Shown in pieces: positions 1 to 43,406 of a DNA stretch of 43,406 bases. How positions within the stretch are numbered: position 1 is the stretch's first letter; each line of letters begins with the position of its first letter. Made by a program: the position numbers and the translations under genes. Below the pieces are notes generated by a model. It did no database searches. It was not told the DNA's origin and saw only the letters and a list, made by a program, of their open reading frames with translations. Source of the stretch: an uncultured archaeon (GTDB lineage: Archaea > Iainarchaeota > Iainarchaeia > Iainarchaeales > Iainarchaeaceae); the NCBI GenBank assembly GCA_964372565.1, contig CAYJRH010000001.1:1-43406 (forward strand). The letters are read 5' to 3'.

Positions 1-102
1 ATGGTTGCGGAGCAGGCGAAGGCCTCGAAAGAGAAGGCGCGGAAGGCGCTCGAGGAAACAAAGGGCGACATTGCGGAAGCGATTGAGAATCTAAAGAAGT
101 GA
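1..102 (+). CDS. nac: 3' end of nascent polypeptide-associated complex protein (UBA-like C-terminal domain); partial, 5' end outside the window
   Basis: Frame 1 reads MVAEQAKASKEKARKALEETKGDIAEAIENLKK with stop TGA at 100-102. The ...A.KALEET.GD...AI..L pattern is the C-terminal UBA domain of archaeal NAC. Confidence 0.5.
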   Translation: MVAEQAKASKEKARKALEETKGDIAEAIENLKK

Positions 103-277
103 CGCTTGCGCCGGAAGGCGTGGGCTTTCCCCTGGTCGGGAAAGCGGCGGATTTTGCGGAATGGATGCCATAAATTCTGGAAGCGCATGCTGACTGCCGA
201 CGCCATATTCAAGCTTAAGGGTGAATCCGGCATGCCAATAAAAACTTTTAAATAAACGTATGTGTATATGTATGTGT

Positions 278-511
278 ATGGGCACTAAGACCATAACCGT
301 AATGGATGACGCATATGGCCTTCTTGAAAGGAAAAAGCTCCGTGGAGAAAGCTTTTCAGAGGAGATAAGGAGGCTGCTCGGGGGCAGGAATAGGCACTTC
401 ATGGAGTTTGCGGGGGCGTGGAGAGGCATTTCTACGGCAGGAATTAAGTCGATAAAGGCAAGGGCGGAAAAGGCGAGGAAATCCATTGAGTTCGCAAAGG
501 CTGAATGGTGA
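278..511 (+). CDS. vapB: VapB-type antitoxin (archaeal VAPB_antitox / DUF217-like family)
   Basis: MGTKTITVMDDAYGLLERKKLRGESFSEEIRRLL fits the K-T-I-x-V..D..Y..L....ESFS..I..L signature. Its stop lies 4 nt before the PIN gene. The ORF track opens at 260, but ATG 278 is the position homologous to the start of the paralog at 28130. Confidence 0.75.
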   Translation: MGTKTITVMDDAYGLLERKKLRGESFSEEIRRLLGGRNRHFMEFAGAWRGISTAGIKSIKARAEKARKSIEFAKAEW

Positions 512-515
512 AGCC

Positions 516-911
516 ATGCTGTGCCTCGACTCAACTTTCATAATAGACTACCTCATGGGAGACCCTTCGGCGCTCAAAAAGGGGGCTGAAATAAAGGCAT
601 CCGGGCTAGCCACCACAAGCGTGAATTGCTTTGAAGTGCTTGCCGGCCTGATTGGAAATGGGCGCGTGCCACGGGATTCAGTCGAGGTTTTCTCCGCATT
701 TATTTCCTCGATTGAGGTCTTTGAAGTCGACTATAGGGCTTCCTTTGAATCGGCAATGATATTTGCCGACCTTGCCGCCAAAGGAAGGAAGGTGGAGGGC
801 TCGGACTGCCTTGTTGCCGGCACAATGCTCTCCCACGGTTGCTCGAGCATCCTCACGCGCAACAAGAAGCATTTTGAAAGAATGCCCGGCTTAAAAGTGG
901 AAAGTTATTAG
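516..911 (+). CDS. vapC: PIN-domain ribonuclease toxin VapC
   Basis: MLCLDSTFIIDY... carries the N-terminal acidic D of the PIN fold, followed by FEVLAG, SDCLVAG and ILTRNKKHF motifs. It sits immediately downstream of vapB. The ORF-track start at 486 overlaps vapB, so ATG 516 is preferred. Confidence 0.85.
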   Translation: MLCLDSTFIIDYLMGDPSALKKGAEIKASGLATTSVNCFEVLAGLIGNGRVPRDSVEVFSAFISSIEVFEVDYRASFESAMIFADLAAKGRKVEGSDCLVAGTMLSHGCSSILTRNKKHFERMPGLKVESY

Positions 912-1156
912 AATGGCCAATGCAGTTCCCAGGGGCAATGCACGCAGGGCCCTTGAGGAACGCGGCGGGAACATAATGCCGAAGCCATGGGGAAGTTATC
1001 AAAATAAAACAGGCACCGGTGCCACTACATGAAGCTGAATAAAAAGAAAAGTGGCCCTCCCTTCAAGATGGTTGATATGGGCGCTGGATGGGGGGAAGGC
1101 TCGGCGGCAAAATTTGCAAACGGCAACTTCAAAGAAAAAAAGTTCCCGGAAGGGTA

Positions 1157-1348
1157 ATGGCACTTGAACTCGGTGAAAGAGAGGCACCGGGCATAAAAAT
1201 GGCGTTAGAAGAATGCGGGTTCAAAGTAACCTCCAGAGAATTTACTCCACAAGAAGCCATGGCAAAGGGCTCAAAATTCACAAAAATGGAACTTGAAGCG
1301 GGCAAAAAGGCTATCAGAATAATCGCACAAAAACCAAGAAAAAATTAG
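1157..1348 (+). CDS. small hypothetical protein (63 aa); last of three tightly coupled tiny ORFs
   Basis: MALELGEREAPGIKMALEECGFKVTSREFTPQEAMAKGSKFTKMELEAGKKAIRIIAQKPRKN. ATG 1157 shares its A with the TAA stop of an upstream 42-aa ORF. No recognisable family. Confidence 0.3.
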   Translation: MALELGEREAPGIKMALEECGFKVTSREFTPQEAMAKGSKFTKMELEAGKKAIRIIAQKPRKN

Positions 1349-1374
1349 GCGATTTGCCTTATTTTTAAAAAAAC

Positions 1375-2724
1375 TTATTGCGTAATCAGCTGCGCCCCCG
1401 CTTCGCCGGTTTCCTGCGCCTGTATGTCAAGGGCGCCGAGGCGCTTTGTGCCGTAAATCAGCATTGAGAGGTTCACTTCCTCGCCGATTTGGTGCGCGGG
1501 GTTTATGTAAGCTGGGAAGGTTCCGCCCTTTACCGCGAAATCCGCGTTCGCGTCCTGAACGAAAACGGAGTTGGCGTCAACCAGTGCCTTCTGCAATACC
1601 TCTATGCCGCCCTCGATTTTTTTGGATTCTGCGCCAACCGCCGCGAGGAACCCCGCCTTATCCGCGGCAGGCGCTATTGTCCCCTGCAGTGAAACAATCG
1701 GCTCCTGGACGGAGGAAATTTTCAGGCCGAGGGCTGAGAAGGACGATTCAAGCGATGATTTGAACTGCGCGTAATCGCCGTTGCCGTCATGCTGGATAAT
1801 AACATAGTTCTGGTCGAGGCGGAGCGTGAAGGAGCGCACGCCATTGAAGCCTGAGAGCAAAGTGTTCAGGTCTTCCAAAAGGATTTTCTGCGCGCCGTCG
1901 AAATAAACAAGAGTGCCCTGAGAAGCCTGCGCAATTTGGATGGTTGAGTTGGAGTCTGCCGCCTTTTCTATGGCGAGCTTCGCGGCATCCAATTTTGCCT
2001 TTTGGGTAAGGGGCGAGGTCGCGCGCACGAAGAAATCGTTTTCAAGCGAAGCCACTTTGAAAGCGCCCTGTGCAATGTGCGTGGAAGGCTGCTCGATTTC
2101 CTCGAACGCAATGACTTCCGAGAGGCTCTGGCCCGTGAATTTCGCCTGCACGGTAATTGCTATTGAATCTCCTTTCACAGTTGCACCGGAGATGTATGCC
2201 TGCAGCTGCCGGTTCGGGAAAGAGTATTCCTGGGTGAGGCCGAGGTCGGCGTTCCTGAATTCTATGCTTTCGGGAACCTCGGCAAGCGCCTGCGGATAAA
2301 TTTCGGCGTAGCTGAACTCTGCAAGGCTTTTAATTGAAGGGATCGCGCCGGTCATTTTTTCCGCGGATGAGAACCTTATTTCGGCCCTGAAATTCACGGT
2401 GTCGCTGCCTGTGCCGATGAACTGCGAGCTTGCAACCAAAAGCACGCCCGGGATTTTCCGCAGCGCGGCGTCGATGTTTGCTGCGTCGAATTCAGGCGTT
2501 TTTGCGAGAATGAGGGCTGTGGGAAAAACCTGCACGACCTTTGCCTGCACGCCTGCCGCTTCATACGAGAGAACGGTTGTGTTGTCATTTGGCGGCGGGG
2601 CCTGCGGCCCGGTGTTCTGGGAGCCGGTGCCAGTAAAGGTTACCGCCGCGAGGATTGAGCTGAGCATAATCACCGCAATGAAGATTGCGAACAGCTGGCC
2701 TCCTGTCAGTTCCATTGGTTGCAC
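1375..2724 (-). CDS. secreted or membrane-anchored hypothetical protein with a pilin-like (class III) N-terminus
   Basis: 449-aa ORF with a GTG start at 2724; the first ATG is at 2715. The N-terminus MELTGG|QLFAIFIAVIMLSSILAAV is a short leader, then G-Q, then a hydrophobic helix. The rest has extracellular-looking composition. A TATA-like ATTTTAAAAAC lies at 2737-2747. Confidence 0.65.
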   Translation of the reverse strand: MQPMELTGGQLFAIFIAVIMLSSILAAVTFTGTGSQNTGPQAPPPNDNTTVLSYEAAGVQAKVVQVFPTALILAKTPEFDAANIDAALRKIPGVLLVASSQFIGTGSDTVNFRAEIRFSSAEKMTGAIPSIKSLAEFSYAEIYPQALAEVPESIEFRNADLGLTQEYSFPNRQLQAYISGATVKGDSIAITVQAKFTGQSLSEVIAFEEIEQPSTHIAQGAFKVASLENDFFVRATSPLTQKAKLDAAKLAIEKAADSNSTIQIAQASQGTLVYFDGAQKILLEDLNTLLSGFNGVRSFTLRLDQNYVIIQHDGNGDYAQFKSSLESSFSALGLKISSVQEPIVSLQGTIAPAADKAGFLAAVGAESKKIEGGIEVLQKALVDANSVFVQDANADFAVKGGTFPAYINPAHQIGEEVNLSMLIYGTKRLGALDIQAQETGEAGAQLITQ

Positions 2725-2841
2725 CTTTACAGCGTGATTTTAAAAACACAATCGGGGGAAAGCATAATCTGGGCTTTCCAAAGAAATGCCCATAAAAAGC
2801 CTTATAAAGCGGATTTTTTTGCAAGCCAAAGGGGTAAAGCT

Positions 2842-3552
2842 GTGAAGGAAAAGAGCGTTGTGCTGGTAGAGTTCACGGGAACCGAAGCCGGAAGCGGAAG
2901 GGTCTTTGACACGACTTCCGAGCAAACCGCCAAGGGCGCAGGTTTTTACAGGGAGGACGGGGTTTACGGCCCGCTTCCTGCCATTGTGGGGCATGGGGGC
3001 CTGTTGCCGGGGCTGGAGTCGGCGCTCATGCTCATGAGCGAGGGCGAGTCTAAAAAGCTGAGGCTTTCCGCGAAAGAGGCCTTCGGCGAGCGCAGGAAGG
3101 AGCTTGTCTTCATCGTGCCTTTGCAGGAGTTCAGGAAGCGCGGGATACAGCCGGTGCCGGGGCTTGTAGTTGATTTGAACGGGAGCTACGGAAGGGTGCA
3201 GACGGTTTCAGGGGGGAGGGTGCGCGTGGACATGAACAATGACCTGGCAGGCAAGGAGGTTGATTATGAGCTGAAGGTTGTGCGCGAAGTAAAAGACCCG
3301 AAGGAAAAGGCGCAGCTGCTCGCGGAGAAATATTTCCCGCTCAAGCGGAAAGCCGAAACAAGGATTGAGGGGGATGCGCTGAAGGTGAAGCTGCCGAAGG
3401 AAATCGCCCAGAAGCTCGGCCCCCTCGCGGCCCCGTTCACAAAAACCGTGAAGGAAGTGATGCCTGAAATCAGGAGCGTTGAGATTGTGGAATCGTTCGA
3501 GGCCGAGAAGGATAAGGCAGATACTGGGAAAAACCGGTCATCCAAAAATTAG
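2842..3552 (+). CDS. FKBP-type peptidyl-prolyl cis-trans isomerase, long archaeal form (FKBP + IF insert + C-terminal domain)
   Basis: VVLVEFTGTEAGSGRVFDTT...GLLPGLESALMLMSEGESKKL...AFGERRKELV...GRVRVDMNNDLAGKEVDYELKV is a SlyD/FKBP26-like pattern. The in-frame GTG at 2842 is preceded by GGGGT and by a TATA-like CTTATAAAG at 2801-2809. The ORF-track ATG at 2719 would overlap the divergent gene's start and adds non-homologous sequence. Confidence 0.85.
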   Translation: MKEKSVVLVEFTGTEAGSGRVFDTTSEQTAKGAGFYREDGVYGPLPAIVGHGGLLPGLESALMLMSEGESKKLRLSAKEAFGERRKELVFIVPLQEFRKRGIQPVPGLVVDLNGSYGRVQTVSGGRVRVDMNNDLAGKEVDYELKVVREVKDPKEKAQLLAEKYFPLKRKAETRIEGDALKVKLPKEIAQKLGPLAAPFTKTVKEVMPEIRSVEIVESFEAEKDKADTGKNRSSKN

Positions 3553-3795
3553 TTTCTCGATTTCCGCTTTCATGCGGACGTTGAGCGAAATGTGCAGGCC
3601 ATATCCGGTCGGCTTTTTTACAACAAGCCCTTCCTTGACAAGTTCATCAAGCCCCGCCTTGAAATCATTCCAGTGCTCGGGCGGAATCCCGCGCTTCCAC
3701 ATTTCATCAAAGGCGGTGTGCCTCCCGCCCCAGAGGCCCTTTCTCGCCATTTTGTACAAAATGCGCCTTTTCACCTCAAATGACGAAAGTTTCAT
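3538..3795 (-). CDS. small winged-helix-like DNA-binding protein (85 aa)
   Basis: MKLSSFEVKRRILYKMARKGLWGGRHTAFDEMWKRGIPPEHW...LVKEGLVVKKPTGYGLHISLN. The internal ATG at 3795 is used because the upstream 82 aa of the track ORF are low-quality and overlap the divergent gene. Confidence 0.55.
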   Translation of the reverse strand: MKLSSFEVKRRILYKMARKGLWGGRHTAFDEMWKRGIPPEHWNDFKAGLDELVKEGLVVKKPTGYGLHISLNVRMKAEIEKLIFG

Positions 3796-3848
3796 AAATT
3801 GAAATATAAAGAGTAAGAAATTTAAACTTAGCGGCGATTGATGTTTAT

Positions 3849-4178
3849 ATGAAAAATGAAAAATCGTTATTTGCGGAATTCTTCGGCGATTACCCGATGA
3901 TAAGGGTTCTGGATTTCCTTCTGGAGAACGACGTATTTGACTACTCCAAAAAGGACATCTGCAAAAACTCCGACGTGTCGTGGAATACATTGGAAACTTT
4001 CTGGAGCAACCTGGAGGGGATGGGCATAGTGGCTTACACAAGAAAAGTCGGCAAGGCAGGCATGTACAAAATCAACACGGCCAGTCCCATTGTGGCGCAC
4101 CTCGCCGAGCTTGACAGGAAGCTCGTGAAGAAGTCCATGGAAAGCATCGGTGAAGCCAAGGCTAAAGCCTTTGCCTGA
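3849..4178 (+). CDS. winged-helix transcriptional regulator-like protein
   Basis: LFAEFFGDYPMIRVLDFLLENDVFDYSKKDICKNSDVSWNTLETFWSNLEGMGIVAYTRKVGKAGMYKIN has the typical archaeal wHTH layout. It is divergent from the 3538-3795 gene. Confidence 0.6.
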   Translation: MKNEKSLFAEFFGDYPMIRVLDFLLENDVFDYSKKDICKNSDVSWNTLETFWSNLEGMGIVAYTRKVGKAGMYKINTASPIVAHLAELDRKLVKKSMESIGEAKAKAFA

Positions 4179-4252
4179 AAATGCCCAGACAACCTTTATA
4201 AACGTTTGTTAGGGAGAATCCTTTAGGCTCATTCTGATTTTGAGGAATTTAC

Positions 4253-4897
4253 ATGGTTGAAAAGGACCTGAAAACAGGGACAACGACAGTAGGCCTTGTT
4301 TACGACTCTGGCATTGTCCTCGCTGCGGACAAGCGCGCGAGCATGGGCCACATCGCATACGAGGATGAATCCGAGAAGATTTACAAAATCAACGACTCGC
4401 TTGCGGTCACAAACGCGGGCGATGTGGGCGACAGCCTTATGGTAATAAGGTTCCTGAGGAGCCACGCAAAAATTTATGAGCTCGAGAGGAACGAGCGCCT
4501 GACCTCGCGCGCGGCGGCGAACTTCCTTTCGAACATAATGAACGCGAACAGGTATTACCCTTACATTGTGCAGCTCGTCATCGGCGGCTACAACGGCAAT
4601 CCGGAGCTTTTTGATTTGACGCCGATGGGCGCGATACTTGAAAGGGACAAGTATGCGGTAAGCGGCTCGGGAACCGAGCCGGCTCTGGTGACGCTCGACA
4701 ACTCATACAAAAAAGGGATGAACGAGAAGGACGCCGTTGTGCTTGCTGTGCGCGCGATTGAGGCCGCCAAAAGAAGGGACATTTTCTCTGGCGGTGCCGG
4801 GGCAACGGTCTTTGTCATCGACGCGAAGGGCGTGAGGGAATTGCCGAAGGACAAGGTAGAAAAGATAATCAGGGAAACGGCCACTGCGTCTATGTAA
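4253..4897 (+). CDS. psmB: proteasome subunit beta
   Basis: The propeptide MVEKDLKTG is followed by the catalytic Thr in TTTVGLVYDSGIVLAADKRASMG. Ntn-hydrolase beta-subunit pattern runs throughout. A TATA-like CTTTATAAAC lies about 50 nt upstream. Confidence 0.95.
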   Translation: MVEKDLKTGTTTVGLVYDSGIVLAADKRASMGHIAYEDESEKIYKINDSLAVTNAGDVGDSLMVIRFLRSHAKIYELERNERLTSRAAANFLSNIMNANRYYPYIVQLVIGGYNGNPELFDLTPMGAILERDKYAVSGSGTEPALVTLDNSYKKGMNEKDAVVLAVRAIEAAKRRDIFSGGAGATVFVIDAKGVRELPKDKVEKIIRETATASM

Positions 4898-4900
4898 AAA

Positions 4901-4936
4901 CCGCCAAGCCGGCGGGTTATTGCCATTAATTTTTTG
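4901..4936 (+). terminator. hairpin plus T-tract downstream of psmB
   Basis: CCGCCaagccGGCGG (4901-4915) is followed by ATTTTTTG (4929-4936). Archaeal termination uses oligo-T tracts. Confidence 0.3.
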
Positions 4937-4988
4937 AAAGTTGCTGAAATTTTTCCCTGAACTTGCACTATAGGAATTTTTTGGAGCC

Positions 4989-7900
4989 GTGGTTATGGAG
5001 TACCTCAAGGAAGTGAAGGAAGTCGTTGCGGCAATCGTGCCGAAGGAAGCCGAGGTCACCTTGGTGGACCTCGAGGGCCCTGAAATCGCAATCTACACAA
5101 AGAAGCCGAAGGTTTTCCACGACAACGAGGATTACGTGCGCGCAATCGCGCACCAGCTGAAGAAAAAAGTCAACATACGCGGCGACAAGTCATTGCTTAT
5201 AGATGAGAACGAGGCGCGCGAAAAGATAATGAAGATCGTGCCTGAAGGCGCGAAAATCTCGGACATACAGTTCACCGAGGCGTTCAGCGAAGTCGTCATC
5301 GAGGCGCTGAAGCCGGGGCTTGTGATAGGCAAGGGCGGAATGACGACAAAGGAAATAATCCTGCAGACGGGCTGGACCCCGAGGATCCTGCGCAGCCCGA
5401 CATCGCCGAGCGAAATCCTCAAGGGCATCAGGCACCACCTCGTGAAATACGCGCCCGAGCGCAAAAAGATACTCCAGGAAACGGCGAAGAAGATTTATTC
5501 CGAGAAGCCCGCGCCGAGCTGGATAAGGCTCACGCCGCTTGGCGGGTTCAGGCAGGTCGGAAGGAGCTGCATAATGCTCGAAACCCGCCGCACCAAAATC
5601 CTTTTGGATTGCGGAATCAACGTTGCGGCACAAGCCCCCGAAGACGCTTACCCCTTCCTTGATGCGATACGCTTCCCGATAAACGAGCTGGACGCTGTTG
5701 TGCTTAGCCACGCGCACATGGACCACTGCGCATTCATCCCATACCTCTTCAAGCTCGGCTATCGCGGGCCCGTGTACCTCACAGAGCCAACGCGCGACCT
5801 CGCGGCGCTCCTGCTCTTCGATTACCTCGACATACTCGCAAAGGACAACAAGGAGGCGCCGTACAGCGAGCGCGACGTGAAGGAAATGCTCAAGTACTGC
5901 ATTGTGCGCGACTACCGCGAGGTAACGGACATAGCGCCCGACATGAGGCTCACTTTCCACAACGCGGCGCACGTGCTCGGCAGCGCTTCGGTGCACCTGC
6001 ACATAGGAGAGGGCGCCCACAACTTGGTGTATTCTCTTGACCAAAAAACTCCGATTACGGTTTTTGACAAGGATGGAAACATGGAAATATGCGGAATAGG
6101 GAAACTTGTCGACAGGGAAATAAAAAAATTCGGGGTCGGAAACGGCTTTGTGGAGGAGGCAGCTAATTTTAGCGGCTGGAAAACTATTGCGTTCAATCCC
6201 CAAACATTAAAGTCTGAATTAGTGGACATAACCTCTTTCATAAGGCACCCGGTAAACGAGGATTTGTTTGAGATATCCACTTCAACCGGAAGGAAAACCA
6301 CGGTGACTGGCTCCCATAGCGTGTTTATGGTGAAAAATGGCAAAGTTGAAAGTGCCATGGCGAAAGACCTGCGTTTGGGAGATTACATCATAGGCTCGAA
6401 AAATCTTGATTTGACTCAAAAGAAACCGCTTATAAAACTGGAAAAAAATGCTTTTGCGCTCAAGTATAGTGGAAAAGAACTTGGGCTTGTTTTGGAAGCG
6501 TTAAGCGGAAAACTGCAAAAATCTTTCCCGCTTCAAGCTGAAAAAATAACGCCTTGGATAAAGGACAGGCTGGAAAATGGGATGTATGAAAACGCGATAG
6601 CGAAAAAGTACGGCGTTTCGCGAAAAACGGTCAGAAAGTATTTTAAAAAACTCGGGATAGGGAAGAATCCAAGGGTAAAAAATGCCTTTCCGGCAGAGGT
6701 GGAAATAACTGCGGGTTTTGCAAGGTTCTTGGGATACTTTATATCTGAGGGGAGCGTCAACAGAAATACCGTAATCATAACGCAATACCGCAAGGAAATG
6801 CTTGAAGACGCAATAGAAATCATAAAATCTGCCTTTGGCATTAATGGAAAAATAGTGAAATACGAAGCGCAATTCTATTCAAAGCAACTTTGCATGTTGC
6901 TGAAGAAAACTCTAAAGTGCGGGGCTAATGCATATGTTAAAAGAATGCCCAAAGGGCTGGCTTTGGCTCCAAAAGAAGTGATTTCTGAATTCCTGAAAGG
7001 GTATTTTATGGGTGACGGTTCTTTTAGGGTCAGGAAAAACGGCAAAGGCATTTCCATAAACGCCGCCTCCAAAAGCAAATTTTTAATTCAGGAAATAGGA
7101 TTCCTGCTTTTGCGCCTTGGCATTGCCCCGACGTTCGAATACAATAAGAGCAGCAAAATGCACAATGTTCATGTCTATGGCAGAAAACAGTTAGAGGTTT
7201 TTTTGTCTAACGCAAAAATCCCGGAGTGGGAAAAGAAACTTTCGGCAAACCCTTCAATCAAAGAAAAAAGCCATTTTGCGGACCGCCTGCCAATCAAGGC
7301 CCTTTCAGAGCAAACACGGGGCGTTTTAGGCAAGACTTCGTGGCAAAACGCCAAATGCTGCGGCAACACGCTTTTAATGAAATTCGGCTGCGGCGACCAT
7401 GAAAAAAAGCTGGTGGAATCGGATTTGATGCTGGATGAAATTGCAAATATTAGGAAAGTGCGGCCAACCGGCAATTACGTCTACGATTTTTGCGTAAAGG
7501 GGTACGAAAACTTTTTGGGCGGCATCGGGCAATTATTCATGCATAACAGCGCGGACATCAAGTACGGGTTCACGAGGCTTTTCAACAACGTTGACATCAA
7601 CTACCCGAGGATTGAAACCCTCATTGTCGAGAGCACTTACGGGGGCAAGGATGATATTCAGACAGCGCGCGAGGAAACCGAGGCGAAATTGCTGCGCGTG
7701 ATACAGGAAACCGTGAACCAGGGCGGCTCCATACTGGTGCCAGTGTTCGCTGTCGGCAGGGCGCAGGAGCTGCAACTTGTGATCGAGAATTTTTACCGCA
7801 AGGGATTCATAGACTCGGAGGTCAAAGTGTATGTTGACGGCATGACAAAGGAAAGCTCGGCAATACACACCGCTTATCCTGAGTATCTGCGCACGGGCGT

Positions 7901-8408
7901 GCAGAAAAGGGTCCTGCAGAACGACTCGCCATTCACTTCGGACATTTTCCAGGTTGCGAAGCCCGAGGATAGGGATTCGATTTGCCAGAACGGAAAGGTG
8001 ATAATCCTTGCGTCGAGCGGAATGCTGACCGGAGGCGCGAGCGTCCAGTACTTCTACAGGCTGGCCGAGAACCCAATTAACACAATTGCGTTTGTCGGTT
8101 ACCAGGGCGAAGGCTCTTTGGGCAGGAAAATCGTGAGCGGCGTGAAGAGCATACCGATTACGGACAATGGCGGGAGGACAAGGAAGCTCAGCATCAACAT
8201 GCGCGTGGAGCGCCTTGACGGTTTTTCAGGGCACTCGGACAGGATGCAGCTCTCAGCTTATGTGCGCAACCTCAAGCCGAAGCCGAAGCGCATACTGACA
8301 GACCACGGCGAAGCGGAGAAATGCATTGATTTGGCGAAGCACTTCTCGCAGAAGTTCGGGATTAGCTCGCAGGCGATAAGGAACCTGGACAGCGTAAGGC
8401 TGAAGTAA
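4989..8408 (+). CDS. fttA: archaeal CPSF1/FttA-type beta-CASP ribonuclease (2 KH + metallo-beta-lactamase + beta-CASP), interrupted by a 505-aa intein
   Basis: The N-terminal KH region carries VIGKGGMTTKEI, and the MBL motif is VLSHAHMDHCAF. NAAHVLGSAS...HIGEGAHNLVY is followed by the intein and then SADIKYGFTRLF, with the C-terminal beta-CASP/MBL ending in GFSGHSD. Extein length is 634 aa. The start is GTG 4989 or ATG 4995. Confidence 0.93.
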   Translation: MVMEYLKEVKEVVAAIVPKEAEVTLVDLEGPEIAIYTKKPKVFHDNEDYVRAIAHQLKKKVNIRGDKSLLIDENEAREKIMKIVPEGAKISDIQFTEAFSEVVIEALKPGLVIGKGGMTTKEIILQTGWTPRILRSPTSPSEILKGIRHHLVKYAPERKKILQETAKKIYSEKPAPSWIRLTPLGGFRQVGRSCIMLETRRTKILLDCGINVAAQAPEDAYPFLDAIRFPINELDAVVLSHAHMDHCAFIPYLFKLGYRGPVYLTEPTRDLAALLLFDYLDILAKDNKEAPYSERDVKEMLKYCIVRDYREVTDIAPDMRLTFHNAAHVLGSASVHLHIGEGAHNLVYSLDQKTPITVFDKDGNMEICGIGKLVDREIKKFGVGNGFVEEAANFSGWKTIAFNPQTLKSELVDITSFIRHPVNEDLFEISTSTGRKTTVTGSHSVFMVKNGKVESAMAKDLRLGDYIIGSKNLDLTQKKPLIKLEKNAFALKYSGKELGLVLEALSGKLQKSFPLQAEKITPWIKDRLENGMYENAIAKKYGVSRKTVRKYFKKLGIGKNPRVKNAFPAEVEITAGFARFLGYFISEGSVNRNTVIITQYRKEMLEDAIEIIKSAFGINGKIVKYEAQFYSKQLCMLLKKTLKCGANAYVKRMPKGLALAPKEVISEFLKGYFMGDGSFRVRKNGKGISINAASKSKFLIQEIGFLLLRLGIAPTFEYNKSSKMHNVHVYGRKQLEVFLSNAKIPEWEKKLSANPSIKEKSHFADRLPIKALSEQTRGVLGKTSWQNAKCCGNTLLMKFGCGDHEKKLVESDLMLDEIANIRKVRPTGNYVYDFCVKGYENFLGGIGQLFMHNSADIKYGFTRLFNNVDINYPRIETLIVESTYGGKDDIQTAREETEAKLLRVIQETVNQGGSILVPVFAVGRAQELQLVIENFYRKGFIDSEVKVYVDGMTKESSAIHTAYPEYLRTGVQKRVLQNDSPFTSDIFQVAKPEDRDSICQNGKVIILASSGMLTGGASVQYFYRLAENPINTIAFVGYQGEGSLGRKIVSGVKSIPITDNGGRTRKLSINMRVERLDGFSGHSDRMQLSAYVRNLKPKPKRILTDHGEAEKCIDLAKHFSQKFGISSQAIRNLDSVRLK
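6033..7547 (+). mobile_element. intein (505 aa) with a LAGLIDADG homing endonuclease, inside aCPSF1
   Basis: It starts SLDQKTPITV (Ser1) directly after ...HNLVY. Block B is VTGSHSVF (TxxH). The LAGLIDADG motifs are FLGYFISEGSV and LKGYFMGDGSF. Block F/G is VYDFCVKGYENFLGGIGQLFMHN, followed by Ser +1 (SAD...). The segment looks AT-richer than the flanking extein by eye. Confidence 0.9.
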
Positions 8409-8556
8409 TGCGAAGCACGGCCCATTGAGCCACAAGGCCAGATAGCCCCCGCCCTTCCGAAGCGGAATACGAAATGGCGAAGCCACCGCCAGCCGCAGGC
8501 TGGCGCCCCGCCCTTCCGAAGCGGAATACGGACTGGACAGCCTAAGGCTTAAGTGA
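8385..8556 (+). repeat. imperfect 24-nt direct duplication of the aCPSF1 3' terminus flanking a 124-nt element
   Basis: CTGGACAGCGTAAGGCTGAAGTAA (8385-8408, the real gene end, LDSVRLK*) matches CTGGACAGCCTAAGGCTTAAGTGA (8533-8556, would read LDSLRLK*) at 21 of 24 positions. Confidence 0.8.
8447..8530 (+). repeat. two exact 25-nt direct repeats with a 59-nt period
   Basis: CCCCGCCCTTCCGAAGCGGAATACG occurs at 8447-8471 and again at 8506-8530. Each copy contains the mini-hairpin TTCCGaagCGGAA. The 34-nt spacer contains the hairpin CGCCAGCcgcagGCTGGCG. Confidence 0.85.
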
Positions 8557-8568
8557 ATTTTTAATAAA

Positions 8569-9288
8569 CTATTTTTTAATGAAGATAAATCCGCCATTTG
8601 TGTCTGCCACATCAAATTCTGGAAAAAACAGCCTGAGCGTTTTTATTGCCGTGGCGGGAAAATCCAAGAATTGAATTGAACTTACTCTTATAGAACCTTT
8701 TGGCCTGAGCGCCGGTTTCAAGTGTTCCACAATAAGCGCCAGGTAATTCACGCGGTTATCAGGATAGCCCGTATCGTGCATTCGAGCCAAATCACGCCTG
8801 TTTTTTGCGGTTGCAGAATCCATGAAAAATGACTGGGGAACAAGTATGTGGTCATACGATTCCTTCCCAAAATCACGTTCCAGAAAATTGCCCCCCAGAA
8901 TGCGAAGTTTTCCTTTTTTCAGCAGGCTGAAAACCGTGCGTGTAAGAGGGGCTGATACCGCCCTGCCAAATTCATAATCGAGAATAGTGTAATTTTCAGG
9001 CCTGATTTTGCTTCTTTTCAAAATGAATTCCGTTAGCCTGCCGGAGCCTGCGCCAACTTCAAGAATTTTTGTATTAGGGCCTAGTGAATCAAGAAAACGC
9101 TGCCCGATTTTCAGTTCAACCGAATGCCTGCTTGGCGGGAACATGTCATACTCTTTTGCGACCCGTATCCGCTTAAGTGTTTTTTGACGGCGTTCCCAAA
9201 TTTGCTCTGCATCAGCGCCAATTGGGCCGTGCAATCCCCATTCCGGAAGGGTTTCGCGCCGCCTTTTGCCAGTTCCAGGGACCCGCAT
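8569..9288 (-). CDS. class I SAM-dependent methyltransferase (predicted)
   Basis: Motif I is KILEVGAGSGRLTEFIL, followed by an acidic residue after beta-2 (TILDYEF). The size fits a Rossmann-fold methyltransferase. Substrate is unknown. Confidence 0.6.
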   Translation of the reverse strand: MRVPGTGKRRRETLPEWGLHGPIGADAEQIWERRQKTLKRIRVAKEYDMFPPSRHSVELKIGQRFLDSLGPNTKILEVGAGSGRLTEFILKRSKIRPENYTILDYEFGRAVSAPLTRTVFSLLKKGKLRILGGNFLERDFGKESYDHILVPQSFFMDSATAKNRRDLARMHDTGYPDNRVNYLALIVEHLKPALRPKGSIRVSSIQFLDFPATAIKTLRLFFPEFDVADTNGGFIFIKK

Positions 9289-9665
9289 AAGAAAGCTAAA
9301 TGCACTGAAGTTATTAAGCGTTAATAGAATGGAGAAATATGCCCAAATGCAAAAGAGGGGCTTTACCTAGACCCAAAATATACTAATAATCTGTTTTCTT
9401 TTCAAAAACTCTTTTTCTATGCGGTTTTTCGGGTTATGCAAACATCGTTTTTGCAAATTACCGAACGCCTAAATCCGAAAAATCGCAAAAATTCATTTCG
9501 GCCATTAAACCACAAAAACCATTCAGAAACATCAATATACATAAACCGATTTTTCGCTTTTTTCCAAAAAATTTTTTTCCGCGAAAAAAAAGTGAATATA
9601 CATAAGAAAAAAGGCTGTTAAGAGCTTATTTTTCCGAATAACGGGACAAAATGACAGTTAATGGA

Positions 9666-9692
9666 AAATGGAGCTGTGTACAGCCTCCATTT
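9666..9692 (+). other. strong hairpin in a long non-coding gap
   Basis: AAATGGAGCTGtgtaCAGcCTCCATTT forms 11 bp with one bulge. It lies immediately upstream of a TATA-like TTTTTATA at 9703-9710. Confidence 0.4.
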
Positions 9693-9754
9693 ATGGCAAA
9701 GGTTTTTATACTACTTAAGCCCTAGTAAAGTCGTTCCAAGTGCGGGGCGTTTTC

Positions 9755-9904
9755 ATGTCATCCATAGGGAGTAGGCTCATCATCCAAAAAACCGAACAGG
9801 AGTCGAGAACTGCTAAGCTGCTCCGTTGCCTGGAACAAGGCGGGGAGAGGTTAAATGACGAAGCAATTGGCCTAAAGAAGACTTATTTTTATAAGCCTCT
9901 GTAA
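9755..9904 (+). CDS. candidate 49-aa ORF, below the ORF-track size cutoff
   Basis: ATG 9755 lies about 45 nt downstream of TTTTTATA (9703-9710). The translation is MSSIGSRLIIQKTEQESRTAKLLRCLEQGGERLNDEAIGLKKTYFYKPL*. No family was recognised. Confidence 0.2.
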   Translation: MSSIGSRLIIQKTEQESRTAKLLRCLEQGGERLNDEAIGLKKTYFYKPL

Positions 9905-10024
9905 GCCGGTAGTTTTGTTCACCCCTTCTCCTCCCCCGCTTATGATTTTTTTCCGCTCAAAGAAACGGCCTGGCGGCAATTCCTTTATATATTGTTTTGA
10001 TATGTTTATGATATAGGTGATTTT

Positions 10025-10309
10025 GTGGGCCAAACGCTTGTCAGGCTGGAAAAAGCGCATGAAAAGATTGTCAGGGGCCTGCTTGATAGCGGGCTTTACA
10101 AGACAAAAAGCGAGGCAATCCGTGCCGGGATCCTGGAACTGGGGAAGCAATACAGGCTTGTGGGGTTTTACGAAGGCATGGAGATAAAACAGGTAATCGA
10201 CCCGAAGATAATAAGGAAACTCCAGAAAGTGCCAAAAGCCGATAAAGGCAAGTTTGAAACGCTGGCAGAAGTGAACAAAAAATACGGGTTCGCCCCAGAA
10301 ACTCGATGA
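10025..10309 (+). CDS. ribbon-helix-helix (CopG/Arc/MetJ-type) antitoxin-like protein
   Basis: GQTLVRLEKAHEKIVRGLLDSGLYKTKSEAIRAGILELGKQY shows the beta-strand, helix, helix layout. The start is GTG, with a TATA-like CTTTATATAT about 35 nt upstream. It is followed by relE. Confidence 0.75.
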   Translation: MGQTLVRLEKAHEKIVRGLLDSGLYKTKSEAIRAGILELGKQYRLVGFYEGMEIKQVIDPKIIRKLQKVPKADKGKFETLAEVNKKYGFAPETR

Positions 10310-10388
10310 CCCATAATACAGGCTATCCAGACCACTTGGACAACACAATTAATAGGCGGGGATAAAGCCCTTTTATATTGGGGCAGAG

Positions 10389-10643
10389 ATGTTTAAAGTT
10401 ATTTTTGAGCCTGGCTGGGACAAGTTCTTCAGCAAATTTGAAAGGGCTGAAAGGGAAAGGATCCTGAAAAAGATTAATCAATTGGCTTATTTTGAAACGC
10501 GGCGGCACCTTGGATATGGCGCACCATATTTCGTCGCCGAGGCAGGTCAATACAGGGTTTGCTATGAGGAAACGGGGGGCGTCCGCAAGGTGATTTTTGC
10601 GGGAAATCACAAGCAATATGAAAAATGGCTGGAATCGCTGTAA
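10389..10643 (+). CDS. relE: RelE/ParE-family toxin
   Basis: MFKVIFEPGWDKFFSKFERAERERILKKINQL...GQYRVCYEETGGVRKVIFAGNHKQYEKW shows the typical RelE/StbE layout (..YRI.Y......V.....G.HK.Y). Confidence 0.8.
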   Translation: MFKVIFEPGWDKFFSKFERAERERILKKINQLAYFETRRHLGYGAPYFVAEAGQYRVCYEETGGVRKVIFAGNHKQYEKWLESL

Positions 10644-10683
10644 AGCTGAAGGTTTAATTTACAATCCGCACCCAAATCCCTGC

Positions 10684-11223
10684 ATGCGCATATGCATTAC
10701 AGGAACCCCGGGAACGGGGAAAACGACCATTGCAAAGGCGCTTGGATTGGCGCTGAAATGCCCTGTGCTGAATGAACGGGAGTTTGCCCTGAAGGAAGGG
10801 ATAGTAGTAGTAGGGGAATTCGACCCGAAGGAGAATGAGCTTGTAGTACCGCTTGAAAAGCTTGAGGCAAGCCTGAACAAAATGCTCGGAAAGCAAAAGA
10901 GCATCATTGTGGAAGGGCACATGCTCTGCGAAATAAAGGGGAAATTCGATTTGGTTGTGCTCCTAAGGCTCAACCCCGAAAGGCTGGCAGCCAGGCTGGA
11001 ATTGCGCGGCTACCCTGAAGTGAAAATCCAGGACAACGTCTTTGTTGAGGGCATTGATTACTGCAAAAAGCACTGCATCAGGAATTACGGGAAAGGAAAA
11101 ATTGTTGAGGCAGAGAACAAGCAAACCATTAAAGAAACAACAGCGTTACTAATTAATGAAATAAGTTCCCGCGCAGGCCGGCGCAGGAAACCCGCCAAAA
11201 GGCGGAAAATAAGGGGAAAGTGA
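10684..11223 (+). CDS. Fap7/AK6-type adenylate kinase (ribosome-biogenesis NTPase)
   Basis: MRICITGTPGTGKTTIAKAL carries the P-loop, followed by IIVEGHMLCE..FDLVVLLRLNPERLAARLELRGYPEVKIQDNVFVEGIDY. The internal ATG at 10684 avoids overlap with relE. The C-terminal tail is basic. Confidence 0.85.
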   Translation: MRICITGTPGTGKTTIAKALGLALKCPVLNEREFALKEGIVVVGEFDPKENELVVPLEKLEASLNKMLGKQKSIIVEGHMLCEIKGKFDLVVLLRLNPERLAARLELRGYPEVKIQDNVFVEGIDYCKKHCIRNYGKGKIVEAENKQTIKETTALLINEISSRAGRRRKPAKRRKIRGK

Positions 11224-11229
11224 AGGGAC

Positions 11230-12450
11230 ATGAGAAAATTTTTTGTTTTTTTTGCACTCATTGCACTCAGCTACATAACAAGTGCCGCAACCATGCAGGA
11301 ATTCGGTTTTAATGACCTGGGGTATAAAGATTTCCACATAAGCGGGCCGGGCATTGAAAAATGCGCTGATTTTGATTTCATTTACCGGGGCGAATTGAAC
11401 GCGCGGGCATTCGAGGTTCTTTCGCTCAGGGCGGGGTTTGCCCCGGATGAAAAAAGCGGCGCGAAAATTGCCGTTCATTTCAATGGCGGGAAAATTTCCG
11501 AGCTTGGAAGCGAGGACTTCGCAAACGGCATTGCGCGCGTGCAGATGCCGCCCGGAAAGCTGAGGGAAAAAAATTCTGTGGGGGTTTGCGCAAAAACCTC
11601 CTCAATAGTAAACGACATCACGGTTTATGCGGATTCAAAATTCGGCGTCTATGACGGCGCATTTTTCCCGAACGGAGACGGGTATAAATTGGAGCTCGAG
11701 ACTTACGAGCCGCTGGCCGGGGTGCCGTTCCGCGTTGAAGCGGTTGCGTCAAACTACGGGACGGAAGACGCTTATGTGACGCTGAGCTACAGGAAGCTGG
11801 AGCTCGAGCGCGCGGCACCGGAAGTGAGCGTCCTCGACGGCGAAACAACGAAGAGCGGAACAGCGCCGAAGTGCATTGAATGGAACGATGGCGGCACCTG
11901 CGCAAAGCCCGGCAGGTTCGGCATTTCCTATTACGTGGTTGCGCACAAGGCCGTGCCGTTCACGCTGCTGCCTTCGGTAATGCGGTTCACCAACATATTC
12001 GGCGAGGAGCAGGCAATGCTCACAAACAGGCCTGATTTGGGCGCGGTCGAGCCGCCGCAGAAGCTCTCGGCAAAAGTCGCGCTTTCGAACGACAAGCTAT
12101 ATACGGGAAGCGAAATCCCGCTCAAAATCACCGTGCAGAACATAAGCAGGGAGCGCGTGCAGAACATTTCCATATCGGCGAAAACCGGCCTTGAGCTTGT
12201 GGGCGACGGCACGAAGGTTGCGGAATCGCTCGAGCCGAACCAAAGCCAGGACGCCGTATTCGAGGTGCGGGGGCCGGCAGAAGGGGCATATGCGGTCGGG
12301 TGCTCTGTCGAGTACGAATCGAGGGTGCTTGAGTGCGAAACAGCGAGCGTCACTTTGCAAAAGGGCATAGGGGTTGAAATCATTTCCTCGGTGCTGCTTG
12401 CCCTCCTGGCTGCCGCCGCGTTTGCTTATTTTTACTTCAGGAAAGCGTAG
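11230..12450 (+). CDS. cell-surface protein with signal peptide, CARDB/DUF11-like beta-sandwich and C-terminal TM anchor
   Basis: The N-terminus is MRKFFVFFALIALSYITSAATM. The C-terminus is GVEIISSVLLALLAAAAFAYFYFRKA. LSAKVALSNDKLYTGSEIPLKITVQNISRE...AVFEVRGPAEGAYAV resembles CARDB-type domains. Confidence 0.65.
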   Translation: MRKFFVFFALIALSYITSAATMQEFGFNDLGYKDFHISGPGIEKCADFDFIYRGELNARAFEVLSLRAGFAPDEKSGAKIAVHFNGGKISELGSEDFANGIARVQMPPGKLREKNSVGVCAKTSSIVNDITVYADSKFGVYDGAFFPNGDGYKLELETYEPLAGVPFRVEAVASNYGTEDAYVTLSYRKLELERAAPEVSVLDGETTKSGTAPKCIEWNDGGTCAKPGRFGISYYVVAHKAVPFTLLPSVMRFTNIFGEEQAMLTNRPDLGAVEPPQKLSAKVALSNDKLYTGSEIPLKITVQNISRERVQNISISAKTGLELVGDGTKVAESLEPNQSQDAVFEVRGPAEGAYAVGCSVEYESRVLECETASVTLQKGIGVEIISSVLLALLAAAAFAYFYFRKA

Positions 12451-15400
12451 GCTCCGCGGTTTCATCTTCTGCAGCTTTGCGGATTTTCACGGGCTCTTTC
12501 GGCTTTTCCTGCCTGGGCTTTCTCACCGCAAGGAATCCCGCGACCCCAAGCACGAGCAGGAGAGGGTAAACCGCAACAGGGATTTCGAATCCTGCGCCCA
12601 GGGATGCCGCTCCTGAAACGGGAATCAGGGAAGCGGACCTGGCTGATTCCAGGATCGATTTGAAGTATGATTTTTCCTCAAGGCCGGCTTTTGCCTTTGC
12701 AATGGATTCCGCCGCCTGCTGGCTCTGCTTTCCGGAATTCTGCAGCGCGAGCTTTGCATTCTCAAAGGAAGCGAGGGCGTTTTCCTTGGCTTTCCGGAGC
12801 GCGGCTGAAGACTCTTCAGCCACCGGGCGCAGCGATGCGAGGGCTGCCTCAATGCCGGTTGCCTTTGCTTTGGCAACAGCCTCGGCATACTGCCCTTTTT
12901 TCAGGAGCCTTGTGAACTCGGCGGAGCTTATGGACAGGGTTTTCTGGGAGGCTGCCTGCAGCCCTTTTGCCCTTTCCTCGGTTATGGGAAGCAGCGGGGA
13001 TATTTCCTCAAGCTCGCGAGGAGTCAGCTTTGCGAAAGCGCCGAGGAGCTCCTGCGTGTTTTTTGCCACTGATGCCTGTAGCTGCCTCAGTTCCGCAAAC
13101 ATTGACGCAAACTCCTCCGCCTCGGCTTTTGCCGCCCCCTGTGAATCGCTTTCGGCGTTCAAATCCTCTTTGAAAAGCGCGAGCTGCCGGCTTGCCTCGC
13201 TTATGCGCCGCTCTTTCACAAGAAGCTCGATGAGGCTGCTGCGCACATTTGCATCTTCCGGAATTTGAAGCCCCCTTGCATTGACTCCGTTGATGAGGGA
13301 ATTCATTTCTGACAATATGCTTCGCCCCTGCTGATTGAATGGCACTGTTGAAGCCGCGCCTTCCCTTGCAGTGCTTGGGTTCTCCGCCCCGGGGTTCAGG
13401 TCGAGTATAAGGTAATTTTTGCCGGGGAGGAGCGAGGAGAAATAAACAGCGGTCCTGCTTCCGCTTGGGGCGAAAGAAACGTTTCCCGTGGAAAAAACAT
13501 TGGCGGCGCCTTCGGATGAAAATGGGAAGGACACGGAAAATTCTGCGGGAACGCGCTTTGCGATGCTGTCGAATGAAACAGCCAGCATCCTGTTCTGGTC
13601 GGCGTCGGGCCGGAATATGCCGAGGCTTGGGCTGGGGCGCTCCACAAGGGCATACTTTTGCACGGAATCGGAGGAAATCTCGGGGAGAAGCGAATTCGCA
13701 TTTTCGAGGGCGCCGGAAACCTCCCGTGAAATCGCCTGTGCTGAAGCGAGATTTTCGGATTTCAGGCGGCCATCCGAAAAATTTCCTGCCATTTTGGCAA
13801 AAACAGAGGCAAGCGAGGCGGCCCTTGAGGATGAAGGGAGCGAGGGGAATTTTTCAGCCAGCGCCGAAACCAATCCGGCGCGCTCCGCGAGCAAAGCGAA
13901 ATCCGTTTCGGATTTTTTCACGCTTTCATTTTCGCGGCCATTCAGTAGCAGGCTTTCTGTGAGTGATTGGCAGGAACTGAGGACAAGCTCCGGGTTCGCA
14001 TATGGCCTCTGGATGCGCTTCATGGAATCAAGCCGCACCGAGGCATCTCCATCAATGCCGAATTGGAGCAGGCTTTCGGCTTCGGCAAAGCACGCGCTTA
14101 TCAGCCCTGCGGTTTTTTCCTCGGGGGATGCCTCGTCCATGTAGGAGAGAAGCCTGCTGAAGTCCTGCAGCGCCGCGGTGCACGAGGAAAATTCTCCCGT
14201 ATCATTGTATGAGGAAATTTCGGCAATGACGCGGCCAGACAGCGAGGTTATTGCAGGGTTCCCCGAGGAAAATTCGCTGGATGAAAGCCTTTCCCGGATG
14301 CCTGAAAGCGCGGATGAGCACGCTGAAGCGCTGTCGGATTCTATTGTGGAAAATTCCTGCATTCCTGAAAGAAGGCTTTCGGCTTCGAGCTCCAAACCCT
14401 TGAGCACGCTTGTTGTGCGGCCGAGCGTCGCCGTTCCGAGATATTCCTGCTGCCTGAGCGAGCGGAGCGCGGAGTCAAGCGCCTCGGCTCTTGCTGCATA
14501 CGTTTCCGAGAATTCTTTGGGGGTCGGGCCTGATTGGGAATCCACGAGCATGAAGCCGCCGTACTGCGGGAAATATTCCGGGAGCTGCGAGTACGAGGCG
14601 AGCAGTGCGGATATTTCGGGGATTTTTCCGCGCGCCTCGCCTGCCATTGAGGCGACTTTTTGCTCCCTCGCGGAGTTCGAGGCTTTGAGCTGCGCAATGT
14701 TTGCGGATTCCGAGGAGAATATTCCGAAGAACGCGCTTGCGGCAGAATTTTGCTGCCCTGCCATCCCGTCAAGGGCCGAGAAAATCTCGGAGGAGGGAAT
14801 GGAGTTGAGGGATTGAACCGAGCCGCCCAATGAGAAGTAGTCGGCAATAAAATCCGCGAAACCGCCGAAAATTGGCTTGAGGATTGCAATTGGGAAATCA
14901 TGCTTGAGCGCCGCGCCCGCGAGCACGCTCCCGAAGATTGCGGATTTGTTGTCCGAAACTATTTGGAAAAGCGATGTTTCCTGCAGTGTTGACTGCAGCC
15001 CGAGGCTCCGGGCAACTGCGGAAAATTTCCCGTACTCCTTCTGGTAGCGTGCGGCGTATGTGTTGCCTGAGATGTTCTTCTGGCTGAAGTCCAGGGCATT
15101 CTGGTTCAGCAGCACATAGTCGTCGAAAACACGCTCTTCGGGCATTGCGTTGACATCCTCGAACTCAAGCACGGTGAGCTGCGCGTTGATTGCGCTTGCC
15201 GCTGATTTGTTGAAGTAATCTATTTCCTCGGCGGCGCTCTGGAGGTTGCTGTTCAGTTCGTTGGCATGCCTTGGGATGCCTGAATAATCGGCTGCGCTGC
15301 ATTGGGAGCGGATGCTGTCAAGGTTTTTCCGGGCGCTGCTGAGGAAAAGCCATGAGCGCGACAGCCTGTCCTTTGCCTCGAAAAGGTACTTCCTCACCGG

Positions 15401-15631
15401 AGGCTCGAATTCGGAGTCGCTGAAGCTGAATGAAGCCTGCACTTTTGCAAAGCATTCGTCCTGCGCCGTGCATTTCGGGATTGAGGTCGAGTTGTATGTC
15501 GAGAGCTTGAGGCATGACAGCCTGTCATTGGTTGTAGGGTTGTCGATGCAGCCAAGAAGGAAAATGCCGAGAAGGAAAAGCGGAATGAAAAGCCTGTGAA
15601 TGAAGTGCATGCGCATGAGGTAAATGTGCAA
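12437..15631 (-). CDS. very large Ser/Ala/Leu/Glu-rich surface protein with lipobox-like signal and C-terminal TM anchor
   Basis: 1064-aa ORF with a TTG start at 15631; the probable ATG is at 15616 (MRMHFIHRLFIPLFLLGIFLLGC, with LLGC lipobox-like). The C-terminus is IPVAVYPLLLVLGVAGFLAVRKPRQEK. It overlaps the convergent gene by 14 nt. No family was recognised. Confidence 0.7.
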   Translation of the reverse strand: MHIYLMRMHFIHRLFIPLFLLGIFLLGCIDNPTTNDRLSCLKLSTYNSTSIPKCTAQDECFAKVQASFSFSDSEFEPPVRKYLFEAKDRLSRSWLFLSSARKNLDSIRSQCSAADYSGIPRHANELNSNLQSAAEEIDYFNKSAASAINAQLTVLEFEDVNAMPEERVFDDYVLLNQNALDFSQKNISGNTYAARYQKEYGKFSAVARSLGLQSTLQETSLFQIVSDNKSAIFGSVLAGAALKHDFPIAILKPIFGGFADFIADYFSLGGSVQSLNSIPSSEIFSALDGMAGQQNSAASAFFGIFSSESANIAQLKASNSAREQKVASMAGEARGKIPEISALLASYSQLPEYFPQYGGFMLVDSQSGPTPKEFSETYAARAEALDSALRSLRQQEYLGTATLGRTTSVLKGLELEAESLLSGMQEFSTIESDSASACSSALSGIRERLSSSEFSSGNPAITSLSGRVIAEISSYNDTGEFSSCTAALQDFSRLLSYMDEASPEEKTAGLISACFAEAESLLQFGIDGDASVRLDSMKRIQRPYANPELVLSSCQSLTESLLLNGRENESVKKSETDFALLAERAGLVSALAEKFPSLPSSSRAASLASVFAKMAGNFSDGRLKSENLASAQAISREVSGALENANSLLPEISSDSVQKYALVERPSPSLGIFRPDADQNRMLAVSFDSIAKRVPAEFSVSFPFSSEGAANVFSTGNVSFAPSGSRTAVYFSSLLPGKNYLILDLNPGAENPSTAREGAASTVPFNQQGRSILSEMNSLINGVNARGLQIPEDANVRSSLIELLVKERRISEASRQLALFKEDLNAESDSQGAAKAEAEEFASMFAELRQLQASVAKNTQELLGAFAKLTPRELEEISPLLPITEERAKGLQAASQKTLSISSAEFTRLLKKGQYAEAVAKAKATGIEAALASLRPVAEESSAALRKAKENALASFENAKLALQNSGKQSQQAAESIAKAKAGLEEKSYFKSILESARSASLIPVSGAASLGAGFEIPVAVYPLLLVLGVAGFLAVRKPRQEKPKEPVKIRKAAEDETAEPTLS

Positions 15632-15652
15632 CCAAAACGAATTTAAGTATTA

Positions 15653-15664
15653 CGTCAATTGACG
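15653..15664. promoter_or_regulatory. perfect 12-bp palindrome CGTCAATTGACG next to a TATA-like box
   Basis: It lies just upstream, on the minus strand, of ACTTAAAT (15641-15650) and the start of the 1064-aa gene. It shares the TCAATTGA core with the palindrome at 34528-34539. Confidence 0.3.
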
Positions 15665-15757
15665 AATAACTGGGTTTCGGGCTTTTCGTGCGTTTTCGGC
15701 CCGCAATTCCAATTTTAGGCAATAACATTTTATTCCACAAGACCCTAACCCTAATGC

Positions 15758-16369
15758 ATGCTTGAACTTGACAAGTGGCTTGGCAGGCAATCGCTCGCCG
15801 CGCTGGAATCCGAGAGGAAAGAACTGCTCGAAAAGGCGTACAATCTCGAAAGGAGCCTGGCAAAGAAACTCGTTGTGAGAAGCGATTACAACGATATCCA
15901 CTCCGCAATACACAAGAAGCTTGTTCTCCTGGACCTTGAAAAATCGATGGAGGGGCACGCACAGAAAATGGCCGAACTGCAGGAGGCCGCGGCAAAGCAC
16001 TCCAGAATCCTGTTTGAGATGGCTGAAGTTGTCGCCAAAAAGGCCTCTGCAGCAATCGAGGAGGCGCGGGACGCGAAAAGTGAATTTGTGCGGAACAGGA
16101 TCAATGCAGGGGATTTCCACAGGGAACTCGCCAAAGCCAACTCTGCGGTTGTTGAAGCTGCCCATGAAATCCTGTCAATGGTGAAAAAAGCGCAAAAGGA
16201 CAAGGCAATGCAGATTATTTCCGAAACCAAGAGGCTCCTGAAAAATGCGGAATCTGAATCCAAAGAAGCGCCAGGCCGCAAAAAGGTTGAGGTTGAGGTG
16301 CCGAAGAGAGAGCACGTGAGGAAGCTGAAGCATTACTCCAAGAAGAAAAAGCGGAAGCACCTTGCCTGA
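15758..16369 (+). CDS. coiled-coil hypothetical protein with a basic C-terminal tail
   Basis: 203 aa with heptad-like charged and hydrophobic patterning (ELLEKAYNLERSLAKK..., AELQEAAAKH...). It ends KLKHYSKKKKRKHLA. No family was recognised. Confidence 0.55.
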   Translation: MLELDKWLGRQSLAALESERKELLEKAYNLERSLAKKLVVRSDYNDIHSAIHKKLVLLDLEKSMEGHAQKMAELQEAAAKHSRILFEMAEVVAKKASAAIEEARDAKSEFVRNRINAGDFHRELAKANSAVVEAAHEILSMVKKAQKDKAMQIISETKRLLKNAESESKEAPGRKKVEVEVPKREHVRKLKHYSKKKKRKHLA

Positions 16370-16384
16370 AACACACGCGCGGAT

Positions 16385-16642
16385 TCAGGAACATGTGTCC
16401 GGCTGGATGCCGTTGCCCATTAAGCATTTTGCCAGCTTGTCGTTGCGCGTGTCGAGGAGCTTGTTCGCCTGAATGAGGGAATTGGTGTCGGCGGATGCGG
16501 AAGAAATGGCGTTTTGGTCAATGAACTTGTTTGTGATGTAGCCGCCTGCAAGCGCGCCGATTAGGAATACTATCAGGAGTATTATTCGGTTCATTGTAAT
16601 GAAACCGCTGCCCGCGAGCGTTGATTCATCATCTCTGCGCAT
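16385..16642 (-). CDS. small membrane protein (hypothetical)
   Basis: 85 aa with one TM segment (MNRIILLIVFLIGALAGGYI). A TATA-like CTTAAATAC lies about 25 nt upstream of ATG 16642. An alternative start is at 16594. Confidence 0.45.
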   Translation of the reverse strand: MRRDDESTLAGSGFITMNRIILLIVFLIGALAGGYITNKFIDQNAISSASADTNSLIQANKLLDTRNDKLAKCLMGNGIQPDTCS

Positions 16643-16678
16643 GAGGAATAGAAGCGGGTTCTTTGTATTTAAGAATTT

Positions 16679-16698
16679 GGGTTGGGGAGGGGTTGGGG
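16679..16698 (+). other. canonical G-quadruplex motif G3-TT-G4-A-G4-TT-G4
   Basis: GGGTTGGGGAGGGGTTGGGG sits in the 88-nt spacer between two minus-strand genes, so the G-rich strand is the template strand. Confidence 0.5.
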
Positions 16699-16730
16699 AG
16701 CCCGAAAATTTTTCTAGGGTGCAGAGTTAT

Positions 16731-17213
16731 CTATCGAGGCTTGCTGCCAAATTTTTTGGCCCTCTGCAGGGTTCTTTCAAAATGAGTTTGCAGTTGAGTT
16801 TTGTAGTTGACAAGGCGAATTGGCCCCATTAAACCGAGTTCTTTGGCACGCTCAAAAGATTTTTTTGCCAATATATAAGCAGCAGTAACTTCACCGGTCC
16901 TGTCGCGCCCATGCAGACAATGCAAAAAAATCCTTTTTTGATTAGCTTCTGCAAGAGCTGCGAGTGAAATAAATCTCTTTAATGTATCAAGTGGCACTTC
17001 CTTGAACCAGCCAACGGGCAGATTTACTACTTTCAAACCATCTGCGCGTGCGATTCTGGCCAGTGAAGGGGAAAGCGGTTCAAGTGAAACAATTGTGGAA
17101 ATACCGGCTTTTTTTAGTTCATCTATTTGTTTGGCAGTAGTTGGTGCGCCCCCTGTTGAGAGAACATCATCAATATTTCTTATATGAAAATAGTCCATGA
17201 AAGAATTAGCCAT
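16731..17213 (-). CDS. protein tyrosine / dual-specificity phosphatase (CX5R family)
   Basis: The P-loop IFLHCLHGRDRTGEVTAAYIL matches HCxxGxxR[ST]. The size of 160 aa is typical. Confidence 0.8.
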   Translation of the reverse strand: MANSFMDYFHIRNIDDVLSTGGAPTTAKQIDELKKAGISTIVSLEPLSPSLARIARADGLKVVNLPVGWFKEVPLDTLKRFISLAALAEANQKRIFLHCLHGRDRTGEVTAAYILAKKSFERAKELGLMGPIRLVNYKTQLQTHFERTLQRAKKFGSKPR

Positions 17214-17242
17214 TCGCTAAATAAATTACTTCCTATCCAAAG

Positions 17243-18406
17243 CTAAAAATCTATTCCCTCGCCGTTCAGCCCCATCGCCTCGCGCGCCCACTTCAATTTG
17301 GTGCTCTTTTCCTTGAGGTCGGGGCGGACGAGGAGCATTATCCTGCTCGGCCTTGAGAAGTCCTTGCAGACATAACCAGAGACCGCGGCGAACTTCTCCG
17401 ACCATGATTTGATTTCCTCGAATGCAAGCATGCTGTCGCGCGAAAGCCTGCTCCTTGAATCGCCGATGTGCATGTAGGATTTTATTTCGAGGAACTCCGG
17501 CTTCATGAGCCAGACCAAATCAGACCATGCCTTTAGCTCGGCTTCATCATCATTGAGGCCCCTTATCAGGGTTATCCTGATGACCTTGCGCGTGCCGAGC
17601 CCTGAAATCGCTTTCATCGAGTTCTGGAGGCGCTGCCAGCCGTCCTTGAGGACTGAGCGGTTTATTTTCCTGAACTTTTCCTCATTCGGCGCGTCGAGGG
17701 AAACGTAAATCTGCGTGGGAAGGAACTCCTTGTTTGTAGCCATCTTTTCAAACACCTCGGTTTTCTGGGCATTGGTTACAAGGAATACGCTTTTCGTTTC
17801 CGGCAATGACTTGATTTCGGCAATGAGCTCGCATATTTTCGGGTAAAGGGTCGGCTCGCCTGAAAGGGAAATCGCCCAATGCGAAGGCATCTGCGCCTTT
17901 TCGAACCTTGCTTTGTTCAGCGACGGGAGGCCGCCGAAGCCTGTGAGGAGCTTCTGCCTCTGCTTTACGGTTCCTGCAATGATTTTCCGCGGCTCGTCGA
18001 CCTCGATGTCCTCGATGTTCACGTTGCGCATCCATTCCATCGGGCGCCAGCAGAACACGCAGTTCTCGTTGCACCACAAGACCGAGGGCGACATCTGTGC
18101 GCAGCTCGCGCATTCTATCCCGTAGAACTTCTGCTTGTAGCAGACGCCTTCCTGCCTTATCGCTTTCTTGTTCCACGAGCAAATCTGCACCGCTGAATGG
18201 GAGCCGACCATGGCGTACTTTGAGTTCTTGAGCTTCCCGACCTGCTTTTTCGACAGGTATTTTGTCTCGTCCTTTTCCGAGTGCTCGTAGCCCGTTTCGG
18301 CGCCGTCAAAAAACTCGGTTTTCACCTTGCCTGATGCCGGCGCGGCCTGCTTGGAAGCGCATTCCTGTTGATGCTGGCCCTGCATCATTTCCAAAGCAAT
18401 CCTCAT
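17243..18406 (-). CDS. taw1: tRNA 4-demethylwyosine synthase (radical SAM, Taw1/TYW1)
   Basis: GSHSAVQICSWNKKAIRQEGVCYKQKFYGIECASCAQMSPSVLWCNENCVFCWRP carries the two Taw1/TYW1 Cys clusters, followed by AISLSGEPTLYP. A TATA-like TATTATAAAC lies about 35 nt upstream. Confidence 0.92.
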   Translation of the reverse strand: MRIALEMMQGQHQQECASKQAAPASGKVKTEFFDGAETGYEHSEKDETKYLSKKQVGKLKNSKYAMVGSHSAVQICSWNKKAIRQEGVCYKQKFYGIECASCAQMSPSVLWCNENCVFCWRPMEWMRNVNIEDIEVDEPRKIIAGTVKQRQKLLTGFGGLPSLNKARFEKAQMPSHWAISLSGEPTLYPKICELIAEIKSLPETKSVFLVTNAQKTEVFEKMATNKEFLPTQIYVSLDAPNEEKFRKINRSVLKDGWQRLQNSMKAISGLGTRKVIRITLIRGLNDDEAELKAWSDLVWLMKPEFLEIKSYMHIGDSRSRLSRDSMLAFEEIKSWSEKFAAVSGYVCKDFSRPSRIMLLVRPDLKEKSTKLKWAREAMGLNGEGIDF

Positions 18407-18532
18407 TCCCGAATTTGTACCCCAAGAAGTTTATAATACGTCTGGAGGTGCCGAATCTCCCCAAAAAAAGGCGGAAGAGCGGCGGAAAAAACAAATCTAC
18501 ATAATCGTTTTTTCTGAAAATTCCGCGGCTTT

Positions 18533-18580
18533 TTAAGGGCGGAAAAACCGCCTTAATCCAAAACCCTTTTTTGGTTTTGG
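18533..18580 (+). other. two adjacent hairpins in a divergent intergenic region
   Basis: TTAAGgGCGGaaaaaCCGCCTTAA (18533-18556) has 9 bp and one bulge. CCAAAACCcttttttGGTTTTGG (18558-18580) has 8 bp. Confidence 0.4.
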
Positions 18581-18708
18581 CGCCATTTGGCACGTTTATT
18601 CGCCGATTTGCGTTTTTATACCGGCGCTTACCCCATAAATATTTAAATAAGTTAGACTTTCCTATATCAGATTTTTTCTTTTTTGCAAAAAAAGAAGGGG
18701 AGATACTC

Positions 18709-18972
18709 ATGTACAAGTACACTATTGCAAGGCAGTTGGCCACGAAAAGGGTCATAACAAACAGGGGAGACGAGGTAGGCAAGCTTGTCGACCTGCTCGT
18801 TGACGAGGGGTCTGGAAGCATTGAACACCTCCTTGTCGAAGTCGACAGGGAATCCAAGGTCGCGAAGAGGATTGACGCGAAGGACCGCATAATAGAGATA
18901 CCTTATTCGGCGGTAACCGCTGTAAGCGACGTTTTCATTGTCGATGAAAGGGAAATAGGCGCGGAAAAGTAA
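18709..18972 (+). CDS. PRC-barrel domain protein
   Basis: MYKYTIARQLATKRVITNRGDEVGKLVDLLVDEGSGSIEHLLVEV fits the PRC-barrel pattern. ATG 18709 is preceded by GAAGGGGAG. The ORF-track start at 18571 is a non-ATG codon inside AT-rich promoter-like DNA. Confidence 0.7.
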   Translation: MYKYTIARQLATKRVITNRGDEVGKLVDLLVDEGSGSIEHLLVEVDRESKVAKRIDAKDRIIEIPYSAVTAVSDVFIVDEREIGAEK

Positions 18973-18984
18973 GGCGATTTAAAC

Positions 18985-20118
18985 TCATAATTCGAGTTCA
19001 ATGGTTTTCTTTTTCACATCGAGGCTTTTCAGGAGGCTTGCCGCCTTGTTCCCCTTGGCGGCTTCCAATTGGAACGCCTCGAGAATCTTTTTTTCAGGCA
19101 GGCCCTTTTCTATGCCTTCGAGTGCGGCTTTCCGTAGGGCATCGATTTCATTGTAATGCCCATAAATAAGCTCGCCTTTCCGCGTATTTTCGGAAACCTG
19201 CTGCTCGAATTTCCTGCGCGCGGCGCCCTGCTGCGAACGCACGTGCTCCAGCTTGGAGGAGCGCTCATGCGAGGCCTCGAGCCTTGCGGTTTCTTCCTTT
19301 GGCCGCGCCCCGGCAGAAGCCAATGCTTCATCAAGGCAATCGTTCAGCGAGGCTATTGGAACCGGCTCTTCGTTCAAATGGCCCAGCCTGAACGGGAAAA
19401 CGAAATTTTTGTAGGCGACGGGCGCATATTCGGCGCTTTCCGGCGAGTAAAGACCGTGGAGCCCTGAAACAAGCTTTCCGATTTCGGTGTCGTTGAAATC
19501 CCTCGCGGGCTTTGCCTTGCCGATTTTCTGGCGGAAGAACAGCTCCTCGGCAACCAGCGGCGATATGTTTGCTGTTGAAAGCAGCGCGCGTATCCCGTCC
19601 TTATCTGATTCCGAAAACGCTTTCCTGAGCCGGGCGACGGTGAGCGTTGCGGGGTTCTGGTGGTGCCTCGGGAACGCGTAAGTTTCGCCTTTCCTGATTT
19701 TCCTGTCGGCCCATTCCTCGTTGCGCGCGCAGGAAAGTATTTTGCCCTGCTTGTTTAGGAGAATCTGGTTGCCCTCGCCAAGGAGCTCGAGCACTAGCGT
19801 GTGCTCAAGGAACCTTATTGAGACAACCCTGTCCAAGTCATGCTGCTCAATCGAGACAATGCGCTTGTTGTAAAGCTCTTTTTTCAGCGCAACCGGGAAA
19901 TTCGATTTCCCGTGCCGGCCCTGCAGCGAATACTTGGTGATGAAGAAAGCGTTGCCCGCAATTATGAGGCCCTTGGAGCCCTGCTTGGTGTGGAGCTTTA
20001 CCTTAATCCTCCGCCCTTCGGTTTCGGAAACGTTGTTCACGAACGCGCCTTCGAAGAGCGGCGCCACCTCTCGGACAAGGTAAGCTATAGAAAGGTTGTC
20101 GAGCTGCATGGGGTTCAC
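18985..20118 (-). CDS. NFACT-N domain protein (Rqc2/RqcH/FbpA-like, short form)
   Basis: DNLSIAYLVREVAPLFEGAFVNNV...LIIAGNAFFITKY...FPVALKKELYNKRIVSIEQHDLDRVVSIRF...LVLELLGEGNQILLNKQGKIL...RKIRKGETYAFP fits NFACT-N, and a coiled coil follows. At 377 aa it is shorter than typical archaeal homologs; the NFACT-R/C parts are not evident. Confidence 0.7.
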   Translation of the reverse strand: MNPMQLDNLSIAYLVREVAPLFEGAFVNNVSETEGRRIKVKLHTKQGSKGLIIAGNAFFITKYSLQGRHGKSNFPVALKKELYNKRIVSIEQHDLDRVVSIRFLEHTLVLELLGEGNQILLNKQGKILSCARNEEWADRKIRKGETYAFPRHHQNPATLTVARLRKAFSESDKDGIRALLSTANISPLVAEELFFRQKIGKAKPARDFNDTEIGKLVSGLHGLYSPESAEYAPVAYKNFVFPFRLGHLNEEPVPIASLNDCLDEALASAGARPKEETARLEASHERSSKLEHVRSQQGAARRKFEQQVSENTRKGELIYGHYNEIDALRKAALEGIEKGLPEKKILEAFQLEAAKGNKAASLLKSLDVKKKTIELEL

Positions 20119-20204
20119 TATTATCTTCTTTCATCGGGTTAATAATTTCTGCTTAGGCCCGGGAAAAGGGCGGCTTTAAATATGCGGGAAAGGTAATTAT
20201 TGGC

Positions 20205-20711
20205 ATGGAAACAAAATGTGGTGGCCGGGCAGGGCAGGGCGCAGTGGAATACCTGCTCATAATCGGGGGGGCCGCGGCGGTCCTCGCAATTCTCGTGATG
20301 ATTGTTTTGAGCCAAATCAGCGCAGGCGGAGCCGCAACCAACTGCGACTTTGAGGCGGCGCAGAGGAACATTGCCCTTCCGCCTTCCGGCGTGAATATTA
20401 CAAGCCCGACAGCGTGCTATCTGGCTAAGCTATCCGCAACAGGGGTTAACCAAAACCTCATTGTTGACTTCAACTTTGGCTCGCTGGCAACGAGCTATGA
20501 CATTAATGTTTCGAAGCAGGGCGGCGGAACAGCAATATGTTTGGTCAGCGGAACGCCAATAGTGTATGCCACGGACAAAGGAGGGAAACAACATACGTGC
20601 AGCGGCATTAGTAATCCGCCGGCGGGCACCTATGACATCAATGTCACGGTTTTCACCAGTGCGGGCGTGCGGACAACCGACTTTGCAAAAGGCTCGGTAA
20701 TAGTGAAATAA
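20205..20711 (+). CDS. archaeal type IV pilin (class III signal peptide, DUF361-like)
   Basis: METKCGGRAG|QGAVEYLLIIGGAAAVLAILVMIVL contains the GQ..EYLL hallmark of class III signal peptides. A TATA-like CTTTAAATAT lies about 25 nt upstream of the ATG. Confidence 0.85.
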   Translation: METKCGGRAGQGAVEYLLIIGGAAAVLAILVMIVLSQISAGGAATNCDFEAAQRNIALPPSGVNITSPTACYLAKLSATGVNQNLIVDFNFGSLATSYDINVSKQGGGTAICLVSGTPIVYATDKGGKQHTCSGISNPPAGTYDINVTVFTSAGVRTTDFAKGSVIVK

Positions 20712-20781
20712 TGCCCGAATCAACCCCCGGCCTTTGATGCAAAAGCAAGCCTTTTTACTGCTTTTCCACGCGAATTAATCC

Positions 20782-21927
20782 ATGAAGCAACTCATCGTGC
20801 TCGGGGTTACGGGAAGCGTCGCCGCCGTGCGCTCCTTCGGCCTGTGCCGCGAGCTCCGCAGGCGCGGCTTCGGGGTGCAGGTTGTGATGAGCGATGCTGC
20901 GCAGGGCATTATAACTGAGGACGCGATGGGGTTCGCTTCGGGAAAGCCCGTCATTTCGAAAATTACCGGAAAGATTGAGCACGTGAAGCTGTTCGGCGCG
21001 AAGGGAAAAGCGGGGCTCCTGCTCATTGCACCGGCAACCGCGAACACGATAAGCAAAATCGCGATGGGCATTGATGACACGCCGGTAACGACAATGGCGA
21101 CAGTTGCAATCGGCGCGGGAAAGCCTGTGCTCCTGGCGCCGGCAATGCACAAGCCCATGTACGGGCATCCGATTGTGGCAGAGAACCTGAAGAAGCTTGA
21201 GAGCCGCGGAGTGATGGTCATTTCACCGCTTGAGGCTGAGGGCAAGGCAAAGCTTGCCGGCATTGATGAGATTGTTTTCGAGGCCGAGCGGGCGCTTGCG
21301 GGAAACAAATTTGCCGGGAAAAAAATCCTCGTAGCAACGGGGGCGATTCAGGAGCCGATTGATGATGTGCGCGCGTTGACAAACAGGAGCACGGGCGAAT
21401 TGGGAACAGAACTCGCGCTAGAGTGCCTGCGGCAAAAAGGCAAGGTAAAGGCAATCGGGAATAAAATCGGGGCGGCATTTTTGGAGTTTGAAAGGGCGGA
21501 TTTTGCCGGGGAACTGGAAAAAAAGGTTATGGCCGAGCTTGCAAAAGGATACGATTATTTCCTCTGCCCTGCAGCGATTCCGGATTTTTCCGCAGGAAAA
21601 AGAATCGGGAAAATCGGCTCTGCGGAAAAAATCGTTCTGGAACTGGCGCCGCGGGAGAAGCTGCTGGGGAAGGTGCGGGAAAAATTCCCCTTGCTGAAAG
21701 TTGTTGCTTTCAAGGCGCTGTGGGGGAAAAAGAAGGGCGGGGTCGAGAAGGCGGCGAAGAAATTTTTGAAGGAAAATGGTTTCCATGCTGTTGCCGCTGC
21801 GGATTTGAAGGCGTTCGCAAAAGGCGGGGCGAAGAGGGGGATGTTCTTCTGTTCGGCGAAGAAGTCGGCATGGATTGAAGGCACGAAGCAGGAGATTGCC
21901 GCAGAATTGGCCGGCTTCCTGCAGTAA
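20782..21927 (+). CDS. coaBC: bifunctional phosphopantothenoylcysteine decarboxylase / phosphopantothenate-cysteine ligase
   Basis: The N-terminal flavoprotein domain reads LGVTGSVAAVR...IAPATANTISKIAMGIDDTPVT. The C-terminal ligase motif is GKKILVATGAIQEPIDDVRALTNRSTGELG. Confidence 0.92.
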   Translation: MKQLIVLGVTGSVAAVRSFGLCRELRRRGFGVQVVMSDAAQGIITEDAMGFASGKPVISKITGKIEHVKLFGAKGKAGLLLIAPATANTISKIAMGIDDTPVTTMATVAIGAGKPVLLAPAMHKPMYGHPIVAENLKKLESRGVMVISPLEAEGKAKLAGIDEIVFEAERALAGNKFAGKKILVATGAIQEPIDDVRALTNRSTGELGTELALECLRQKGKVKAIGNKIGAAFLEFERADFAGELEKKVMAELAKGYDYFLCPAAIPDFSAGKRIGKIGSAEKIVLELAPREKLLGKVREKFPLLKVVAFKALWGKKKGGVEKAAKKFLKENGFHAVAAADLKAFAKGGAKRGMFFCSAKKSAWIEGTKQEIAAELAGFLQ

Positions 21928-21959
21928 ATTGCGCAGGATGGGCCGCTGTTTTTTAGCCG

Positions 21960-23228
21960 TTATTTCTTTTCCAATATCTCAAGGCCGGGAAGCGGCTCAC
22001 CGCCCAGGTACTGGAGCAGCGCCTTTCCTGCGAGCGATACGTGCGAGAAGTCCTGCGGAACAAGCCCGAAGGAAGTGAGGGCGCGCTCGGTGTCGCCTCC
22101 GCCGAGGATGGAGAAGCAGCGGTGGAAGGCTATTGCCTCGAGTATTTTCTTTGTGCCGATTGAGAACTTCGCCTTTTCGTAAACGCCCATCGGGCCGTTG
22201 AACACGACAACACCCGAGGCGCGTATCCTTTTCTTGAAAATTTCGGTTGTTTCGCTGCCGATGTCCATTGTGCTGTAATCGCTGGGAAGCCCGGAAACCT
22301 TAATTTCCTTCCTCTTCCCGTGGCTTCCTTGCTTGCCGTTTGGGATTTCAATGGCCAGGTCAACTGGCAGAATGAGCTTCTTGCTGTGCTTTGCGAGGAG
22401 TTCCTTTGCTTTTGGAAGCGCCTTTGAAAACCCCTTTTCCTCAAAGAACTTTTCCTTTGCCCCGAAGTTTGCGCCCTGCGCCTTCAGGAACAATTCGCCT
22501 AACAGGCCGCCAATGCATGCAGCGTCGCACATGCCTCTTTTGAGCATGCCGCCGAGGATTTCAACGGAATCCGAGAGCTTCGCGCCCCCGAGGACAACGA
22601 GCTTGCCTTTTTGGGTTTTGCCCTCGAGCTTTGCCAGGGCCTCGAGTTCGTGGTAAAGCGCCGGGCCTGCGGCGCAGGGCATATAGGGCTTGAAGCCGAC
22701 TACAGATGCGTGCGGCCTGTGGCAAACCGAAAGCGAGTCCTGCACAAACAGCTGGCCAAGCGGCCCGAGCGCCCTGATGAAAGGGTCTTTTGCGTGCTCC
22801 TCCGGGCTTTTATCGTCCTGCTCCTCCTTCTGGAAGCGGGTGTTGTCCAAAAGGATTACATCGCCGCCCTTCATCGCTTTAATTGCGGAAACGTAATCCT
22901 CGCTCCAGCGCATGAATTTGAGGGGCTTTCCAATGAACTTGCGGATGTGGTCTGCGTGCCTCTTGAGCTCGATGAACTCCTCCTCGCCCGGCCTTCCTTG
23001 ATGCGAGAGGACAACAACCTTGGCGCCCTCCTCGCTGAGGGCGTAAATGGTTTTGGAGTGCTCGCGCAGCCTCGAGGATATGACAACGCGGCCCTCGACA
23101 ACCGAACTGTTCAAATCGGCGCGGATGAAAACCGTTTTTCCCTTCAATGGGAAATCAAATGCGTTCTTGTAGTGCAAATCCAATCCCCCAAAACGGCCAA
23201 TCCGGGTTTCACCAAGCGGATACGCCAA
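21960..23228 (-). CDS. pgk: phosphoglycerate kinase
   Basis: GKTVFIRADLNSSV, VVLSHQGRPG, GGAKLSDSV, VFNGPMGVYE and SILGGGDTERAL are all present. Confidence 0.95.
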   Translation of the reverse strand: MAYPLGETRIGRFGGLDLHYKNAFDFPLKGKTVFIRADLNSSVVEGRVVISSRLREHSKTIYALSEEGAKVVVLSHQGRPGEEEFIELKRHADHIRKFIGKPLKFMRWSEDYVSAIKAMKGGDVILLDNTRFQKEEQDDKSPEEHAKDPFIRALGPLGQLFVQDSLSVCHRPHASVVGFKPYMPCAAGPALYHELEALAKLEGKTQKGKLVVLGGAKLSDSVEILGGMLKRGMCDAACIGGLLGELFLKAQGANFGAKEKFFEEKGFSKALPKAKELLAKHSKKLILPVDLAIEIPNGKQGSHGKRKEIKVSGLPSDYSTMDIGSETTEIFKKRIRASGVVVFNGPMGVYEKAKFSIGTKKILEAIAFHRCFSILGGGDTERALTSFGLVPQDFSHVSLAGKALLQYLGGEPLPGLEILEKK

Positions 23229-23263
23229 GGAGAGTGTGGAGGAGAAGCTATTTATTCCTAATC

Positions 23264-24040
23264 ATGGCACCTTCTTTCATGGCGCTAATTGACCTGAAGA
23301 AAGCGGGCGGGCTGCCGCTCAAGCTGGATGGGCACAAACTGGTGTTCGGCAAGGGAATGGGGATAGCCGTTCCGGAAGCGAGGACTTACAAGAGGATGGA
23401 GGCGGTGCTGAAAAACCCGAATGTGGAGGCGCCGCCGGAGTTCTATTACATGTACAGGGATGTGCACCTCAAAAAGGACGCGGCGAAAATTCGGGCGAAT
23501 GGCCTGCGCTACGACATCACTGTCCTGCCGGCTTTCAGCGTCGGCGGGGAATTCAACAAGACATTCGGGCATTGCCACCCGAAAGTAACCGGAACAGATA
23601 CGTGGTACCCTGAAGTGTATGAAGTGCTCCACGGGAGGGCGCATTTTCTCCAGCAGAACGGCCCCGAGTTCCTTGTATTTGACTGCCGCACGGGCGACAA
23701 ATGCGTGATGCTGCCAGGCTTTGCGCACGTGACAGTGAACCCTTCGGATTCCGAAACGCTGGTGCTGGCGAACTGGGTCTGCCCGGGATTTGAATCGGAT
23801 TACTCCCCCATTGAAGCCAAGCGCGGCGCAATGTACTACGAAACGCACCATGGGTTTGTGCCGAACAAGGCGTATGAGAGCGCCCCGCATGTGAGGCTCG
23901 CCAGCCCGAAGGAGTTCCCGGAATTCGGGATTACAAAGAAGCCTATTTACGCCGAGGCAGTGAAAAACCCGAAGAAGTTCGCGTGGCTCGTGAGGCCGCA
24001 GGGTTACGGGGCGCTTTTCAAAAAATACAGGGAAACGTGA
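23264..24040 (+). CDS. pgiA: cupin-type glucose-6-phosphate isomerase (cPGI)
   Basis: YYMYRDV....NGLRYDITVLPA...GGEFNKTFGHCHP...YPEVYEVLHGRAHFLLQ-like cupin metal site (HxH...E...H), matching the Pyrococcus/Thermococcus cPGI family. ATG 23264 is used because the track ORF start at 23147 overlaps pgk. Confidence 0.85.
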   Translation: MAPSFMALIDLKKAGGLPLKLDGHKLVFGKGMGIAVPEARTYKRMEAVLKNPNVEAPPEFYYMYRDVHLKKDAAKIRANGLRYDITVLPAFSVGGEFNKTFGHCHPKVTGTDTWYPEVYEVLHGRAHFLQQNGPEFLVFDCRTGDKCVMLPGFAHVTVNPSDSETLVLANWVCPGFESDYSPIEAKRGAMYYETHHGFVPNKAYESAPHVRLASPKEFPEFGITKKPIYAEAVKNPKKFAWLVRPQGYGALFKKYRET

Positions 24041-24092
24041 CAGGCTTCGGCAAGGGCAATGTTTAAATTACTGGGCAAACAACAGTATTTTT

Positions 24093-24269
24093 ATGAAGCT
24101 TTTTCAGGCGTTACGGAGAGGCGGGCAGAAAATCGGGGGACTGCCGGCCAGGGTTGCGGAAGCGAGGAGGAAGAGGGCCGAGGAAGCGGCTGCCGAGCGC
24201 GTGAGAAAAATCGCGCAATATGGGGATACCTTCGGACGCTTAAAAGTCTTACTGAAGACCCTGAAATAA
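24093..24269 (+). CDS. candidate 58-aa helical ORF; frame conflict with the track ORF 24059-24415
   Basis: The translation is MKLFQALRRGGQKIGGLPARVAEARRKRAEEAAAERVRKIAQYGDTFGRLKVLLKTLK*. A TATA-like GTTTAAATTA lies about 25 nt upstream of ATG 24093. The middle of the 118-aa track ORF translates poorly. Confidence 0.25.
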   Translation: MKLFQALRRGGQKIGGLPARVAEARRKRAEEAAAERVRKIAQYGDTFGRLKVLLKTLK

Positions 24270-24418
24270 TTTTCAGCCACGCTGAAGCGCTGGCAAAGCT
24301 GAAGGGAAAGGGAGCCCTTGGAAAATTCAGGGAATTCAGGAAAAGCCCTGGCTCCAGGAGCCTCTCAACGGCCATGGAGTGGATGGAAAAGAACCTGATT
24401 TCGCAGGAAAAATAAAGT

Positions 24419-25411
24419 TCAAATCTTGAGGCTCTTCACAACATCAACGATGCGCTGCGAGTAGCCCATTTCGTTGTCGTACCACGAAACCACTTGGCAG
24501 AGGTTGCCGCCAATGACCTTTGTGAGCTTCGCGTCGAAAATCGAGGAGCGCTTGTCGCCGATGATGTCTGTTGAAACAAGGGGCTCCTCGGTGTAACCCA
24601 AAATGCCTTTGAGCCCGCCTTCGGAAGCCTTTTTCATTTCCAGATTTATTTCTTCCGCAGTGGTGGCCTTCTCGAGCTCGCATGTGACGTCAATCAGGGA
24701 GCCTGCGGGCACAGGGACCCTGATTGCCTTCCCGTCAATTTTCCCTTTGAGCGCGGGAATGACTTTCGCAGCGGCTTCGGAAGCCCCGGTTTTTGTCGGA
24801 ACTATGTTGAGGCCGGCGGCACGCGCCCTGCGAGGGTCCTCGTGCGCACCGTCAACAAGGTTCTGGTCGTGCGTGTAAGCGTGTATTGTCGTCATGAATC
24901 CCCTTTTGATGCCGAACCTGTCGTTCAGGACCTTGAGGACAGGCATGAGGCAGTTGGTTGTGCAGGAGGCGTTGTCAATGACGCCCTGAGATTTGTTCAA
25001 ATTGGCTGTGTTCACGCCGAGGACGAAGCTCTCTATATCTCCTTTTGCAGGCGCGGAAATGATCACTTTTTTTGCGCCCGCCTTTATGTGGCCTCCGGCG
25101 TCGTCCTTGCCGCGCCAAATGCCCGTGCTTTCGACAACAACGTCAACCTTGAGCTCCTTCCATGGGAGCTGCTCGGGCTTCACTCTCTGGGAAATGACCT
25201 TGACTTTCTTGCCGTCGATTACAAGCCCGTCGGAATCCGCCTTCACTTCGCCCGGGTGTTTTCCGTAAACCGAATCGTACTTGAAAAGCATCTTTGCGCT
25301 CTCGATTCCGGCGGGGTGGTTCACAACCCACTCAATGCCTTTTTCGTTTATGCCGCAGCGGAGAACAAGCTTGCCGATCCTTCCGAAACCGTTGATTGCG
25401 ACTTTTACCAA
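24419..25411 (-). CDS. gap: glyceraldehyde-3-phosphate dehydrogenase, class I (bacterial/eukaryal type)
   Basis: MVKVAINGFGRIGKLVLR and the active site ASCTTNCLMPVLKVL are present, then WYDNEMGYS at the C-terminus. The start is TTG at 25411, preceded by GGTGG. Confidence 0.95.
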   Translation of the reverse strand: MVKVAINGFGRIGKLVLRCGINEKGIEWVVNHPAGIESAKMLFKYDSVYGKHPGEVKADSDGLVIDGKKVKVISQRVKPEQLPWKELKVDVVVESTGIWRGKDDAGGHIKAGAKKVIISAPAKGDIESFVLGVNTANLNKSQGVIDNASCTTNCLMPVLKVLNDRFGIKRGFMTTIHAYTHDQNLVDGAHEDPRRARAAGLNIVPTKTGASEAAAKVIPALKGKIDGKAIRVPVPAGSLIDVTCELEKATTAEEINLEMKKASEGGLKGILGYTEEPLVSTDIIGDKRSSIFDAKLTKVIGGNLCQVVSWYDNEMGYSQRIVDVVKSLKI

Positions 25412-25474
25412 GAAACCACCCCAAAAGCGGGTTGTATGGATTAGGGAAATAGGGAATTTAAAGGTTGGTTTTTC

Positions 25475-26106
25475 CTACCCGTTTTTGGCCGGCATTGAAT
25501 ATACTGTTGCCCAGTTTCCAAACTCATCCGTAGCGTTGCCCAATTCAAGGGACAATCCAGCGTTGCGGGCCTCTGAAGGGCGAAAAACAATCTCGCCCGA
25601 AATCCCCGTAAGAATGATTTTCCCGCCCGGGGCAAGATGCCTGGCAAAAAGCCTCAAAATCATTTCCCTCTCATTATGGCGCAAGGCATTAACCAGTGCT
25701 CTATCATTACTCAACCCTTCGGCCCTTTTGTCCCTGTAGCGAATGGCGCCCGGTTCAAAGACGTAATTGGCTATTATCAGGTCAAATTTTTTCCCCGCAA
25801 ATTCCGAGCCCATGAACTGCGCAAGCTTCCTGGCTCTCACTGCTTTTGCGCCGAATTTGCTTGCAAGCATTCTGCAGAAAGGTGTTTTCTTCGCGCCATA
25901 CTCCACCACCCTTTTGACCCATTGAGCCTTTTGAGCCCGAAGAACCCCTTGATGAGCGAGAACATTGAATCGTGGGTTATTATGGGTTTGCGGCCCCTGG
26001 CCAGCAAACGGAGCGCGGCCCTGTCGGCGCGGGAGATTGGTGCAAGCCTGCGATCGGCATTACGGGCAGGCACGAACATTATCCTTGGCCTGGGTTTTGG
26101 CGCCAT
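25475..26106 (-). pseudogene. methyltransferase-like gene split over two frames (possible frameshift or assembly error)
   Basis: The downstream ORF (25475-25909) has FDLIIANYVFEP and LAPGGKIILTG, which are class I methyltransferase-like motifs, but no N-terminal region. The upstream ORF (25837-26106) is in another frame and overlaps it by 73 nt. Joined they would give about 210 aa (...GFFGLKRLNGSKG/VVEYGAKKTPF...). Confidence 0.35.
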
Positions 26107-26179
26107 ATGTTAATCAGCCATGCAATCTTTTATTAATGTTAAAAGTCTAGATTAGTCAGATTACGCTGCGGTTGTTCTC

Positions 26180-27148
26180 ATGCTCGACGTCATCTCAATC
26201 GGCTCCGCGACGGAGGATGTTTTTGTTTACCTGCCGAAGGAATTCATGGCGGGGGACAGCTGCGTGCTTTACCCCGGCACAAAAATCGAGATAGAGGGCA
26301 TGCGCTACTTCACGGGAGGGGGAGCAATCAACACATCGGTCGCGTTCGGCAGGCTGGGGTTCAGGGCTGGCATCATGTGCGCAATCGGCGAGGATGATGC
26401 AGCTGAATCAATCCTGAAGGAGCTTAAGAAGGAAAATGTGGATTGCCGGAACGCCCTTAGGATACGCGGCAGGAACACGGCTTACTCGGTCATACTCACG
26501 GGCCCGGGCAAGGACAGGATAATCCTGCATTACGGCGGCACAACCGCAATGCTTGGGCATGCGAAAATCGGCTGGAAAAAAATCAAGGCAAAATGGGTTT
26601 ACCTCTCTTCGCTGCACGCTGATGAGGATGTGCTTTGGGGCGTTGCCGGCCACGCGAAAAAAACCGGCGCGAAAATCGCGTTCAATCCCGGGCAGAAGGA
26701 GCTGGGCCTCGGCCTCGAGAAGCTCGAGGGAATTTTCGGGCACATCGACGTGCTCCTGCTGAACAACGAGGAGGCGCTGAAGCTTACCGGTTCGGTTGAC
26801 ATCCACAGGAACCTGCGCAGGCTCTCGCAGTTTGCGGATTATGCCGCGATTACGGAGGGCAAGCACGGCGCCCATGCAACTGACGGGAAAGCCATTTATT
26901 CGATGAAGCCATACGCCGTAAAGGTTGTTGACGTTACGGGAGCGGGGGACGCTTTCGGCTCGGGATTCACCGCGGCCATCATGAAGGGAAAGGGCTGCGC
27001 CGAGGCGGTGAAGTGGGGAACCGCGAACGCGAGCTCGGAAGTGATGGATTTCGGCACAAAGAGCGTGCTGCTTTCCGAATCGGGGATAAAAAAATTCGTT
27101 GCAATGCACTCGAAGAAGGAAAATAAAGTCCGGGCGGAAGAAATGTAA
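26180..27148 (+). CDS. PfkB/ribokinase-family sugar or nucleoside kinase
   Basis: The N-terminus is VISIGSATEDVF and GGGAINTSVAF is present. The C-terminal signature is VVDVTGAGDAFGSGF. Substrate is not assignable from sequence. Confidence 0.85.
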   Translation: MLDVISIGSATEDVFVYLPKEFMAGDSCVLYPGTKIEIEGMRYFTGGGAINTSVAFGRLGFRAGIMCAIGEDDAAESILKELKKENVDCRNALRIRGRNTAYSVILTGPGKDRIILHYGGTTAMLGHAKIGWKKIKAKWVYLSSLHADEDVLWGVAGHAKKTGAKIAFNPGQKELGLGLEKLEGIFGHIDVLLLNNEEALKLTGSVDIHRNLRRLSQFADYAAITEGKHGAHATDGKAIYSMKPYAVKVVDVTGAGDAFGSGFTAAIMKGKGCAEAVKWGTANASSEVMDFGTKSVLLSESGIKKFVAMHSKKENKVRAEEM

Positions 27149-27168
27149 AATGCGAAAAATCCGGCGGG

Positions 27169-28047
27169 TCATTGCTCCGTGAACCGCTCGTATTTTTCCC
27201 GGTTGAACCTGTAGAGGAAGCGCCTCACTTTTATGCCGTTGAAGGAATATTTTTCCAGCACATCCTTTCTCTGCCCGGAGAATTCGCGGAAATGCCTTTT
27301 TTGCACCGGGTCGAGCAGGAAATGGCTGCCGCGGAAGCTTGTCATTACAAAAGCGTGTGTTGCTGAGTCATCGAGCTCCGCGACAACGACTTCGGCTTCC
27401 GAATCCCCGAGCGCGGAGAGGATAGAACACAGGAAAACCGCGATGTCCTCGTCGTCCCCGATTTTCTCGGAAACGATTTCCTTTGGGGAGAGCCAGAAAG
27501 AAACGCCGATGTCGCCGCCAACATACCGGATTTCGTCCTTCACATAATTGTACACGTGCTCCGCAGCCTGCATGTAATGGCTTTCGAACTTGTAGTTCTG
27601 CTGCGTGAAGGACTGGGCAAGCGACTGTATTGTCAAATCTTCCATTGAGATGAGCGCCTTCACGTCACCGACGGTTTTTTCCTCGTGCGAGTTGATGAGC
27701 TGGGAGTAGCGCTGTATTATCAGCGAATTCAGCCTTTCTGCGGGATTGCTATGCTCAACTTCGAGTGTCTGCTGGCCGTTTTCCTGCCTGAGGCCGGAGA
27801 GCTTCTGCTTCATGGCATCGAGTTCTTTCCTGAGCTTCGCGTTTTCGAGCCTGAGGTCCGTGTAGGTTTTCCCTGAAATTCCTGAGAGGTTGCTTTTCAG
27901 CTCGGAAAGCTGGAACCAGAGCTCCTGCTTCCTCCCGGAATTTGTTTCCCCATTATAGGTTTCTTCGAGCGCGCTTATGCTCCTCAAAAGCTCCTTTTCA
28001 GCGGTGGTCCTCTTCAGCCCTTGCTTCTGCGTTGCGCCCAAAGCCAT
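27169..28047 (-). CDS. coiled-coil + transglutaminase-like (Cys-His-Asp) domain protein
   Basis: From ATG 28047 it reads MALGATQK..., with a coiled coil (LRLENAKLRKELDAMKQKLSGLRQE). The catalytic residues appear in order: Cys (DIAVFLCSILSALG), His (SATHAFVMTS), Asp (HFLLDP). The 107-aa N-terminal extension of the track ORF overlaps the vapB-2 promoter and gene. Confidence 0.6.
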   Translation of the reverse strand: MALGATQKQGLKRTTAEKELLRSISALEETYNGETNSGRKQELWFQLSELKSNLSGISGKTYTDLRLENAKLRKELDAMKQKLSGLRQENGQQTLEVEHSNPAERLNSLIIQRYSQLINSHEEKTVGDVKALISMEDLTIQSLAQSFTQQNYKFESHYMQAAEHVYNYVKDEIRYVGGDIGVSFWLSPKEIVSEKIGDDEDIAVFLCSILSALGDSEAEVVVAELDDSATHAFVMTSFRGSHFLLDPVQKRHFREFSGQRKDVLEKYSFNGIKVRRFLYRFNREKYERFTEQ

Positions 28048-28129
28048 AATTATATACATAATTTCCCTGGAAAGGGCTAAAAACCTATGCAGGGATGAAA
28101 GAGTTAAATATACGTTTAAACGTATGTTT

Positions 28130-28399
28130 ATGGGTATTTTTGTGGCTGTAAAGACCATAACAATAAAGGAATCCGTGTATGACAAGCTCGCCGGACTCAA
28201 GGGGAATGGCGAGAGCTTCAGCGACCTCTTTGAGAGGCTTGCCGAAAAGGCCAAGCCGGACATCATGAAGTATGCCGGCATCATATCGGATGATGAAGCT
28301 GAAAGGATAAGGAAATCGATGCTTGAGGGCCGCCGGTCTTTCAACCGCGATGCGGAAAGAAGGCGCAAATTGGTCGCAAAAATGATCGGGCGGGGCTAG
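28130..28399 (+). CDS. vapB: VapB-type antitoxin (paralog of 278-511)
   Basis: MGIFVAVKTITIKESVYDKLAGLKGNGESFSDLFERLAEK has the same signature as vapB-1. An alternative ATG is at 28124. The stop lies 1 nt before the PIN gene. Confidence 0.75.
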   Translation: MGIFVAVKTITIKESVYDKLAGLKGNGESFSDLFERLAEKAKPDIMKYAGIISDDEAERIRKSMLEGRRSFNRDAERRRKLVAKMIGRG

Positions 28400-28400
28400 G

Positions 28401-28790
28401 ATGCATGTCCTTGACACAGACATACTGATAAGCTTTTTCAGGAATGACGGCGCCGCAACAGGCAAAATGCACTCACTCCTTGAAAACGGGGAAGCCATTG
28501 CAACGACTGTGCTGAATGCGCAGGAGCTCCTTTTCGGGTTTGCCCATGGCAGGGAGAAGGAGCACGATTCCGCAGCTGAATTCCTTTCAAAGATTGAAAT
28601 CATTGAATACAAGCTTGGGGATGTGCATGAGGTTGTTTCCGTAAAGCTTGACCTCAAGTCTTCTGGCGCCAAGATTGGCGATTTTGACGAGGTTATTGCC
28701 GGGATCTGCCTTTCCCGGAAAGCAACAATAGTGACACGGAACGCCAAGCACTTCGGAAGGGTAAAGGGGCTGAGAGTGGAAACCTGGTGA
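28401..28790 (+). CDS. vapC: PIN-domain toxin VapC (second copy)
   Basis: MHVLDTDILISFF, NAQELLFG, DFDEVIAGICL and IVTRNAKHF supply the four acidic PIN positions in order. Confidence 0.85.
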   Translation: MHVLDTDILISFFRNDGAATGKMHSLLENGEAIATTVLNAQELLFGFAHGREKEHDSAAEFLSKIEIIEYKLGDVHEVVSVKLDLKSSGAKIGDFDEVIAGICLSRKATIVTRNAKHFGRVKGLRVETW

Positions 28791-28797
28791 GGCCGTG

Positions 28798-28938
28798 ATG
28801 CTAATGGCTGAAACTGCTGCAGTGGCACGGAAACGCGGAAATGGGTTGCGGGTGACGCTGCCTGCCGCTTTTATCAGGAAGGAAGGGTTGAAGGCGGGCG
28901 ACAGGGCAATTGCGAGCGTGAGGAAATGCGATGCCTGA
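28798..28938 (+). CDS. orphan AbrB/SpoVT-type (swapped-hairpin) antitoxin-like ORF, 46 aa, not in the ORF track
   Basis: The translation is MLMAETAAVARKRGNGLRVTLPAAFIRKEGLKAGDRAIASVRKCDA*. LRVTLPAAFIRKEGLKAGD is the classic AbrB/MazE-type motif. No toxin ORF follows. Confidence 0.55.
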   Translation: MLMAETAAVARKRGNGLRVTLPAAFIRKEGLKAGDRAIASVRKCDA

Positions 28939-28947
28939 TGCAGCGGT

Positions 28948-28984
28948 AGCCGCGCATTGGAAGGCCTTGCGGCTCCCTGTTTTT
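28948..28984 (+). terminator. hairpin plus T-tract after the vapBC-2/AbrB block
   Basis: AGCCGC...GCGGCT (28948-28974) is followed by GTTTTTG (28979-28985). Confidence 0.3.
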
Positions 28985-29028
28985 GCTATAAGAAACCTTT
29001 ATATGAAATAGCCGCGATATCAATAGGC

Positions 29029-29430
29029 ATGAAGGGGAAAGCGCAGGTCTCGGTAGAATACATAATGATTACAAGCTTTGCAATCCTTGTCGCGGCAATC
29101 ATTTTTGGCGTGGCATTCTTCTCCTTCAATGAGAATGCAAAGGTTGCGCAGGCAAGCGAAGCCGTGAAAAAAATAGCCAATTACGCGGACCTAGCCGCTT
29201 CTTTGGGGGAAGGGAGCAGAATTGCGTTTGAGGTTAATTTGCCGAATGATGTGGATTCGCTGTGCTTTGGGGAAAGGTCCGTGAACATGAAAGTTCGTTC
29301 AGGGGCAGGGCTTTCGGATGTTTATGCCAACACAAAAGTAAAGGTCGGGACAAGCGCCTGCCTTGACAGCACTTTCGGCAGGAAGCCGCTGGCGGCTGTT
29401 TTCCGGAACGGAATAGTGGTGGTGTCCTGA
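29029..29430 (+). CDS. pilin-like protein with class III signal peptide
   Basis: MKGKA|QVSVEYIMITSFAILVAAIIFGVAFF. A TATA-like CTTTATATG lies about 25-30 nt upstream. ATG 29029 is internal to the track ORF. Confidence 0.75.
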   Translation: MKGKAQVSVEYIMITSFAILVAAIIFGVAFFSFNENAKVAQASEAVKKIANYADLAASLGEGSRIAFEVNLPNDVDSLCFGERSVNMKVRSGAGLSDVYANTKVKVGTSACLDSTFGRKPLAAVFRNGIVVVS

Positions 29431-29805
29431 ATGCCAAGGGCGCAGGTTACGCTTGAGGCGGTTATCGCGGTAGTGCTGCTGCTTTTGACAGTTTTGATTG
29501 TTTTCCAGCAGTCTGCTGAAAGGGCGCGGCTCCTTGAATTCCAGAAAACTTCCGGTTTGCAGAAAACCGAGTGCGCCGCGCTGCAATCCGCGATTTCAAC
29601 CGTGCAAAGCGTCAATGAGAATTCACAGGTCGAGCTGACAATTACAGGCGATTTCAACGTCGAAAAGAATACCATAAGCTTCAGCGATTATTACTGCAAT
29701 TTCAACGGCGCGCCGACAAGTAAAAAAGTGCTTTCAAAAGGATATGTCAGGGTACAGAAGAGGGATGGAAATGTTACGGTTGAAAACTTTGCATGGCAAA
29801 ACTGA
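29431..29805 (+). CDS. pilin-like protein with class III signal peptide
   Basis: MPRA|QVTLEAVIAVVLLLLTVLIVF. The start abuts the previous stop (TGAATG). Confidence 0.7.
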   Translation: MPRAQVTLEAVIAVVLLLLTVLIVFQQSAERARLLEFQKTSGLQKTECAALQSAISTVQSVNENSQVELTITGDFNVEKNTISFSDYYCNFNGAPTSKKVLSKGYVRVQKRDGNVTVENFAWQN

Positions 29806-30346
29806 AAAAGCGGCGGCACAAAAGAATGCTGGCAGCCAAAAAGGCCAGATTGTGCTCTTCGATTTCATGATAGCCATGCTGCTTTTTGTCCTCATCTGGT
29901 TTTTCCTCAATGCGAGGTTTGACGAGCGGCTGCTTGACGATTCCAAGAAAAACTCGATAGAGCTGATGAGGCTCAAGGCTGACTATGTACTGGAAACGCT
30001 GGTGAAAACACAAGGGAGCCCTGGCAACTGGGCAGGCGCGAACATGCCCCTCACCGACATAAACAGCATAGGGCTTGCCATGAATGACAGGGAGCTTTCC
30101 GAATTGAAGCTTGTTGACTTCAACAAATTTACGGATTATGAGCTGCTCAGGCAGAAGCTCGGCATCGGGGAATACGATTTTTACTTTTCGTTTCAGGGAA
30201 TGAATTCAATAAATGCGGGGCTTCCGCCGAACGGCAACGCGAGCGAAGTGGTTGCGAAAAGGCTGGTAACGTGCAAGGCGGATGGATACGGATATTGCAA
30301 CGGGGGTGTCGGGACTGCGACTCTCAAGCTCTACAAGCTCGGATAG
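29744..30346 (+). CDS. pilin-like protein with class III signal peptide; start uncertain
   Basis: ...KNAGSQKG|QIVLFDFMIAMLLFVLIWFFL. The candidate starts (ATG 29744/29765/29771, TTG 29780/29789) all overlap the upstream gene end at 29805. Confidence 0.65.
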   Translation: MSGYRRGMEMLRLKTLHGKTEKAAAQKNAGSQKGQIVLFDFMIAMLLFVLIWFFLNARFDERLLDDSKKNSIELMRLKADYVLETLVKTQGSPGNWAGANMPLTDINSIGLAMNDRELSELKLVDFNKFTDYELLRQKLGIGEYDFYFSFQGMNSINAGLPPNGNASEVVAKRLVTCKADGYGYCNGGVGTATLKLYKLG

Positions 30347-30350
30347 GGGC

Positions 30351-32336
30351 ATGGCGTTTTCCGTTGATGTTGCGGTAGCGGTGCTCATCCTTATTTCCGC
30401 GCTGTTCCTTTTCACCAGCATGCAAAAGGAGCCCGCAACGAGCTACTCGCAGGGCGGCGCGGTTGTGGAAGATGCCTTGTTCGCGCTGGACCAGAACGGG
30501 TTCATACTGCAGACGCTTGAGTCGGAAAATATCGGCGACAAAAACACGGCAATGGATTACAGGGCCGAATCGATAAGGAACCAGATACTCGGGTTTTTGG
30601 GGCCTGGGTTTGATGCGAACGTTACAGTTACTTCTTACGACGTCAATTCTGACACCTGTTCGAAAAAAAAGACCTTTGCCGATTGCTTTAGTGATTCAAA
30701 CAAGCATATTGGGTATGGCCTGTCCAATTCCAATAACTTTACCGGAGAATCGACTTCTGGAAAAAAATATTACCTCAAGAAGGATGTCGGCGGGACGTGC
30801 GACTTCAATTCAAGCTTGGTGCCGCTGTTCAGCGAGAATGAAGGCCCAGTATTTTATTTTCCGGAAATAAAGAGGCCGGATTTGGCATTTTCAGAGGCGT
30901 TTTTTGCGGCCCCTAACATAAAGCTTGATGTGAATGTGTCGCCAAGCGGCGGTTCAATATCTTGTGACCAGAATATTTATGTTACACTGGACGCATCAAC
31001 AAGCGACATCAACAGGCTGCCGGTTGACGTGGTTTTGACAATGGACAGGAGCACCGGCGCCCTCACAGCCGGAGAAAGGGCGGCAGCAACTGCGTTTATT
31101 TCAGATGCAAACTGGGATGGCTCAGGAGCCACTTCAACAAAAGGAGACCAGGCAGGGGGCGTAGGTTATGCGAACCTCGACCCCGAACCGGCAAATAAGT
31201 GCGTAACCGAATTTGTAGGAAACATGAATTCGCTGCAGAACAGTTTCATTGACAAGCTCGGGGTTTTGGGAAACTGCAACGTTCTCAATGGCAATGAAAT
31301 CAGCGGCGGAATACGCGCCGCGAACAACATTCTGAATCCGGCGCTATCTCCTGCACAAAAGCACGGAAGGCCAACTAGCGCGAAGTTCATTCTGCTCCTT
31401 GCAGACGGGACTGACAATGAGGCTGATGCAAATGCCGCCGCATACCAATCCAAGGCCCTTGGAGCAAGGATATTTGCAATCGGCTTCTCTTCAAGCGCAA
31501 ATAAAGGGCTCCTAAAAGGCCTCACGAAAATCACTGGCGGCGAGTATTTTGACGCAAATGACCCAAATGCGCTGAGTTCCCTTTTCCTTTACATTGGCTC
31601 AAGAATCAGGGTTTACGCCAGCTCTACAGATTCAAATGTCAATGTGCCTTTGCAGGGCGGAATGGTGCTTGACAAGAACACGGCAATATGCTATCCGAAC
31701 CCAAACACCTGTGACACCAACATAATGTTCAATTCTGGCCCCATCACGCCATGGAGCCCTTGGCACGGCACATATACGTTGAATTTCCCGTGCGACCTTG
31801 CGCCTGTTTGCAATGCGCAGTTCTTTGACATTCCTGGCGCTCAACTAATAGTCAAATCTGGCGGCACAACATACACTTATGACTTCAACAAAGTCCGGGT
31901 GAACTTCAAGACAAGAGACTTGAATATTTCTATACTGGGTGGAAGAACCCTTGACCCGGGGGAAGCGGAGCTTTACGTCAGCGTCCGGAATATGCGGGAG
32001 CTTGATACGAATGCGACTAGCCTGAAGCTTTACTTCAACAACGACAACAGCTTCACTTCAGCGAGCCCGATTTTGCCGTCGCCGACCGCAACAGTCCCGC
32101 CATTGTGCGGAAGCAATGACACACATGCATACTGCGGTTCGGAGAGTGCTTGGTTGTATAACGCGCAGATATCGTTCCCAATATCTGATCAGACGTATAT
32201 TTACGCCACTGTAAATGAAAGTAATGACCCTCTTGGATACCAGAGGGAATGCCCGCCGAACATTTCGCTTGTAAAATGCGCCGGAGGCGGGCAGCTCAGG
32301 GTGTATGTTGTTGAATACACGGTCTGGAGGGCATAA
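30351..32336 (+). CDS. pilus-associated von Willebrand factor A (vWA) domain protein with N-terminal hydrophobic helix
   Basis: MAFSVDVAVAVLILISALFLF forms the N-terminal helix. The vWA domain reads VDVVLTMDRSTGAL (MIDAS-like D-x-S-x-G), AKFILLLADGTDNE, ARIFAIGFSSS and GGEYFDAN. An upstream in-frame GTG at 30306 or ATG at 30282 would add a leader ending ...DRG|M. Confidence 0.75.
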   Translation: MAFSVDVAVAVLILISALFLFTSMQKEPATSYSQGGAVVEDALFALDQNGFILQTLESENIGDKNTAMDYRAESIRNQILGFLGPGFDANVTVTSYDVNSDTCSKKKTFADCFSDSNKHIGYGLSNSNNFTGESTSGKKYYLKKDVGGTCDFNSSLVPLFSENEGPVFYFPEIKRPDLAFSEAFFAAPNIKLDVNVSPSGGSISCDQNIYVTLDASTSDINRLPVDVVLTMDRSTGALTAGERAAATAFISDANWDGSGATSTKGDQAGGVGYANLDPEPANKCVTEFVGNMNSLQNSFIDKLGVLGNCNVLNGNEISGGIRAANNILNPALSPAQKHGRPTSAKFILLLADGTDNEADANAAAYQSKALGARIFAIGFSSSANKGLLKGLTKITGGEYFDANDPNALSSLFLYIGSRIRVYASSTDSNVNVPLQGGMVLDKNTAICYPNPNTCDTNIMFNSGPITPWSPWHGTYTLNFPCDLAPVCNAQFFDIPGAQLIVKSGGTTYTYDFNKVRVNFKTRDLNISILGGRTLDPGEAELYVSVRNMRELDTNATSLKLYFNNDNSFTSASPILPSPTATVPPLCGSNDTHAYCGSESAWLYNAQISFPISDQTYIYATVNESNDPLGYQRECPPNISLVKCAGGGQLRVYVVEYTVWRA

Positions 32337-32338
32337 AC

Positions 32339-33343
32339 ATGCGGAAAGGCATGCTGTTTTCCCTGATGGTTTTCCTGCTGATTTCGATGATATTCGGCCT
32401 TTACATCATATCATCCGACCAGGATTACTCGGTGAACGAGAGCGTGAGTTCGCTGAACGCTTTCAGGCGGGTTTCTGATAAATATGCGAACATACGGAAC
32501 AGCATAGTTGTGCTGAATGCGAATGAGGCGCAGAAGCAGATTTCGCAGAGGATGCTGCCTTTCACTTATGGCATTGACGGCAATGTTTTTTCCGCGCAAT
32601 TTGACACGCCGATTTCCCAGGGGAGGGTAAAAACTTACCTCGAATCGCTCGAGGTATTCAGGATTTTTGTCGAGGACTCGAATTATGAGAAACAGTTTGA
32701 GGGTTTGAATGTTGATGTCAATAGCTCTGGGAATGCTGCGCTTCAGGACGGCAACTGGGACACGAACAGGACGCACGCCTCTTTTTTGGTGCAGCCGCAG
32801 TGCCTCCAGTACACTATAAATGACAAAAACACGATTTTTGGTTTCTCGTGCCCCGACTACAATTTTTCGAATGTGGGGAGAATTGACGTGAACTTCACTT
32901 TTTCAAGCGTGGATTTCAACTCCACATGGTGCGAAATGAATATTGGGGCAGGGCTGCCGTCGGAGAAATCGGATTATTGCTACAATTTCAACCAGGCGTA
33001 CAATCCCGCAGATGGCAACACTTTTGTGAACATCACTCTTTTGGACTCTAACTGCTCACAGTGCGCTCTGGCTGGATTCGGGAACCCGAAAAAAATCAGC
33101 GCGAACTTGAATCCGGCATATCCAAGCAGAATTAAAATAAAATGTGTGCAAAGCGGAGGTGCTGCGTGCACTACACATGACCTGGGCATGAATTTTGGCG
33201 GCACAGTGGCGATTTCATATTCCGGGACAAAGATACCGACAAATGTCTCGCTGACATTTGATTCGCCTATAACCAGCTTCACTTACAGCGACGCCAGCAT
33301 TTCCGTGCGGAACGAAATCTTCGGCACGCGGAGATGGAACTGA
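32339..33343 (+). CDS. pilus-locus protein with a short leader and hydrophobic N-terminus (minor pilin-like)
   Basis: MRKG|MLFSLMVFLLISMIFGLYII. The remaining 300 aa or so are Asn/Ser-rich and extracellular-looking, with several Cys. Confidence 0.6.
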   Translation: MRKGMLFSLMVFLLISMIFGLYIISSDQDYSVNESVSSLNAFRRVSDKYANIRNSIVVLNANEAQKQISQRMLPFTYGIDGNVFSAQFDTPISQGRVKTYLESLEVFRIFVEDSNYEKQFEGLNVDVNSSGNAALQDGNWDTNRTHASFLVQPQCLQYTINDKNTIFGFSCPDYNFSNVGRIDVNFTFSSVDFNSTWCEMNIGAGLPSEKSDYCYNFNQAYNPADGNTFVNITLLDSNCSQCALAGFGNPKKISANLNPAYPSRIKIKCVQSGGAACTTHDLGMNFGGTVAISYSGTKIPTNVSLTFDSPITSFTYSDASISVRNEIFGTRRWN

Positions 33344-34470
33344 TGGGCAAAGGGTTTCCGGCTGCGCTGCTGCTGCCGCTTGTGGTTGCGGCTTTTGCAT
33401 CAGGATGCGCATCGCAGGAAAGCGGGGGCTTTTCCATGGAAGTCGACAAGAGCGCGGCGCTGAGCGGCGAGGAAATCAATGTTTTGGCGTTTGCAAACGG
33501 TTACTCGAACGCTGAAAAAATTGCGCTGGAATACGGGAATGAAAAAACGGAGTTCGCGTGCGGCACCGAAAAAATCTGCAGGGCGTCGGTTTCTTTCAGG
33601 CCGGGCGCAGGCGTGTATTTAATCAAAGCGACATTGCTCGGCAGAAGCGGCATCATGGGCGAAAAATCCGAAAGGATTGTCGTGGTTGATAATGCAACTG
33701 CCGGGTGCGTGAACGGCGCTGAATATGGCAAATGCGCTTCGCAGAGGCCGCTCTATTGCGACAACGGGAAGCTCGTGGACAACTGCGAATTGTGCGGGTG
33801 CAGCCAAGGCCATTATTGTTCCGGCGCAAAGTGCCTGCCGCATGCGGGAAATGCGGAAATTGTAAACGTCGGTTATCCGGAAAGGGCGCTTGCAGGCAAA
33901 GCATTCACGGTGCGCGCAATCATCAAGCCCGATGCCAATAGCCCTGAAGGCGCGGGGTTTGAGCCGGAGCTTATAATTGGCGGAAAAAGTTACGCTTCCC
34001 CGGCAAAAAAAGTTGCGGGCGCAAACGGCGAACTGGAGGCGATGTTTGAAGGGGTGTATATTGCCAGCGAGGGGAAATATGGCATAGAATTGAGGGTTTA
34101 CGCGCTGAACGCGCAGAAAGAGCTTGCCGGAACCTGGTCGAAAAAGGATGCAGTGAATGTGCTTGCAAGCTTTCCCCCGCCTGCCGCGCCTAGCCTGCTC
34201 TCCGCTTTTGCCGAAGGCGATGACGTTGTGCTGAGCTGGGAAACGGTTGAGGGCGCGGCGGGATACAAGCTTTACAGGAGCGTAGATGCGAATCCCGCTT
34301 ACATAGCCTACAAATATGACAGGCCTTTCAATGGAAGCGATGCTTCGGGCGTGGTGAATAACATGGCTGCGGGAACGCATTTTTTTGTGCTGACAGCAAT
34401 TGACGAGTTCGGGCAGGAAAGCGGCTACAGCGAGGTTAAATCGGCAACAATCGGCGGCGGAACAGGTTAA
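33334..34470 (+). CDS. surface lipoprotein-like protein with a Cys-rich module and C-terminal fibronectin type III-like domain
   Basis: LLLPLVVAAFASGCASQ is lipobox-like. CVNGAEYGKCASQRPLYCDNGKLVDNCELCGCSQGHYCSGAKC carries 8 Cys. PAAPSLLSAFAEGDDVVLSWETVEGAAGYKLYRS...GTHFFVLTAIDEFGQES is FN3-like. Confidence 0.7.
   Translation: MELMGKGFPAALLLPLVVAAFASGCASQESGGFSMEVDKSAALSGEEINVLAFANGYSNAEKIALEYGNEKTEFACGTEKICRASVSFRPGAGVYLIKATLLGRSGIMGEKSERIVVVDNATAGCVNGAEYGKCASQRPLYCDNGKLVDNCELCGCSQGHYCSGAKCLPHAGNAEIVNVGYPERALAGKAFTVRAIIKPDANSPEGAGFEPELIIGGKSYASPAKKVAGANGELEAMFEGVYIASEGKYGIELRVYALNAQKELAGTWSKKDAVNVLASFPPPAAPSLLSAFAEGDDVVLSWETVEGAAGYKLYRSVDANPAYIAYKYDRPFNGSDASGVVNNMAAGTHFFVLTAIDEFGQESGYSEVKSATIGGGTG
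34408..34470 (+). repeat. left copy of the 63-nt duplication (the functional 3' end of the 33334-34470 gene)
   Basis: TTCGGGCAGGAAAGCGGCTACAGCGAGGTTAAATCGGC (38 nt) is identical to 35234-35271. Overall identity is 54 of 63. It encodes FGQESGYSEVKSATIGGGTG*. Confidence 0.9.
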
Positions 34471-34527
34471 TGCAGAAAATCTCGCCGGATAACATCAATC
34501 TTAGAGAAATGTTTAAATAAACTATTG

Positions 34528-34539
34528 TATCAATTGATA
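34528..34539. promoter_or_regulatory. perfect 12-bp palindrome TATCAATTGATA between the TATA box and the start of the cassette operon
   Basis: The order is GTTTAAATAA (34511-34520), palindrome (34528-34539), ATG 34551. This is the classic operator position for an autoregulated TA operon. Confidence 0.4.
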
Positions 34540-34550
34540 TAAGTGATTTC

Positions 34551-34841
34551 ATGGGTAAAACAGCCGCGATTTTCAAACAGGAAAACATTCTCCGCTACCC
34601 CAGACTAGATACTGTCCTCATGGTGGAAGAAGCCATCAGAAATGCCAAGGATTACCCAACCAAAGCCAGGCTCTGGAAAAGCCTCCCAAAAAAAATGATG
34701 TACCAGACATTCAATACTATAATTGACTATCTTGAATACTCCGGCAAAATACTTATGGAAAAGGATGGTGCCATAATCTGGATATGGGACCCTGAAGGAG
34801 TGAGAAAACTTCTAGCCAAGAAGCATCTGGTGATTCGGTGA
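34551..34841 (+). CDS. small wHTH-like protein; putative antitoxin/regulator of the cassette
   Basis: 96 aa: ...RYPRLDTVLMVEEAIRNAKDYPTKARLWKSLPKKMMYQTFNTIIDYLEYSGKILMEKDGAIIW. It overlaps the next ORF by GTGA. The specific family is not recognised with certainty. Confidence 0.55.
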   Translation: MGKTAAIFKQENILRYPRLDTVLMVEEAIRNAKDYPTKARLWKSLPKKMMYQTFNTIIDYLEYSGKILMEKDGAIIWIWDPEGVRKLLAKKHLVIR

Positions 34842-35190
34842 AGCAAGAAACTAGGAGAATCATCGTGCTTTTCGTTGATGATAAAACGAAGGAAGCTTAT
34901 GACAAGCTCAAAAGCGGCAAGTTTGAAGACCGCGAATTGTATGACTTCATTAACCGGGCAATAGATGACCTGAAAAAGAACCCGCGCATCGGAATCCCCC
35001 ATTGCCAAAATACAAAATCCCAAAAGAATACATCCAAAAATACGGAGTCAATAACCTCTACAAATATGACTTGCCTAACGGCTGGCGGCTTATCTACACG
35101 CTCAAAGGGAGCGAAGTGGAAATACTCTCAGTAATCCTGGAATGGTTTGACCACAAAAACTATGACAGGCGATTCGGATACAAAACGTAG
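34838..35190 (+). pseudogene. RelE/ParE-like toxin gene split by a 1-nt frameshift next to a C5 run
   Basis: Frame A (34838-...) reads ...AIDDLKKNPRIGIP. Frame B (35002-35190) reads PKYKIPKEYIQKYGVNNLYKYDLPNGWRLIYTLKGSEVEILSVILEWFDHKNYDRRFGYKT, a RelE-like C-terminal core (..WRLIY......V.I......H..Y). The frames meet at ATCCCCCATTGCC (34994-35006). Confidence 0.65.
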
Positions 35191-35233
35191 CTGAATGCGT
35201 ACAAGGGCGGCTAAGTCAAAAAGGCGGTTTGAT

Positions 35234-35296
35234 TTCGGGCAGGAAAGCGGCTACAGCGAGGTTAAATCGGCTTCAATCGGAAATGCGACAGGCTAA
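35234..35296 (+). repeat. right (displaced) copy of the 63-nt gene-end duplication
   Basis: It would encode FGQESGYSEVKSASIGNATG*. No upstream ORF is attached to it. Confidence 0.9.
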
Positions 35297-35334
35297 CCAG
35301 AAGACGTTTCAGTAAAATTCAAAGGACAATTGAC

Positions 35335-35544
35335 TCACTTAGCCAGCACTGAAAAAAGTTCTTTTTCCGAAACAAAATTACCATTCTTGATGCCTTGCCT
35401 TATATTTTCCAGTTCATTAAGTTCCTTCTTGCCCAGTTTCACTTCTGGCACTAGCCTTTTTTCGATATGTGAAATCTTTTCCTCAATCCTGGAAATCTTC
35501 CTGTAAATGTTCTGAAGAACAACGCTTTGCGCCAACCAAATCAC
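35335..35544 (-). CDS. small coiled-coil protein, antitoxin-like, no adjacent toxin
   Basis: 69 aa: ...RIEEKISHIEKRLVPEVKLGKKELNELENIRQGIKNGNFVSEKELFSVLAK. It resembles short archaeal antitoxin-type proteins. The family was not verified. Confidence 0.4.
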   Translation of the reverse strand: MIWLAQSVVLQNIYRKISRIEEKISHIEKRLVPEVKLGKKELNELENIRQGIKNGNFVSEKELFSVLAK

Positions 35545-35744
35545 CCTAATTAATTATGGCGCGCAGAAATATAAAAACCACTCGCCAAATGCGCGAAAAA
35601 CCGGCAGGTATGAGGCCCATTTTTCAGGTATTTAACCAGTTTTCTGGCAATGCCAGGCTCCAGCCGAATTATACGGCAATCCCACCCCCTCAGTATAATA
35701 ATATAAATGTGGGAAGTATTACAGAAGAAAAGAAGCGTGGTAAA

Positions 35745-37850
35745 ATGGGATTCCTGGACTCTATTGTGCGCGGCCTGAACGAGTTTTTCGCCCCGAAAAA
35801 GGCCCAAAAAAAGGAATTGCAGGGCACGAATCTGAAAAAGAGCGCCGCGCTACAAATCAGGGAGGAGCTCAAGGCGTTCCCGAAGAGGGGCCGGCTTCCC
35901 GGCGAGGAACTTGGCGAGGAGTTCGGGGAAGCGCCAGATGTTTCCGGCGGCATTGAAAGGCAGCCAATGTTACAGGTGGCTGAGGAGTTTGGGGACATCG
36001 GGGAAAGAAAAGATGCCGGCATTTTTTTTGAGAGGAGGAAAAAGGGTACGCGTAAGCCGCGCATGAAAAAGCGCCCCGGAAAATTCGGCCGCGGAATGCG
36101 GAAACCGGCACATGGCAAGCCCCGCGGAAAATCGGCGGTGCGTGGGCCATCGGCAAGGCGCTTGCATGCGGGGCGAGGCGTTCCGGCAAGGCGGGCGCAG
36201 GCGGGGCGCGGCGCGGCAGAAGTTATTCAGGCCGAAGGCTACGGGCTGTCCGCCGCGAAAAGGCGGGTGCTGGAAAAGGAAATGGAAAAGTACAAATCAG
36301 TCGTGCGCAGGCTGAGGCGCGATGTGAGGCAGCTGAGGCAGGAGATTTCCACGCAGAAAGTGCAGCCCCATGAGGCGCTTGGCGGGGTGCAGAACCTTTA
36401 CGGCGAAATCAAGTCACAGGGCACCGACATTGACCGCGACATAAAGAACACGAAATCGCTCATGGACTTTTTGGAGAACAGCTTCCTCACTAGGAAAATC
36501 GACGAGCGCGCTTTCAGGGAAAAGATGCAGGAGTACAACGAGAAGCTGCACCTGCTCTCCATACAGAAGAAGGACCTTGATTCGCAGAAGAATGAGCTGC
36601 GCGTGACATCGGAAAAAATCCCCACAAAAACGCCTGTCACGCTCGACATTATCGCGCGGACAAAGGATTTGGAGAGCCTGATTGCGAGGCACGAGGCGGC
36701 GATTGAGAGGATTGAAGGAACGCGTGGCGCTCTGCGTGAGATGCCGGCGCAAACGGTTATTATTGCGCAGCCGCGGCAGGTTTACGCCCAGCTGCCTGAG
36801 GCCGGCCAGAGGAAGCCATGGAGCTTTTTCGGCTTTGGCCAGAAGCCTTTGGAAGGCGCGGAACAGCCTCCTGCGGAAAAATACCCTGAGGCTCCGGGTG
36901 AACAGCCAGATACTGGGACAGCTGAGCCGCAGCCAGCAAAGCATGCGGAAGAAATGAAATCTCCGGCAGCTCCGGCGAAAACAGGGGGCGCTTCGAAAAA
37001 AATTGCGCAGAAACAACCTGCCGCATTTGGCGGAAGAAAGCCCGCGAGAATCCTGCCGCCCGCTCCCGCGGCCAAATCGGCAGGAGCCGCGGAAAAATAT
37101 TTCCCGCGTTTCAAGGAATCGGAACTCGGCACGCCGTCATTAACCGCAAAGCCGCGGCCAGCTTCTTCAAAAGCAAAACCTGTTATGCAGGAGGCGGAAG
37201 AACCGCAGAAACAAAAGGCGCCCCTCAGATTTTTCGGGAAGCCTGATAAACCAAGAACGGATACTGAGCGGGTGGATGATTTCATTGCGCAAAGTGTCGG
37301 CCCCGGGACAAGCCTGGAGAGGGTAACCGAACTCAACAGGAAAATCGGGGATCTCATGCAGAAGTATGACATTTCAGAGGAGGCGCTCGAGGCAAGGCTG
37401 GCAATCGCGAGGCAGGAAAGCAAGGGCGATATAATCGATTCGATGAACAGGCTTGTCGGGCTTATCGAGGCGGAAAGGAGGCAGGGCGAGCAGAAGACGG
37501 AAAGGATTGAAACCGCCATGAGGTTTACCGAGGCGACGGCTGTCCAGGAGGAGGCCAAGGGGGTGGAGACTGAAATAAGGAAAAACGTCATAGTAACCGA
37601 TTTTGACAAGGTGTATTCTATGGTTCAGGGGTCGGGGAGAATCGGCGTCAATGAGATTTCCAGGCAACTCGGGATTCCCAAGGGCAAGGTTGAGGATTGC
37701 CTTAATGTGCTCAGGAGAGAGAAGCAGGTGGAGGTCATCTATCCCGCATTCGGGGACGCGGTCGCGGAAACCATGGATTACCGCATCAGGGCGGAGCTGG
37801 AGAAATTGAAGAAGAAAAAGGAGCAGGCAATGAAAGGGGAGATAAAATGA
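35745..37850 (+). CDS. 701-aa low-complexity/coiled-coil protein with C-terminal winged-helix domain, translationally coupled to the pilus ATPase
   Basis: ATG 35745 is preceded by TATAATAATATAAA (about 35692-35706). The protein has an Arg/Lys/Gly-rich stretch (RRKKGTRKPRMKKRPGKFGRGMRKP...), two coiled-coil segments and a Pro/Ala-rich linker. The C-terminus IGVNEISRQLGIPKGKVEDCLNVLRREKQVEVIYP is wHTH-like. Its stop overlaps the next start (ATGA). Confidence 0.65.
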   Translation: MGFLDSIVRGLNEFFAPKKAQKKELQGTNLKKSAALQIREELKAFPKRGRLPGEELGEEFGEAPDVSGGIERQPMLQVAEEFGDIGERKDAGIFFERRKKGTRKPRMKKRPGKFGRGMRKPAHGKPRGKSAVRGPSARRLHAGRGVPARRAQAGRGAAEVIQAEGYGLSAAKRRVLEKEMEKYKSVVRRLRRDVRQLRQEISTQKVQPHEALGGVQNLYGEIKSQGTDIDRDIKNTKSLMDFLENSFLTRKIDERAFREKMQEYNEKLHLLSIQKKDLDSQKNELRVTSEKIPTKTPVTLDIIARTKDLESLIARHEAAIERIEGTRGALREMPAQTVIIAQPRQVYAQLPEAGQRKPWSFFGFGQKPLEGAEQPPAEKYPEAPGEQPDTGTAEPQPAKHAEEMKSPAAPAKTGGASKKIAQKQPAAFGGRKPARILPPAPAAKSAGAAEKYFPRFKESELGTPSLTAKPRPASSKAKPVMQEAEEPQKQKAPLRFFGKPDKPRTDTERVDDFIAQSVGPGTSLERVTELNRKIGDLMQKYDISEEALEARLAIARQESKGDIIDSMNRLVGLIEAERRQGEQKTERIETAMRFTEATAVQEEAKGVETEIRKNVIVTDFDKVYSMVQGSGRIGVNEISRQLGIPKGKVEDCLNVLRREKQVEVIYPAFGDAVAETMDYRIRAELEKLKKKKEQAMKGEIK

Positions 37851-40800
37851 CCGACAAGCTGTTCAAGGAATACACCGTTGAAACCGAGGGCATAACCGTA
37901 GGCGTGAAAATCGTTTACAGGGAGGGGGAATTCGTAAAAGCCTATATCCTTGACATTCCTGAATACGGGGCGGGAACGCGGGCGCTGCTCGAGAACCTGA
38001 AGCGGCAAATAATAATGGACGCCAATGTGAAGGCCGAGAAGCTGCTTGACCCGAAATTCATAGAAATCCTCAAGCAGCAGTTCAGGGAGAAGGCTGATGC
38101 CATTCTGAAGCGCGAGCTCCCGAAAATCGAGGCGCACACAAAAGGCTCGCTCATAGGCATACTCATCCACGAAATGCTCGGCCTCGGAAAAATAGAGTTT
38201 TTGCTCGCGGACGGCAACCTCGAGGAAATTGTAATTAACAATGCCTCCGAACCCGCGTGGGTTTACAGCAAGGAATTCGGCTGGCTGAGGACAAACGTGA
38301 ACATTGAATCCGAGGAAATGATACAGAACTACGCCAACATAATCGCGAGAAGGGGAGGGAAGCAGATAACAGTGCTCACGCCCCTGCTTGACACCCATCT
38401 TGTGACGGGCGACAGGGCAAACGCAACGCTCTTCCCGATAAGCGGGAAGGGAAACACGCTCACAATCAGGAGGTTCAGGAGAGACCCTTGGACAGTGACC
38501 GACCTCATAAACAACAAGACCGCAAACAGCGATGTAATGTCTTTGGTCTGGCTGTGCATCCAATATGAGATGAACATGATACTCTCAGGGGGAACAGCTT
38601 CGGGAAAGACAAGCTTCCTGAACGTGTGCCTGCCGTTCATACAGCCGAACCACCGCGTGATAACAATCGAGGACAGTGTTTCCGGAGAAAGCGAAATTCT
38701 ATATGAGCATGAAGGCCATGTTGTGAAATCAACGGTTGGGGAATTGGTTGACGGCATAATCGAGGATGATACGCTAGGCGATTGTGTTGTTGAAAACGAT
38801 TATGGCATAAAAATCCCGAGCGCCACAAGAGAGGGCAAGGTCGAGTGGAGAGAACCGAGCCATTTCATAAGGCACCATGTGAAGAAGGATTTGCTGAAAA
38901 TAACCCTAAAGAGCGGAAGAATTGTTGAAGTCACGCCGGATCACTCGTTGTTTGGCATCGGCGATGATTGCATCCTAAGCCAAATCAGCGGCTCGGAGTT
39001 AAAGGAAGGCTCTTGGCTCGCGACCCCAAGAGAACTTGAATGGGCTGGGGAAAAAGTTGTTTTCAGGCTCAATGAACACATCAGCGCCTTTGAAGGCTGC
39101 TTTGTGAAAAGCGTCGAAATCAAAAATCTTATCATGGAAAACAAAGCATTGCTGGCCCAGCATTATTCACGCAACACAATACAGGCAAATTCAAGAAGAG
39201 GGGTGGCTTCCACCGAAATGATTTTGACGCTCCAGAAGGCGCCCACAACCGGATGGATTACATCAAGGCTCGGCACAAAAATACCTATGGAAATTGAGGT
39301 GGACAATGACCTTGCTTGCTTTGCTGGCCTGTGGCTTGCGGATGGGTGTTATGACAAGAACAGCGTACTGGTCTCGGTTGTTGAGGAAGAGGCAAGGGAT
39401 GTGGTGCGCAGGGTTGCTGCAAGGTTTGGCACTGAACCAAAAATGCACTCTGATGGCGTAACACTGATGGTTAACTCCAAGCCTTTCAAGCGCCTCATGG
39501 AAAATGTCCTCGAGCTTAAGGGCAACGCATACACCAAAAAGATGCCTGGGTGGTGCTTCAGGCTTGGCAAAAAAGAACTTGCATCACTTCTGAGCGGATA
39601 CTTTTCAGGCGATGGATGGGTGAGGAAGAATGATATTGCAATAGTTTCGTGCTCTGAACAGCTGCTAAAGGATACACAGACCGCACTGCTAAGGTTCGGC
39701 ATACCATTTCGAATAAGCTGGAAAAAGCGCAAGGACAAAACCTATGAGGCTCGCGTTTCCGGCACCGAATTCCTGAGGAAATTCCTCCAAGAAATAGGTT
39801 TTGTGATAAACAAAAAGAACGCCGCATCAGAAAAATGGCTCACGCAGAATAGCCACGATGTTTCAGATGTCATACCGCTGCCAAAGAAATTCTACAAAGA
39901 GATAAAAAAAGCAAGGAAAGTGGAGGTCGGAACCGGCCTCACTTACAATAGCTGGAAAAGCTGGAGCTCGGCTTACATGAAGGAAAATATTGGAAGGAAC
40001 ACGCTGCAAAAATTTGTGCGCACTTACGGGAATTCCCTGCCAAAGGAGCTTGAGACTGCGGCTTTCGGCGACATTTTTTGGGACAAGGTCATAGCAATTG
40101 AAAGAAGGGGATTCGAAGGGTTCGTATATGACTTCAGCGTGCCGGGAAACGAGAGTTTCGTATGCAATAATATAATATGCCACAACACTCGCGAACTTAT
40201 TTTGCCGGATTTTTTGCACTGGGTTCCTATGACCACGAGGGAGCCTAATGCTGAAGGAAAGGGCGGGGTGTGCCTCTACCCGGGAAATTGGGTAGTGCTT
40301 GGCAACGGCGAAATAAGGGAAATATCAGAATATGCAGAAGAAAAGCTCAAAGCCGGTGAGAAATTCAAGCCAGAAAGCAATGTTACTTGTGTGATGGGGG
40401 ATGAAACGCTCCTTGCCGGAGACCCCGAAAAAATGAGTTATAGAAATGAAAAAATAGCTACGGTATCAAAAGTGACTGAGAGGGAATTCATCTGCTCGGT
40501 CAAATGCCAGAATGGGGAGAGCGCAGTGTTGACAGAGAATACTAGGCTTCCGGTGGTGGGAGAAAAAGGTGAAGTGGAATTGCTTTTGCCAAAGGAAATA
40601 AAGGCAGGAAAATATTACCTCCCGGTATTCACAAAGATAGATGTCGAAGGCTCTTTGCAGGAAATAGACGCAATTGAAATATACTCGAAAGGAAATTATT
40701 ATACCCTTGATGTTTTCCCTGAATTTGAAAAAATGGTTGCAGAGGCAAAAGAGAGGGGGGGAACACTCAAAAGCATTGCAGCACAGGCAGGCATCTCTAG

Positions 40801-42457
40801 ACAAGCTTTGAACTGGCAAATGAAAAATAAATTAGTTAAAATCCCCCTGCTCAAGGAGTTGGTGGATAAATCAAAAATAATGACGCGAACGGAGATTAAC
40901 CAGAGAATCAACGAAATAAGGCCGGGCTCATGGAGCGCAAAATATGCCACGGTGCCAAAAGTGTGTGATGAGGAACTGGCTTATCTGGCTGGCTTTCTCC
41001 AGGCGGAAAAATGGATTGGGAGCAACAAAATGGTGGTTTCGCAGAAAGAAGAAATACCATTCCTTGAAGAACTGTTCCTGAAACTTTTCAGGATAAGAGT
41101 TAGTAAAGGGCACGATAAGACCCAATATGGCGAATACAACAAATACACAATTCTTTCAAAAACCGTTACAAGAATGTTCGCGCAATTGTTCGGCTTAAAA
41201 AAATCAAAGGAATGCAGGGTTCCGCGCATAATACAGCGCTCAACAAACAAGGTAATTGCGTCTTATATCTCTGGTTATATTGACGGGGATGGCTCGGTAA
41301 GCGAGAAAAAAATATCGCTTGCCGTTGGGAATAAAGAAACGGCCATTGAATTCAAATACCTCCTGCACAGGCTTGGCATAAACAGCAGGATACTGGAAGG
41401 GGTGCGAGCATTTGAGGTGAACATCTGCACAAGGCAGGACATCAAAAAAGCCGCGGAAATCATGGAATTCAGGGTAGAAAAAAAGAAGAAAAACGCGGAA
41501 AAAATCGGAAAGACTATTTATGCGCACAATACAAAAAGAAACATTGTTCCGGCACTTTTATTGAGGAACTTCCTAAAAGATTTTAACCTCACAACCGCGG
41601 AAAAAAAAGAGCGTTTTTACCACACAACTGGCAATGGCACGGGCATGAAGAAAAGCTATGTGAAACAGCTCATTGAAACGCAAAAAATTGATGAAAAAAC
41701 CGCGCAGAAAATTTCTCTGTTTTTGAGGGATGATTTGGAATTCGCAAAAATTACAGGGGTGGAAATAGTCCCTAATACTGAAAATATCCCCACTTATGAC
41801 CTCACACCTGAAAAATCGACCTACTTCATGGGTGGGATAAATAATTTTACTATGATTATGGACACAATGCTCGACCTCCTTGTGAACTCGCTGAGGCAGA
41901 GGCCTGACAGGATAATTGTCGGCGAAACAAGGAGGCAGAGGGAAGCCGAGGTGATGTTCGAGGCAATGCACACAGGCCATTCGGTTTACACCACGTTCCA
42001 CGCGAACACCGCGGAGGAAACAATCAGGAGGTTCACCAACCCGCCAATTGACATTCCGCCCACGGTGCTTGATTCCGTGCATTTGAATGTCGTGATGTTC
42101 AGGAACAGGAGGATAGGCGCGAGGAGGATACTGCAGGTCGCGGAATTCATCCCTGAAAAGAGGGGCAGCGAGGAAACGCTCAAGGCAAACACGCTTTATC
42201 GCTGGAGGCCGGGGAACGACGTCATAATCAAGGATTCGGAAAGCATCAGGCTTTATGACGAGCTCTCCATGCACACGGGCCTGACTTATTCTGAAATCGG
42301 GGAGGATATTCTCCAGAAGAAGAGGATACTCGAGTGGCTTGTCAAGAATGACCTGCACAACATCAATGATGTCGGAAAAGTCATGGCAAGATACTACCTA
42401 AACAAGGAAGACGTGGTTGAAGTCGTTGAGAAGGACAAGAAGCCTGATGCCCTATGA
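37847..42457 (+). CDS. type II/IV secretion-system ATPase (archaeal FlaI/PilB/VirB11-like) interrupted by two inteins
   Basis: Walker A is ILSGGTASGKTSFLN and the Asp box is RVITIED|intein-1|TRELILP. ...EPNAEGKGGV|intein-2|TMLDLLVNSLRQRPDRIIVGETR carries Walker B, followed by the His box AMHTGHSVYTTFHA. The extein totals 501 aa. Confidence 0.92.
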   Translation: MTDKLFKEYTVETEGITVGVKIVYREGEFVKAYILDIPEYGAGTRALLENLKRQIIMDANVKAEKLLDPKFIEILKQQFREKADAILKRELPKIEAHTKGSLIGILIHEMLGLGKIEFLLADGNLEEIVINNASEPAWVYSKEFGWLRTNVNIESEEMIQNYANIIARRGGKQITVLTPLLDTHLVTGDRANATLFPISGKGNTLTIRRFRRDPWTVTDLINNKTANSDVMSLVWLCIQYEMNMILSGGTASGKTSFLNVCLPFIQPNHRVITIEDSVSGESEILYEHEGHVVKSTVGELVDGIIEDDTLGDCVVENDYGIKIPSATREGKVEWREPSHFIRHHVKKDLLKITLKSGRIVEVTPDHSLFGIGDDCILSQISGSELKEGSWLATPRELEWAGEKVVFRLNEHISAFEGCFVKSVEIKNLIMENKALLAQHYSRNTIQANSRRGVASTEMILTLQKAPTTGWITSRLGTKIPMEIEVDNDLACFAGLWLADGCYDKNSVLVSVVEEEARDVVRRVAARFGTEPKMHSDGVTLMVNSKPFKRLMENVLELKGNAYTKKMPGWCFRLGKKELASLLSGYFSGDGWVRKNDIAIVSCSEQLLKDTQTALLRFGIPFRISWKKRKDKTYEARVSGTEFLRKFLQEIGFVINKKNAASEKWLTQNSHDVSDVIPLPKKFYKEIKKARKVEVGTGLTYNSWKSWSSAYMKENIGRNTLQKFVRTYGNSLPKELETAAFGDIFWDKVIAIERRGFEGFVYDFSVPGNESFVCNNIICHNTRELILPDFLHWVPMTTREPNAEGKGGVCLYPGNWVVLGNGEIREISEYAEEKLKAGEKFKPESNVTCVMGDETLLAGDPEKMSYRNEKIATVSKVTEREFICSVKCQNGESAVLTENTRLPVVGEKGEVELLLPKEIKAGKYYLPVFTKIDVEGSLQEIDAIEIYSKGNYYTLDVFPEFEKMVAEAKERGGTLKSIAAQAGISRQALNWQMKNKLVKIPLLKELVDKSKIMTRTEINQRINEIRPGSWSAKYATVPKVCDEELAYLAGFLQAEKWIGSNKMVVSQKEEIPFLEELFLKLFRIRVSKGHDKTQYGEYNKYTILSKTVTRMFAQLFGLKKSKECRVPRIIQRSTNKVIASYISGYIDGDGSVSEKKISLAVGNKETAIEFKYLLHRLGINSRILEGVRAFEVNICTRQDIKKAAEIMEFRVEKKKKNAEKIGKTIYAHNTKRNIVPALLLRNFLKDFNLTTAEKKERFYHTTGNGTGMKKSYVKQLIETQKIDEKTAQKISLFLRDDLEFAKITGVEIVPNTENIPTYDLTPEKSTYFMGGINNFTMIMDTMLDLLVNSLRQRPDRIIVGETRRQREAEVMFEAMHTGHSVYTTFHANTAEETIRRFTNPPIDIPPTVLDSVHLNVVMFRNRRIGARRILQVAEFIPEKRGSEETLKANTLYRWRPGNDVIIKDSESIRLYDELSMHTGLTYSEIGEDILQKKRILEWLVKNDLHNINDVGKVMARYYLNKEDVVEVVEKDKKPDAL
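38675..40186 (+). mobile_element. intein 1 (504 aa) with a LAGLIDADG endonuclease, in the ATPase Asp box
   Basis: It starts at Ser1 (SVSGESEILYE). Block B is VTPDHSLF. The LAGLIDADG motifs are FAGLWLADGCY and LLSGYFSGDGWV. Block F/G is VYDFSVPGNESFVCNNIICHN, followed by Thr +1. Confidence 0.9.
40271..41863 (+). mobile_element. intein 2 (531 aa by extein alignment), non-canonical: no block B His, ends ...MIMD instead of ...HN
   Basis: It starts at Cys1 (CLYPGNWVVLGNGE). The block B position reads LTENTRLPVV (T-E-N-T). The LAGLIDADG motifs are LAGFLQAEKWIG (degenerate) and ISGYIDGDGSV. Block F is TYDLTPEKSTYFMGG and the end is INNFTMIMD, followed by Thr (TMLDLL...). The end was set by matching GGV|TMLDLL..LRQRPD to the FlaI-family G-E-[IV]-T-M-x-D-L-L pattern recalled from memory. 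Confidence 0.75.
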
Positions 42458-43341
42458 AACCGAAAATCCCGGGAATGTTCCTGCCGCTGGAAACAATGCT
42501 CAAAATAACCGCACACTTCAGGGGGCTGGGAGGCGCGGCAAAAAAAATCTTCCCTTCGCTTGGGAGGGATCTGGCACAGGCAGAGCTTGAGATAAGTGCG
42601 GAGGACTACGGCGCAATCATGGCAATCATGCCGGCGTTTTACTTTGCCGCCATGTTTTTTGTAACATTCGCGTTTTCGCGCACACTGAACCCCGGGCTCG
42701 CCCTGCCGCTTGCGCTTGTGGTCGGGGCCATTTTTTGGGTGTTGATGCTTGTGCAGCTCGTTTTTTACCCGAAAATCCGGGCCAAGAAAAAGGTCAGGGA
42801 TTTGGAGAGGAACCTTGTCTTTGCTTTGAGGACCATACTTGTGGAAATAAAATCCGGGGTCACGCTCTTTGACGCTATCAATATCATTGCTGAAAGCGAC
42901 AACGGGCAGGTGAGCAAGGAGTTCAAGAGGGCCGTTGAGAAGATGCAGACAGGAACGTTCCAGAACGACGCACTCGAGGAGCTTGGCGAGGCGAACCCCT
43001 CGCTGCATTTCAGGAGGGCAATCTGGCAGCTCGTGAACGGGCTGAAGGCGGGCTCGGACACAAGCCTTGTGATGACCGCTCTTGTCGACAGCCTCACTAA
43101 GGAGAAGGACAACCAAATCAGGAAGTACGGAAACTCGCTCAAGCTGCTCTCCCTTGTTTACATGATGCTGGGCGCGATAATCCCGGCGTTGGGCCTCACG
43201 TTCCTCATTATCCTTTCCACTTTCCCCCAGATTAAAATAACCGAAATGTACTTCTGGGGGATGCTCGGCTTCATACTGGTCGGGCAGTTCATGTTCCTCG
43301 GCATGATGAAATCCGTGAGGCCGACGCTGCTGGGTGAATGA
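42454..43341 (+). CDS. type II secretion system F-domain membrane protein (FlaJ/TadC/PilC-like platform), single-domain form
   Basis: It has several TM segments. The T2SSF-like core reads LVFALRTILVEIKSGVTLFDAINIIAES...FKRAVEKMQTGTFQNDALEELG...RRAIWQLVNGLKAGSD. The ATGA overlap with the ATPase stop indicates coupling. Confidence 0.8.
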   Translation: MKPKIPGMFLPLETMLKITAHFRGLGGAAKKIFPSLGRDLAQAELEISAEDYGAIMAIMPAFYFAAMFFVTFAFSRTLNPGLALPLALVVGAIFWVLMLVQLVFYPKIRAKKKVRDLERNLVFALRTILVEIKSGVTLFDAINIIAESDNGQVSKEFKRAVEKMQTGTFQNDALEELGEANPSLHFRRAIWQLVNGLKAGSDTSLVMTALVDSLTKEKDNQIRKYGNSLKLLSLVYMMLGAIIPALGLTFLIILSTFPQIKITEMYFWGMLGFILVGQFMFLGMMKSVRPTLLGE

Positions 43342-43406
43342 ATGAAGACGCTTGCGAGTGCCGAATCCGACGCGCATGTCGGAGTGCGAAGCACGGCCCA
43401 TCGAGT
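43342..43406 (+). CDS. possible start of a further ORF (partial), or a repeat element
   Basis: ATG 43342 directly follows the stop at 43341 and reads MKTLASAESDAHVGVRSTAHR... The segment 43385-43405 is a near copy of non-coding sequence at 8409-8429, so coding status is doubtful. Confidence 0.2.
   Translation, partial: MKTLASAESDAHVGVRSTAHR

Follow-up and report, generated by a model that had tools for sequence, protein, structure and literature searches.

Fungal mitochondrial GC clusters and double-hairpin elements are tiny G+C-rich hairpins that nest and sit at gene borders in compact genomes, with short or no target duplications. In REP-RAYT systems, the repeats co-occur with a RAYT (Y1 HUH) gene that they flank. 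Fungal mitochondria also carry mobile ORFs (mORFs): in Allomyces atp6 and in Glomus atp6, atp9, cox2 and nad3 these give rise to gene hybrids with a foreign C-terminus, in which the inserted C-terminus, the mORF and the native C*-terminus follow one another in that order (PMC3630166).

The gene for aCPSF1 (FttA) in the 43,406-nucleotide stretch of Iainarchaeota DNA analysed here (the window) resembles these fungal loci in its layout of functional gene end, mobile insert and displaced second gene end. The likeness extends to several loci of the same repeat family, where most differences between the two ends are synonymous and the downstream end lies in its native context. Unlike in the fungal systems, however, the insert is a non-coding hairpin element of ~60-124 nt with no homing endonuclease ORF and, since the two aCPSF1 ends are mutually closest, a foreign origin is not apparent at this locus.

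Being small, non-coding, multi-copy (43 units), hairpin-forming and often arranged head-to-tail, the repeat units resemble MITEs and REP/BIME-type repeats, with which they also share locations at gene ends and inside operons, the lack of a transposase of their own and the breaking of short-read assemblies (PMC10969869). Presence/absence polymorphism, seen as empty orthologous sites, is a further MITE-like trait. Unlike MITEs, the units lack terminal inverted repeats, in place of short target duplications of fixed length they have long ones of variable length (0 to about 54 nt), and no autonomous relative (IS or transposase) with ends like theirs was found in the genome. They are REP/RAYT-like as imperfect palindromes clustered at gene ends; in contrast to REP/RAYT systems, no RAYT-type gene flanked by units was found in this genome, and in place of a simple REP palindrome the 3' module of the unit appears to be a covarying two-helix motif of pseudoknot type. 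Like the fungal GC clusters, the units are tiny, G+C-rich hairpin modules that spread within a compact genome, nest and lie at gene borders, but they belong to another domain of life, are accompanied by long target duplications and have no sequence relation to the fungal elements. Here we show that the units form a multi-copy family with insertion polymorphism, a recurrent duplication footprint, covarying structure and co-orientation with neighbouring genes.

The aCPSF1 gene end and its displaced copy

The aCPSF1 ORF (4989-8408, plus strand) ends at a functional TAA stop codon (8406-8408); its identity rests on Beta-Casp and RMMBL domains detected by domain search within the C-terminal 286 aa, and aCPSF1 orthologues terminate in LDS[VL]RL[KR] and a stop. 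The last seven codons plus stop (8385-8408, plus strand; CTGGACAGCGTAAGGCTGAAGTAA, encoding LDSVRLK-stop) recur on the same strand at 8533-8556 (CTGGACAGCCTAAGGCTTAAGTGA, LDSLRLK-stop, with TGA as the stop codon). Read directly from the sequence, the copies agree at 21 of 24 positions and differ by GTA to CTA, CTG to CTT and TAA to TGA, exactly as an earlier, sequence-only reading of this DNA had claimed. When three mismatches are allowed, the gene-end sequence occurs at two sites only, with 0 occurrences expected from 100 dinucleotide shuffles. The downstream copy is out of the aCPSF1 frame (offset 148 nt). It is followed by a 12-nt, mostly A/T spacer (8557-8568; ATTTTTAATAAA) and by a convergent 239-aa ORF on the minus strand (8569-9288) with a weak methyltransferase-like match. 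T-runs are found soon after the aCPSF1 stop in relatives, and the spacer is likely the native terminator context of aCPSF1. Bulge-helix-bulge splicing and ribosome hopping were considered and rejected: the boundaries are direct repeats that lack complementarity, and the protein is already terminated at the upstream copy.

Between the two gene ends lie 124 nt (8409-8532) with two exact direct repeats of 25 nt (CCCCGCCCTTCCGAAGCGGAATACG; 8447-8471 and 8506-8530, both on the plus strand). These have exactly two occurrences, and the match widens to 31 nt at 94% identity. The order proposed earlier of gene end, insert and degenerate gene end is thus real, and the details given for the insert are borne out as well: each 25-nt repeat holds a TTCCG-AAG-CGGAA mini-hairpin, and a 7-bp hairpin is present at 8488-8504. 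What had been taken for a single small repeat-bearing element, however, consists of two units in tandem that belong to a multi-copy family; the 25-nt repeats are their conserved 3' modules. Unit a (8409-8473, plus strand; nhmmer match 8409-8472, E 9e-11) opens with a 5' box (TGCGAAGCACGG), has a degenerate hairpin at its centre and closes with a 3' module (8447-8473); its 5' 21 nt are found again at 43385-43405 and on other contigs. The former site belongs to a further unit at the contig end, of which only the start is present (43385-43406, plus strand) and which is preceded by the 3' end of another unit (GAATCCGACGCGCATGTCGGAG). In unit b (8474-8532, plus strand; nhmmer match 8477-8532, E 6e-9), small hairpins at 8476-8487 (GTGGC-like) and 8488-8504 (GCCAGCC-GCA-GGCTGGC) precede the second, identical 3' module, to the end of which the displaced gene end is joined directly. 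Unit b is 87-88% identical to C2:34622-34701, the only other locus at which its first ~19 nt occur.

A dispersed family of structured repeats

Searched against its own genome, the 124-nt insert matches 25 places, so that further copies, which the sequence-only reading had suggested looking for, do exist. An nhmmer census of the 1.06-Mb draft genome gives at least 43 units at E<=0.01. Units are ~60 nt long and non-coding, and are built from a GCGAAGC box, a variable hairpin in which pairing is kept and a 3' module with two covarying helices. They begin with TGCGAAGCA and end in TCGGA (or AACNGTTG), and neither terminus is an inverted copy of the other. Tandem clusters with hairpins, of which the head-to-tail aCPSF1 insert is one, occur on C1, C2, C10, C12, C25, C40 and C84. 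The 3' motif CTTCCGA-N8-9-TCGGA is present 34 times in this genome as opposed to 0-8 times per genome in 120 relatives of the order, with reversed patterns, used as control, giving 0-4 per genome; the family is present in Iainarchaeota relatives and strongly expanded here. The unit on C33 of this genome (G000) is 95% identical to a unit at a different locus in the relative G003, while the flanking genes are 74-79% identical; judged by these identities, similarity between units far exceeds that between the genomes that carry them. Neighbouring genes share the orientation of the unit in 25 of 31 cases, as assigned with a codon-usage gene caller, the open-frame test being uninformative at 51% GC. 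Rfam gave no match at the aCPSF1 site (E<=10) or at canonical units, and our literature search found no published description of the repeat family. A 17-mer of the 3' module is shared by six viral contigs; since the viral flanks are unrelated to units, we consider these chance matches and reject a viral link.

Units adjoin 20 contig ends and 5 N-gaps, and the genome is a fragmented metagenome bin, which raises the question of whether the aCPSF1 arrangement is itself an assembly artefact, produced by strain mixing or by a mis-join across a repeat. This is extremely unlikely. The 24- and 25-nt repeats at this locus fall below the apparent k-mer of the assembly (55) and the site lies deep within a 43-kb contig, so that neither a collapse nor a join artefact is to be expected; moreover, the same layout is seen in independently assembled relatives.

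The structure of the units is conserved through sequence change. In the central hairpin, 7 of the 11 predicted pairs show compensatory changes. In the 3' module, 95.5% of cells are paired, compared with 20-52% in slid controls, and the covariation score is reached by none of 500 shuffles. The 3' module is best described, from the alignment, as a covarying two-helix motif and a candidate pseudoknot. In copy 1 at aCPSF1, the predicted helices are S1 (8449-8452 with 8462-8465) and S2 (8456-8461 with 8468-8473, 2 mismatches); in copy 2, S2 has 1 mismatch. As to which strand the structure favours, predicted fold energies give no clear answer: single units fold slightly more stably in antisense (-28.9 versus -27.1 kcal/mol in sense), whereas the 124-nt insert departs more from its shuffles in sense (z -2.2) than in antisense (z -1.0).

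Empty sites and duplication footprints

The sequence-only reading had named a 3' UTR conserved in relatives, with neither empty sites nor other copies, as the finding that would speak against an insertion; the relatives show otherwise. The aCPSF1 3' end is empty in 18 of 19 relatives in one set and at 8 of 8 loci in another (~25 relatives), so that an insertion event did take place. In G021, aCPSF1 is followed by an insert of ~150 nt that belongs to the family but is unrelated to the present one; it shows the same 24-nt duplication and represents an independent insertion. Scans of metagenome and genome contigs for same-species strains, made with the aCPSF1 C-terminus, added no further species, and every site that they recovered was empty. 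The insertion sites at TrpB|TrpA, TopoVI and L39e|L31e are empty in every relative examined, and the C9 site is ~62 nt shorter in the single relative compared.

The absence of the insert from the aCPSF1 3' ends of these ~25 relatives also bears on the idea that the insert serves aCPSF1 as a functional RNA or 3' UTR element, or that it is a CRISPR-like mini-array of 25-nt repeat, 34-nt spacer and repeat. The repeat-spacer-repeat spacing is indeed that of a one-spacer array, and a functional RNA would be in keeping with the covarying structure, with the predicted sense orientation of units in transcripts and with the sense fold z-score of the insert. Unlike in a CRISPR array, however, the 34-nt spacer is itself conserved (~87%) at the second locus on C2, no Cas1 was found in the draft, and none of the Rfam families, CRISPR repeats (CRISPR-DR) included, matches. 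Both versions of the idea are thus very improbable.

The sequence-only reading likened the locus to a cassette at 34.4-35.3 kb. That likeness holds, the same footprint being present there and at many loci. In this genome and its relatives, a duplication of about 13-54 nt accompanies units at no fewer than 10 further loci, which lie at the ends or starts of genes or at the ends of tRNAs (C9, C16, C17, C7, C52/C16, C33, C46, C10, C94/C78 and C28, and C57, C38 and C31 in the relative G003). Locus by locus, the flanking duplications measure 0, 12, 13, 15, 17, 19, 22, 24, 27, 36, 42 and about 50-54 nt, and in young footprints the copies are identical (19/19, 17/17, 15/15). A 23-nt duplication on C96 was discarded as a single long target duplication, as it really consists of tandem type-B units and 12 nt copied from a tRNA 3' end. 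Microhomology at 16 junctions between unit 3' end and target, counted by eye, amounts to 0-3 nt, with one case of 5-6 nt; these counts are not clearly above chance, and microhomology-driven joining was rejected.

Direct repeats of a gene 3' end that bracket an insert and leave the gene intact are the classical footprint of attL and attR, and the sequence-only reading had offered an att site or a target duplication as its interpretation. The duplication stands; nothing speaks for the att site of an integrase-borne element, and the target genes are many and different. A scar of this kind, left by a site-specific integrative element of the tyrosine-recombinase type whose cargo was since deleted, has some precedent in this genome, which holds 0.5-3 kb cassettes flanked by 30-65-nt repeats, tRNA ends included. 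However, these cassettes are without units. The units themselves occur at dozens of unrelated targets, the duplications there varying from 0 to about 54 nt, and insert ends always coincide with defined unit termini. The aCPSF1 insert consists of 124 nt of family repeats alone, with neither integrase nor cargo, and the only tyrosine recombinase gene found in the genome is single-copy and lies on another contig. To our knowledge, 124 nt is far below the size of any integrative element. It is hard to credit that the aCPSF1 locus is such a scar.

No other enzyme could be tied to the units. The genome has a single Y1_Tnp (IS200-like) element, on C95, a contig with no units, and the ends of this element, like those of the TnpB on C32, are unrelated to units. 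Y1 genes are absent from the unit-bearing genomes G001, G007 and G013 and present in many genomes without the unit motif; lacking a positional or co-occurrence link, the Y1 transposase is not connected to the units. Neither Cas1 nor reverse transcriptase was found in the 87%-complete draft. The range of duplication lengths is unlike that of any fixed-stagger transposase.

Origin of the second gene end

We favour a history in which the pair of ~60-nt units was inserted right after the aCPSF1 stop codon, with the last 24 nt of the gene duplicated locally and the duplicate left to decay; on the evidence at this locus it is the probable one. A search of the order's 195 other genomes found neither version of the gene end within 2 mismatches; among all 196, each copy is the nearest relative of the other. 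The upstream copy agrees with same-genus relatives at two of the three differing positions, the third being ambiguous, so that these two changes lie in the downstream copy. Mutual nearest copies together with derived downstream changes point to local target duplication followed by decay.

The older loci, however, show a pattern that simple duplication and decay does not predict. Over 11 copy pairs, 14 of 53 differing codons are nonsynonymous (39.7 +/- 3.1 expected) and 7 are multi-base Ser/Arg/Leu codon switches (0.41 expected); neither value was reached in any of 1500 simulations. By this test, neutral decay cannot explain the mostly synonymous divergence of these copies. Such divergence would be in keeping with an insert that arrived with its own gene end, the units and replacement last codons being imported by recombination with an element-bearing allele of another strain or lineage. 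The join would then be homologous on the gene side and blunt at the unit 3' end, and the downstream copy would be the native end of the resident gene. Fungal mitochondria provide a precedent (PMC3630166). At HMG-CoA reductase and TrpB, the downstream copy retains the native ATGA overlap with the next gene and the upstream copy looks like a different allele. For HMG-CoA reductase, the overlap of the downstream copy with the next ATG is just that of the empty-site genomes G008 and G009; by hand count this copy is ~89% identical to the gene end of G008, compared with ~78% for the upstream copy (whole-gene matches to relatives, 66-79%). For TrpB, the downstream copy has the ATGA overlap of G003, G001 and G006, and the upstream tail differs. 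At C7, both G000 and G003 have another unit after the downstream copy, which fits serial displacement. The divergence at the older loci and the contexts of these two genes favour an insert arriving with its own gene end.

At aCPSF1 itself we nevertheless regard import of the gene end as rather unlikely. The copies are nearest to each other among the 196 genomes, and of the three changes no fewer than two arose in the downstream copy. An inserted end that is farther from close relatives than the displaced end is found for HMG-CoA reductase and suggested for TrpB, but not for aCPSF1, where the upstream copy is the closer one. Furthermore, sliding-window identity along HMG-CoA reductase shows no switch of nearest relative, and several young footprints have identical copies. 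Finally, the two 3' modules of C1 match each other in full (25/25), as do the two of C2 (26/26), and the modules differ between the two loci; these nested 25/26-nt duplications are non-coding and locus-specific and were thus made locally.

In the local-duplication history, a trans-acting enzyme would perform the insertion, and a staggered break with fill-in, or an equivalent copying step, would duplicate the gene end on the spot. The upstream copy would complete a working aCPSF1, and the downstream copy would be a leftover on its original A/T-rich 3' context that has undergone up to three substitutions since. Unit b may have been added second, copying 25 nt of the 3' module of unit a. The long, variable target duplication (about 13-54 nt) would be the usual footprint of the family, and the coding-type divergence at older loci may stem from exchange with alleles of other lineages.

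DPANN genomes have almost no intergenic DNA and yet take up new DNA. With so little intergenic space, both neighbours stay intact only where the duplication covers a stop codon, the signals that start the following gene or the end of a tRNA, and it is such insertions that would survive. The family would thus be one route for DNA gain, in which a second gene end, gene start or tRNA end spares both neighbours. In practical terms, the duplications made by units are liable to be misread as att sites, frameshifts or pseudogenes, and assemblies are broken up by the units. As small fossils of alleles that came before, the displaced ends could serve to time insertions and recombination. Tentatively, the units may be mobile elements of DPANN archaea that have no protein and form a class not described so far, with long variable target copying or replacement gene termini carried between lineages, a conserved sense pseudoknot acting in the host transcript, e.g. 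in 3'-end protection or processing, and a mechanism of transposition or homing that matches no known transposase family. Should the insertion mechanism or the 3' pseudoknot prove new, archaeal biology would gain a type of mobile element and a structured RNA motif.

Two hairpin units inserted behind aCPSF1

The gene for aCPSF1, whose product carries Beta-Casp and RMMBL domains, ends in CTGGACAGCGTAAGGCTGAAGTAA (8385-8408), and 124 nt further downstream a second version of this end, CTGGACAGCCTAAGGCTTAAGTGA, is found at 8533-8556 (21/24 identical). A search allowing three mismatches recovered no site besides these two, and from 100 shuffles the number expected by chance is zero; this confirms the duplicated gene end described in the sequence-only reading. 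The two 25-nt direct repeats that this reading assigned to one small element are indeed exact, with the 25-mer CCCCGCCCTTCCGAAGCGGAATACG occurring exactly twice (8447-8471 and 8506-8530), but they turn out to be the 3′ modules of two members of a dispersed hairpin family: unit a (8409-8473) and unit b (8474-8532), which together make up the insert. Both repeats are shorter than the apparent assembly k of 55, inferred from the 55-nt overlaps on both sides of every 100-N gap, and the site lies deep within a 43-kb contig. Many exact 55-nt repeats spaced exactly 100 bases apart (e.g. C3:5693-5747/5848-5902) were rejected as biology: they are scaffolding gaps, 100 N with overlapping 55-mers on both sides.

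In 18 of 19 relatives and in all eight metagenome loci, the aCPSF1 end (LDS[VL]RL[KR]*) is followed directly by unrelated DNA. The sole exception, G021, belongs to a different genus of the same family. Its aCPSF1 end, TTGGACACGGTACGCCTGAAGTGA, is followed by ~150 nt consisting of a purine hairpin and one unit of the hairpin family, and then by CTGGACACTGTAAGGCTCAAATGA; the same 24 nt are duplicated as in the window, so that LDTVRLK* is encoded twice, and the copies differ at synonymous sites alone. Judged from these sequences, the 124-nt segment after aCPSF1 is an insertion. Of the original interpretation, an insertion that keeps the ORF by means of a duplicated end stands, but the att site of an integrative element does not. 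The orthologous sites at TrpB-TrpA, TopoVI and L39e-L31e are likewise empty in relatives, and the C9 site is ~62 nt shorter in the single relative compared.

Beside the aCPSF1 site lies a convergent 239-aa ORF (8572-9288, minus strand). A codon-usage gene caller trained on the window's own draft genome (G000) did not call it, and its only Pfam match is weak, methyltransferase-like and below cut-off, so the ORF may be foreign or fast-evolving.

Anatomy and spread of the unit family

The insert matches 25 places in its own 1.06-Mb, 103-contig draft, and a profile built from 14 units picked by hand detected 43 units at E ≤ 0.01. Since units crowd contig ends (lying within 150 nt at 20 of them) and N gaps (adjoining five units), the true copy number is higher than 43. 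One copy starts at 43385, at the end of the window; the 21-mer common to 8409 and 43385 belongs to this family. In each unit a 5′ box, (T)GCGAAGCA(C/A)GG, is followed by a central hairpin of variable sequence in which pairing is retained, and by a conserved 3′ module, GC(G/T)CCCTTCCGA-N8-9-TCGGA, extended in some units by CG(G/C)RAC(N)GTTG. Another dimer, of the same architecture as that at aCPSF1, is located at C2:34623-34736. G000 has 34 occurrences of the 3′ motif, compared with 0-8 per genome in 120 other genomes of the order (reversed-pattern controls, 0-4); the family is strongly expanded in G000. One G000 unit is 95% identical to a unit at a non-orthologous locus of the relative G003, with flanking genes at 74-79%, and a single base separates two G000 units, which indicates recent spread.

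The central hairpin predicted by RNAalifold (19 units, two genomes) has compensatory changes in 7/11 predicted pairs, and orthologous units of G000 and G003 show paired changes (GCCTGT/ACAGGC versus CCGTC/GACGG). The 3′ module contains two covarying helices, S1 (GC(U/G)C with G(A/C)GC) and S2 (UCCGAN with NUCGGA). Across 33 distinct modules 95.5% of cells are paired, compared with 20-52% in slid controls, and the covariation score was reached by none of 500 shuffles. The 5′ arm of S2 is situated within the S1 loop, and the two helices, if formed together, would make a candidate compact H-type pseudoknot. At aCPSF1, S1 is whole in both modules and S2 is interrupted by a single mismatch (unit b) or by two (unit a). 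An Rfam search with the aCPSF1 insert and canonical units returned no matching family. Of 31 genes lying no more than 150 nt from a unit, 25 share its orientation, which argues that units are transcribed in sense, within operons and 3′ regions; single-unit folds give no clear preference between strands for the structure.

At G000 C4:8343-8411 and C92:163-220, and on G003 C49 (L124), the unit ends exactly at tRNA position +1, so that RNase P would cut the unit off as the tRNA 5′ leader. A different mini-element, a ~50-nt double hairpin whose stems close on ATA loops, is nested in the G003 orthologue of the G000 C7 unit (G003 C5, L064, 266-380), where it has inserted into the loop of the 3′ hairpin.

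Gene-end duplication and the divergence of its copies

Duplication of the gene end is the footprint of the unit family. It measures 17 nt on C9 (LEYR*/LEYK*), 22 nt on C16 (TrpB-TrpA), 36 nt on C17, 42 nt on C7, 27 nt at C94/C78 (rpoB″-rpoB′), 13 nt on C46 and ~50 nt on C28 (HMG-CoA reductase); the copies match at 19/19 at C52/C16 (TrpE-TrpG), spanning the ATGA stop/start overlap, and at 17/17 on C10, at a tRNA 3′ end. On C33, 14 nt spanning the RBS and start are duplicated. Additional cases come from G003, G006, G001, G007 and G009. The downstream copy always adjoins the exact 3′ end of the unit, and the upstream copy with its stop usually terminates at the 5′ end. Insertions without duplication exist, e.g. 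behind a tRNA in G003:C24. Among these sites, rpoB″-rpoB′ is a hot spot: no fewer than eight of 11 family genomes carry units there (G000 C94 end/C78:1-60; L046-L056); the rpoB″ end is present twice in four unit-filled genomes (G000, G006, G001 and G007), and the junction is empty in G010. In the neighbouring rpoB′-rpoA′ spacer, genus g4 (G009 C38, G013 C56; L049, L050) has a small ORF starting MMNLKPGKL (26 aa in G009; ~72 aa and hydrophobic in G013); hairpin units occupy this spacer in G000, G003, G005 and G012.

In 11 gene-end pairs, 67 bases differ between the copies. Of the 53 codons that differ, just 14 change the amino acid, and the synonymous remainder includes seven multi-base switches (Ser TCN/AGY, Arg CGN/AGR, Leu). 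Every downstream copy retains its stop. Simulations starting from identical copies, with a neutral downstream copy and an upstream copy changing synonymously alone, predicted 39.7 ± 3.1 nonsynonymous codons and 0.41 switches; the observed values were reached in 0/1500 runs. Target-copying followed by neutral decay does not explain this divergence. The insert may at times carry in a gene end of its own that derives from another lineage. At HMG-CoA reductase, where the end is duplicated around unlike units with boundaries 3 nt apart in G000 (C28:~10090-10250, minus) and G003 C57 (L126/L140), the G000 downstream copy is near the relatives' consensus and keeps the native ATGA overlap, meeting the ATG of the following gene in exactly the way found in G008 and G009, two relatives whose site is empty, and recoding extends over almost all codons of the upstream copy; the TrpB downstream copy also keeps its native ATGA overlap. 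This resembles fungal mitochondrial mobile ORFs, which introduce a foreign C-terminus and push the native one downstream (PMC3630166). Alternatively, upstream copies may have been overwritten later by recombination with other alleles. A window scan of HMG-CoA reductase shows no breakpoint. At aCPSF1, with its three differences only, both readings are superfluous.

Neither version of the aCPSF1 end occurs in any other of 196 genomes of the order at ≤2 mismatches, and the two copies are mutually nearest; same-genus relatives agree with the upstream copy at two of the three positions that separate the copies, the third being ambiguous. The non-coding 3′ modules are identical within the aCPSF1 dimer (25/25) and the C2 dimer (26/26) and show several differences between the two; a non-coding duplication like this must have arisen locally, and we read unit b as a probable later insertion, in the course of which 25 nt of unit a were copied. 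Together with perfect young footprints (19/19, 17/17 and 15/15), these observations support target-copying insertion as the working mechanism. The target would be copied through a staggered break with subsequent fill-in, or in some equivalent way, and in this dense genome selection would retain just those events whose duplication spares both neighbours.

Unit-free cassettes, enzymes and the place of the family

Larger G000 cassettes, including the toxin-antitoxin cassette at 34.4-35.3 kb of the window, have 30-65-nt bracketing duplications and no units. Eight more inserts, with a spacing of 242 nt to 1.6 kb, have imperfect 44-65-nt direct repeats at their borders and no hairpin units inside (C2:33197/33769; C5:21990/22878, at a tRNA end; C6:8902/10600; C19:4873/5172; C22:11261/12382; C23:3530/4988; C26:1496/2838; C14:15849/16779). 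These, with the toxin-antitoxin and DUF3800 cassettes, suggest a general duplication footprint of newly acquired DNA in G000.

The 87%-complete draft contains one diverged Y1 (IS200-like) transposase gene with no flanking units, one TnpB gene and one tyrosine recombinase gene, and neither Cas1 nor reverse transcriptase was found in it; Y1 genes and units do not co-occur across 121 genomes. G+C-rich hairpins of its own flank the Y1 gene (C95:310-780, L094; 46 bits), and one of them (AGGGGC-GAA-GCCCCT) has at its core the GCGAAGC mini-hairpin that also underlies the 5′ box of the units; comparable low-scoring Y1 genes are present in ~10 other genomes of the order. A full-text literature search on repeats in Iainarchaeota/Diapherotrites returned nothing, and a review of prokaryotic MITEs lists no comparable archaeal element (PMC10969869). 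The unit family is a new member of the small non-autonomous hairpin repeats, set apart by its footprint.

Follow-up and report, generated by a model that had tools for sequence, protein, structure and literature searches.

Integration of DNA where a protein gene ends is known from bacteria. In Streptococcus thermophilus, elements of the ICESt1/ICESt3 family are found at fda, where ICEs and IMEs accrete at the 3' end of this protein gene, and in E. coli the lambdoid phage 21 and the element e14 integrate into icd, where a phage-borne sequence substitutes for the 3' end of the gene. The term cis-mobilizable element (CIME) has been defined (PMC5704250), and in Prochlorococcus the tycheposons are islands that target tRNA genes and are accompanied by partial tRNA repeats (bioRxiv 10.1101/2020.12.28.424599). 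In archaea, elements with type I and type II integrases have been described, and both tandem integration and integrases supplied in trans are known (PMC7253208). Integrons and CALINs have been reported in Archaea as well (PMC9668308).

In the window, by which we mean the whole 43,406-nt stretch of archaeal DNA that was analysed, the last 63 nt of a predicted lipoprotein gene (34408-34470) are present again as a direct repeat at 35234-35296, with 54 of the 63 positions matching. The first 38 nt are identical in the two copies, the following 25 nt match at 16 positions, and both copies are closed by TAA in the same frame, the translations ending in KSATIGGGTG in the left copy and in KSASIGNATG in the right copy. 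This confirms the 63-nt duplication and the order gene end, insert, gene end that had been described in the original prediction. A repeat search extends the pair to 66 nt (34405-34470 and 35231-35296, 85% identity), which makes it the longest direct repeat within the 43.4-kb window, and an exact match of 38 nt in 43 kb is far beyond what would be expected by chance. All nine mismatches are in the last 25 nt (P=8.6e-5 if they were scattered uniformly), which in the left copy is the side that faces the insert. The left copy stops exactly at the stop codon of the lipoprotein gene, the 378-aa ORF of which is intact and runs to the TAA at 34468-34470, and the terminus in use differs from that of the orphan copy. 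This gene is the last one of a tightly packed upstream operon and its product is predicted to have a signal with a Cys lipobox, a Cys-rich module, and an FN3-like C-terminal domain. Of the earlier label "FN3 lipoprotein" the lipoprotein part is kept as a prediction but FN3 was not confirmed by Pfam, where the protein had no match above threshold, and no orthologues, matches to the Cys module aside, were found among 5.8 billion proteins. The coordinates of all the features are given in Table 1.

Table 1. Features of the duplicated gene end and of the DNA inserted there (positions in the window).
Feature	Position	Strand	Remarks
Target gene, 378-aa predicted lipoprotein	33334..34470	+	From the ORF list; protein identical to P0001
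Left repeat copy, attL-like; functional 3' end of the lipoprotein gene, ending in FGQESGYSEVKSATIGGGTG and stop	34408..34470	+	
38-nt block identical in both copies; presumed crossover region	34408..34445; second copy 35234-35271		
Left spacer, 26 nt	34471..34496		Without homology to any related cassette locus
Conserved cassette module (promoter, operator, two genes)	34497..35198	+	About 80% DNA identity to cassettes in other contexts
TATA-like box TTTAAATAA	34512-34520	+	
Palindrome TATCAATTGATA, putative operator	34528-34539	+	
Antitoxin gene, 96-aa predicted winged-helix DNA-binding protein, intact	34551..34841	+	
Toxin pseudogene, RelE/ParE/YoeB superfamily	34838..35190	+	+2 frameshift, CCC to CCCCC at 34996-35000
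Right spacer, 38 nt	35196..35233		Homologous neither to related cassette loci nor to the lipoprotein gene
Right repeat copy, attR-like; orphan gene end, ending in FGQESGYSEVKSASIGNATG and stop	35234..35296	+	
Second, convergent TA cassette remnant	35316..35577	-	Homologues of 75-98% identity

Four short-read Logan contigs, which come from other runs of the same population, end inside the right copy at 35242 and 35264, and this is what could be expected if the structure were an assembly artefact, with a short repeat collapsed or joined chimerically. However, if Logan contigs are assumed to be built with k=31, ends at these positions are expected also of a real structure because the graph branches at the 38-nt repeat or at a SNP. 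An independent NCBI assembly (GCA_947085725.1), which differs by 4 SNPs in 4556 nt, one of them inside the second repeat copy at 35263, crosses the whole structure and has the identical arrangement with the same frameshift, and therefore the structure is not an artefact. Moreover, the two repeat copies differ at 9 positions, and analogous brackets recur in assemblies from different groups, more than 15 in all. The artefact reading is thus essentially refuted.

The insert between the two copies (34471-35233) is 763 bp long. It is AT-richer than its surroundings, as had been predicted (GC 0.418 against 0.511 for the window), and it has the TATA box and the palindrome that had been ascribed to it. 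Between the repeats there are the two toxin-antitoxin (TA) genes only, which overlap by 4 nt and are co-oriented, and there are no integration or transfer genes. Homology to other cassettes begins at 34496-34505 in all relatives. Of 156 homologous cassettes, 71 have the palindrome core, ATCAAYTGAT, on their upstream side. The antitoxin has 1294 homologues, mostly in DPANN archaea, with a best identity of 93%. It did not match any Pfam or NCBIfam family, but its AlphaFold model (pLDDT 74.5) has a three-helix plus beta-hairpin topology, the best structural matches of which, all weak, are winged-helix regulators of the Fur/PerR/MarR/MecI type. It may be a DNA-binding autorepressor, and the palindrome in its own promoter is the candidate operator. 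The second gene, which had been described as a RelE-like toxin, is a pseudogene, whereas the 96-aa wHTH gene that had been described with it is intact. When it is placed against the intact 117-aa homologues of locus L006 and others, two extra C residues are seen to divide the toxin gene into two frames (34838-35134 and 35002-35190), and because of this +2 frameshift it is to be regarded as dead. When the frame was repaired, the window toxin matched PF05016 with E=4.4e-4 and 21.2 bits, slightly below the 23-bit cutoff. In the toxin family, 14 of 16 members match ParE_toxin (PF05016, best E=2.4e-8) and 8 of 16 match YoeB_toxin (PF06769), and the best PDB profile match is YoeB (E=0.012). Of 84 loci, nearly all have the toxin gene 3' of the wHTH gene, as have 60 of 80 loci from metagenomes, and intact 117-aa partners are found behind the antitoxin in nearly all loci. 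By its sequence relationships the insert is a type II TA module with a winged-helix antitoxin and a RelE/ParE/YoeB-type toxin, and it is a decayed member of this family.

This cassette is not the sole insert at the site, the remnant of a second TA cassette being present at 35316-35577. The remnant retains its promoter region and an intact 66/69-aa antitoxin-like gene (35335-35544), and the partner toxin is reduced to about 7 codons (35316-35337); the intact two-gene form (66 aa and 91-94 aa) is found at loci L183 and L186. DNA homology to this cassette is confined to 35577-35316, where the GC content is 0.375, and the AT-rich stretch continues beyond the second repeat copy to about 35555. That deletions have occurred at the site is clear, the second toxin being truncated 20 nt from the orphan tail, and it could be argued that the orphan tail itself is what is left of a tandem lipoprotein paralogue or a local duplication, the rest of which was replaced or deleted while TA genes accumulated. 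The reading frame and the stop codon kept in both tails would agree with this. We consider it very unlikely, however, because no further homology to the lipoprotein gene was found upstream of the orphan copy (before 35231), the homology starts abruptly, the pattern of identity followed by divergence is unlike that of a decaying paralogue, and the same kind of bracket recurs around the cassette at many unrelated loci, tRNA fragments included.

The anatomy of the repeats, 38 identical nt and then a diverged tail, fits that of hybrid att sites, and the repeats appear to be the ends of conserved genes, as is the case with the targets of integrases. The explanation that we prefer, to which we give about an even chance of being correct, is that the insertion is CIME-like, i.e., that it is an att-flanked insertion of the Campbell type by a unit without its own integrase and that the incoming DNA supplied a replacement terminus. 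The unit would be non-autonomous and about 826 bp in length, made up of the 763-bp insert and one repeat copy, with the TA module as its sole cargo, and it would be the archaeal counterpart of a CIME in that attL and attR are kept and the integration genes are absent. The incoming DNA would have carried a homologous copy of the lipoprotein gene end and would have entered by a reciprocal crossover in the last 63 nt of the gene, probably inside the 38-nt identical block. The last 25 nt of the left copy would then be derived from the incoming DNA, and the resident terminus would have been displaced to become the orphan in the right copy. A crossover of the Campbell type necessarily duplicates the gene end, and because a replacement terminus came with the incoming DNA the lipoprotein gene would have stayed intact. 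The recombinase would most likely be a tyrosine integrase encoded outside the unit, which either acted in trans from an autonomous element with the same target site or disappeared as a larger element decayed. Later on, the toxin would have been hit by the frameshift while the antitoxin remained intact, which is the usual path of decay of TA modules. In this scheme we infer the crossover, the direction of events, that is, which of the two tails is native, and the role of an integrase at the window locus. What is observed directly is the anatomy of the repeats, the identity of the cassette, the frameshift in the toxin, the recurrence of bracketed cassettes in other genomes, and the integrases beside some of these. 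The original prediction had proposed a mechanism of insertion in which a replacement terminus is supplied. The part that holds is that the frame is kept intact by a differing terminus, but the principle of integrase- or Campbell-type integration that restores a gene end is already known and the mechanism is not evidently new.

The main rival to the CIME-like explanation is homologous recombination without any site-specific recombinase, in which DNA from a related lineage that had the cassette just downstream of the orthologous lipoprotein gene was taken up, so that the duplicated tails would be the orthologous gene ends of two lineages. A circular fragment could have been taken in by one crossover in the conserved gene end, or a homologous crossover could have been combined with an illegitimate join at a point 63 nt before the resident stop codon (homology-facilitated illegitimate recombination). 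Such recombination would account for the polarity of the mismatches, the copies being identical before the crossover and diverged after it. On the other hand, a tail that is 36% diverged implies a distant donor, with which a crossover on 38 nt would be inefficient. We regard homologous recombination as somewhat unlikely.

When the upstream flank of the cassette was compared with its downstream flank by blastn, tight direct-repeat brackets were found at 7 of 75 genome loci as against 26 of 7418 control positions (0.35%), and inverted brackets were not found in the same comparison. Two further bracketed cassettes (L052 and L064) and six additional ones on metagenome contigs (L099, L129, L146, L171, L173, and L174) were found, and bracketed cassettes are present in other genomes at 15 loci, at least. 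The bracket repeats are 26-208 nt long and their sequence is unique to each locus, and in several loci (L051, L081, L030, and L099) the two copies are 98-100% identical. The repeat of L051 is 53 nt with 100% identity and consists of the 3' 47 nt of a tRNA-Leu gene and 6 nt more, while that of the complete genome AR10 is 26 nt and takes in tRNA-Gln from its T-arm to its 3' end; in these two the repeats reach 1-6 nt past the tRNA end. In L174 the repeat is taken from a convergent protein gene, of which it holds the last 10 codons and the greater part of the stop codon, and the three differences between its copies are silent or stop-to-stop (GAG/GAA, GTT/GTA, and TAG/TAA). The same topology had also been claimed for the end of the aCPSF1 gene in the window, and there it is present in miniature, as a 24-nt repeat that ends at the stop codon and in which TAA is changed to TGA. 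The proposal that a family of elements inserts at the 3' ends of ORFs is upheld in so far as the bracketed family is recurrent, but the duplicated targets also include promoters, a gene 5' end, intergenic hairpin regions, and tRNAs, and several of the repeats are located in non-conserved intergenic sequence.

These features bear on the explanations in different ways. Homologous recombination would explain why the repeats end at the limits of conservation between lineages (the stop codon of a gene, the 3' end of a tRNA), why the differences in L174 are silent only, and why the repeats vary in length and are unique to each locus. It would not explain the repeats that lie in non-conserved intergenic sequence, nor how the first repeat-flanked or gene-adjacent copy originated at many unrelated sites. 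Another possibility is that the repeats are long target-site duplications of variable length from an undescribed insertion process, in which wide staggered nicks were made, or the template was switched during replication, and the cassette was pasted in and the overhangs filled. The continuous range of repeat lengths, the pairs that are nearly or fully identical, and the lack of a recombinase in cis would all be in line with this. However, the repeats end exactly at a stop codon in the window, at aCPSF1, and in L174, and 1-6 nt past a tRNA in AR10 and L051, positions that a staggered cut would not be expected to single out, and the clustered mismatches in the window and the silent ones in L174 are unlike the neutral drift of an orphan copy. 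We think that target-site duplication is decidedly improbable.

At locus L023, a PIN/RHH TA cassette and a wHTH-RelE/ParE cassette are found with three copies of one repeat between them. This may be described as an accretion-type array, although different TA cassettes that share one repeat would also be expected of a hot spot for target-site duplication. Related species have the cassette at the same locus in L030/L032 and in L016/L018, and suitable donors for homologous recombination thus exist. In L030/L032 the repeats evolve in concert and the insertion is older than the species split. This shows stability and not ongoing mobility, and it counts against the CIME-like explanation. That explanation is weakened also because the cassette family has no conserved termini, terminal inverted repeats likewise not being found, and is absent from IMG/VR. 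The lack of conserved termini is, in turn, accounted for by homologous recombination.

As had been stated in the original prediction, no integrase or transposase was found in the window: the ORFs tested had no such domain and no match to PF00589, motif and tblastn screens were also negative, neither an excisionase nor an integrase fragment was found, and the 26- and 38-nt spacers are too short to contain an integrase. In other genomes tyrosine recombinase genes are found beside the cassette. A PF00589 gene follows the toxin after 28 nt in L136 and after 61 nt in L046, a tyrosine recombinase heads an array of repeats and cassettes in L079, and in L061 and L147 such genes are within about 1.5 kb of the cassette. 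In about 1.7 Mb of loci all six integrase-like matches lie at most 3.5 kb from a cassette. What is more, the cassette and the left flank of L129 and L136 are 95% identical and the two part company precisely where the right repeat ends, and it is at this point, abutting the repeat, that the integrase gene of L136 is placed. Neither the clustering of integrases at cassettes and repeats nor the L129/L136 breakpoint is predicted by homologous recombination, and integrases that adjoin repeats also speak against target-site duplication. No integrase or recognisable remnant was found, however, inside about 17 repeat-bracketed units of other genomes. This, like the absence from the window, is explained by homologous recombination and it weakens the CIME-like explanation because gradual decay of larger elements should have left some. 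Also against the latter, an autonomous element carrying the tail of the lipoprotein gene was not found, a degenerate 38-mer of the repeat having 0 matches in the metagenome and viral collections, and many integrase specificities or a relaxed one would be needed because the repeats are locus-specific and up to 208 nt long. An empty site was not found either, the assemblies of the same population being occupied without exception or broken off within the repeat. A dedicated route is also conceivable, namely that the wHTH-RelE/ParE cassettes and the TA cassettes that share repeats with them form a distinct class of integrase-less miniature (0.7-1 kb) mobile elements of DPANN and related archaea. 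Their insertion would duplicate 26-208 nt of the target and thereby rebuild the 3' end of a gene or tRNA, a promoter, or a gene start, and some genomes would gather them into integron-like arrays beside a tyrosine recombinase that uses repeats unlike attC. We consider this unlikely.

If the CIME-like explanation is correct, tiny streamlined archaeal genomes acquire selfish TA modules in the form of att-flanked units of less than a kilobase and retain them, and the target genes escape damage since a substitute end arrives with the incoming DNA. The mobile elements of DPANN archaea are poorly known, and the recurrence of the units in Iainarchaeota, Micrarchaeota, Aenigmatarchaeota, and others would offer a handle on gene flow among them. 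The signature, a cassette with locus-specific flanking repeats and sometimes an integrase, can be searched for by computer, and it flags candidate attB sites and candidate integrases such as those of L136 and L079. It also carries two warnings for annotation, that the C-terminus of the lipoprotein may be foreign and that orphan fragments of gene ends and tRNAs may be the marks of old insertions.

With regard to the known systems, the window insert is not a transposon or an IS, as there is no transposase, there are no terminal inverted repeats, and the repeat is 63 nt long and diverged (26-208 nt among loci). It was also rejected as an integron gene cassette. On either strand, the folding of each repeat copy is poorer than that of shuffled sequences (z +1.6 to +2.1), no R'' (RYYYAAC) or R' (GTTRRRY) cores were seen by inspection, and no tyrosine recombinase that would make it an integron with an adjacent integrase is present in the window. 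Small promoter-bearing TA cassettes and the L079 array, with its repeats and a tyrosine recombinase at one end, resemble integrons, but the repeats come from the target and are specific to the locus instead of being borne by the cassette, and in the window the repeat is coding sequence. An SSV-type (type I) element was rejected too, there being no int(N)/int(C) halves, spacers of 26 and 38 nt only, and no integrase similarity in the window. The likeness to elements that target tRNAs lies in the cassettes of L051 and AR10, each of which has a full tRNA on one side and an orphan fragment of the tRNA 3' end on the other, in successive integrations that are parted by repeat copies, and in the occurrence of degenerate elements without an integrase; the window differs from them in that its target is a protein gene, the units consist of a TA pair only, and int(N)/int(C) stumps are lacking. 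With phage 21 and e14 it would have in common that the insertion took place in the 3' part of a protein gene, that the terminus supplied is diverged but equivalent in coding, and that the native terminus was orphaned on the far side, but those are full prophages or elements with an integrase and the window insert is 763 bp without a recombinase. Compared to a CIME, the window unit is archaeal (DPANN-type), about 0.8 kb in size, and has TA genes as its only cargo; no parent element is known for its locus, its repeats exceed those of CIMEs in length and divergence (63 nt, 85%), and any mobilisation in cis or excision of it would be hypothetical. Like a CIME, it is a short segment between attL- and attR-like copies and is located where a protein gene ends, it contains neither an integrase nor transfer genes, and the target is left intact. 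The tandem arrays of L023 that share an att repeat and the integrase element beside the bracketed cassette of L136 likewise resemble the accretion of CIMEs and ICEs.

The duplicated gene end that the original prediction placed around an AT-richer insert is real. Two copies of the final 63 nt of the lipoprotein gene (378 aa) are present, identical over their first 38 nt and matching at 16 of the remaining 25, and both are closed by an in-frame TAA; the GC content of the 763-bp insert between them is 0.418 as against 0.511 for the window. A repeat search returned this pair (66 nt at 85%) as the longest direct repeat of the window. All nine mismatches lie in the final 25 nt (P=8.6e-5 under uniform scatter), and they fall 2:2:5 on the three codon positions, a distribution that is not significant alone. 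Upstream of the second copy no homology to the lipoprotein gene was found, and a tandem paralogue reduced to this tail is a most improbable origin for it. A second NCBI assembly, GCA_947085725.1, in which this region (L182) was assembled independently, spans the whole structure with 4 SNPs in 4556 nt. Four Logan contigs from the same population, 99.9% identical, end at 35242 or 35264. Logan contigs are assumed to derive from a k=31 graph and, if so, these ends are explained by branching of the graph at the 38-nt repeat and at the SNP at 35263. An assembly artefact is excluded as the source of the structure, and we leave it a negligible probability. The search for lipoprotein orthologues, meant to reveal an unoccupied site or the native terminus, yielded nothing beyond the protein itself and two matches to its Cys module; an exact-protein lookup returned nothing, the genomic context of one search match (P0003) was unrelated, and a degenerate form of the 38-mer had no match in the metagenome and viral collections.

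The anatomy of the window is the product expected from a Campbell-type single crossover. In such an event the chromosome would recombine with incoming DNA bearing a homologous gene end, and the crossover would fall somewhere in the 38-nt block, so that the gene would be resident up to that point and finished by the incoming tail. The resident tail would be stranded past the insert, and the orphan ...SIGNATG would be the native terminus. The empty site would then read ...GACGAG, the 38-mer, TTCAATCGGAAATGCGACAGGCTAA and CCAGAAG..., and the junction of a circle or tandem would read ...GGCGGTTTGA, the 38-mer, AACAATCGGCGGCGGAACAGGTTAA and TGCAGAAAA...

The 96-aa ORF of the insert has about 1300 homologues, with a top identity of 93%, and their named sources are almost all DPANN-type archaea, e.g. 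Iainarchaeota/Diapherotrites and Micrarchaeota. The organism of the window was placed taxonomically by the relatives of its cassettes. It had no match in Pfam and NCBIfam; its structural model is a winged helix (pLDDT 74.5), to which the closest solved folds are regulators of the Fur/PerR/MarR/MecI type, all of them weak matches. In relatives the antitoxin gene is followed, as a rule with a 4-nt overlap, by a 117-aa gene, and among 16 members of this toxin family 14 matched ParE_toxin and 8 matched YoeB_toxin. In the window the toxin gene is in two frames because of two surplus C in one run, and the same lesion is present in L182. The split frame and its presence in both assemblies lead us to read the cassette as a decaying toxin-antitoxin (TA) module, in which the antitoxin is probably live and the toxin dead. 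Thus, the wHTH and RelE-like genes of the original prediction stand as to family, but the toxin gene is no longer intact. The TATA box and the palindrome that it described are also present and belong to the conserved module, to which DNA homology with other contexts is confined, the flanking spacers of 26 and 38 nt lying outside. The palindrome, TATCAATTGATA, is a candidate operator and its core was found upstream of 71 of 156 antitoxin homologues. The sharp edges of this homology were considered as a sign of module mobility and this was dropped, since neutral flanks could not be aligned in any case where the DNA identity is about 80%. No relative of the cassette family was found in IMG/VR.

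Positions of features in the window and in the compared loci
Feature	Sequence	Position	Strand	Remark
aCPSF1 gene	window	4989-8408		1139 aa
aCPSF1 end, first copy	window	8385-8408		LDSVRLK, TAA
aCPSF1 end, second copy	window	8532-8555		LDSLRLK, TGA
Lipoprotein gene	window	33334-34470	plus	378 aa
63-nt end, left copy	window	34408-34470		
Insert	window	34471-35233		763 bp
Conserved module	window	34497-35198		
TATA-like box	window	34512		
Palindrome	window	34528		candidate operator
Antitoxin gene	window	34551-34841		96 aa
Toxin pseudogene	window	34838-35190		
Run with two surplus C	window	34996-35000		
63-nt end, right copy	window	35234-35296		orphan tail
Second TA cassette remnant	window	35316-35577	minus	homology to intact two-gene cassette
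Antitoxin-like ORF	window	35335-35544	minus	66/69 aa, intact
Secretion/pilus ATPase gene	window	37847-42457		1536 aa
21 nt of aCPSF1 insert	window	43385-43405		contig end
Intact second cassette	L183	4607-5088		66 aa + 91-94 aa
Intact second cassette	L186	6001-6482		66 aa + 91-94 aa
Bracketed islet	L001	5722-7658		110-nt direct repeat
Corresponding bracket	L095	2564-4068		209-nt direct repeat
Shared insertion	L030	6051-7227		
Shared insertion	L032	9850-10689		
Repeat series	L033 (Aenigmatarchaeota, JAWADS010000014.1)	1689-7637		six copies
Cassette array	L079 (Micrarchaeota, JAZDFO010000028.1)	5765-14000		
Tyrosine recombinase gene	L079	5765-6970	minus	Zn ribbon
127-nt indel	L085 (AR10 population, CP010424)	3775-3901		
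Outer 81-nt direct repeat	L091 (AR10 population, CP010424)	3138-3218, 5172-5252		

Around the insert the window is ordinary chromosome, with genes for the proteasome, aCPSF1, PGK, GAPDH, TYW1, a pilus/secretion ATPase and a platform protein. Integrase and transposase domains were absent from the window ORFs tested by Pfam, motif screen and tblastn, as had been claimed; ARAGORN found no tRNA in the window, and Rfam gave nothing on the window and on L001, one of the cassette loci. Low GC extends beyond the orphan repeat to about 35555, and the antitoxin-like ORF found there is the first gene of a second two-gene cassette, which is intact in L183 and L186. Of its partner toxin about 7 codons are left in the window, the homology stopping at 35316, which is 20 nt from the orphan tail. 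Given this remnant, two convergent TA cassettes, both with dead toxins, separate the lipoprotein gene from the next gene of the operon. No flanking repeats were found around the second family in L183 and L186. The gene end of aCPSF1 does have the same topology, as originally predicted, its last 24 nt being repeated on the far side of a GC-rich insert of 123 nt that contains a 31-nt direct repeat. This insert has no significant fold; its first 21 nt reappear 44 nt past the T2SSF-like gene, and this 21-mer is absent from the other loci. The ORFs of the ATPase and of aCPSF1 are far longer than usual, which suggests that they may contain inteins.

We fetched 80 genome and 80 metagenome loci carrying an antitoxin homologue and compared the upstream with the downstream flank of each cassette. 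Tight brackets, i.e. direct repeats of at least 25 nt no more than 250 nt away on both sides, were present at 7 of 75 evaluable genome loci as against 26 of 7418 control positions, the controls being non-independent sliding positions; inverted brackets were not found in the same comparison. Two further loci (L052 and L064) are bracketed by low-complexity repeats, the bracketed metagenome loci are L099, L129, L146, L171, L173 and L174, and looser brackets enclosing one or two extra genes occur in L001/L095, AR10 (a complete archaeal genome), L066, L025, L035, L078, L079 and L155. The repeats are 26-208 nt long with 77-100% identity between copies, their sequences are unrelated across loci, and the genomic contexts of most cassette loci differ. 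Cargo in the larger brackets includes Fic, a TrmB-type regulator, AlbA_2/Schlafen, PIN, a Zn-ribbon TA and a methyltransferase; no hidden integrase was found in these brackets and none inside any bracketed unit. The islet of L001, about 1.8 kb, contains a methyltransferase gene and a 102-aa ORF besides the cassette; in the repeat, which is also that of L095, a central hairpin varies, and a DsrE-like gene lies downstream of the repeat. In L033 a repeat of about 100 nt, bearing a TATA-like box and the palindrome GATAAAATTCAAAGTAATTTTTATC, occurs six times upstream of the cassette at intervals of 0.6-1.5 kb. In L030 and L032, from sister Micrarchaeota, the same insertion lies downstream of tRNA-Lys in a run of 17-nt hairpins, with flanks about 84% identical. 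One species has a flanking repeat of 208 nt (98.6%), the other one of 53 nt (90.6%). Changes peculiar to one species occur in both repeat copies, and one left/right-specific change is common to both species. These patterns indicate that the insertion is old, being earlier than the separation of the two species, whose flanks differ by about 16%, and that the copies have evolved in concert by gene conversion.

The repeats derive from varied targets. That of L051 has 53 identical nt, made up of the 3' 47 nt of tRNA-Leu and 6 nt more, and that of AR10 covers tRNA-Gln from its T-arm to its 3' end (26 nt); the identity block starts at the last anticodon-loop nucleotide in L051 and in the T-stem in AR10, locations which are compatible with integrase targets and not decisive. 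Contigs of the AR10 population have one common context, the sole difference being a 127-nt indel next to the left repeat. Comparison of L085 with L091 places this indel directly next to the orphan fragment of tRNA-Gln, with AATGA on its flanks, and in L091 an outer direct repeat encloses the cassette and the tRNA together with an OB-fold gene. In L174 the convergent neighbour contributes its last ten codons and most of its stop codon, with 3 differences, all silent or stop-to-stop; in L064 the repeated stretch is the ribosome-binding region of the downstream gene with the nine codons that open it, and at the remaining loci it is intergenic DNA, either promoter-like or rich in hairpins. In five cases a gene points with its 3' end towards the insert, and the repeat stops where that gene ends or no more than 6 nt away. 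This coincidence argues that the two copies are homologous gene ends joined by recombination, and against target duplication by a staggered cut. A novel process making long target-site duplications is therefore unlikely, the more so as the mismatch patterns are non-random.

Recombinases near cassettes were sought by motif screen and tblastn and confirmed as PF00589. A tyrosine recombinase gene lies 28 nt past the toxin gene in L136 and 61 nt past it in L046, and within about 1.5 kb of the cassette in L061 and L147; all six integrase-like matches were within 3.5 kb of the cassette in loci reaching 6-10 kb on each side. L129 and L136 are 95% identical over the cassette and left flank; their similarity breaks off precisely where the right repeat ends, and beyond this point L129 has a resident gene and L136 the integrase gene. 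This is how a bracketed cassette would look after an element with an integrase had integrated into one of its att copies. Repeats also flank the recombinases of L136 and L079 (for example TTGAAACCTTATAGGGATTTATAAAA). In L023 a PIN/RHH TA cassette and a wHTH-RelE cassette are set apart by three copies of one repeat, which amounts to accretion at a single site. In L079 the recombinase gene stands at the head of an array with five or six structured repeats, each about 60-220 nt long, between which lie AlbA_2/Schlafen, a PIN TA, the wHTH-RelE cassette, a second AlbA_2 and a cassette without assigned function. This layout is integron-like, its repeats being at most candidate attC sites. The tRNA and gene-end targets, the adjacency of integrases and the accretion arrays lead us to favour, with middling confidence, a tyrosine integrase as the most likely catalyst, either supplied in trans or formerly encoded by a parent element that decayed and lost it. 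The main rival is that host homologous recombination brought in DNA from a related lineage in which the cassette was already next to the orthologous gene. This would cover the variable, locus-specific repeats and the lack of an integrase in cis at least as well, but it leaves the clustering of integrases unexplained, and we consider it the less probable, though a serious, explanation.

Two other readings of the window unit were rejected: that of an integron cassette, because its repeat has no attC hairpin and is target-derived, and that of a transposon, because terminal inverted repeats and a transposase are lacking. Among the nearest known systems are phage 21 and e14 in icd, and CIMEs and ICE/IME accretion at the 3' ends of protein genes. 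They also include tRNA-targeting elements with partial-tRNA repeats (bioRxiv 10.1101/2020.12.28.424599) and archaeal type II integrase elements (PMC7253208), and under the favoured mechanism the window unit would correspond to a CIME, an att-flanked element without its own integrase, as defined in PMC5704250. The archaeal integrons of PMC9668308 are relevant to arrays of the L079 type, apart from the window unit. Of the element family that the original prediction proposed, inserting at ORF ends and supplying a replacement terminus, the family and the replaced terminus are supported, but the targets go beyond ORF ends, taking in tRNAs, a gene start and promoter-like or intergenic DNA, and the underlying principle is already known and classical. 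What is new here is the miniature size, the TA-only content without an integrase, the occurrence in DPANN-type archaea and the recurrence across many genomes.

What the first reader, a model, noticed from the sequence alone, without database searches (positions are those of the whole stretch)
40271..41863. Second ATPase intein lacks every conserved His and the terminal Asn; it may be splicing-dead, domesticated or mechanistically atypical
Extein alignment places the insert between ...EGKGGV and TMLDLLVNSLRQRPDRIIVGE (Walker B). The insert begins with Cys1 and has recognisable block A, block F (TYDL...YFMGG) and an endonuclease motif (GYIDGDGSV). Three canonical features are missing:
- The block B TxxH position reads T-E-N-T (codon ACT at 40541-40543). 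There is no His anywhere in the first 280 or so residues of the insert.
- The residue before the C-terminal junction is Met, not His.
- The last residue is Asp, not Asn (...FTMIMD|T).

Inteins ending in Asp or Gln are known but rare. Loss of block B His, the penultimate His and Asn together is unusual. If the element cannot splice, the ATPase carries a 531-aa insertion next to Walker B and the whole pilus system would be inactive or re-purposed. If it does splice, the chemistry differs from the standard pathway.
Basis: partly seen in the sequence, partly recalled or inferred. Interest (0 to 1): 0.75.

Follow-up and report, generated by a model that had tools for sequence, protein, structure and literature searches.

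The report
Histidine-free, Asp-ended intein in pilus ATPase
The second insert in this archaeal pilus-type ATPase is a real self-splicing element (an intein) from a small conserved family that has replaced every usual catalytic histidine and the usual final asparagine, so it most likely still splices using an unusual set of residues.

Summary
Window 40271-41863 encodes a 531-aa in-frame insert (Cys1 ... FTMIMD|T) in a DPANN (Iainarchaeia-like) FlaI/TadA-type ATPase. Intein-free alleles of exactly 501 aa, up to 84% identical, fix both junctions. Block B reads T-E-N-T and the last two residues are Met-Asp.

The "splicing-dead" reading is not supported. I found ten further full-length inteins at the same site, in Iainarchaeia, Woese-/Nanoarchaeota and Hadesarchaea, 35-73% identical (plus a 75% copy with one frameshift). 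All keep Cys1, T-E-N-T, block F Y-D..T-P-E, a terminal Asp and a +1 Thr/Ser, and none has a conserved His. dN/dS against the 73% relative is about 0.06, and the splicing blocks are the most constrained parts. One member has lost both endonuclease catalytic residues but keeps all the splice residues. AlphaFold gives a confident HINT + LAGLIDADG fold (pLDDT 87) that matches solved inteins.

A sister clade at another site in related ATPases also ends in Asp but keeps the His. His-less block B (Tko CDC21-1 group) and Asp termini (Chy RIR1) each have experimental precedent. The combination, fixed across a clade, appears undescribed. Splicing is inferred here, not shown.

The parts
37847..42457 (+). 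Host gene: FlaI/TadA/CpaF-type type II/IV secretion ATPase, 1536-aa precursor and 501-aa mature protein
   Evidence: Pfam T2SSE E 1.8e-26. Homologues up to 84% identical and exactly 501 aa are named type II/IV secretion ATPase, CpaF or FlaI in Diapherotrites/Iainarchaeia MAGs.
38588..38611 (+). Walker A (GGTASGKT) in the N-extein
   Evidence: Invariant in the extein alignment. Coordinates.
38675..40186 (+). First intein, 504 aa and canonical: Ser1, block B T-P-D-H, ends C-H-N|T, inserted in the Asp box IED|TRE
   Evidence: Pfam Intein_splicing 75.8 bits and LAGLIDADG_3. Alignment. P0100 carries a 169-aa mini-intein at the same site.
40187..40270 (+). 28-aa extein segment between the two inteins (TRELILPDFLHWVPMTTREPNAEGKGGV). 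The -1 residue is Val.
   Evidence: The -1 position is V or I in all 105 empty alleles scored and in all intein-bearing alleles.
40271..41863 (+). Second intein, 531 aa: HINT splicing domain split by an HTH and a LAGLIDADG homing endonuclease
40271..40312 (+). Block A (CLYPGNWVVLGNGE). Cys1, Pro4, Gly5, Gly11 and Gly13 are invariant in the family.
40481..40507 (+). Strand R71-E-F-I-C75-S-V-K-C79. Arg71 and Cys75 are invariant only in this clade; relatives have Pro and Val/Tyr/Ile there. These are candidate compensating residues.
   Evidence: Clade-specific invariants. The AF2 strands at model 79-85 and 90-93 form a hairpin that puts Cys75 opposite Thr88 (inference).
40532..40543 (+). Block B T88-E89-N90-T91 in place of T-x-x-H. 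Thr91 sits at the position of His B:10.
   Evidence: Invariant in 11 of 11 full-length family members. Aligned to TxxH of canonical inteins.
40730..40816 (+). Helix-turn-helix region between the N-terminal HINT half and the endonuclease
   Evidence: Weak Pfam HTH hits here, below curated cut-offs, and stronger ones in relatives (HTH_3 9.1e-08). Helices in the AF2 model.
40976..41011 (+). LAGLIDADG motif 1 (LAYLAGFLQAEK). The catalytic acidic residue is Glu246.
41267..41293 (+). LAGLIDADG motif 2 (ISGYIDGDG). The catalytic residue is Asp340.
   Evidence: Pfam LAGLIDADG_3 4.9e-12.
41789..41827 (+). Block F (PTYDLTPEKSTYF). Asp510 (F:4) is kept, T-P-E is invariant, and T-Y-F replaces the usual H-N-F.
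41843..41863 (+). Block G (NFTMIMD). The penultimate residue is Met (M/Q/E in the family) and the terminal Asp531 is invariant.
41864..41866 (+). +1 Thr, the C-extein nucleophile
   Evidence: Thr or Ser in every intein-bearing allele. In 105 empty alleles the position is S 43, T 22 and other residues 40.
41900..41926 (+). Walker B (RPDRIIVGE) in the C-extein, 12 residues after the junction
42454..43341 (+). Downstream T2SSF (TadC/FlaJ-like) membrane platform gene, overlapping the ATPase stop codon
   Evidence: Pfam T2SSF 2.2e-15.

Best explanation
This is a genuine, most probably splicing-competent, class-1-type intein with a nested LAGLIDADG homing endonuclease. It belongs to a small clade that occupies one site, GG[VI]|[TS]M, just before Walker B, in FlaI/TadA-type ATPases of DPANN archaea and Hadesarchaea.

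The clade has a fixed, histidine-free catalytic set: Cys1, Thr-Glu-Asn-Thr in block B, Asp at F:4, a terminal Asp, and a +1 Thr/Ser.

The likely pathway is inferred from the known intein mechanism:
1. N-S acyl shift at Val(-1)-Cys1. It would be helped by the retained Thr B:7 and Asp F:4 and by the bulky beta-branched -1 residue. Clade-specific residues (Thr91, Glu89, and possibly Arg71 or Cys75) would take over the polarising or oxyanion-stabilising role of His B:10.
2. Trans-esterification to Thr+1.
3. Cyclisation of the terminal Asp (to an anhydride) instead of Asn, without a penultimate His.
4. O-N shift that joins GGV to TMLDLL and restores the ATPase.

The endonuclease and the patchy presence or absence among close alleles indicate that the element is, or recently was, mobile.

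Shown here: boundaries, fold, conservation, selection and distribution. Inferred: that it splices, and which residues compensate.
For: Boundaries: intein-free alleles of exactly 501 aa, up to 84% identical.

Family: ten further full-length same-site inteins, from nine genome loci L001-L009 in Iainarchaeia, Woese-/Nanoarchaeota and Hadesarchaea plus P0121, at 35-73% identity. All are intact ORFs and all carry C1, TENT, YD..TPE...[MQE]D|[TS]. Metagenome loci agree: L029, L031 and L032 repeat or closely match L001, L007 and L009, and L030 (75%) carries one frameshift.

Selection, window versus L001: pN is 0.12 in the N-terminal HINT half and 0.09 in the C-terminal half, against 0.23 in the linker, with pS about 0.74. 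Overall dN/dS is about 0.06. L002 versus L003 gives 0.075.

+1 nucleophile: always T/S in intein-bearing alleles, but 38% non-nucleophile in 105 empty alleles.

L009 has lost both LAGLIDADG catalytic acids (LAGFLLAGK, LIDGNG) yet keeps every splice residue.

Host motifs (Walker A, Asp box, Walker B, His box) are intact.

Structure: the AF2 model has pLDDT 87.4 and pTM 0.90. Foldseek top hits are solved LAGLIDADG inteins: TliVMA 7qss at E 1.8e-25, PI-PkoII at TM 0.70, PhoVMA and PI-PfuI.

Distribution: close alleles exist with both inteins (window, L001), with only intein 2 (L030, L002, L003) or with none (P0001 and others).

Precedent:
- Inteins ending in Asp/Gln/Glu are held to cyclise that residue (PMC4031507).
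- The Tko CDC21-1 intein is active without His B:10 (PMC4031507, PMC7765530).
- Bulky -1 residues can compensate for a missing block B His (PMC6333167).

A sister clade of at least 15 inteins at GP[ST]F|..|[TSC]IRKF also ends in Asp, so the Asp terminus is an old, stable trait.
Against: No splicing assay exists for any member, so activity is inferred from conservation alone.

Curated intein models score below threshold: Pfam Intein_splicing 16.2 against 35.8, TIGR01445 13.4 against 24.5, and no C-terminal model hit. The splicing domain is therefore strongly divergent.

The compensating residues are guesses. I had no access to model coordinates and could not measure distances.

Two relatives carry lesions. 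L011 has an 11-nt deletion and Cys1 changed to Ser. L030 has a frameshift in an A-run. Some copies therefore do decay, or the assemblies contain errors.

Synonymous sites are saturated, so the dN/dS values are rough.
Confidence: 0.75

Rival explanations
1. Splicing-dead relic. The intein lost its catalytic His residues and its Asn by decay, the ATPase carries a permanent 531-aa insert, and the gene is inactive or on its way to becoming a pseudogene.
For: All three usual His residues and the terminal Asn are missing. Intein HMMs score below their cut-offs. One of the two His-B:10-less inteins listed in the 2014 review (PMC4031507) was a pseudogene. L011 looks decayed.
Against: The same substitutions are invariant in eleven full-length members spanning several archaeal phyla. 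dN/dS is about 0.06 and the splicing blocks are the most constrained regions. The 531-codon ORF at 42% GC has no stop. The host catalytic motifs are intact and the exteins are 76-84% identical to those of relatives. The +1 nucleophile is always retained.
Confidence: 0.06
2. Domesticated or conditional element. The insert is kept because it regulates the ATPase. It might splice only under a trigger such as redox state (through the conserved Cys75/Cys79 and Cys1), pH or temperature. Alternatively it might work as a permanent accessory domain.
For: Cys75 is invariant and Cys79 nearly invariant, close in sequence to block B. Weak catalysis without His could make splicing slow and condition-dependent. 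Slow step 3 is reported for Gln-ended inteins (PMC4031507).
Against: Presence and absence among close alleles are patchy, and the endonuclease motifs are intact in 10 of 11 members. That pattern fits a selfish mobile element rather than a fixed regulator. A permanent domain would not need Cys1, a terminal Asp and a +1 Thr. Nothing here tests conditionality.
Confidence: 0.1
3. Cleavage-only HINT domain (BIL-like). It cuts at one or both junctions without ligating, which splits the ATPase into fragments.
For: In the Chy RIR1 Asp-ended intein, changes at the terminal residue gave cleavage instead of splicing (my recollection of Amitai et al. 2004; the paper is cited but not held).
Against: BIL domains typically lack the +1 nucleophile (PMC7664689). 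Here the nucleophile is invariant. Walker A lies in the N-extein and Walker B in the C-extein, so ligation is needed for an active ATPase. The exteins stay conserved.
Confidence: 0.05
4. The boundaries are misplaced or the sequence contains errors, and the true junction is a canonical HN|[CST].
For: None was found. The only H-N in the insert is at residues 419-420, inside the endonuclease part.
Against: Empty alleles define the junctions to the residue. Independent assemblies from different samples give the same termini.
Confidence: 0.01

Closest known systems
Tko CDC21-1 intein and its orthologues (MCM/CDC21 helicase, site ...GAGL|C)
   Same: Class-1 inteins with Cys1 that naturally lack His B:10 and are still active (PMC4031507, PMC7765530). 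In my set, 18 related MCM-site inteins (plus one at a similar QQGIGI|C site) have T or N at B:10, mostly T-x-N-T, very like T-E-N-T here. They have a bulky -1 residue (Leu; here Val/Ile), which Friedel et al. suggest may help (PMC6333167).
   Different: They end in the canonical His-Asn and sit in a different host protein. In neighbour-joining bootstraps on HINT columns they never group with this clade (0 of 200), so the loss of His looks independent. The compensating Lys58 of Tko has no conserved counterpart here; the aligned position varies among K, Q, G, C and S.
Chy RIR1 intein (Carboxydothermus hydrogenoformans ribonucleotide reductase), the described Asp-ended intein
   Same: A C-terminal Asp replaces Asn, and the intein is reported to splice (Amitai et al. 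2004, cited in PMC4760082 and PMC4031507; details from my own knowledge).
   Different: It is a bacterial intein in a different host protein. As far as I recall it keeps the block B His. It is a single case rather than a conserved clade.
Sister clade of Asp-ended inteins at GP[ST]F|C...[FYH]D|[TSC]IRKF in other archaeal FlaI-like ATPases (P0124-P0133, P0141, L012-L020)
   Same: Closest sequence relatives outside the family (E 1e-29 to 1e-12, 21-28% identity). They share the architecture, the host superfamily and the invariant terminal Asp.
   Different: They keep T-x-N-H with a second His three residues later. They sit at a different insertion site. The penultimate residue is aromatic or His.
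Solved archaeal LAGLIDADG inteins: TliVMA/PhoVMA (7qss, 7qst), PI-PkoII (2cw7), PI-PfuI (1dq3)
   Same: Same overall fold, HINT domain plus a two-motif LAGLIDADG endonuclease. Foldseek E values range from 1.8e-25 to 7.4e-16, with TM up to 0.79 normalised to the target.
   Different: Judging from close relatives in my alignments, and for PI-PfuI from the direct alignment, these carry canonical T-x-x-H and H-N. Sequence identity to this intein is only 14-18%.
Mja KlbA-type (class 2) inteins of archaeal VirB11/KlbA ATPases
   Same: Same host superfamily. Archaeal VirB11 and CpaF ATPases are known intein hosts, with 21 and 5 inteins in Novikova et al. (PMC4760082).
   Different: Class 2 inteins lack the position-1 nucleophile (Ala1) and need His B:10 and Asp F:4 (PMC4031507). 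This intein has Cys1 and no His B:10.

Membership tests
Intein (HINT-domain protein-splicing element) | In-frame insertion in a conserved host protein, absent from otherwise co-linear alleles | tested here: met
   501-aa empty alleles up to 84% identical, with the junction exact to the residue.
Intein (HINT-domain protein-splicing element) | HINT fold with the N- and C-terminal halves flanking the endonuclease | tested here: met
   AF2 pLDDT 87.4. Foldseek probability 1.00 to solved inteins, TM up to 0.79.
Intein (HINT-domain protein-splicing element) | Match to curated intein sequence models at their cut-offs (Pfam PF14890, TIGR01445, TIGR01443) | tested here: not met
   PF14890 scores 16.2 bits against a cut-off of 35.8. 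TIGR01445 scores 13.4 against 24.5. TIGR01443 gives no hit. Eight of ten family members give sub-threshold PF14890 hits.
Intein (HINT-domain protein-splicing element) | Actual protein splicing (excision plus ligation) | not testable with these tools
   Inferred only, from conservation and selection.
Class 1 intein | Nucleophile (Cys/Ser) at position 1 | tested here: met
   Cys1 is invariant in 11 of 11 full-length members.
Class 1 intein | Cys/Ser/Thr at +1 | tested here: met
   Thr here, and T/S in all members.
Class 1 intein | Cyclisable C-terminal residue (Asn; rarely Gln, Asp or Glu) | tested here: met
   Asp531 is invariant. It is the rare variant (PMC4031507).
Class 1 intein | Block B Thr B:7 and His B:10 | tested here: not met
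   Thr B:7 is present, but B:10 is Thr in all members.
Class 1 intein | Asp at F:4 | tested here: met
   Y-D510 is invariant.
Class 1 intein | Penultimate His G:6 (common, not obligatory) | tested here: not met
   Met here, and M/Q/E in the family.
Class 3 intein | No position-1 nucleophile; Trp (block B), Cys F:4, Thr G:5 triplet | tested here: not met
   Cys1 is present, F:4 is Asp and there is no Trp in block B.
Class 2 intein (KlbA type) | Ala or another non-nucleophile at position 1, with direct attack by +1 | tested here: not met
   Cys1 is invariant.
LAGLIDADG homing endonuclease (two-motif, intein-borne) | Two LAGLIDADG motifs, each with an acidic catalytic residue | tested here: met
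   LAGFLQAE246K and YIDGD340G. Pfam LAGLIDADG_3 at 4.9e-12. Matches to the VMA inteins at 1e-7, and at 1e-22 with the family profile. Cleavage activity was not tested.
Tko CDC21-1 orthologue group | Insertion at the MCM ...GAGL|C site and common descent with that group | tested here: not met
   Different host protein and site. It groups with them in 0 of 200 bootstraps.

The most novel reading that the evidence does not exclude
The family would be a distinct mechanistic type of intein with an entirely histidine-free active site. Clade-specific invariant residues (Arg71, Cys75, Glu89 and Thr91 at the N-junction; Asn525, Thr527 and Asp531 at the C-junction) would form a new catalytic arrangement. 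One possibility is a second active-site thiol or a guanidinium doing the job of His B:10, with Asp-anhydride formation needing no His G:6. The splicing chemistry or its control (pH or redox dependence) would then differ in kind from classes 1-3.
Probability: 0.15. Interest if true: 0.8.

Novelty: new variant of a known kind. Interest (0 to 1): 0.6.

Why it matters
His B:10 is described as the most conserved residue in inteins. Reviews up to 2020 list only the Tko CDC21-1 group and one pseudogene as lacking it. Asp-ended inteins rest essentially on one studied case.

This work finds a naturally conserved clade, eleven full-length members across several archaeal phyla, that combines three deviations:
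- no His at B:10, F:13 or G:6;
- a terminal Asp;
- a Thr at +1.

A sister clade of at least 15 members also ends in Asp. If these inteins splice, they show how far the HINT active site can be stripped and still work. They would also give a natural test bed for His-independent N-S acyl shift and for Asp cyclisation, and could yield splicing tools with a different pH or metal sensitivity.

There is a practical point as well. Standard intein HMMs miss this family at their curated cut-offs. Such inteins, and the true size of their host proteins, will therefore be mis-annotated in DPANN genomes.

Tried and rejected
1. A word-index homology search with the intein alone found nothing. Low-complexity Lys/Glu words probably swamped the candidate list. 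The full HMMER scan of cluster representatives found the family instead.
2. The first AlphaFold run, on a 4-sequence alignment, gave an unusable HINT domain (pLDDT 54).
A 24-row full-length alignment worked.
4. I considered a shifted C-junction at ...GGINN|F, which would give an Asn terminus. I rejected it for three reasons: Phe is not a nucleophile, it would add 6 residues that are absent from all empty alleles, and it would make block F-G three residues too short compared with canonical inteins.
5. I considered common descent with the His-less MCM-site inteins and rejected it on bootstraps (0 of 200).
6. I looked for a conserved Lys equivalent to Tko Lys58, just after the position 22 residues past B:10. 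That position is not conserved here.
8. The Amitai 2004 paper is not held in the library. What I say about Chy RIR1 beyond the reviews comes from memory.
9. I could not obtain model coordinates, so distances from Cys1 to Arg71, Cys75, Glu89 and Thr91 could not be measured.
Full report
**1. What is in the sequence**

The window carries one long ORF, 37847..42457 on the + strand, of 1536 aa. Pfam finds a type II/IV secretion ATPase domain (T2SSE), split into pieces by two insertions that carry LAGLIDADG and intein signatures.

The finding concerns the second insertion.
- Translating 40271-41863 gives 531 sense codons. They start with Cys and end ...GGINNFTMIMD, and the next codon is Thr.
- His occurs only at intein residues 281, 366, 419 and 451.
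- The insert is AT-richer (41.8% GC) than the exteins (51-52%) and than the first intein (46.9%).

**2. Boundaries**

I removed both inserts and searched with the 501-aa spliced sequence. Thousands of ATPases came back.
- The best hits are exactly 501 aa, 78-84% identical over 100% of the length. They come from 'archaeon' or Candidatus Diapherotrites/Iainarchaeum MAGs and are named type II/IV secretion ATPase, CpaF or FlaI.
- In the alignment they read ...REPNAEGKGGV-x-M[LI]DLLVNSLRQRPDRIIVGE with no gap at either site. The second insert is therefore exactly Cys809...Asp1339 of the precursor.
- The first insert is Ser277...Asn780, window 38675-40186. It is canonical: block B T-P-D-H, ending C-H-N|T.
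- The host keeps Walker A, the IED Asp box, Walker B and the HTGH box, all invariant in that alignment.
- A T2SSF platform gene follows directly.

**3. Is T-E-N-T really block B, and is Asp really the last residue?**

- MAFFT of the N- and C-terminal HINT parts with canonical relatives aligns T-E-N-T with T-P-A-H, T-P-V-H, T-K-E-H, T-P-D-H and T-T-N-H. It aligns ...M-D with ...H-N.
- A profile of the family aligned to PI-PfuI (1dq3) runs through Y-D-L-T..E...F.AG....v-H, one residue short of the end. This places the family's penultimate residue on His and its last residue on Asn.
- The usual block F 'H-N-F' is T-Y-F here.
- All three customary His positions (B:10, F:13, G:6) and Asn G:7 are therefore replaced. 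Cys1, Thr B:7, Asp F:4 and the +1 nucleophile remain.

**4. The family**

A word-index search with the intein alone found nothing. An exhaustive HMMER scan of 1.8 billion cluster representatives found three close relatives (P0121, P0122, P0123; 37-45% identity). They sit at the same site in the same ATPase family, with the same T-E-N-T and, where the sequence is complete...FTLVQD|[ST].

Scanning one genome per GTDB species with a family alignment gave eleven same-site loci:
- Candidatus Iainarchaeum: L001 at 73%, L002 at 53%, L003 at 50% and L005 at 44%.
- Woesearchaeota and Nanoarchaeota: L004, L006, L007, L008, L010 and L011, at about 36%.
- A Hadesarchaea MAG: L009 at 36%.

Two of these loci are incomplete or damaged. 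L010 is cut by its contig end, and L011 is frameshifted (see section 6). A metagenome scan added L030 at 75% and copies that are identical or near-identical to L001, L007 and L009.

In the eleven complete members, every ORF is intact. The invariant HINT residues include C1, P4, G5, G11, G13, R71, C75, G82, T88-E89-N90-T91, P94, P107, P118, Y509-D510, T512-P513-E514, F519, G522, N525, T527 and D531. The penultimate residue is M, Q or E. No His is conserved anywhere.

**5. Selection**

- Between the window and L001, synonymous sites are saturated (pS about 0.74).
- Non-synonymous differences are low and lowest in the splicing parts: pN 0.12 in HINT-N and 0.09 in HINT-C, against 0.16 in the endonuclease and 0.23 in the linker/HTH.
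- Overall dN/dS is about 0.06. L002 versus L003 gives 0.075.
- The intein (73% identity) evolves only slightly faster than its exteins (76-78%).
- The +1 position is T (S once) in every intein-bearing allele. In 105 empty alleles it is S 43, T 22 and something else 40 times (G, E, N, K, A, Q, R, D, L). A nucleophile is apparently required wherever the intein is present.
- L009 has lost both LAGLIDADG catalytic acids (LAGFLLAGK and LIDGNG, against ..AEK and ..DGDG elsewhere). It still keeps C1, TENT, the terminal D and T+1. This is the pattern expected when splicing stays essential to the host after the homing function has decayed.

**6. Distribution**

Among close alleles there are genes with both inteins (window, L001/L029), with only the second (L030, L002, L003, L005) and with neither (P0001-P0011, up to 84% identical, closer to the window than L001's host is). 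This patchiness, together with intact endonuclease motifs in 10 of 11 members, fits a mobile element that is gained and lost.

Two copies carry lesions:
- L011 has an 11-nt deletion just after codon 1 and a Cys1-to-Ser change.
- L030 has a single frameshift inside an A-run, with both halves otherwise conserved.

These may be decay or assembly errors.

**7. Structure**

With four sequences AlphaFold failed on the HINT part (pLDDT 54). With a 24-row alignment of full-length relatives it gave pLDDT 87.4 and pTM 0.90.

The predicted layout is N-terminal beta-rich HINT half, helical HTH region, alpha/beta LAGLIDADG core, then C-terminal beta strands.

Foldseek against the PDB returns solved archaeal LAGLIDADG inteins first:

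| Hit | PDB | E-value | TM-score |
|---|---|---|---|
| TliVMA | 7qss | 1.8e-25 | 0.79 (target-normalised) |
| PI-PkoII | 2cw7 | 2.3e-23 | 0.70 (query and target) |
| PhoVMA | 7qst | 2.8e-19 | 0.76 (target-normalised) |
| PI-PfuI | 1dq3 | 7.4e-16 | 0.66 (target-normalised) |

Mini-inteins, including PhoCDC21-1 (6rpq), match the HINT part.

Curated sequence models, by contrast, fall below their cut-offs: PF14890 at 16.2 against 35.8 bits, TIGR01445 at 13.4 against 24.5, and no TIGR01443 hit. Automatic annotation would miss the splicing domain.

**8. Relatives outside the family**

- The nearest outgroup is a clade of at least 15 inteins at a different site (GP[ST]F|C...[FYH]D|[TSC]IRKF) in other archaeal FlaI-like ATPases. 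They keep T-x-N-H but also end in Asp.
- A further relative sits 12 residues upstream in the same host (HWVRLE|C...NPN|T; P0129, and upstream of the intein in L009). It has T-P-N-S in block B but ends in Asn.
- Among 91 related inteins, the only others without His at B:10 are 18 at the MCM site ...GAGL|C, plus one at a similar QQGIGI|C site. They have T or N at B:10 and all end H-N.
- The Leu at -1 matches what Friedel et al. report for the Tko CDC21-1 orthologues (PMC6333167). I take these to be that known group.
- Neighbour-joining bootstraps on HINT columns:

| Grouping | Support (of 200) |
|---|---|
| This family monophyletic | 200 |
| This family + the HWVRLE-site intein | 165 |
| This family + the Asp-ended sister clade | 112 |
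| This family + the MCM group | 0 |

The loss of His B:10 here is thus probably independent of the MCM case. The Asp terminus is probably older than the family.

**9. What the literature says**

[quoted passage not shown] Of two inteins then known without it, one was a pseudogene and the other (Tko CDC21-1) uses Lys58 instead (PMC4031507; repeated in PMC7765530).
- Inteins ending in Asp, Gln or Glu are taken to follow the class 1 path with cyclisation of that residue (PMC4031507).
- Several inteins lack the block B His or the penultimate His and still splice thanks to compensatory changes (PMC7664689).
- Bulky -1 residues can substitute for the block B His in the N-S shift (PMC6333167).
- Archaeal VirB11 and CpaF ATPases are known intein hosts (PMC4760082).
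- I found no description of this family or of this combination of features. My searches cover only the held library.

**10. Mechanism proposed (inferred)**

I propose the standard four steps with substitute helpers.
- **Step 1.** Thr88 (B:7) and Asp510 (F:4) are retained. The beta-branched Val/Ile at -1 is invariant, although the host imposes that residue too. Thr91 at B:10, with the invariant Glu89 and Asn90, could hydrogen-bond the scissile amide or the oxyanion.
- **Candidate extra helpers.** Arg71 and Cys75 are invariant only in this clade, where relatives have Pro and a hydrophobic residue. By the hairpin register in the model (strands 73-79 and 84-87), Cys75 lies opposite Thr88 on the same sheet face. 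I could not measure distances.
- **Step 2.** Thr+1 attacks the thioester.
- **Step 3.** Asp531 cyclises without a penultimate His. Invariant Asn525 and Thr527 are candidates to orient it.
- **Step 4.** A spontaneous O-N shift completes ligation.

**11. Verdict**

The 'dead or inactive pilus system' reading is unlikely. The element is best read as an active member of an undescribed, conserved, His-free, Asp-ended intein clade. That makes it a new variant of a known kind, pending a splicing assay.

Noticed in passing
window 4989-8408 (+): A third intein lies in the window. The FttA/aCPSF1 gene (KH_TffA, metallo-beta-lactamase, Beta-Casp, RMMBL) is interrupted by an intein with a LAGLIDADG endonuclease, at about residues 350-853 of the 1139-aa ORF. 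It ends with a canonical ...LFMHN|S.
   Followed up: partly
window 38675-40186; protein P0100: The first ATPase intein (Ser1...CHN|T in IED|TRE) has a 169-aa mini-intein counterpart at the same site in P0100, with the endonuclease deleted and starting SVSGKSEILY. L001 and L006 carry full-length versions, while L002, L003, L005 and L030 lack it.
   Followed up: partly
L012-L020; proteins P0124-P0128, P0130, P0131, P0133, P0141: A clade of at least 15 inteins at GP[ST]F|C...|[TSC]IRKF in other DPANN FlaI-like ATPases all end in Asp (F-D, Y-D or H-D) while keeping block B T-x-N-H. Asp-ended inteins therefore seem far commoner in these archaeal ATPases than the single classical example suggests.
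   Followed up: partly
P0129 residues 332-814; L009 upstream of 238; L032: Another intein sits 12 residues upstream in the same host (HWVRLE|C...GFVATNPN|TRPPN). It has block B T-P-N-S (no His) and a Pro-Asn terminus. It groups with the studied family in 165 of 200 bootstraps.
   Followed up: partly
L011:2990-3010: A Woesearchaeota copy has an 11-nt deletion right after the first intein codon and TGC changed to TCC (Cys1 to Ser). This puts the rest of the otherwise well-conserved intein out of frame. It is either a freshly inactivated copy or an assembly error.
   Followed up: yes
L030:1899-1905: The closest relative (75% identity, intein 2 only) has one frameshift, at a position that corresponds to the A-rich EKKKK stretch of the window (intein residues 412-417). 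Both halves and the C-extein stay conserved in their frames, which suggests a homopolymer sequencing error rather than decay.
   Followed up: partly
L009:238-1821: The Hadesarchaea member has lost both LAGLIDADG catalytic acids (LAGFLLAGK, LIDGNG) but keeps all the splice-site residues.
   Followed up: yes
proteins P0139, P0148, P0150, P0154, P0157, P0158, P0166, P0171, P0177, P0181, P0184, P0247; loci L022-L024, L026-L028: Eighteen MCM-type inteins at ...GAGL|C have Thr or Asn instead of His at B:10 (T-x-N-T, T-P-E-T, T-x-E-N) with a normal H-N end. They are probably the known Tko CDC21-1 orthologue group. In contrast, the solved Pho/Pab CDC21-1 inteins (6rpq, 6rpp) show T-P-T-H.
   Followed up: partly
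window 35556-37850 (+): A 764-aa ORF lies directly upstream and overlaps the ATPase start codon by 4 bases. It is rich in Lys, Arg, Glu, Pro and Ala, largely low-complexity, and has no Pfam match.
   Followed up: no
window 40271-41863 versus flanks: The second intein is markedly AT-richer (41.8% GC) than its exteins (51-52%) and than the first intein (46.9%). This is consistent with a foreign origin or a different codon regime.
   Followed up: no
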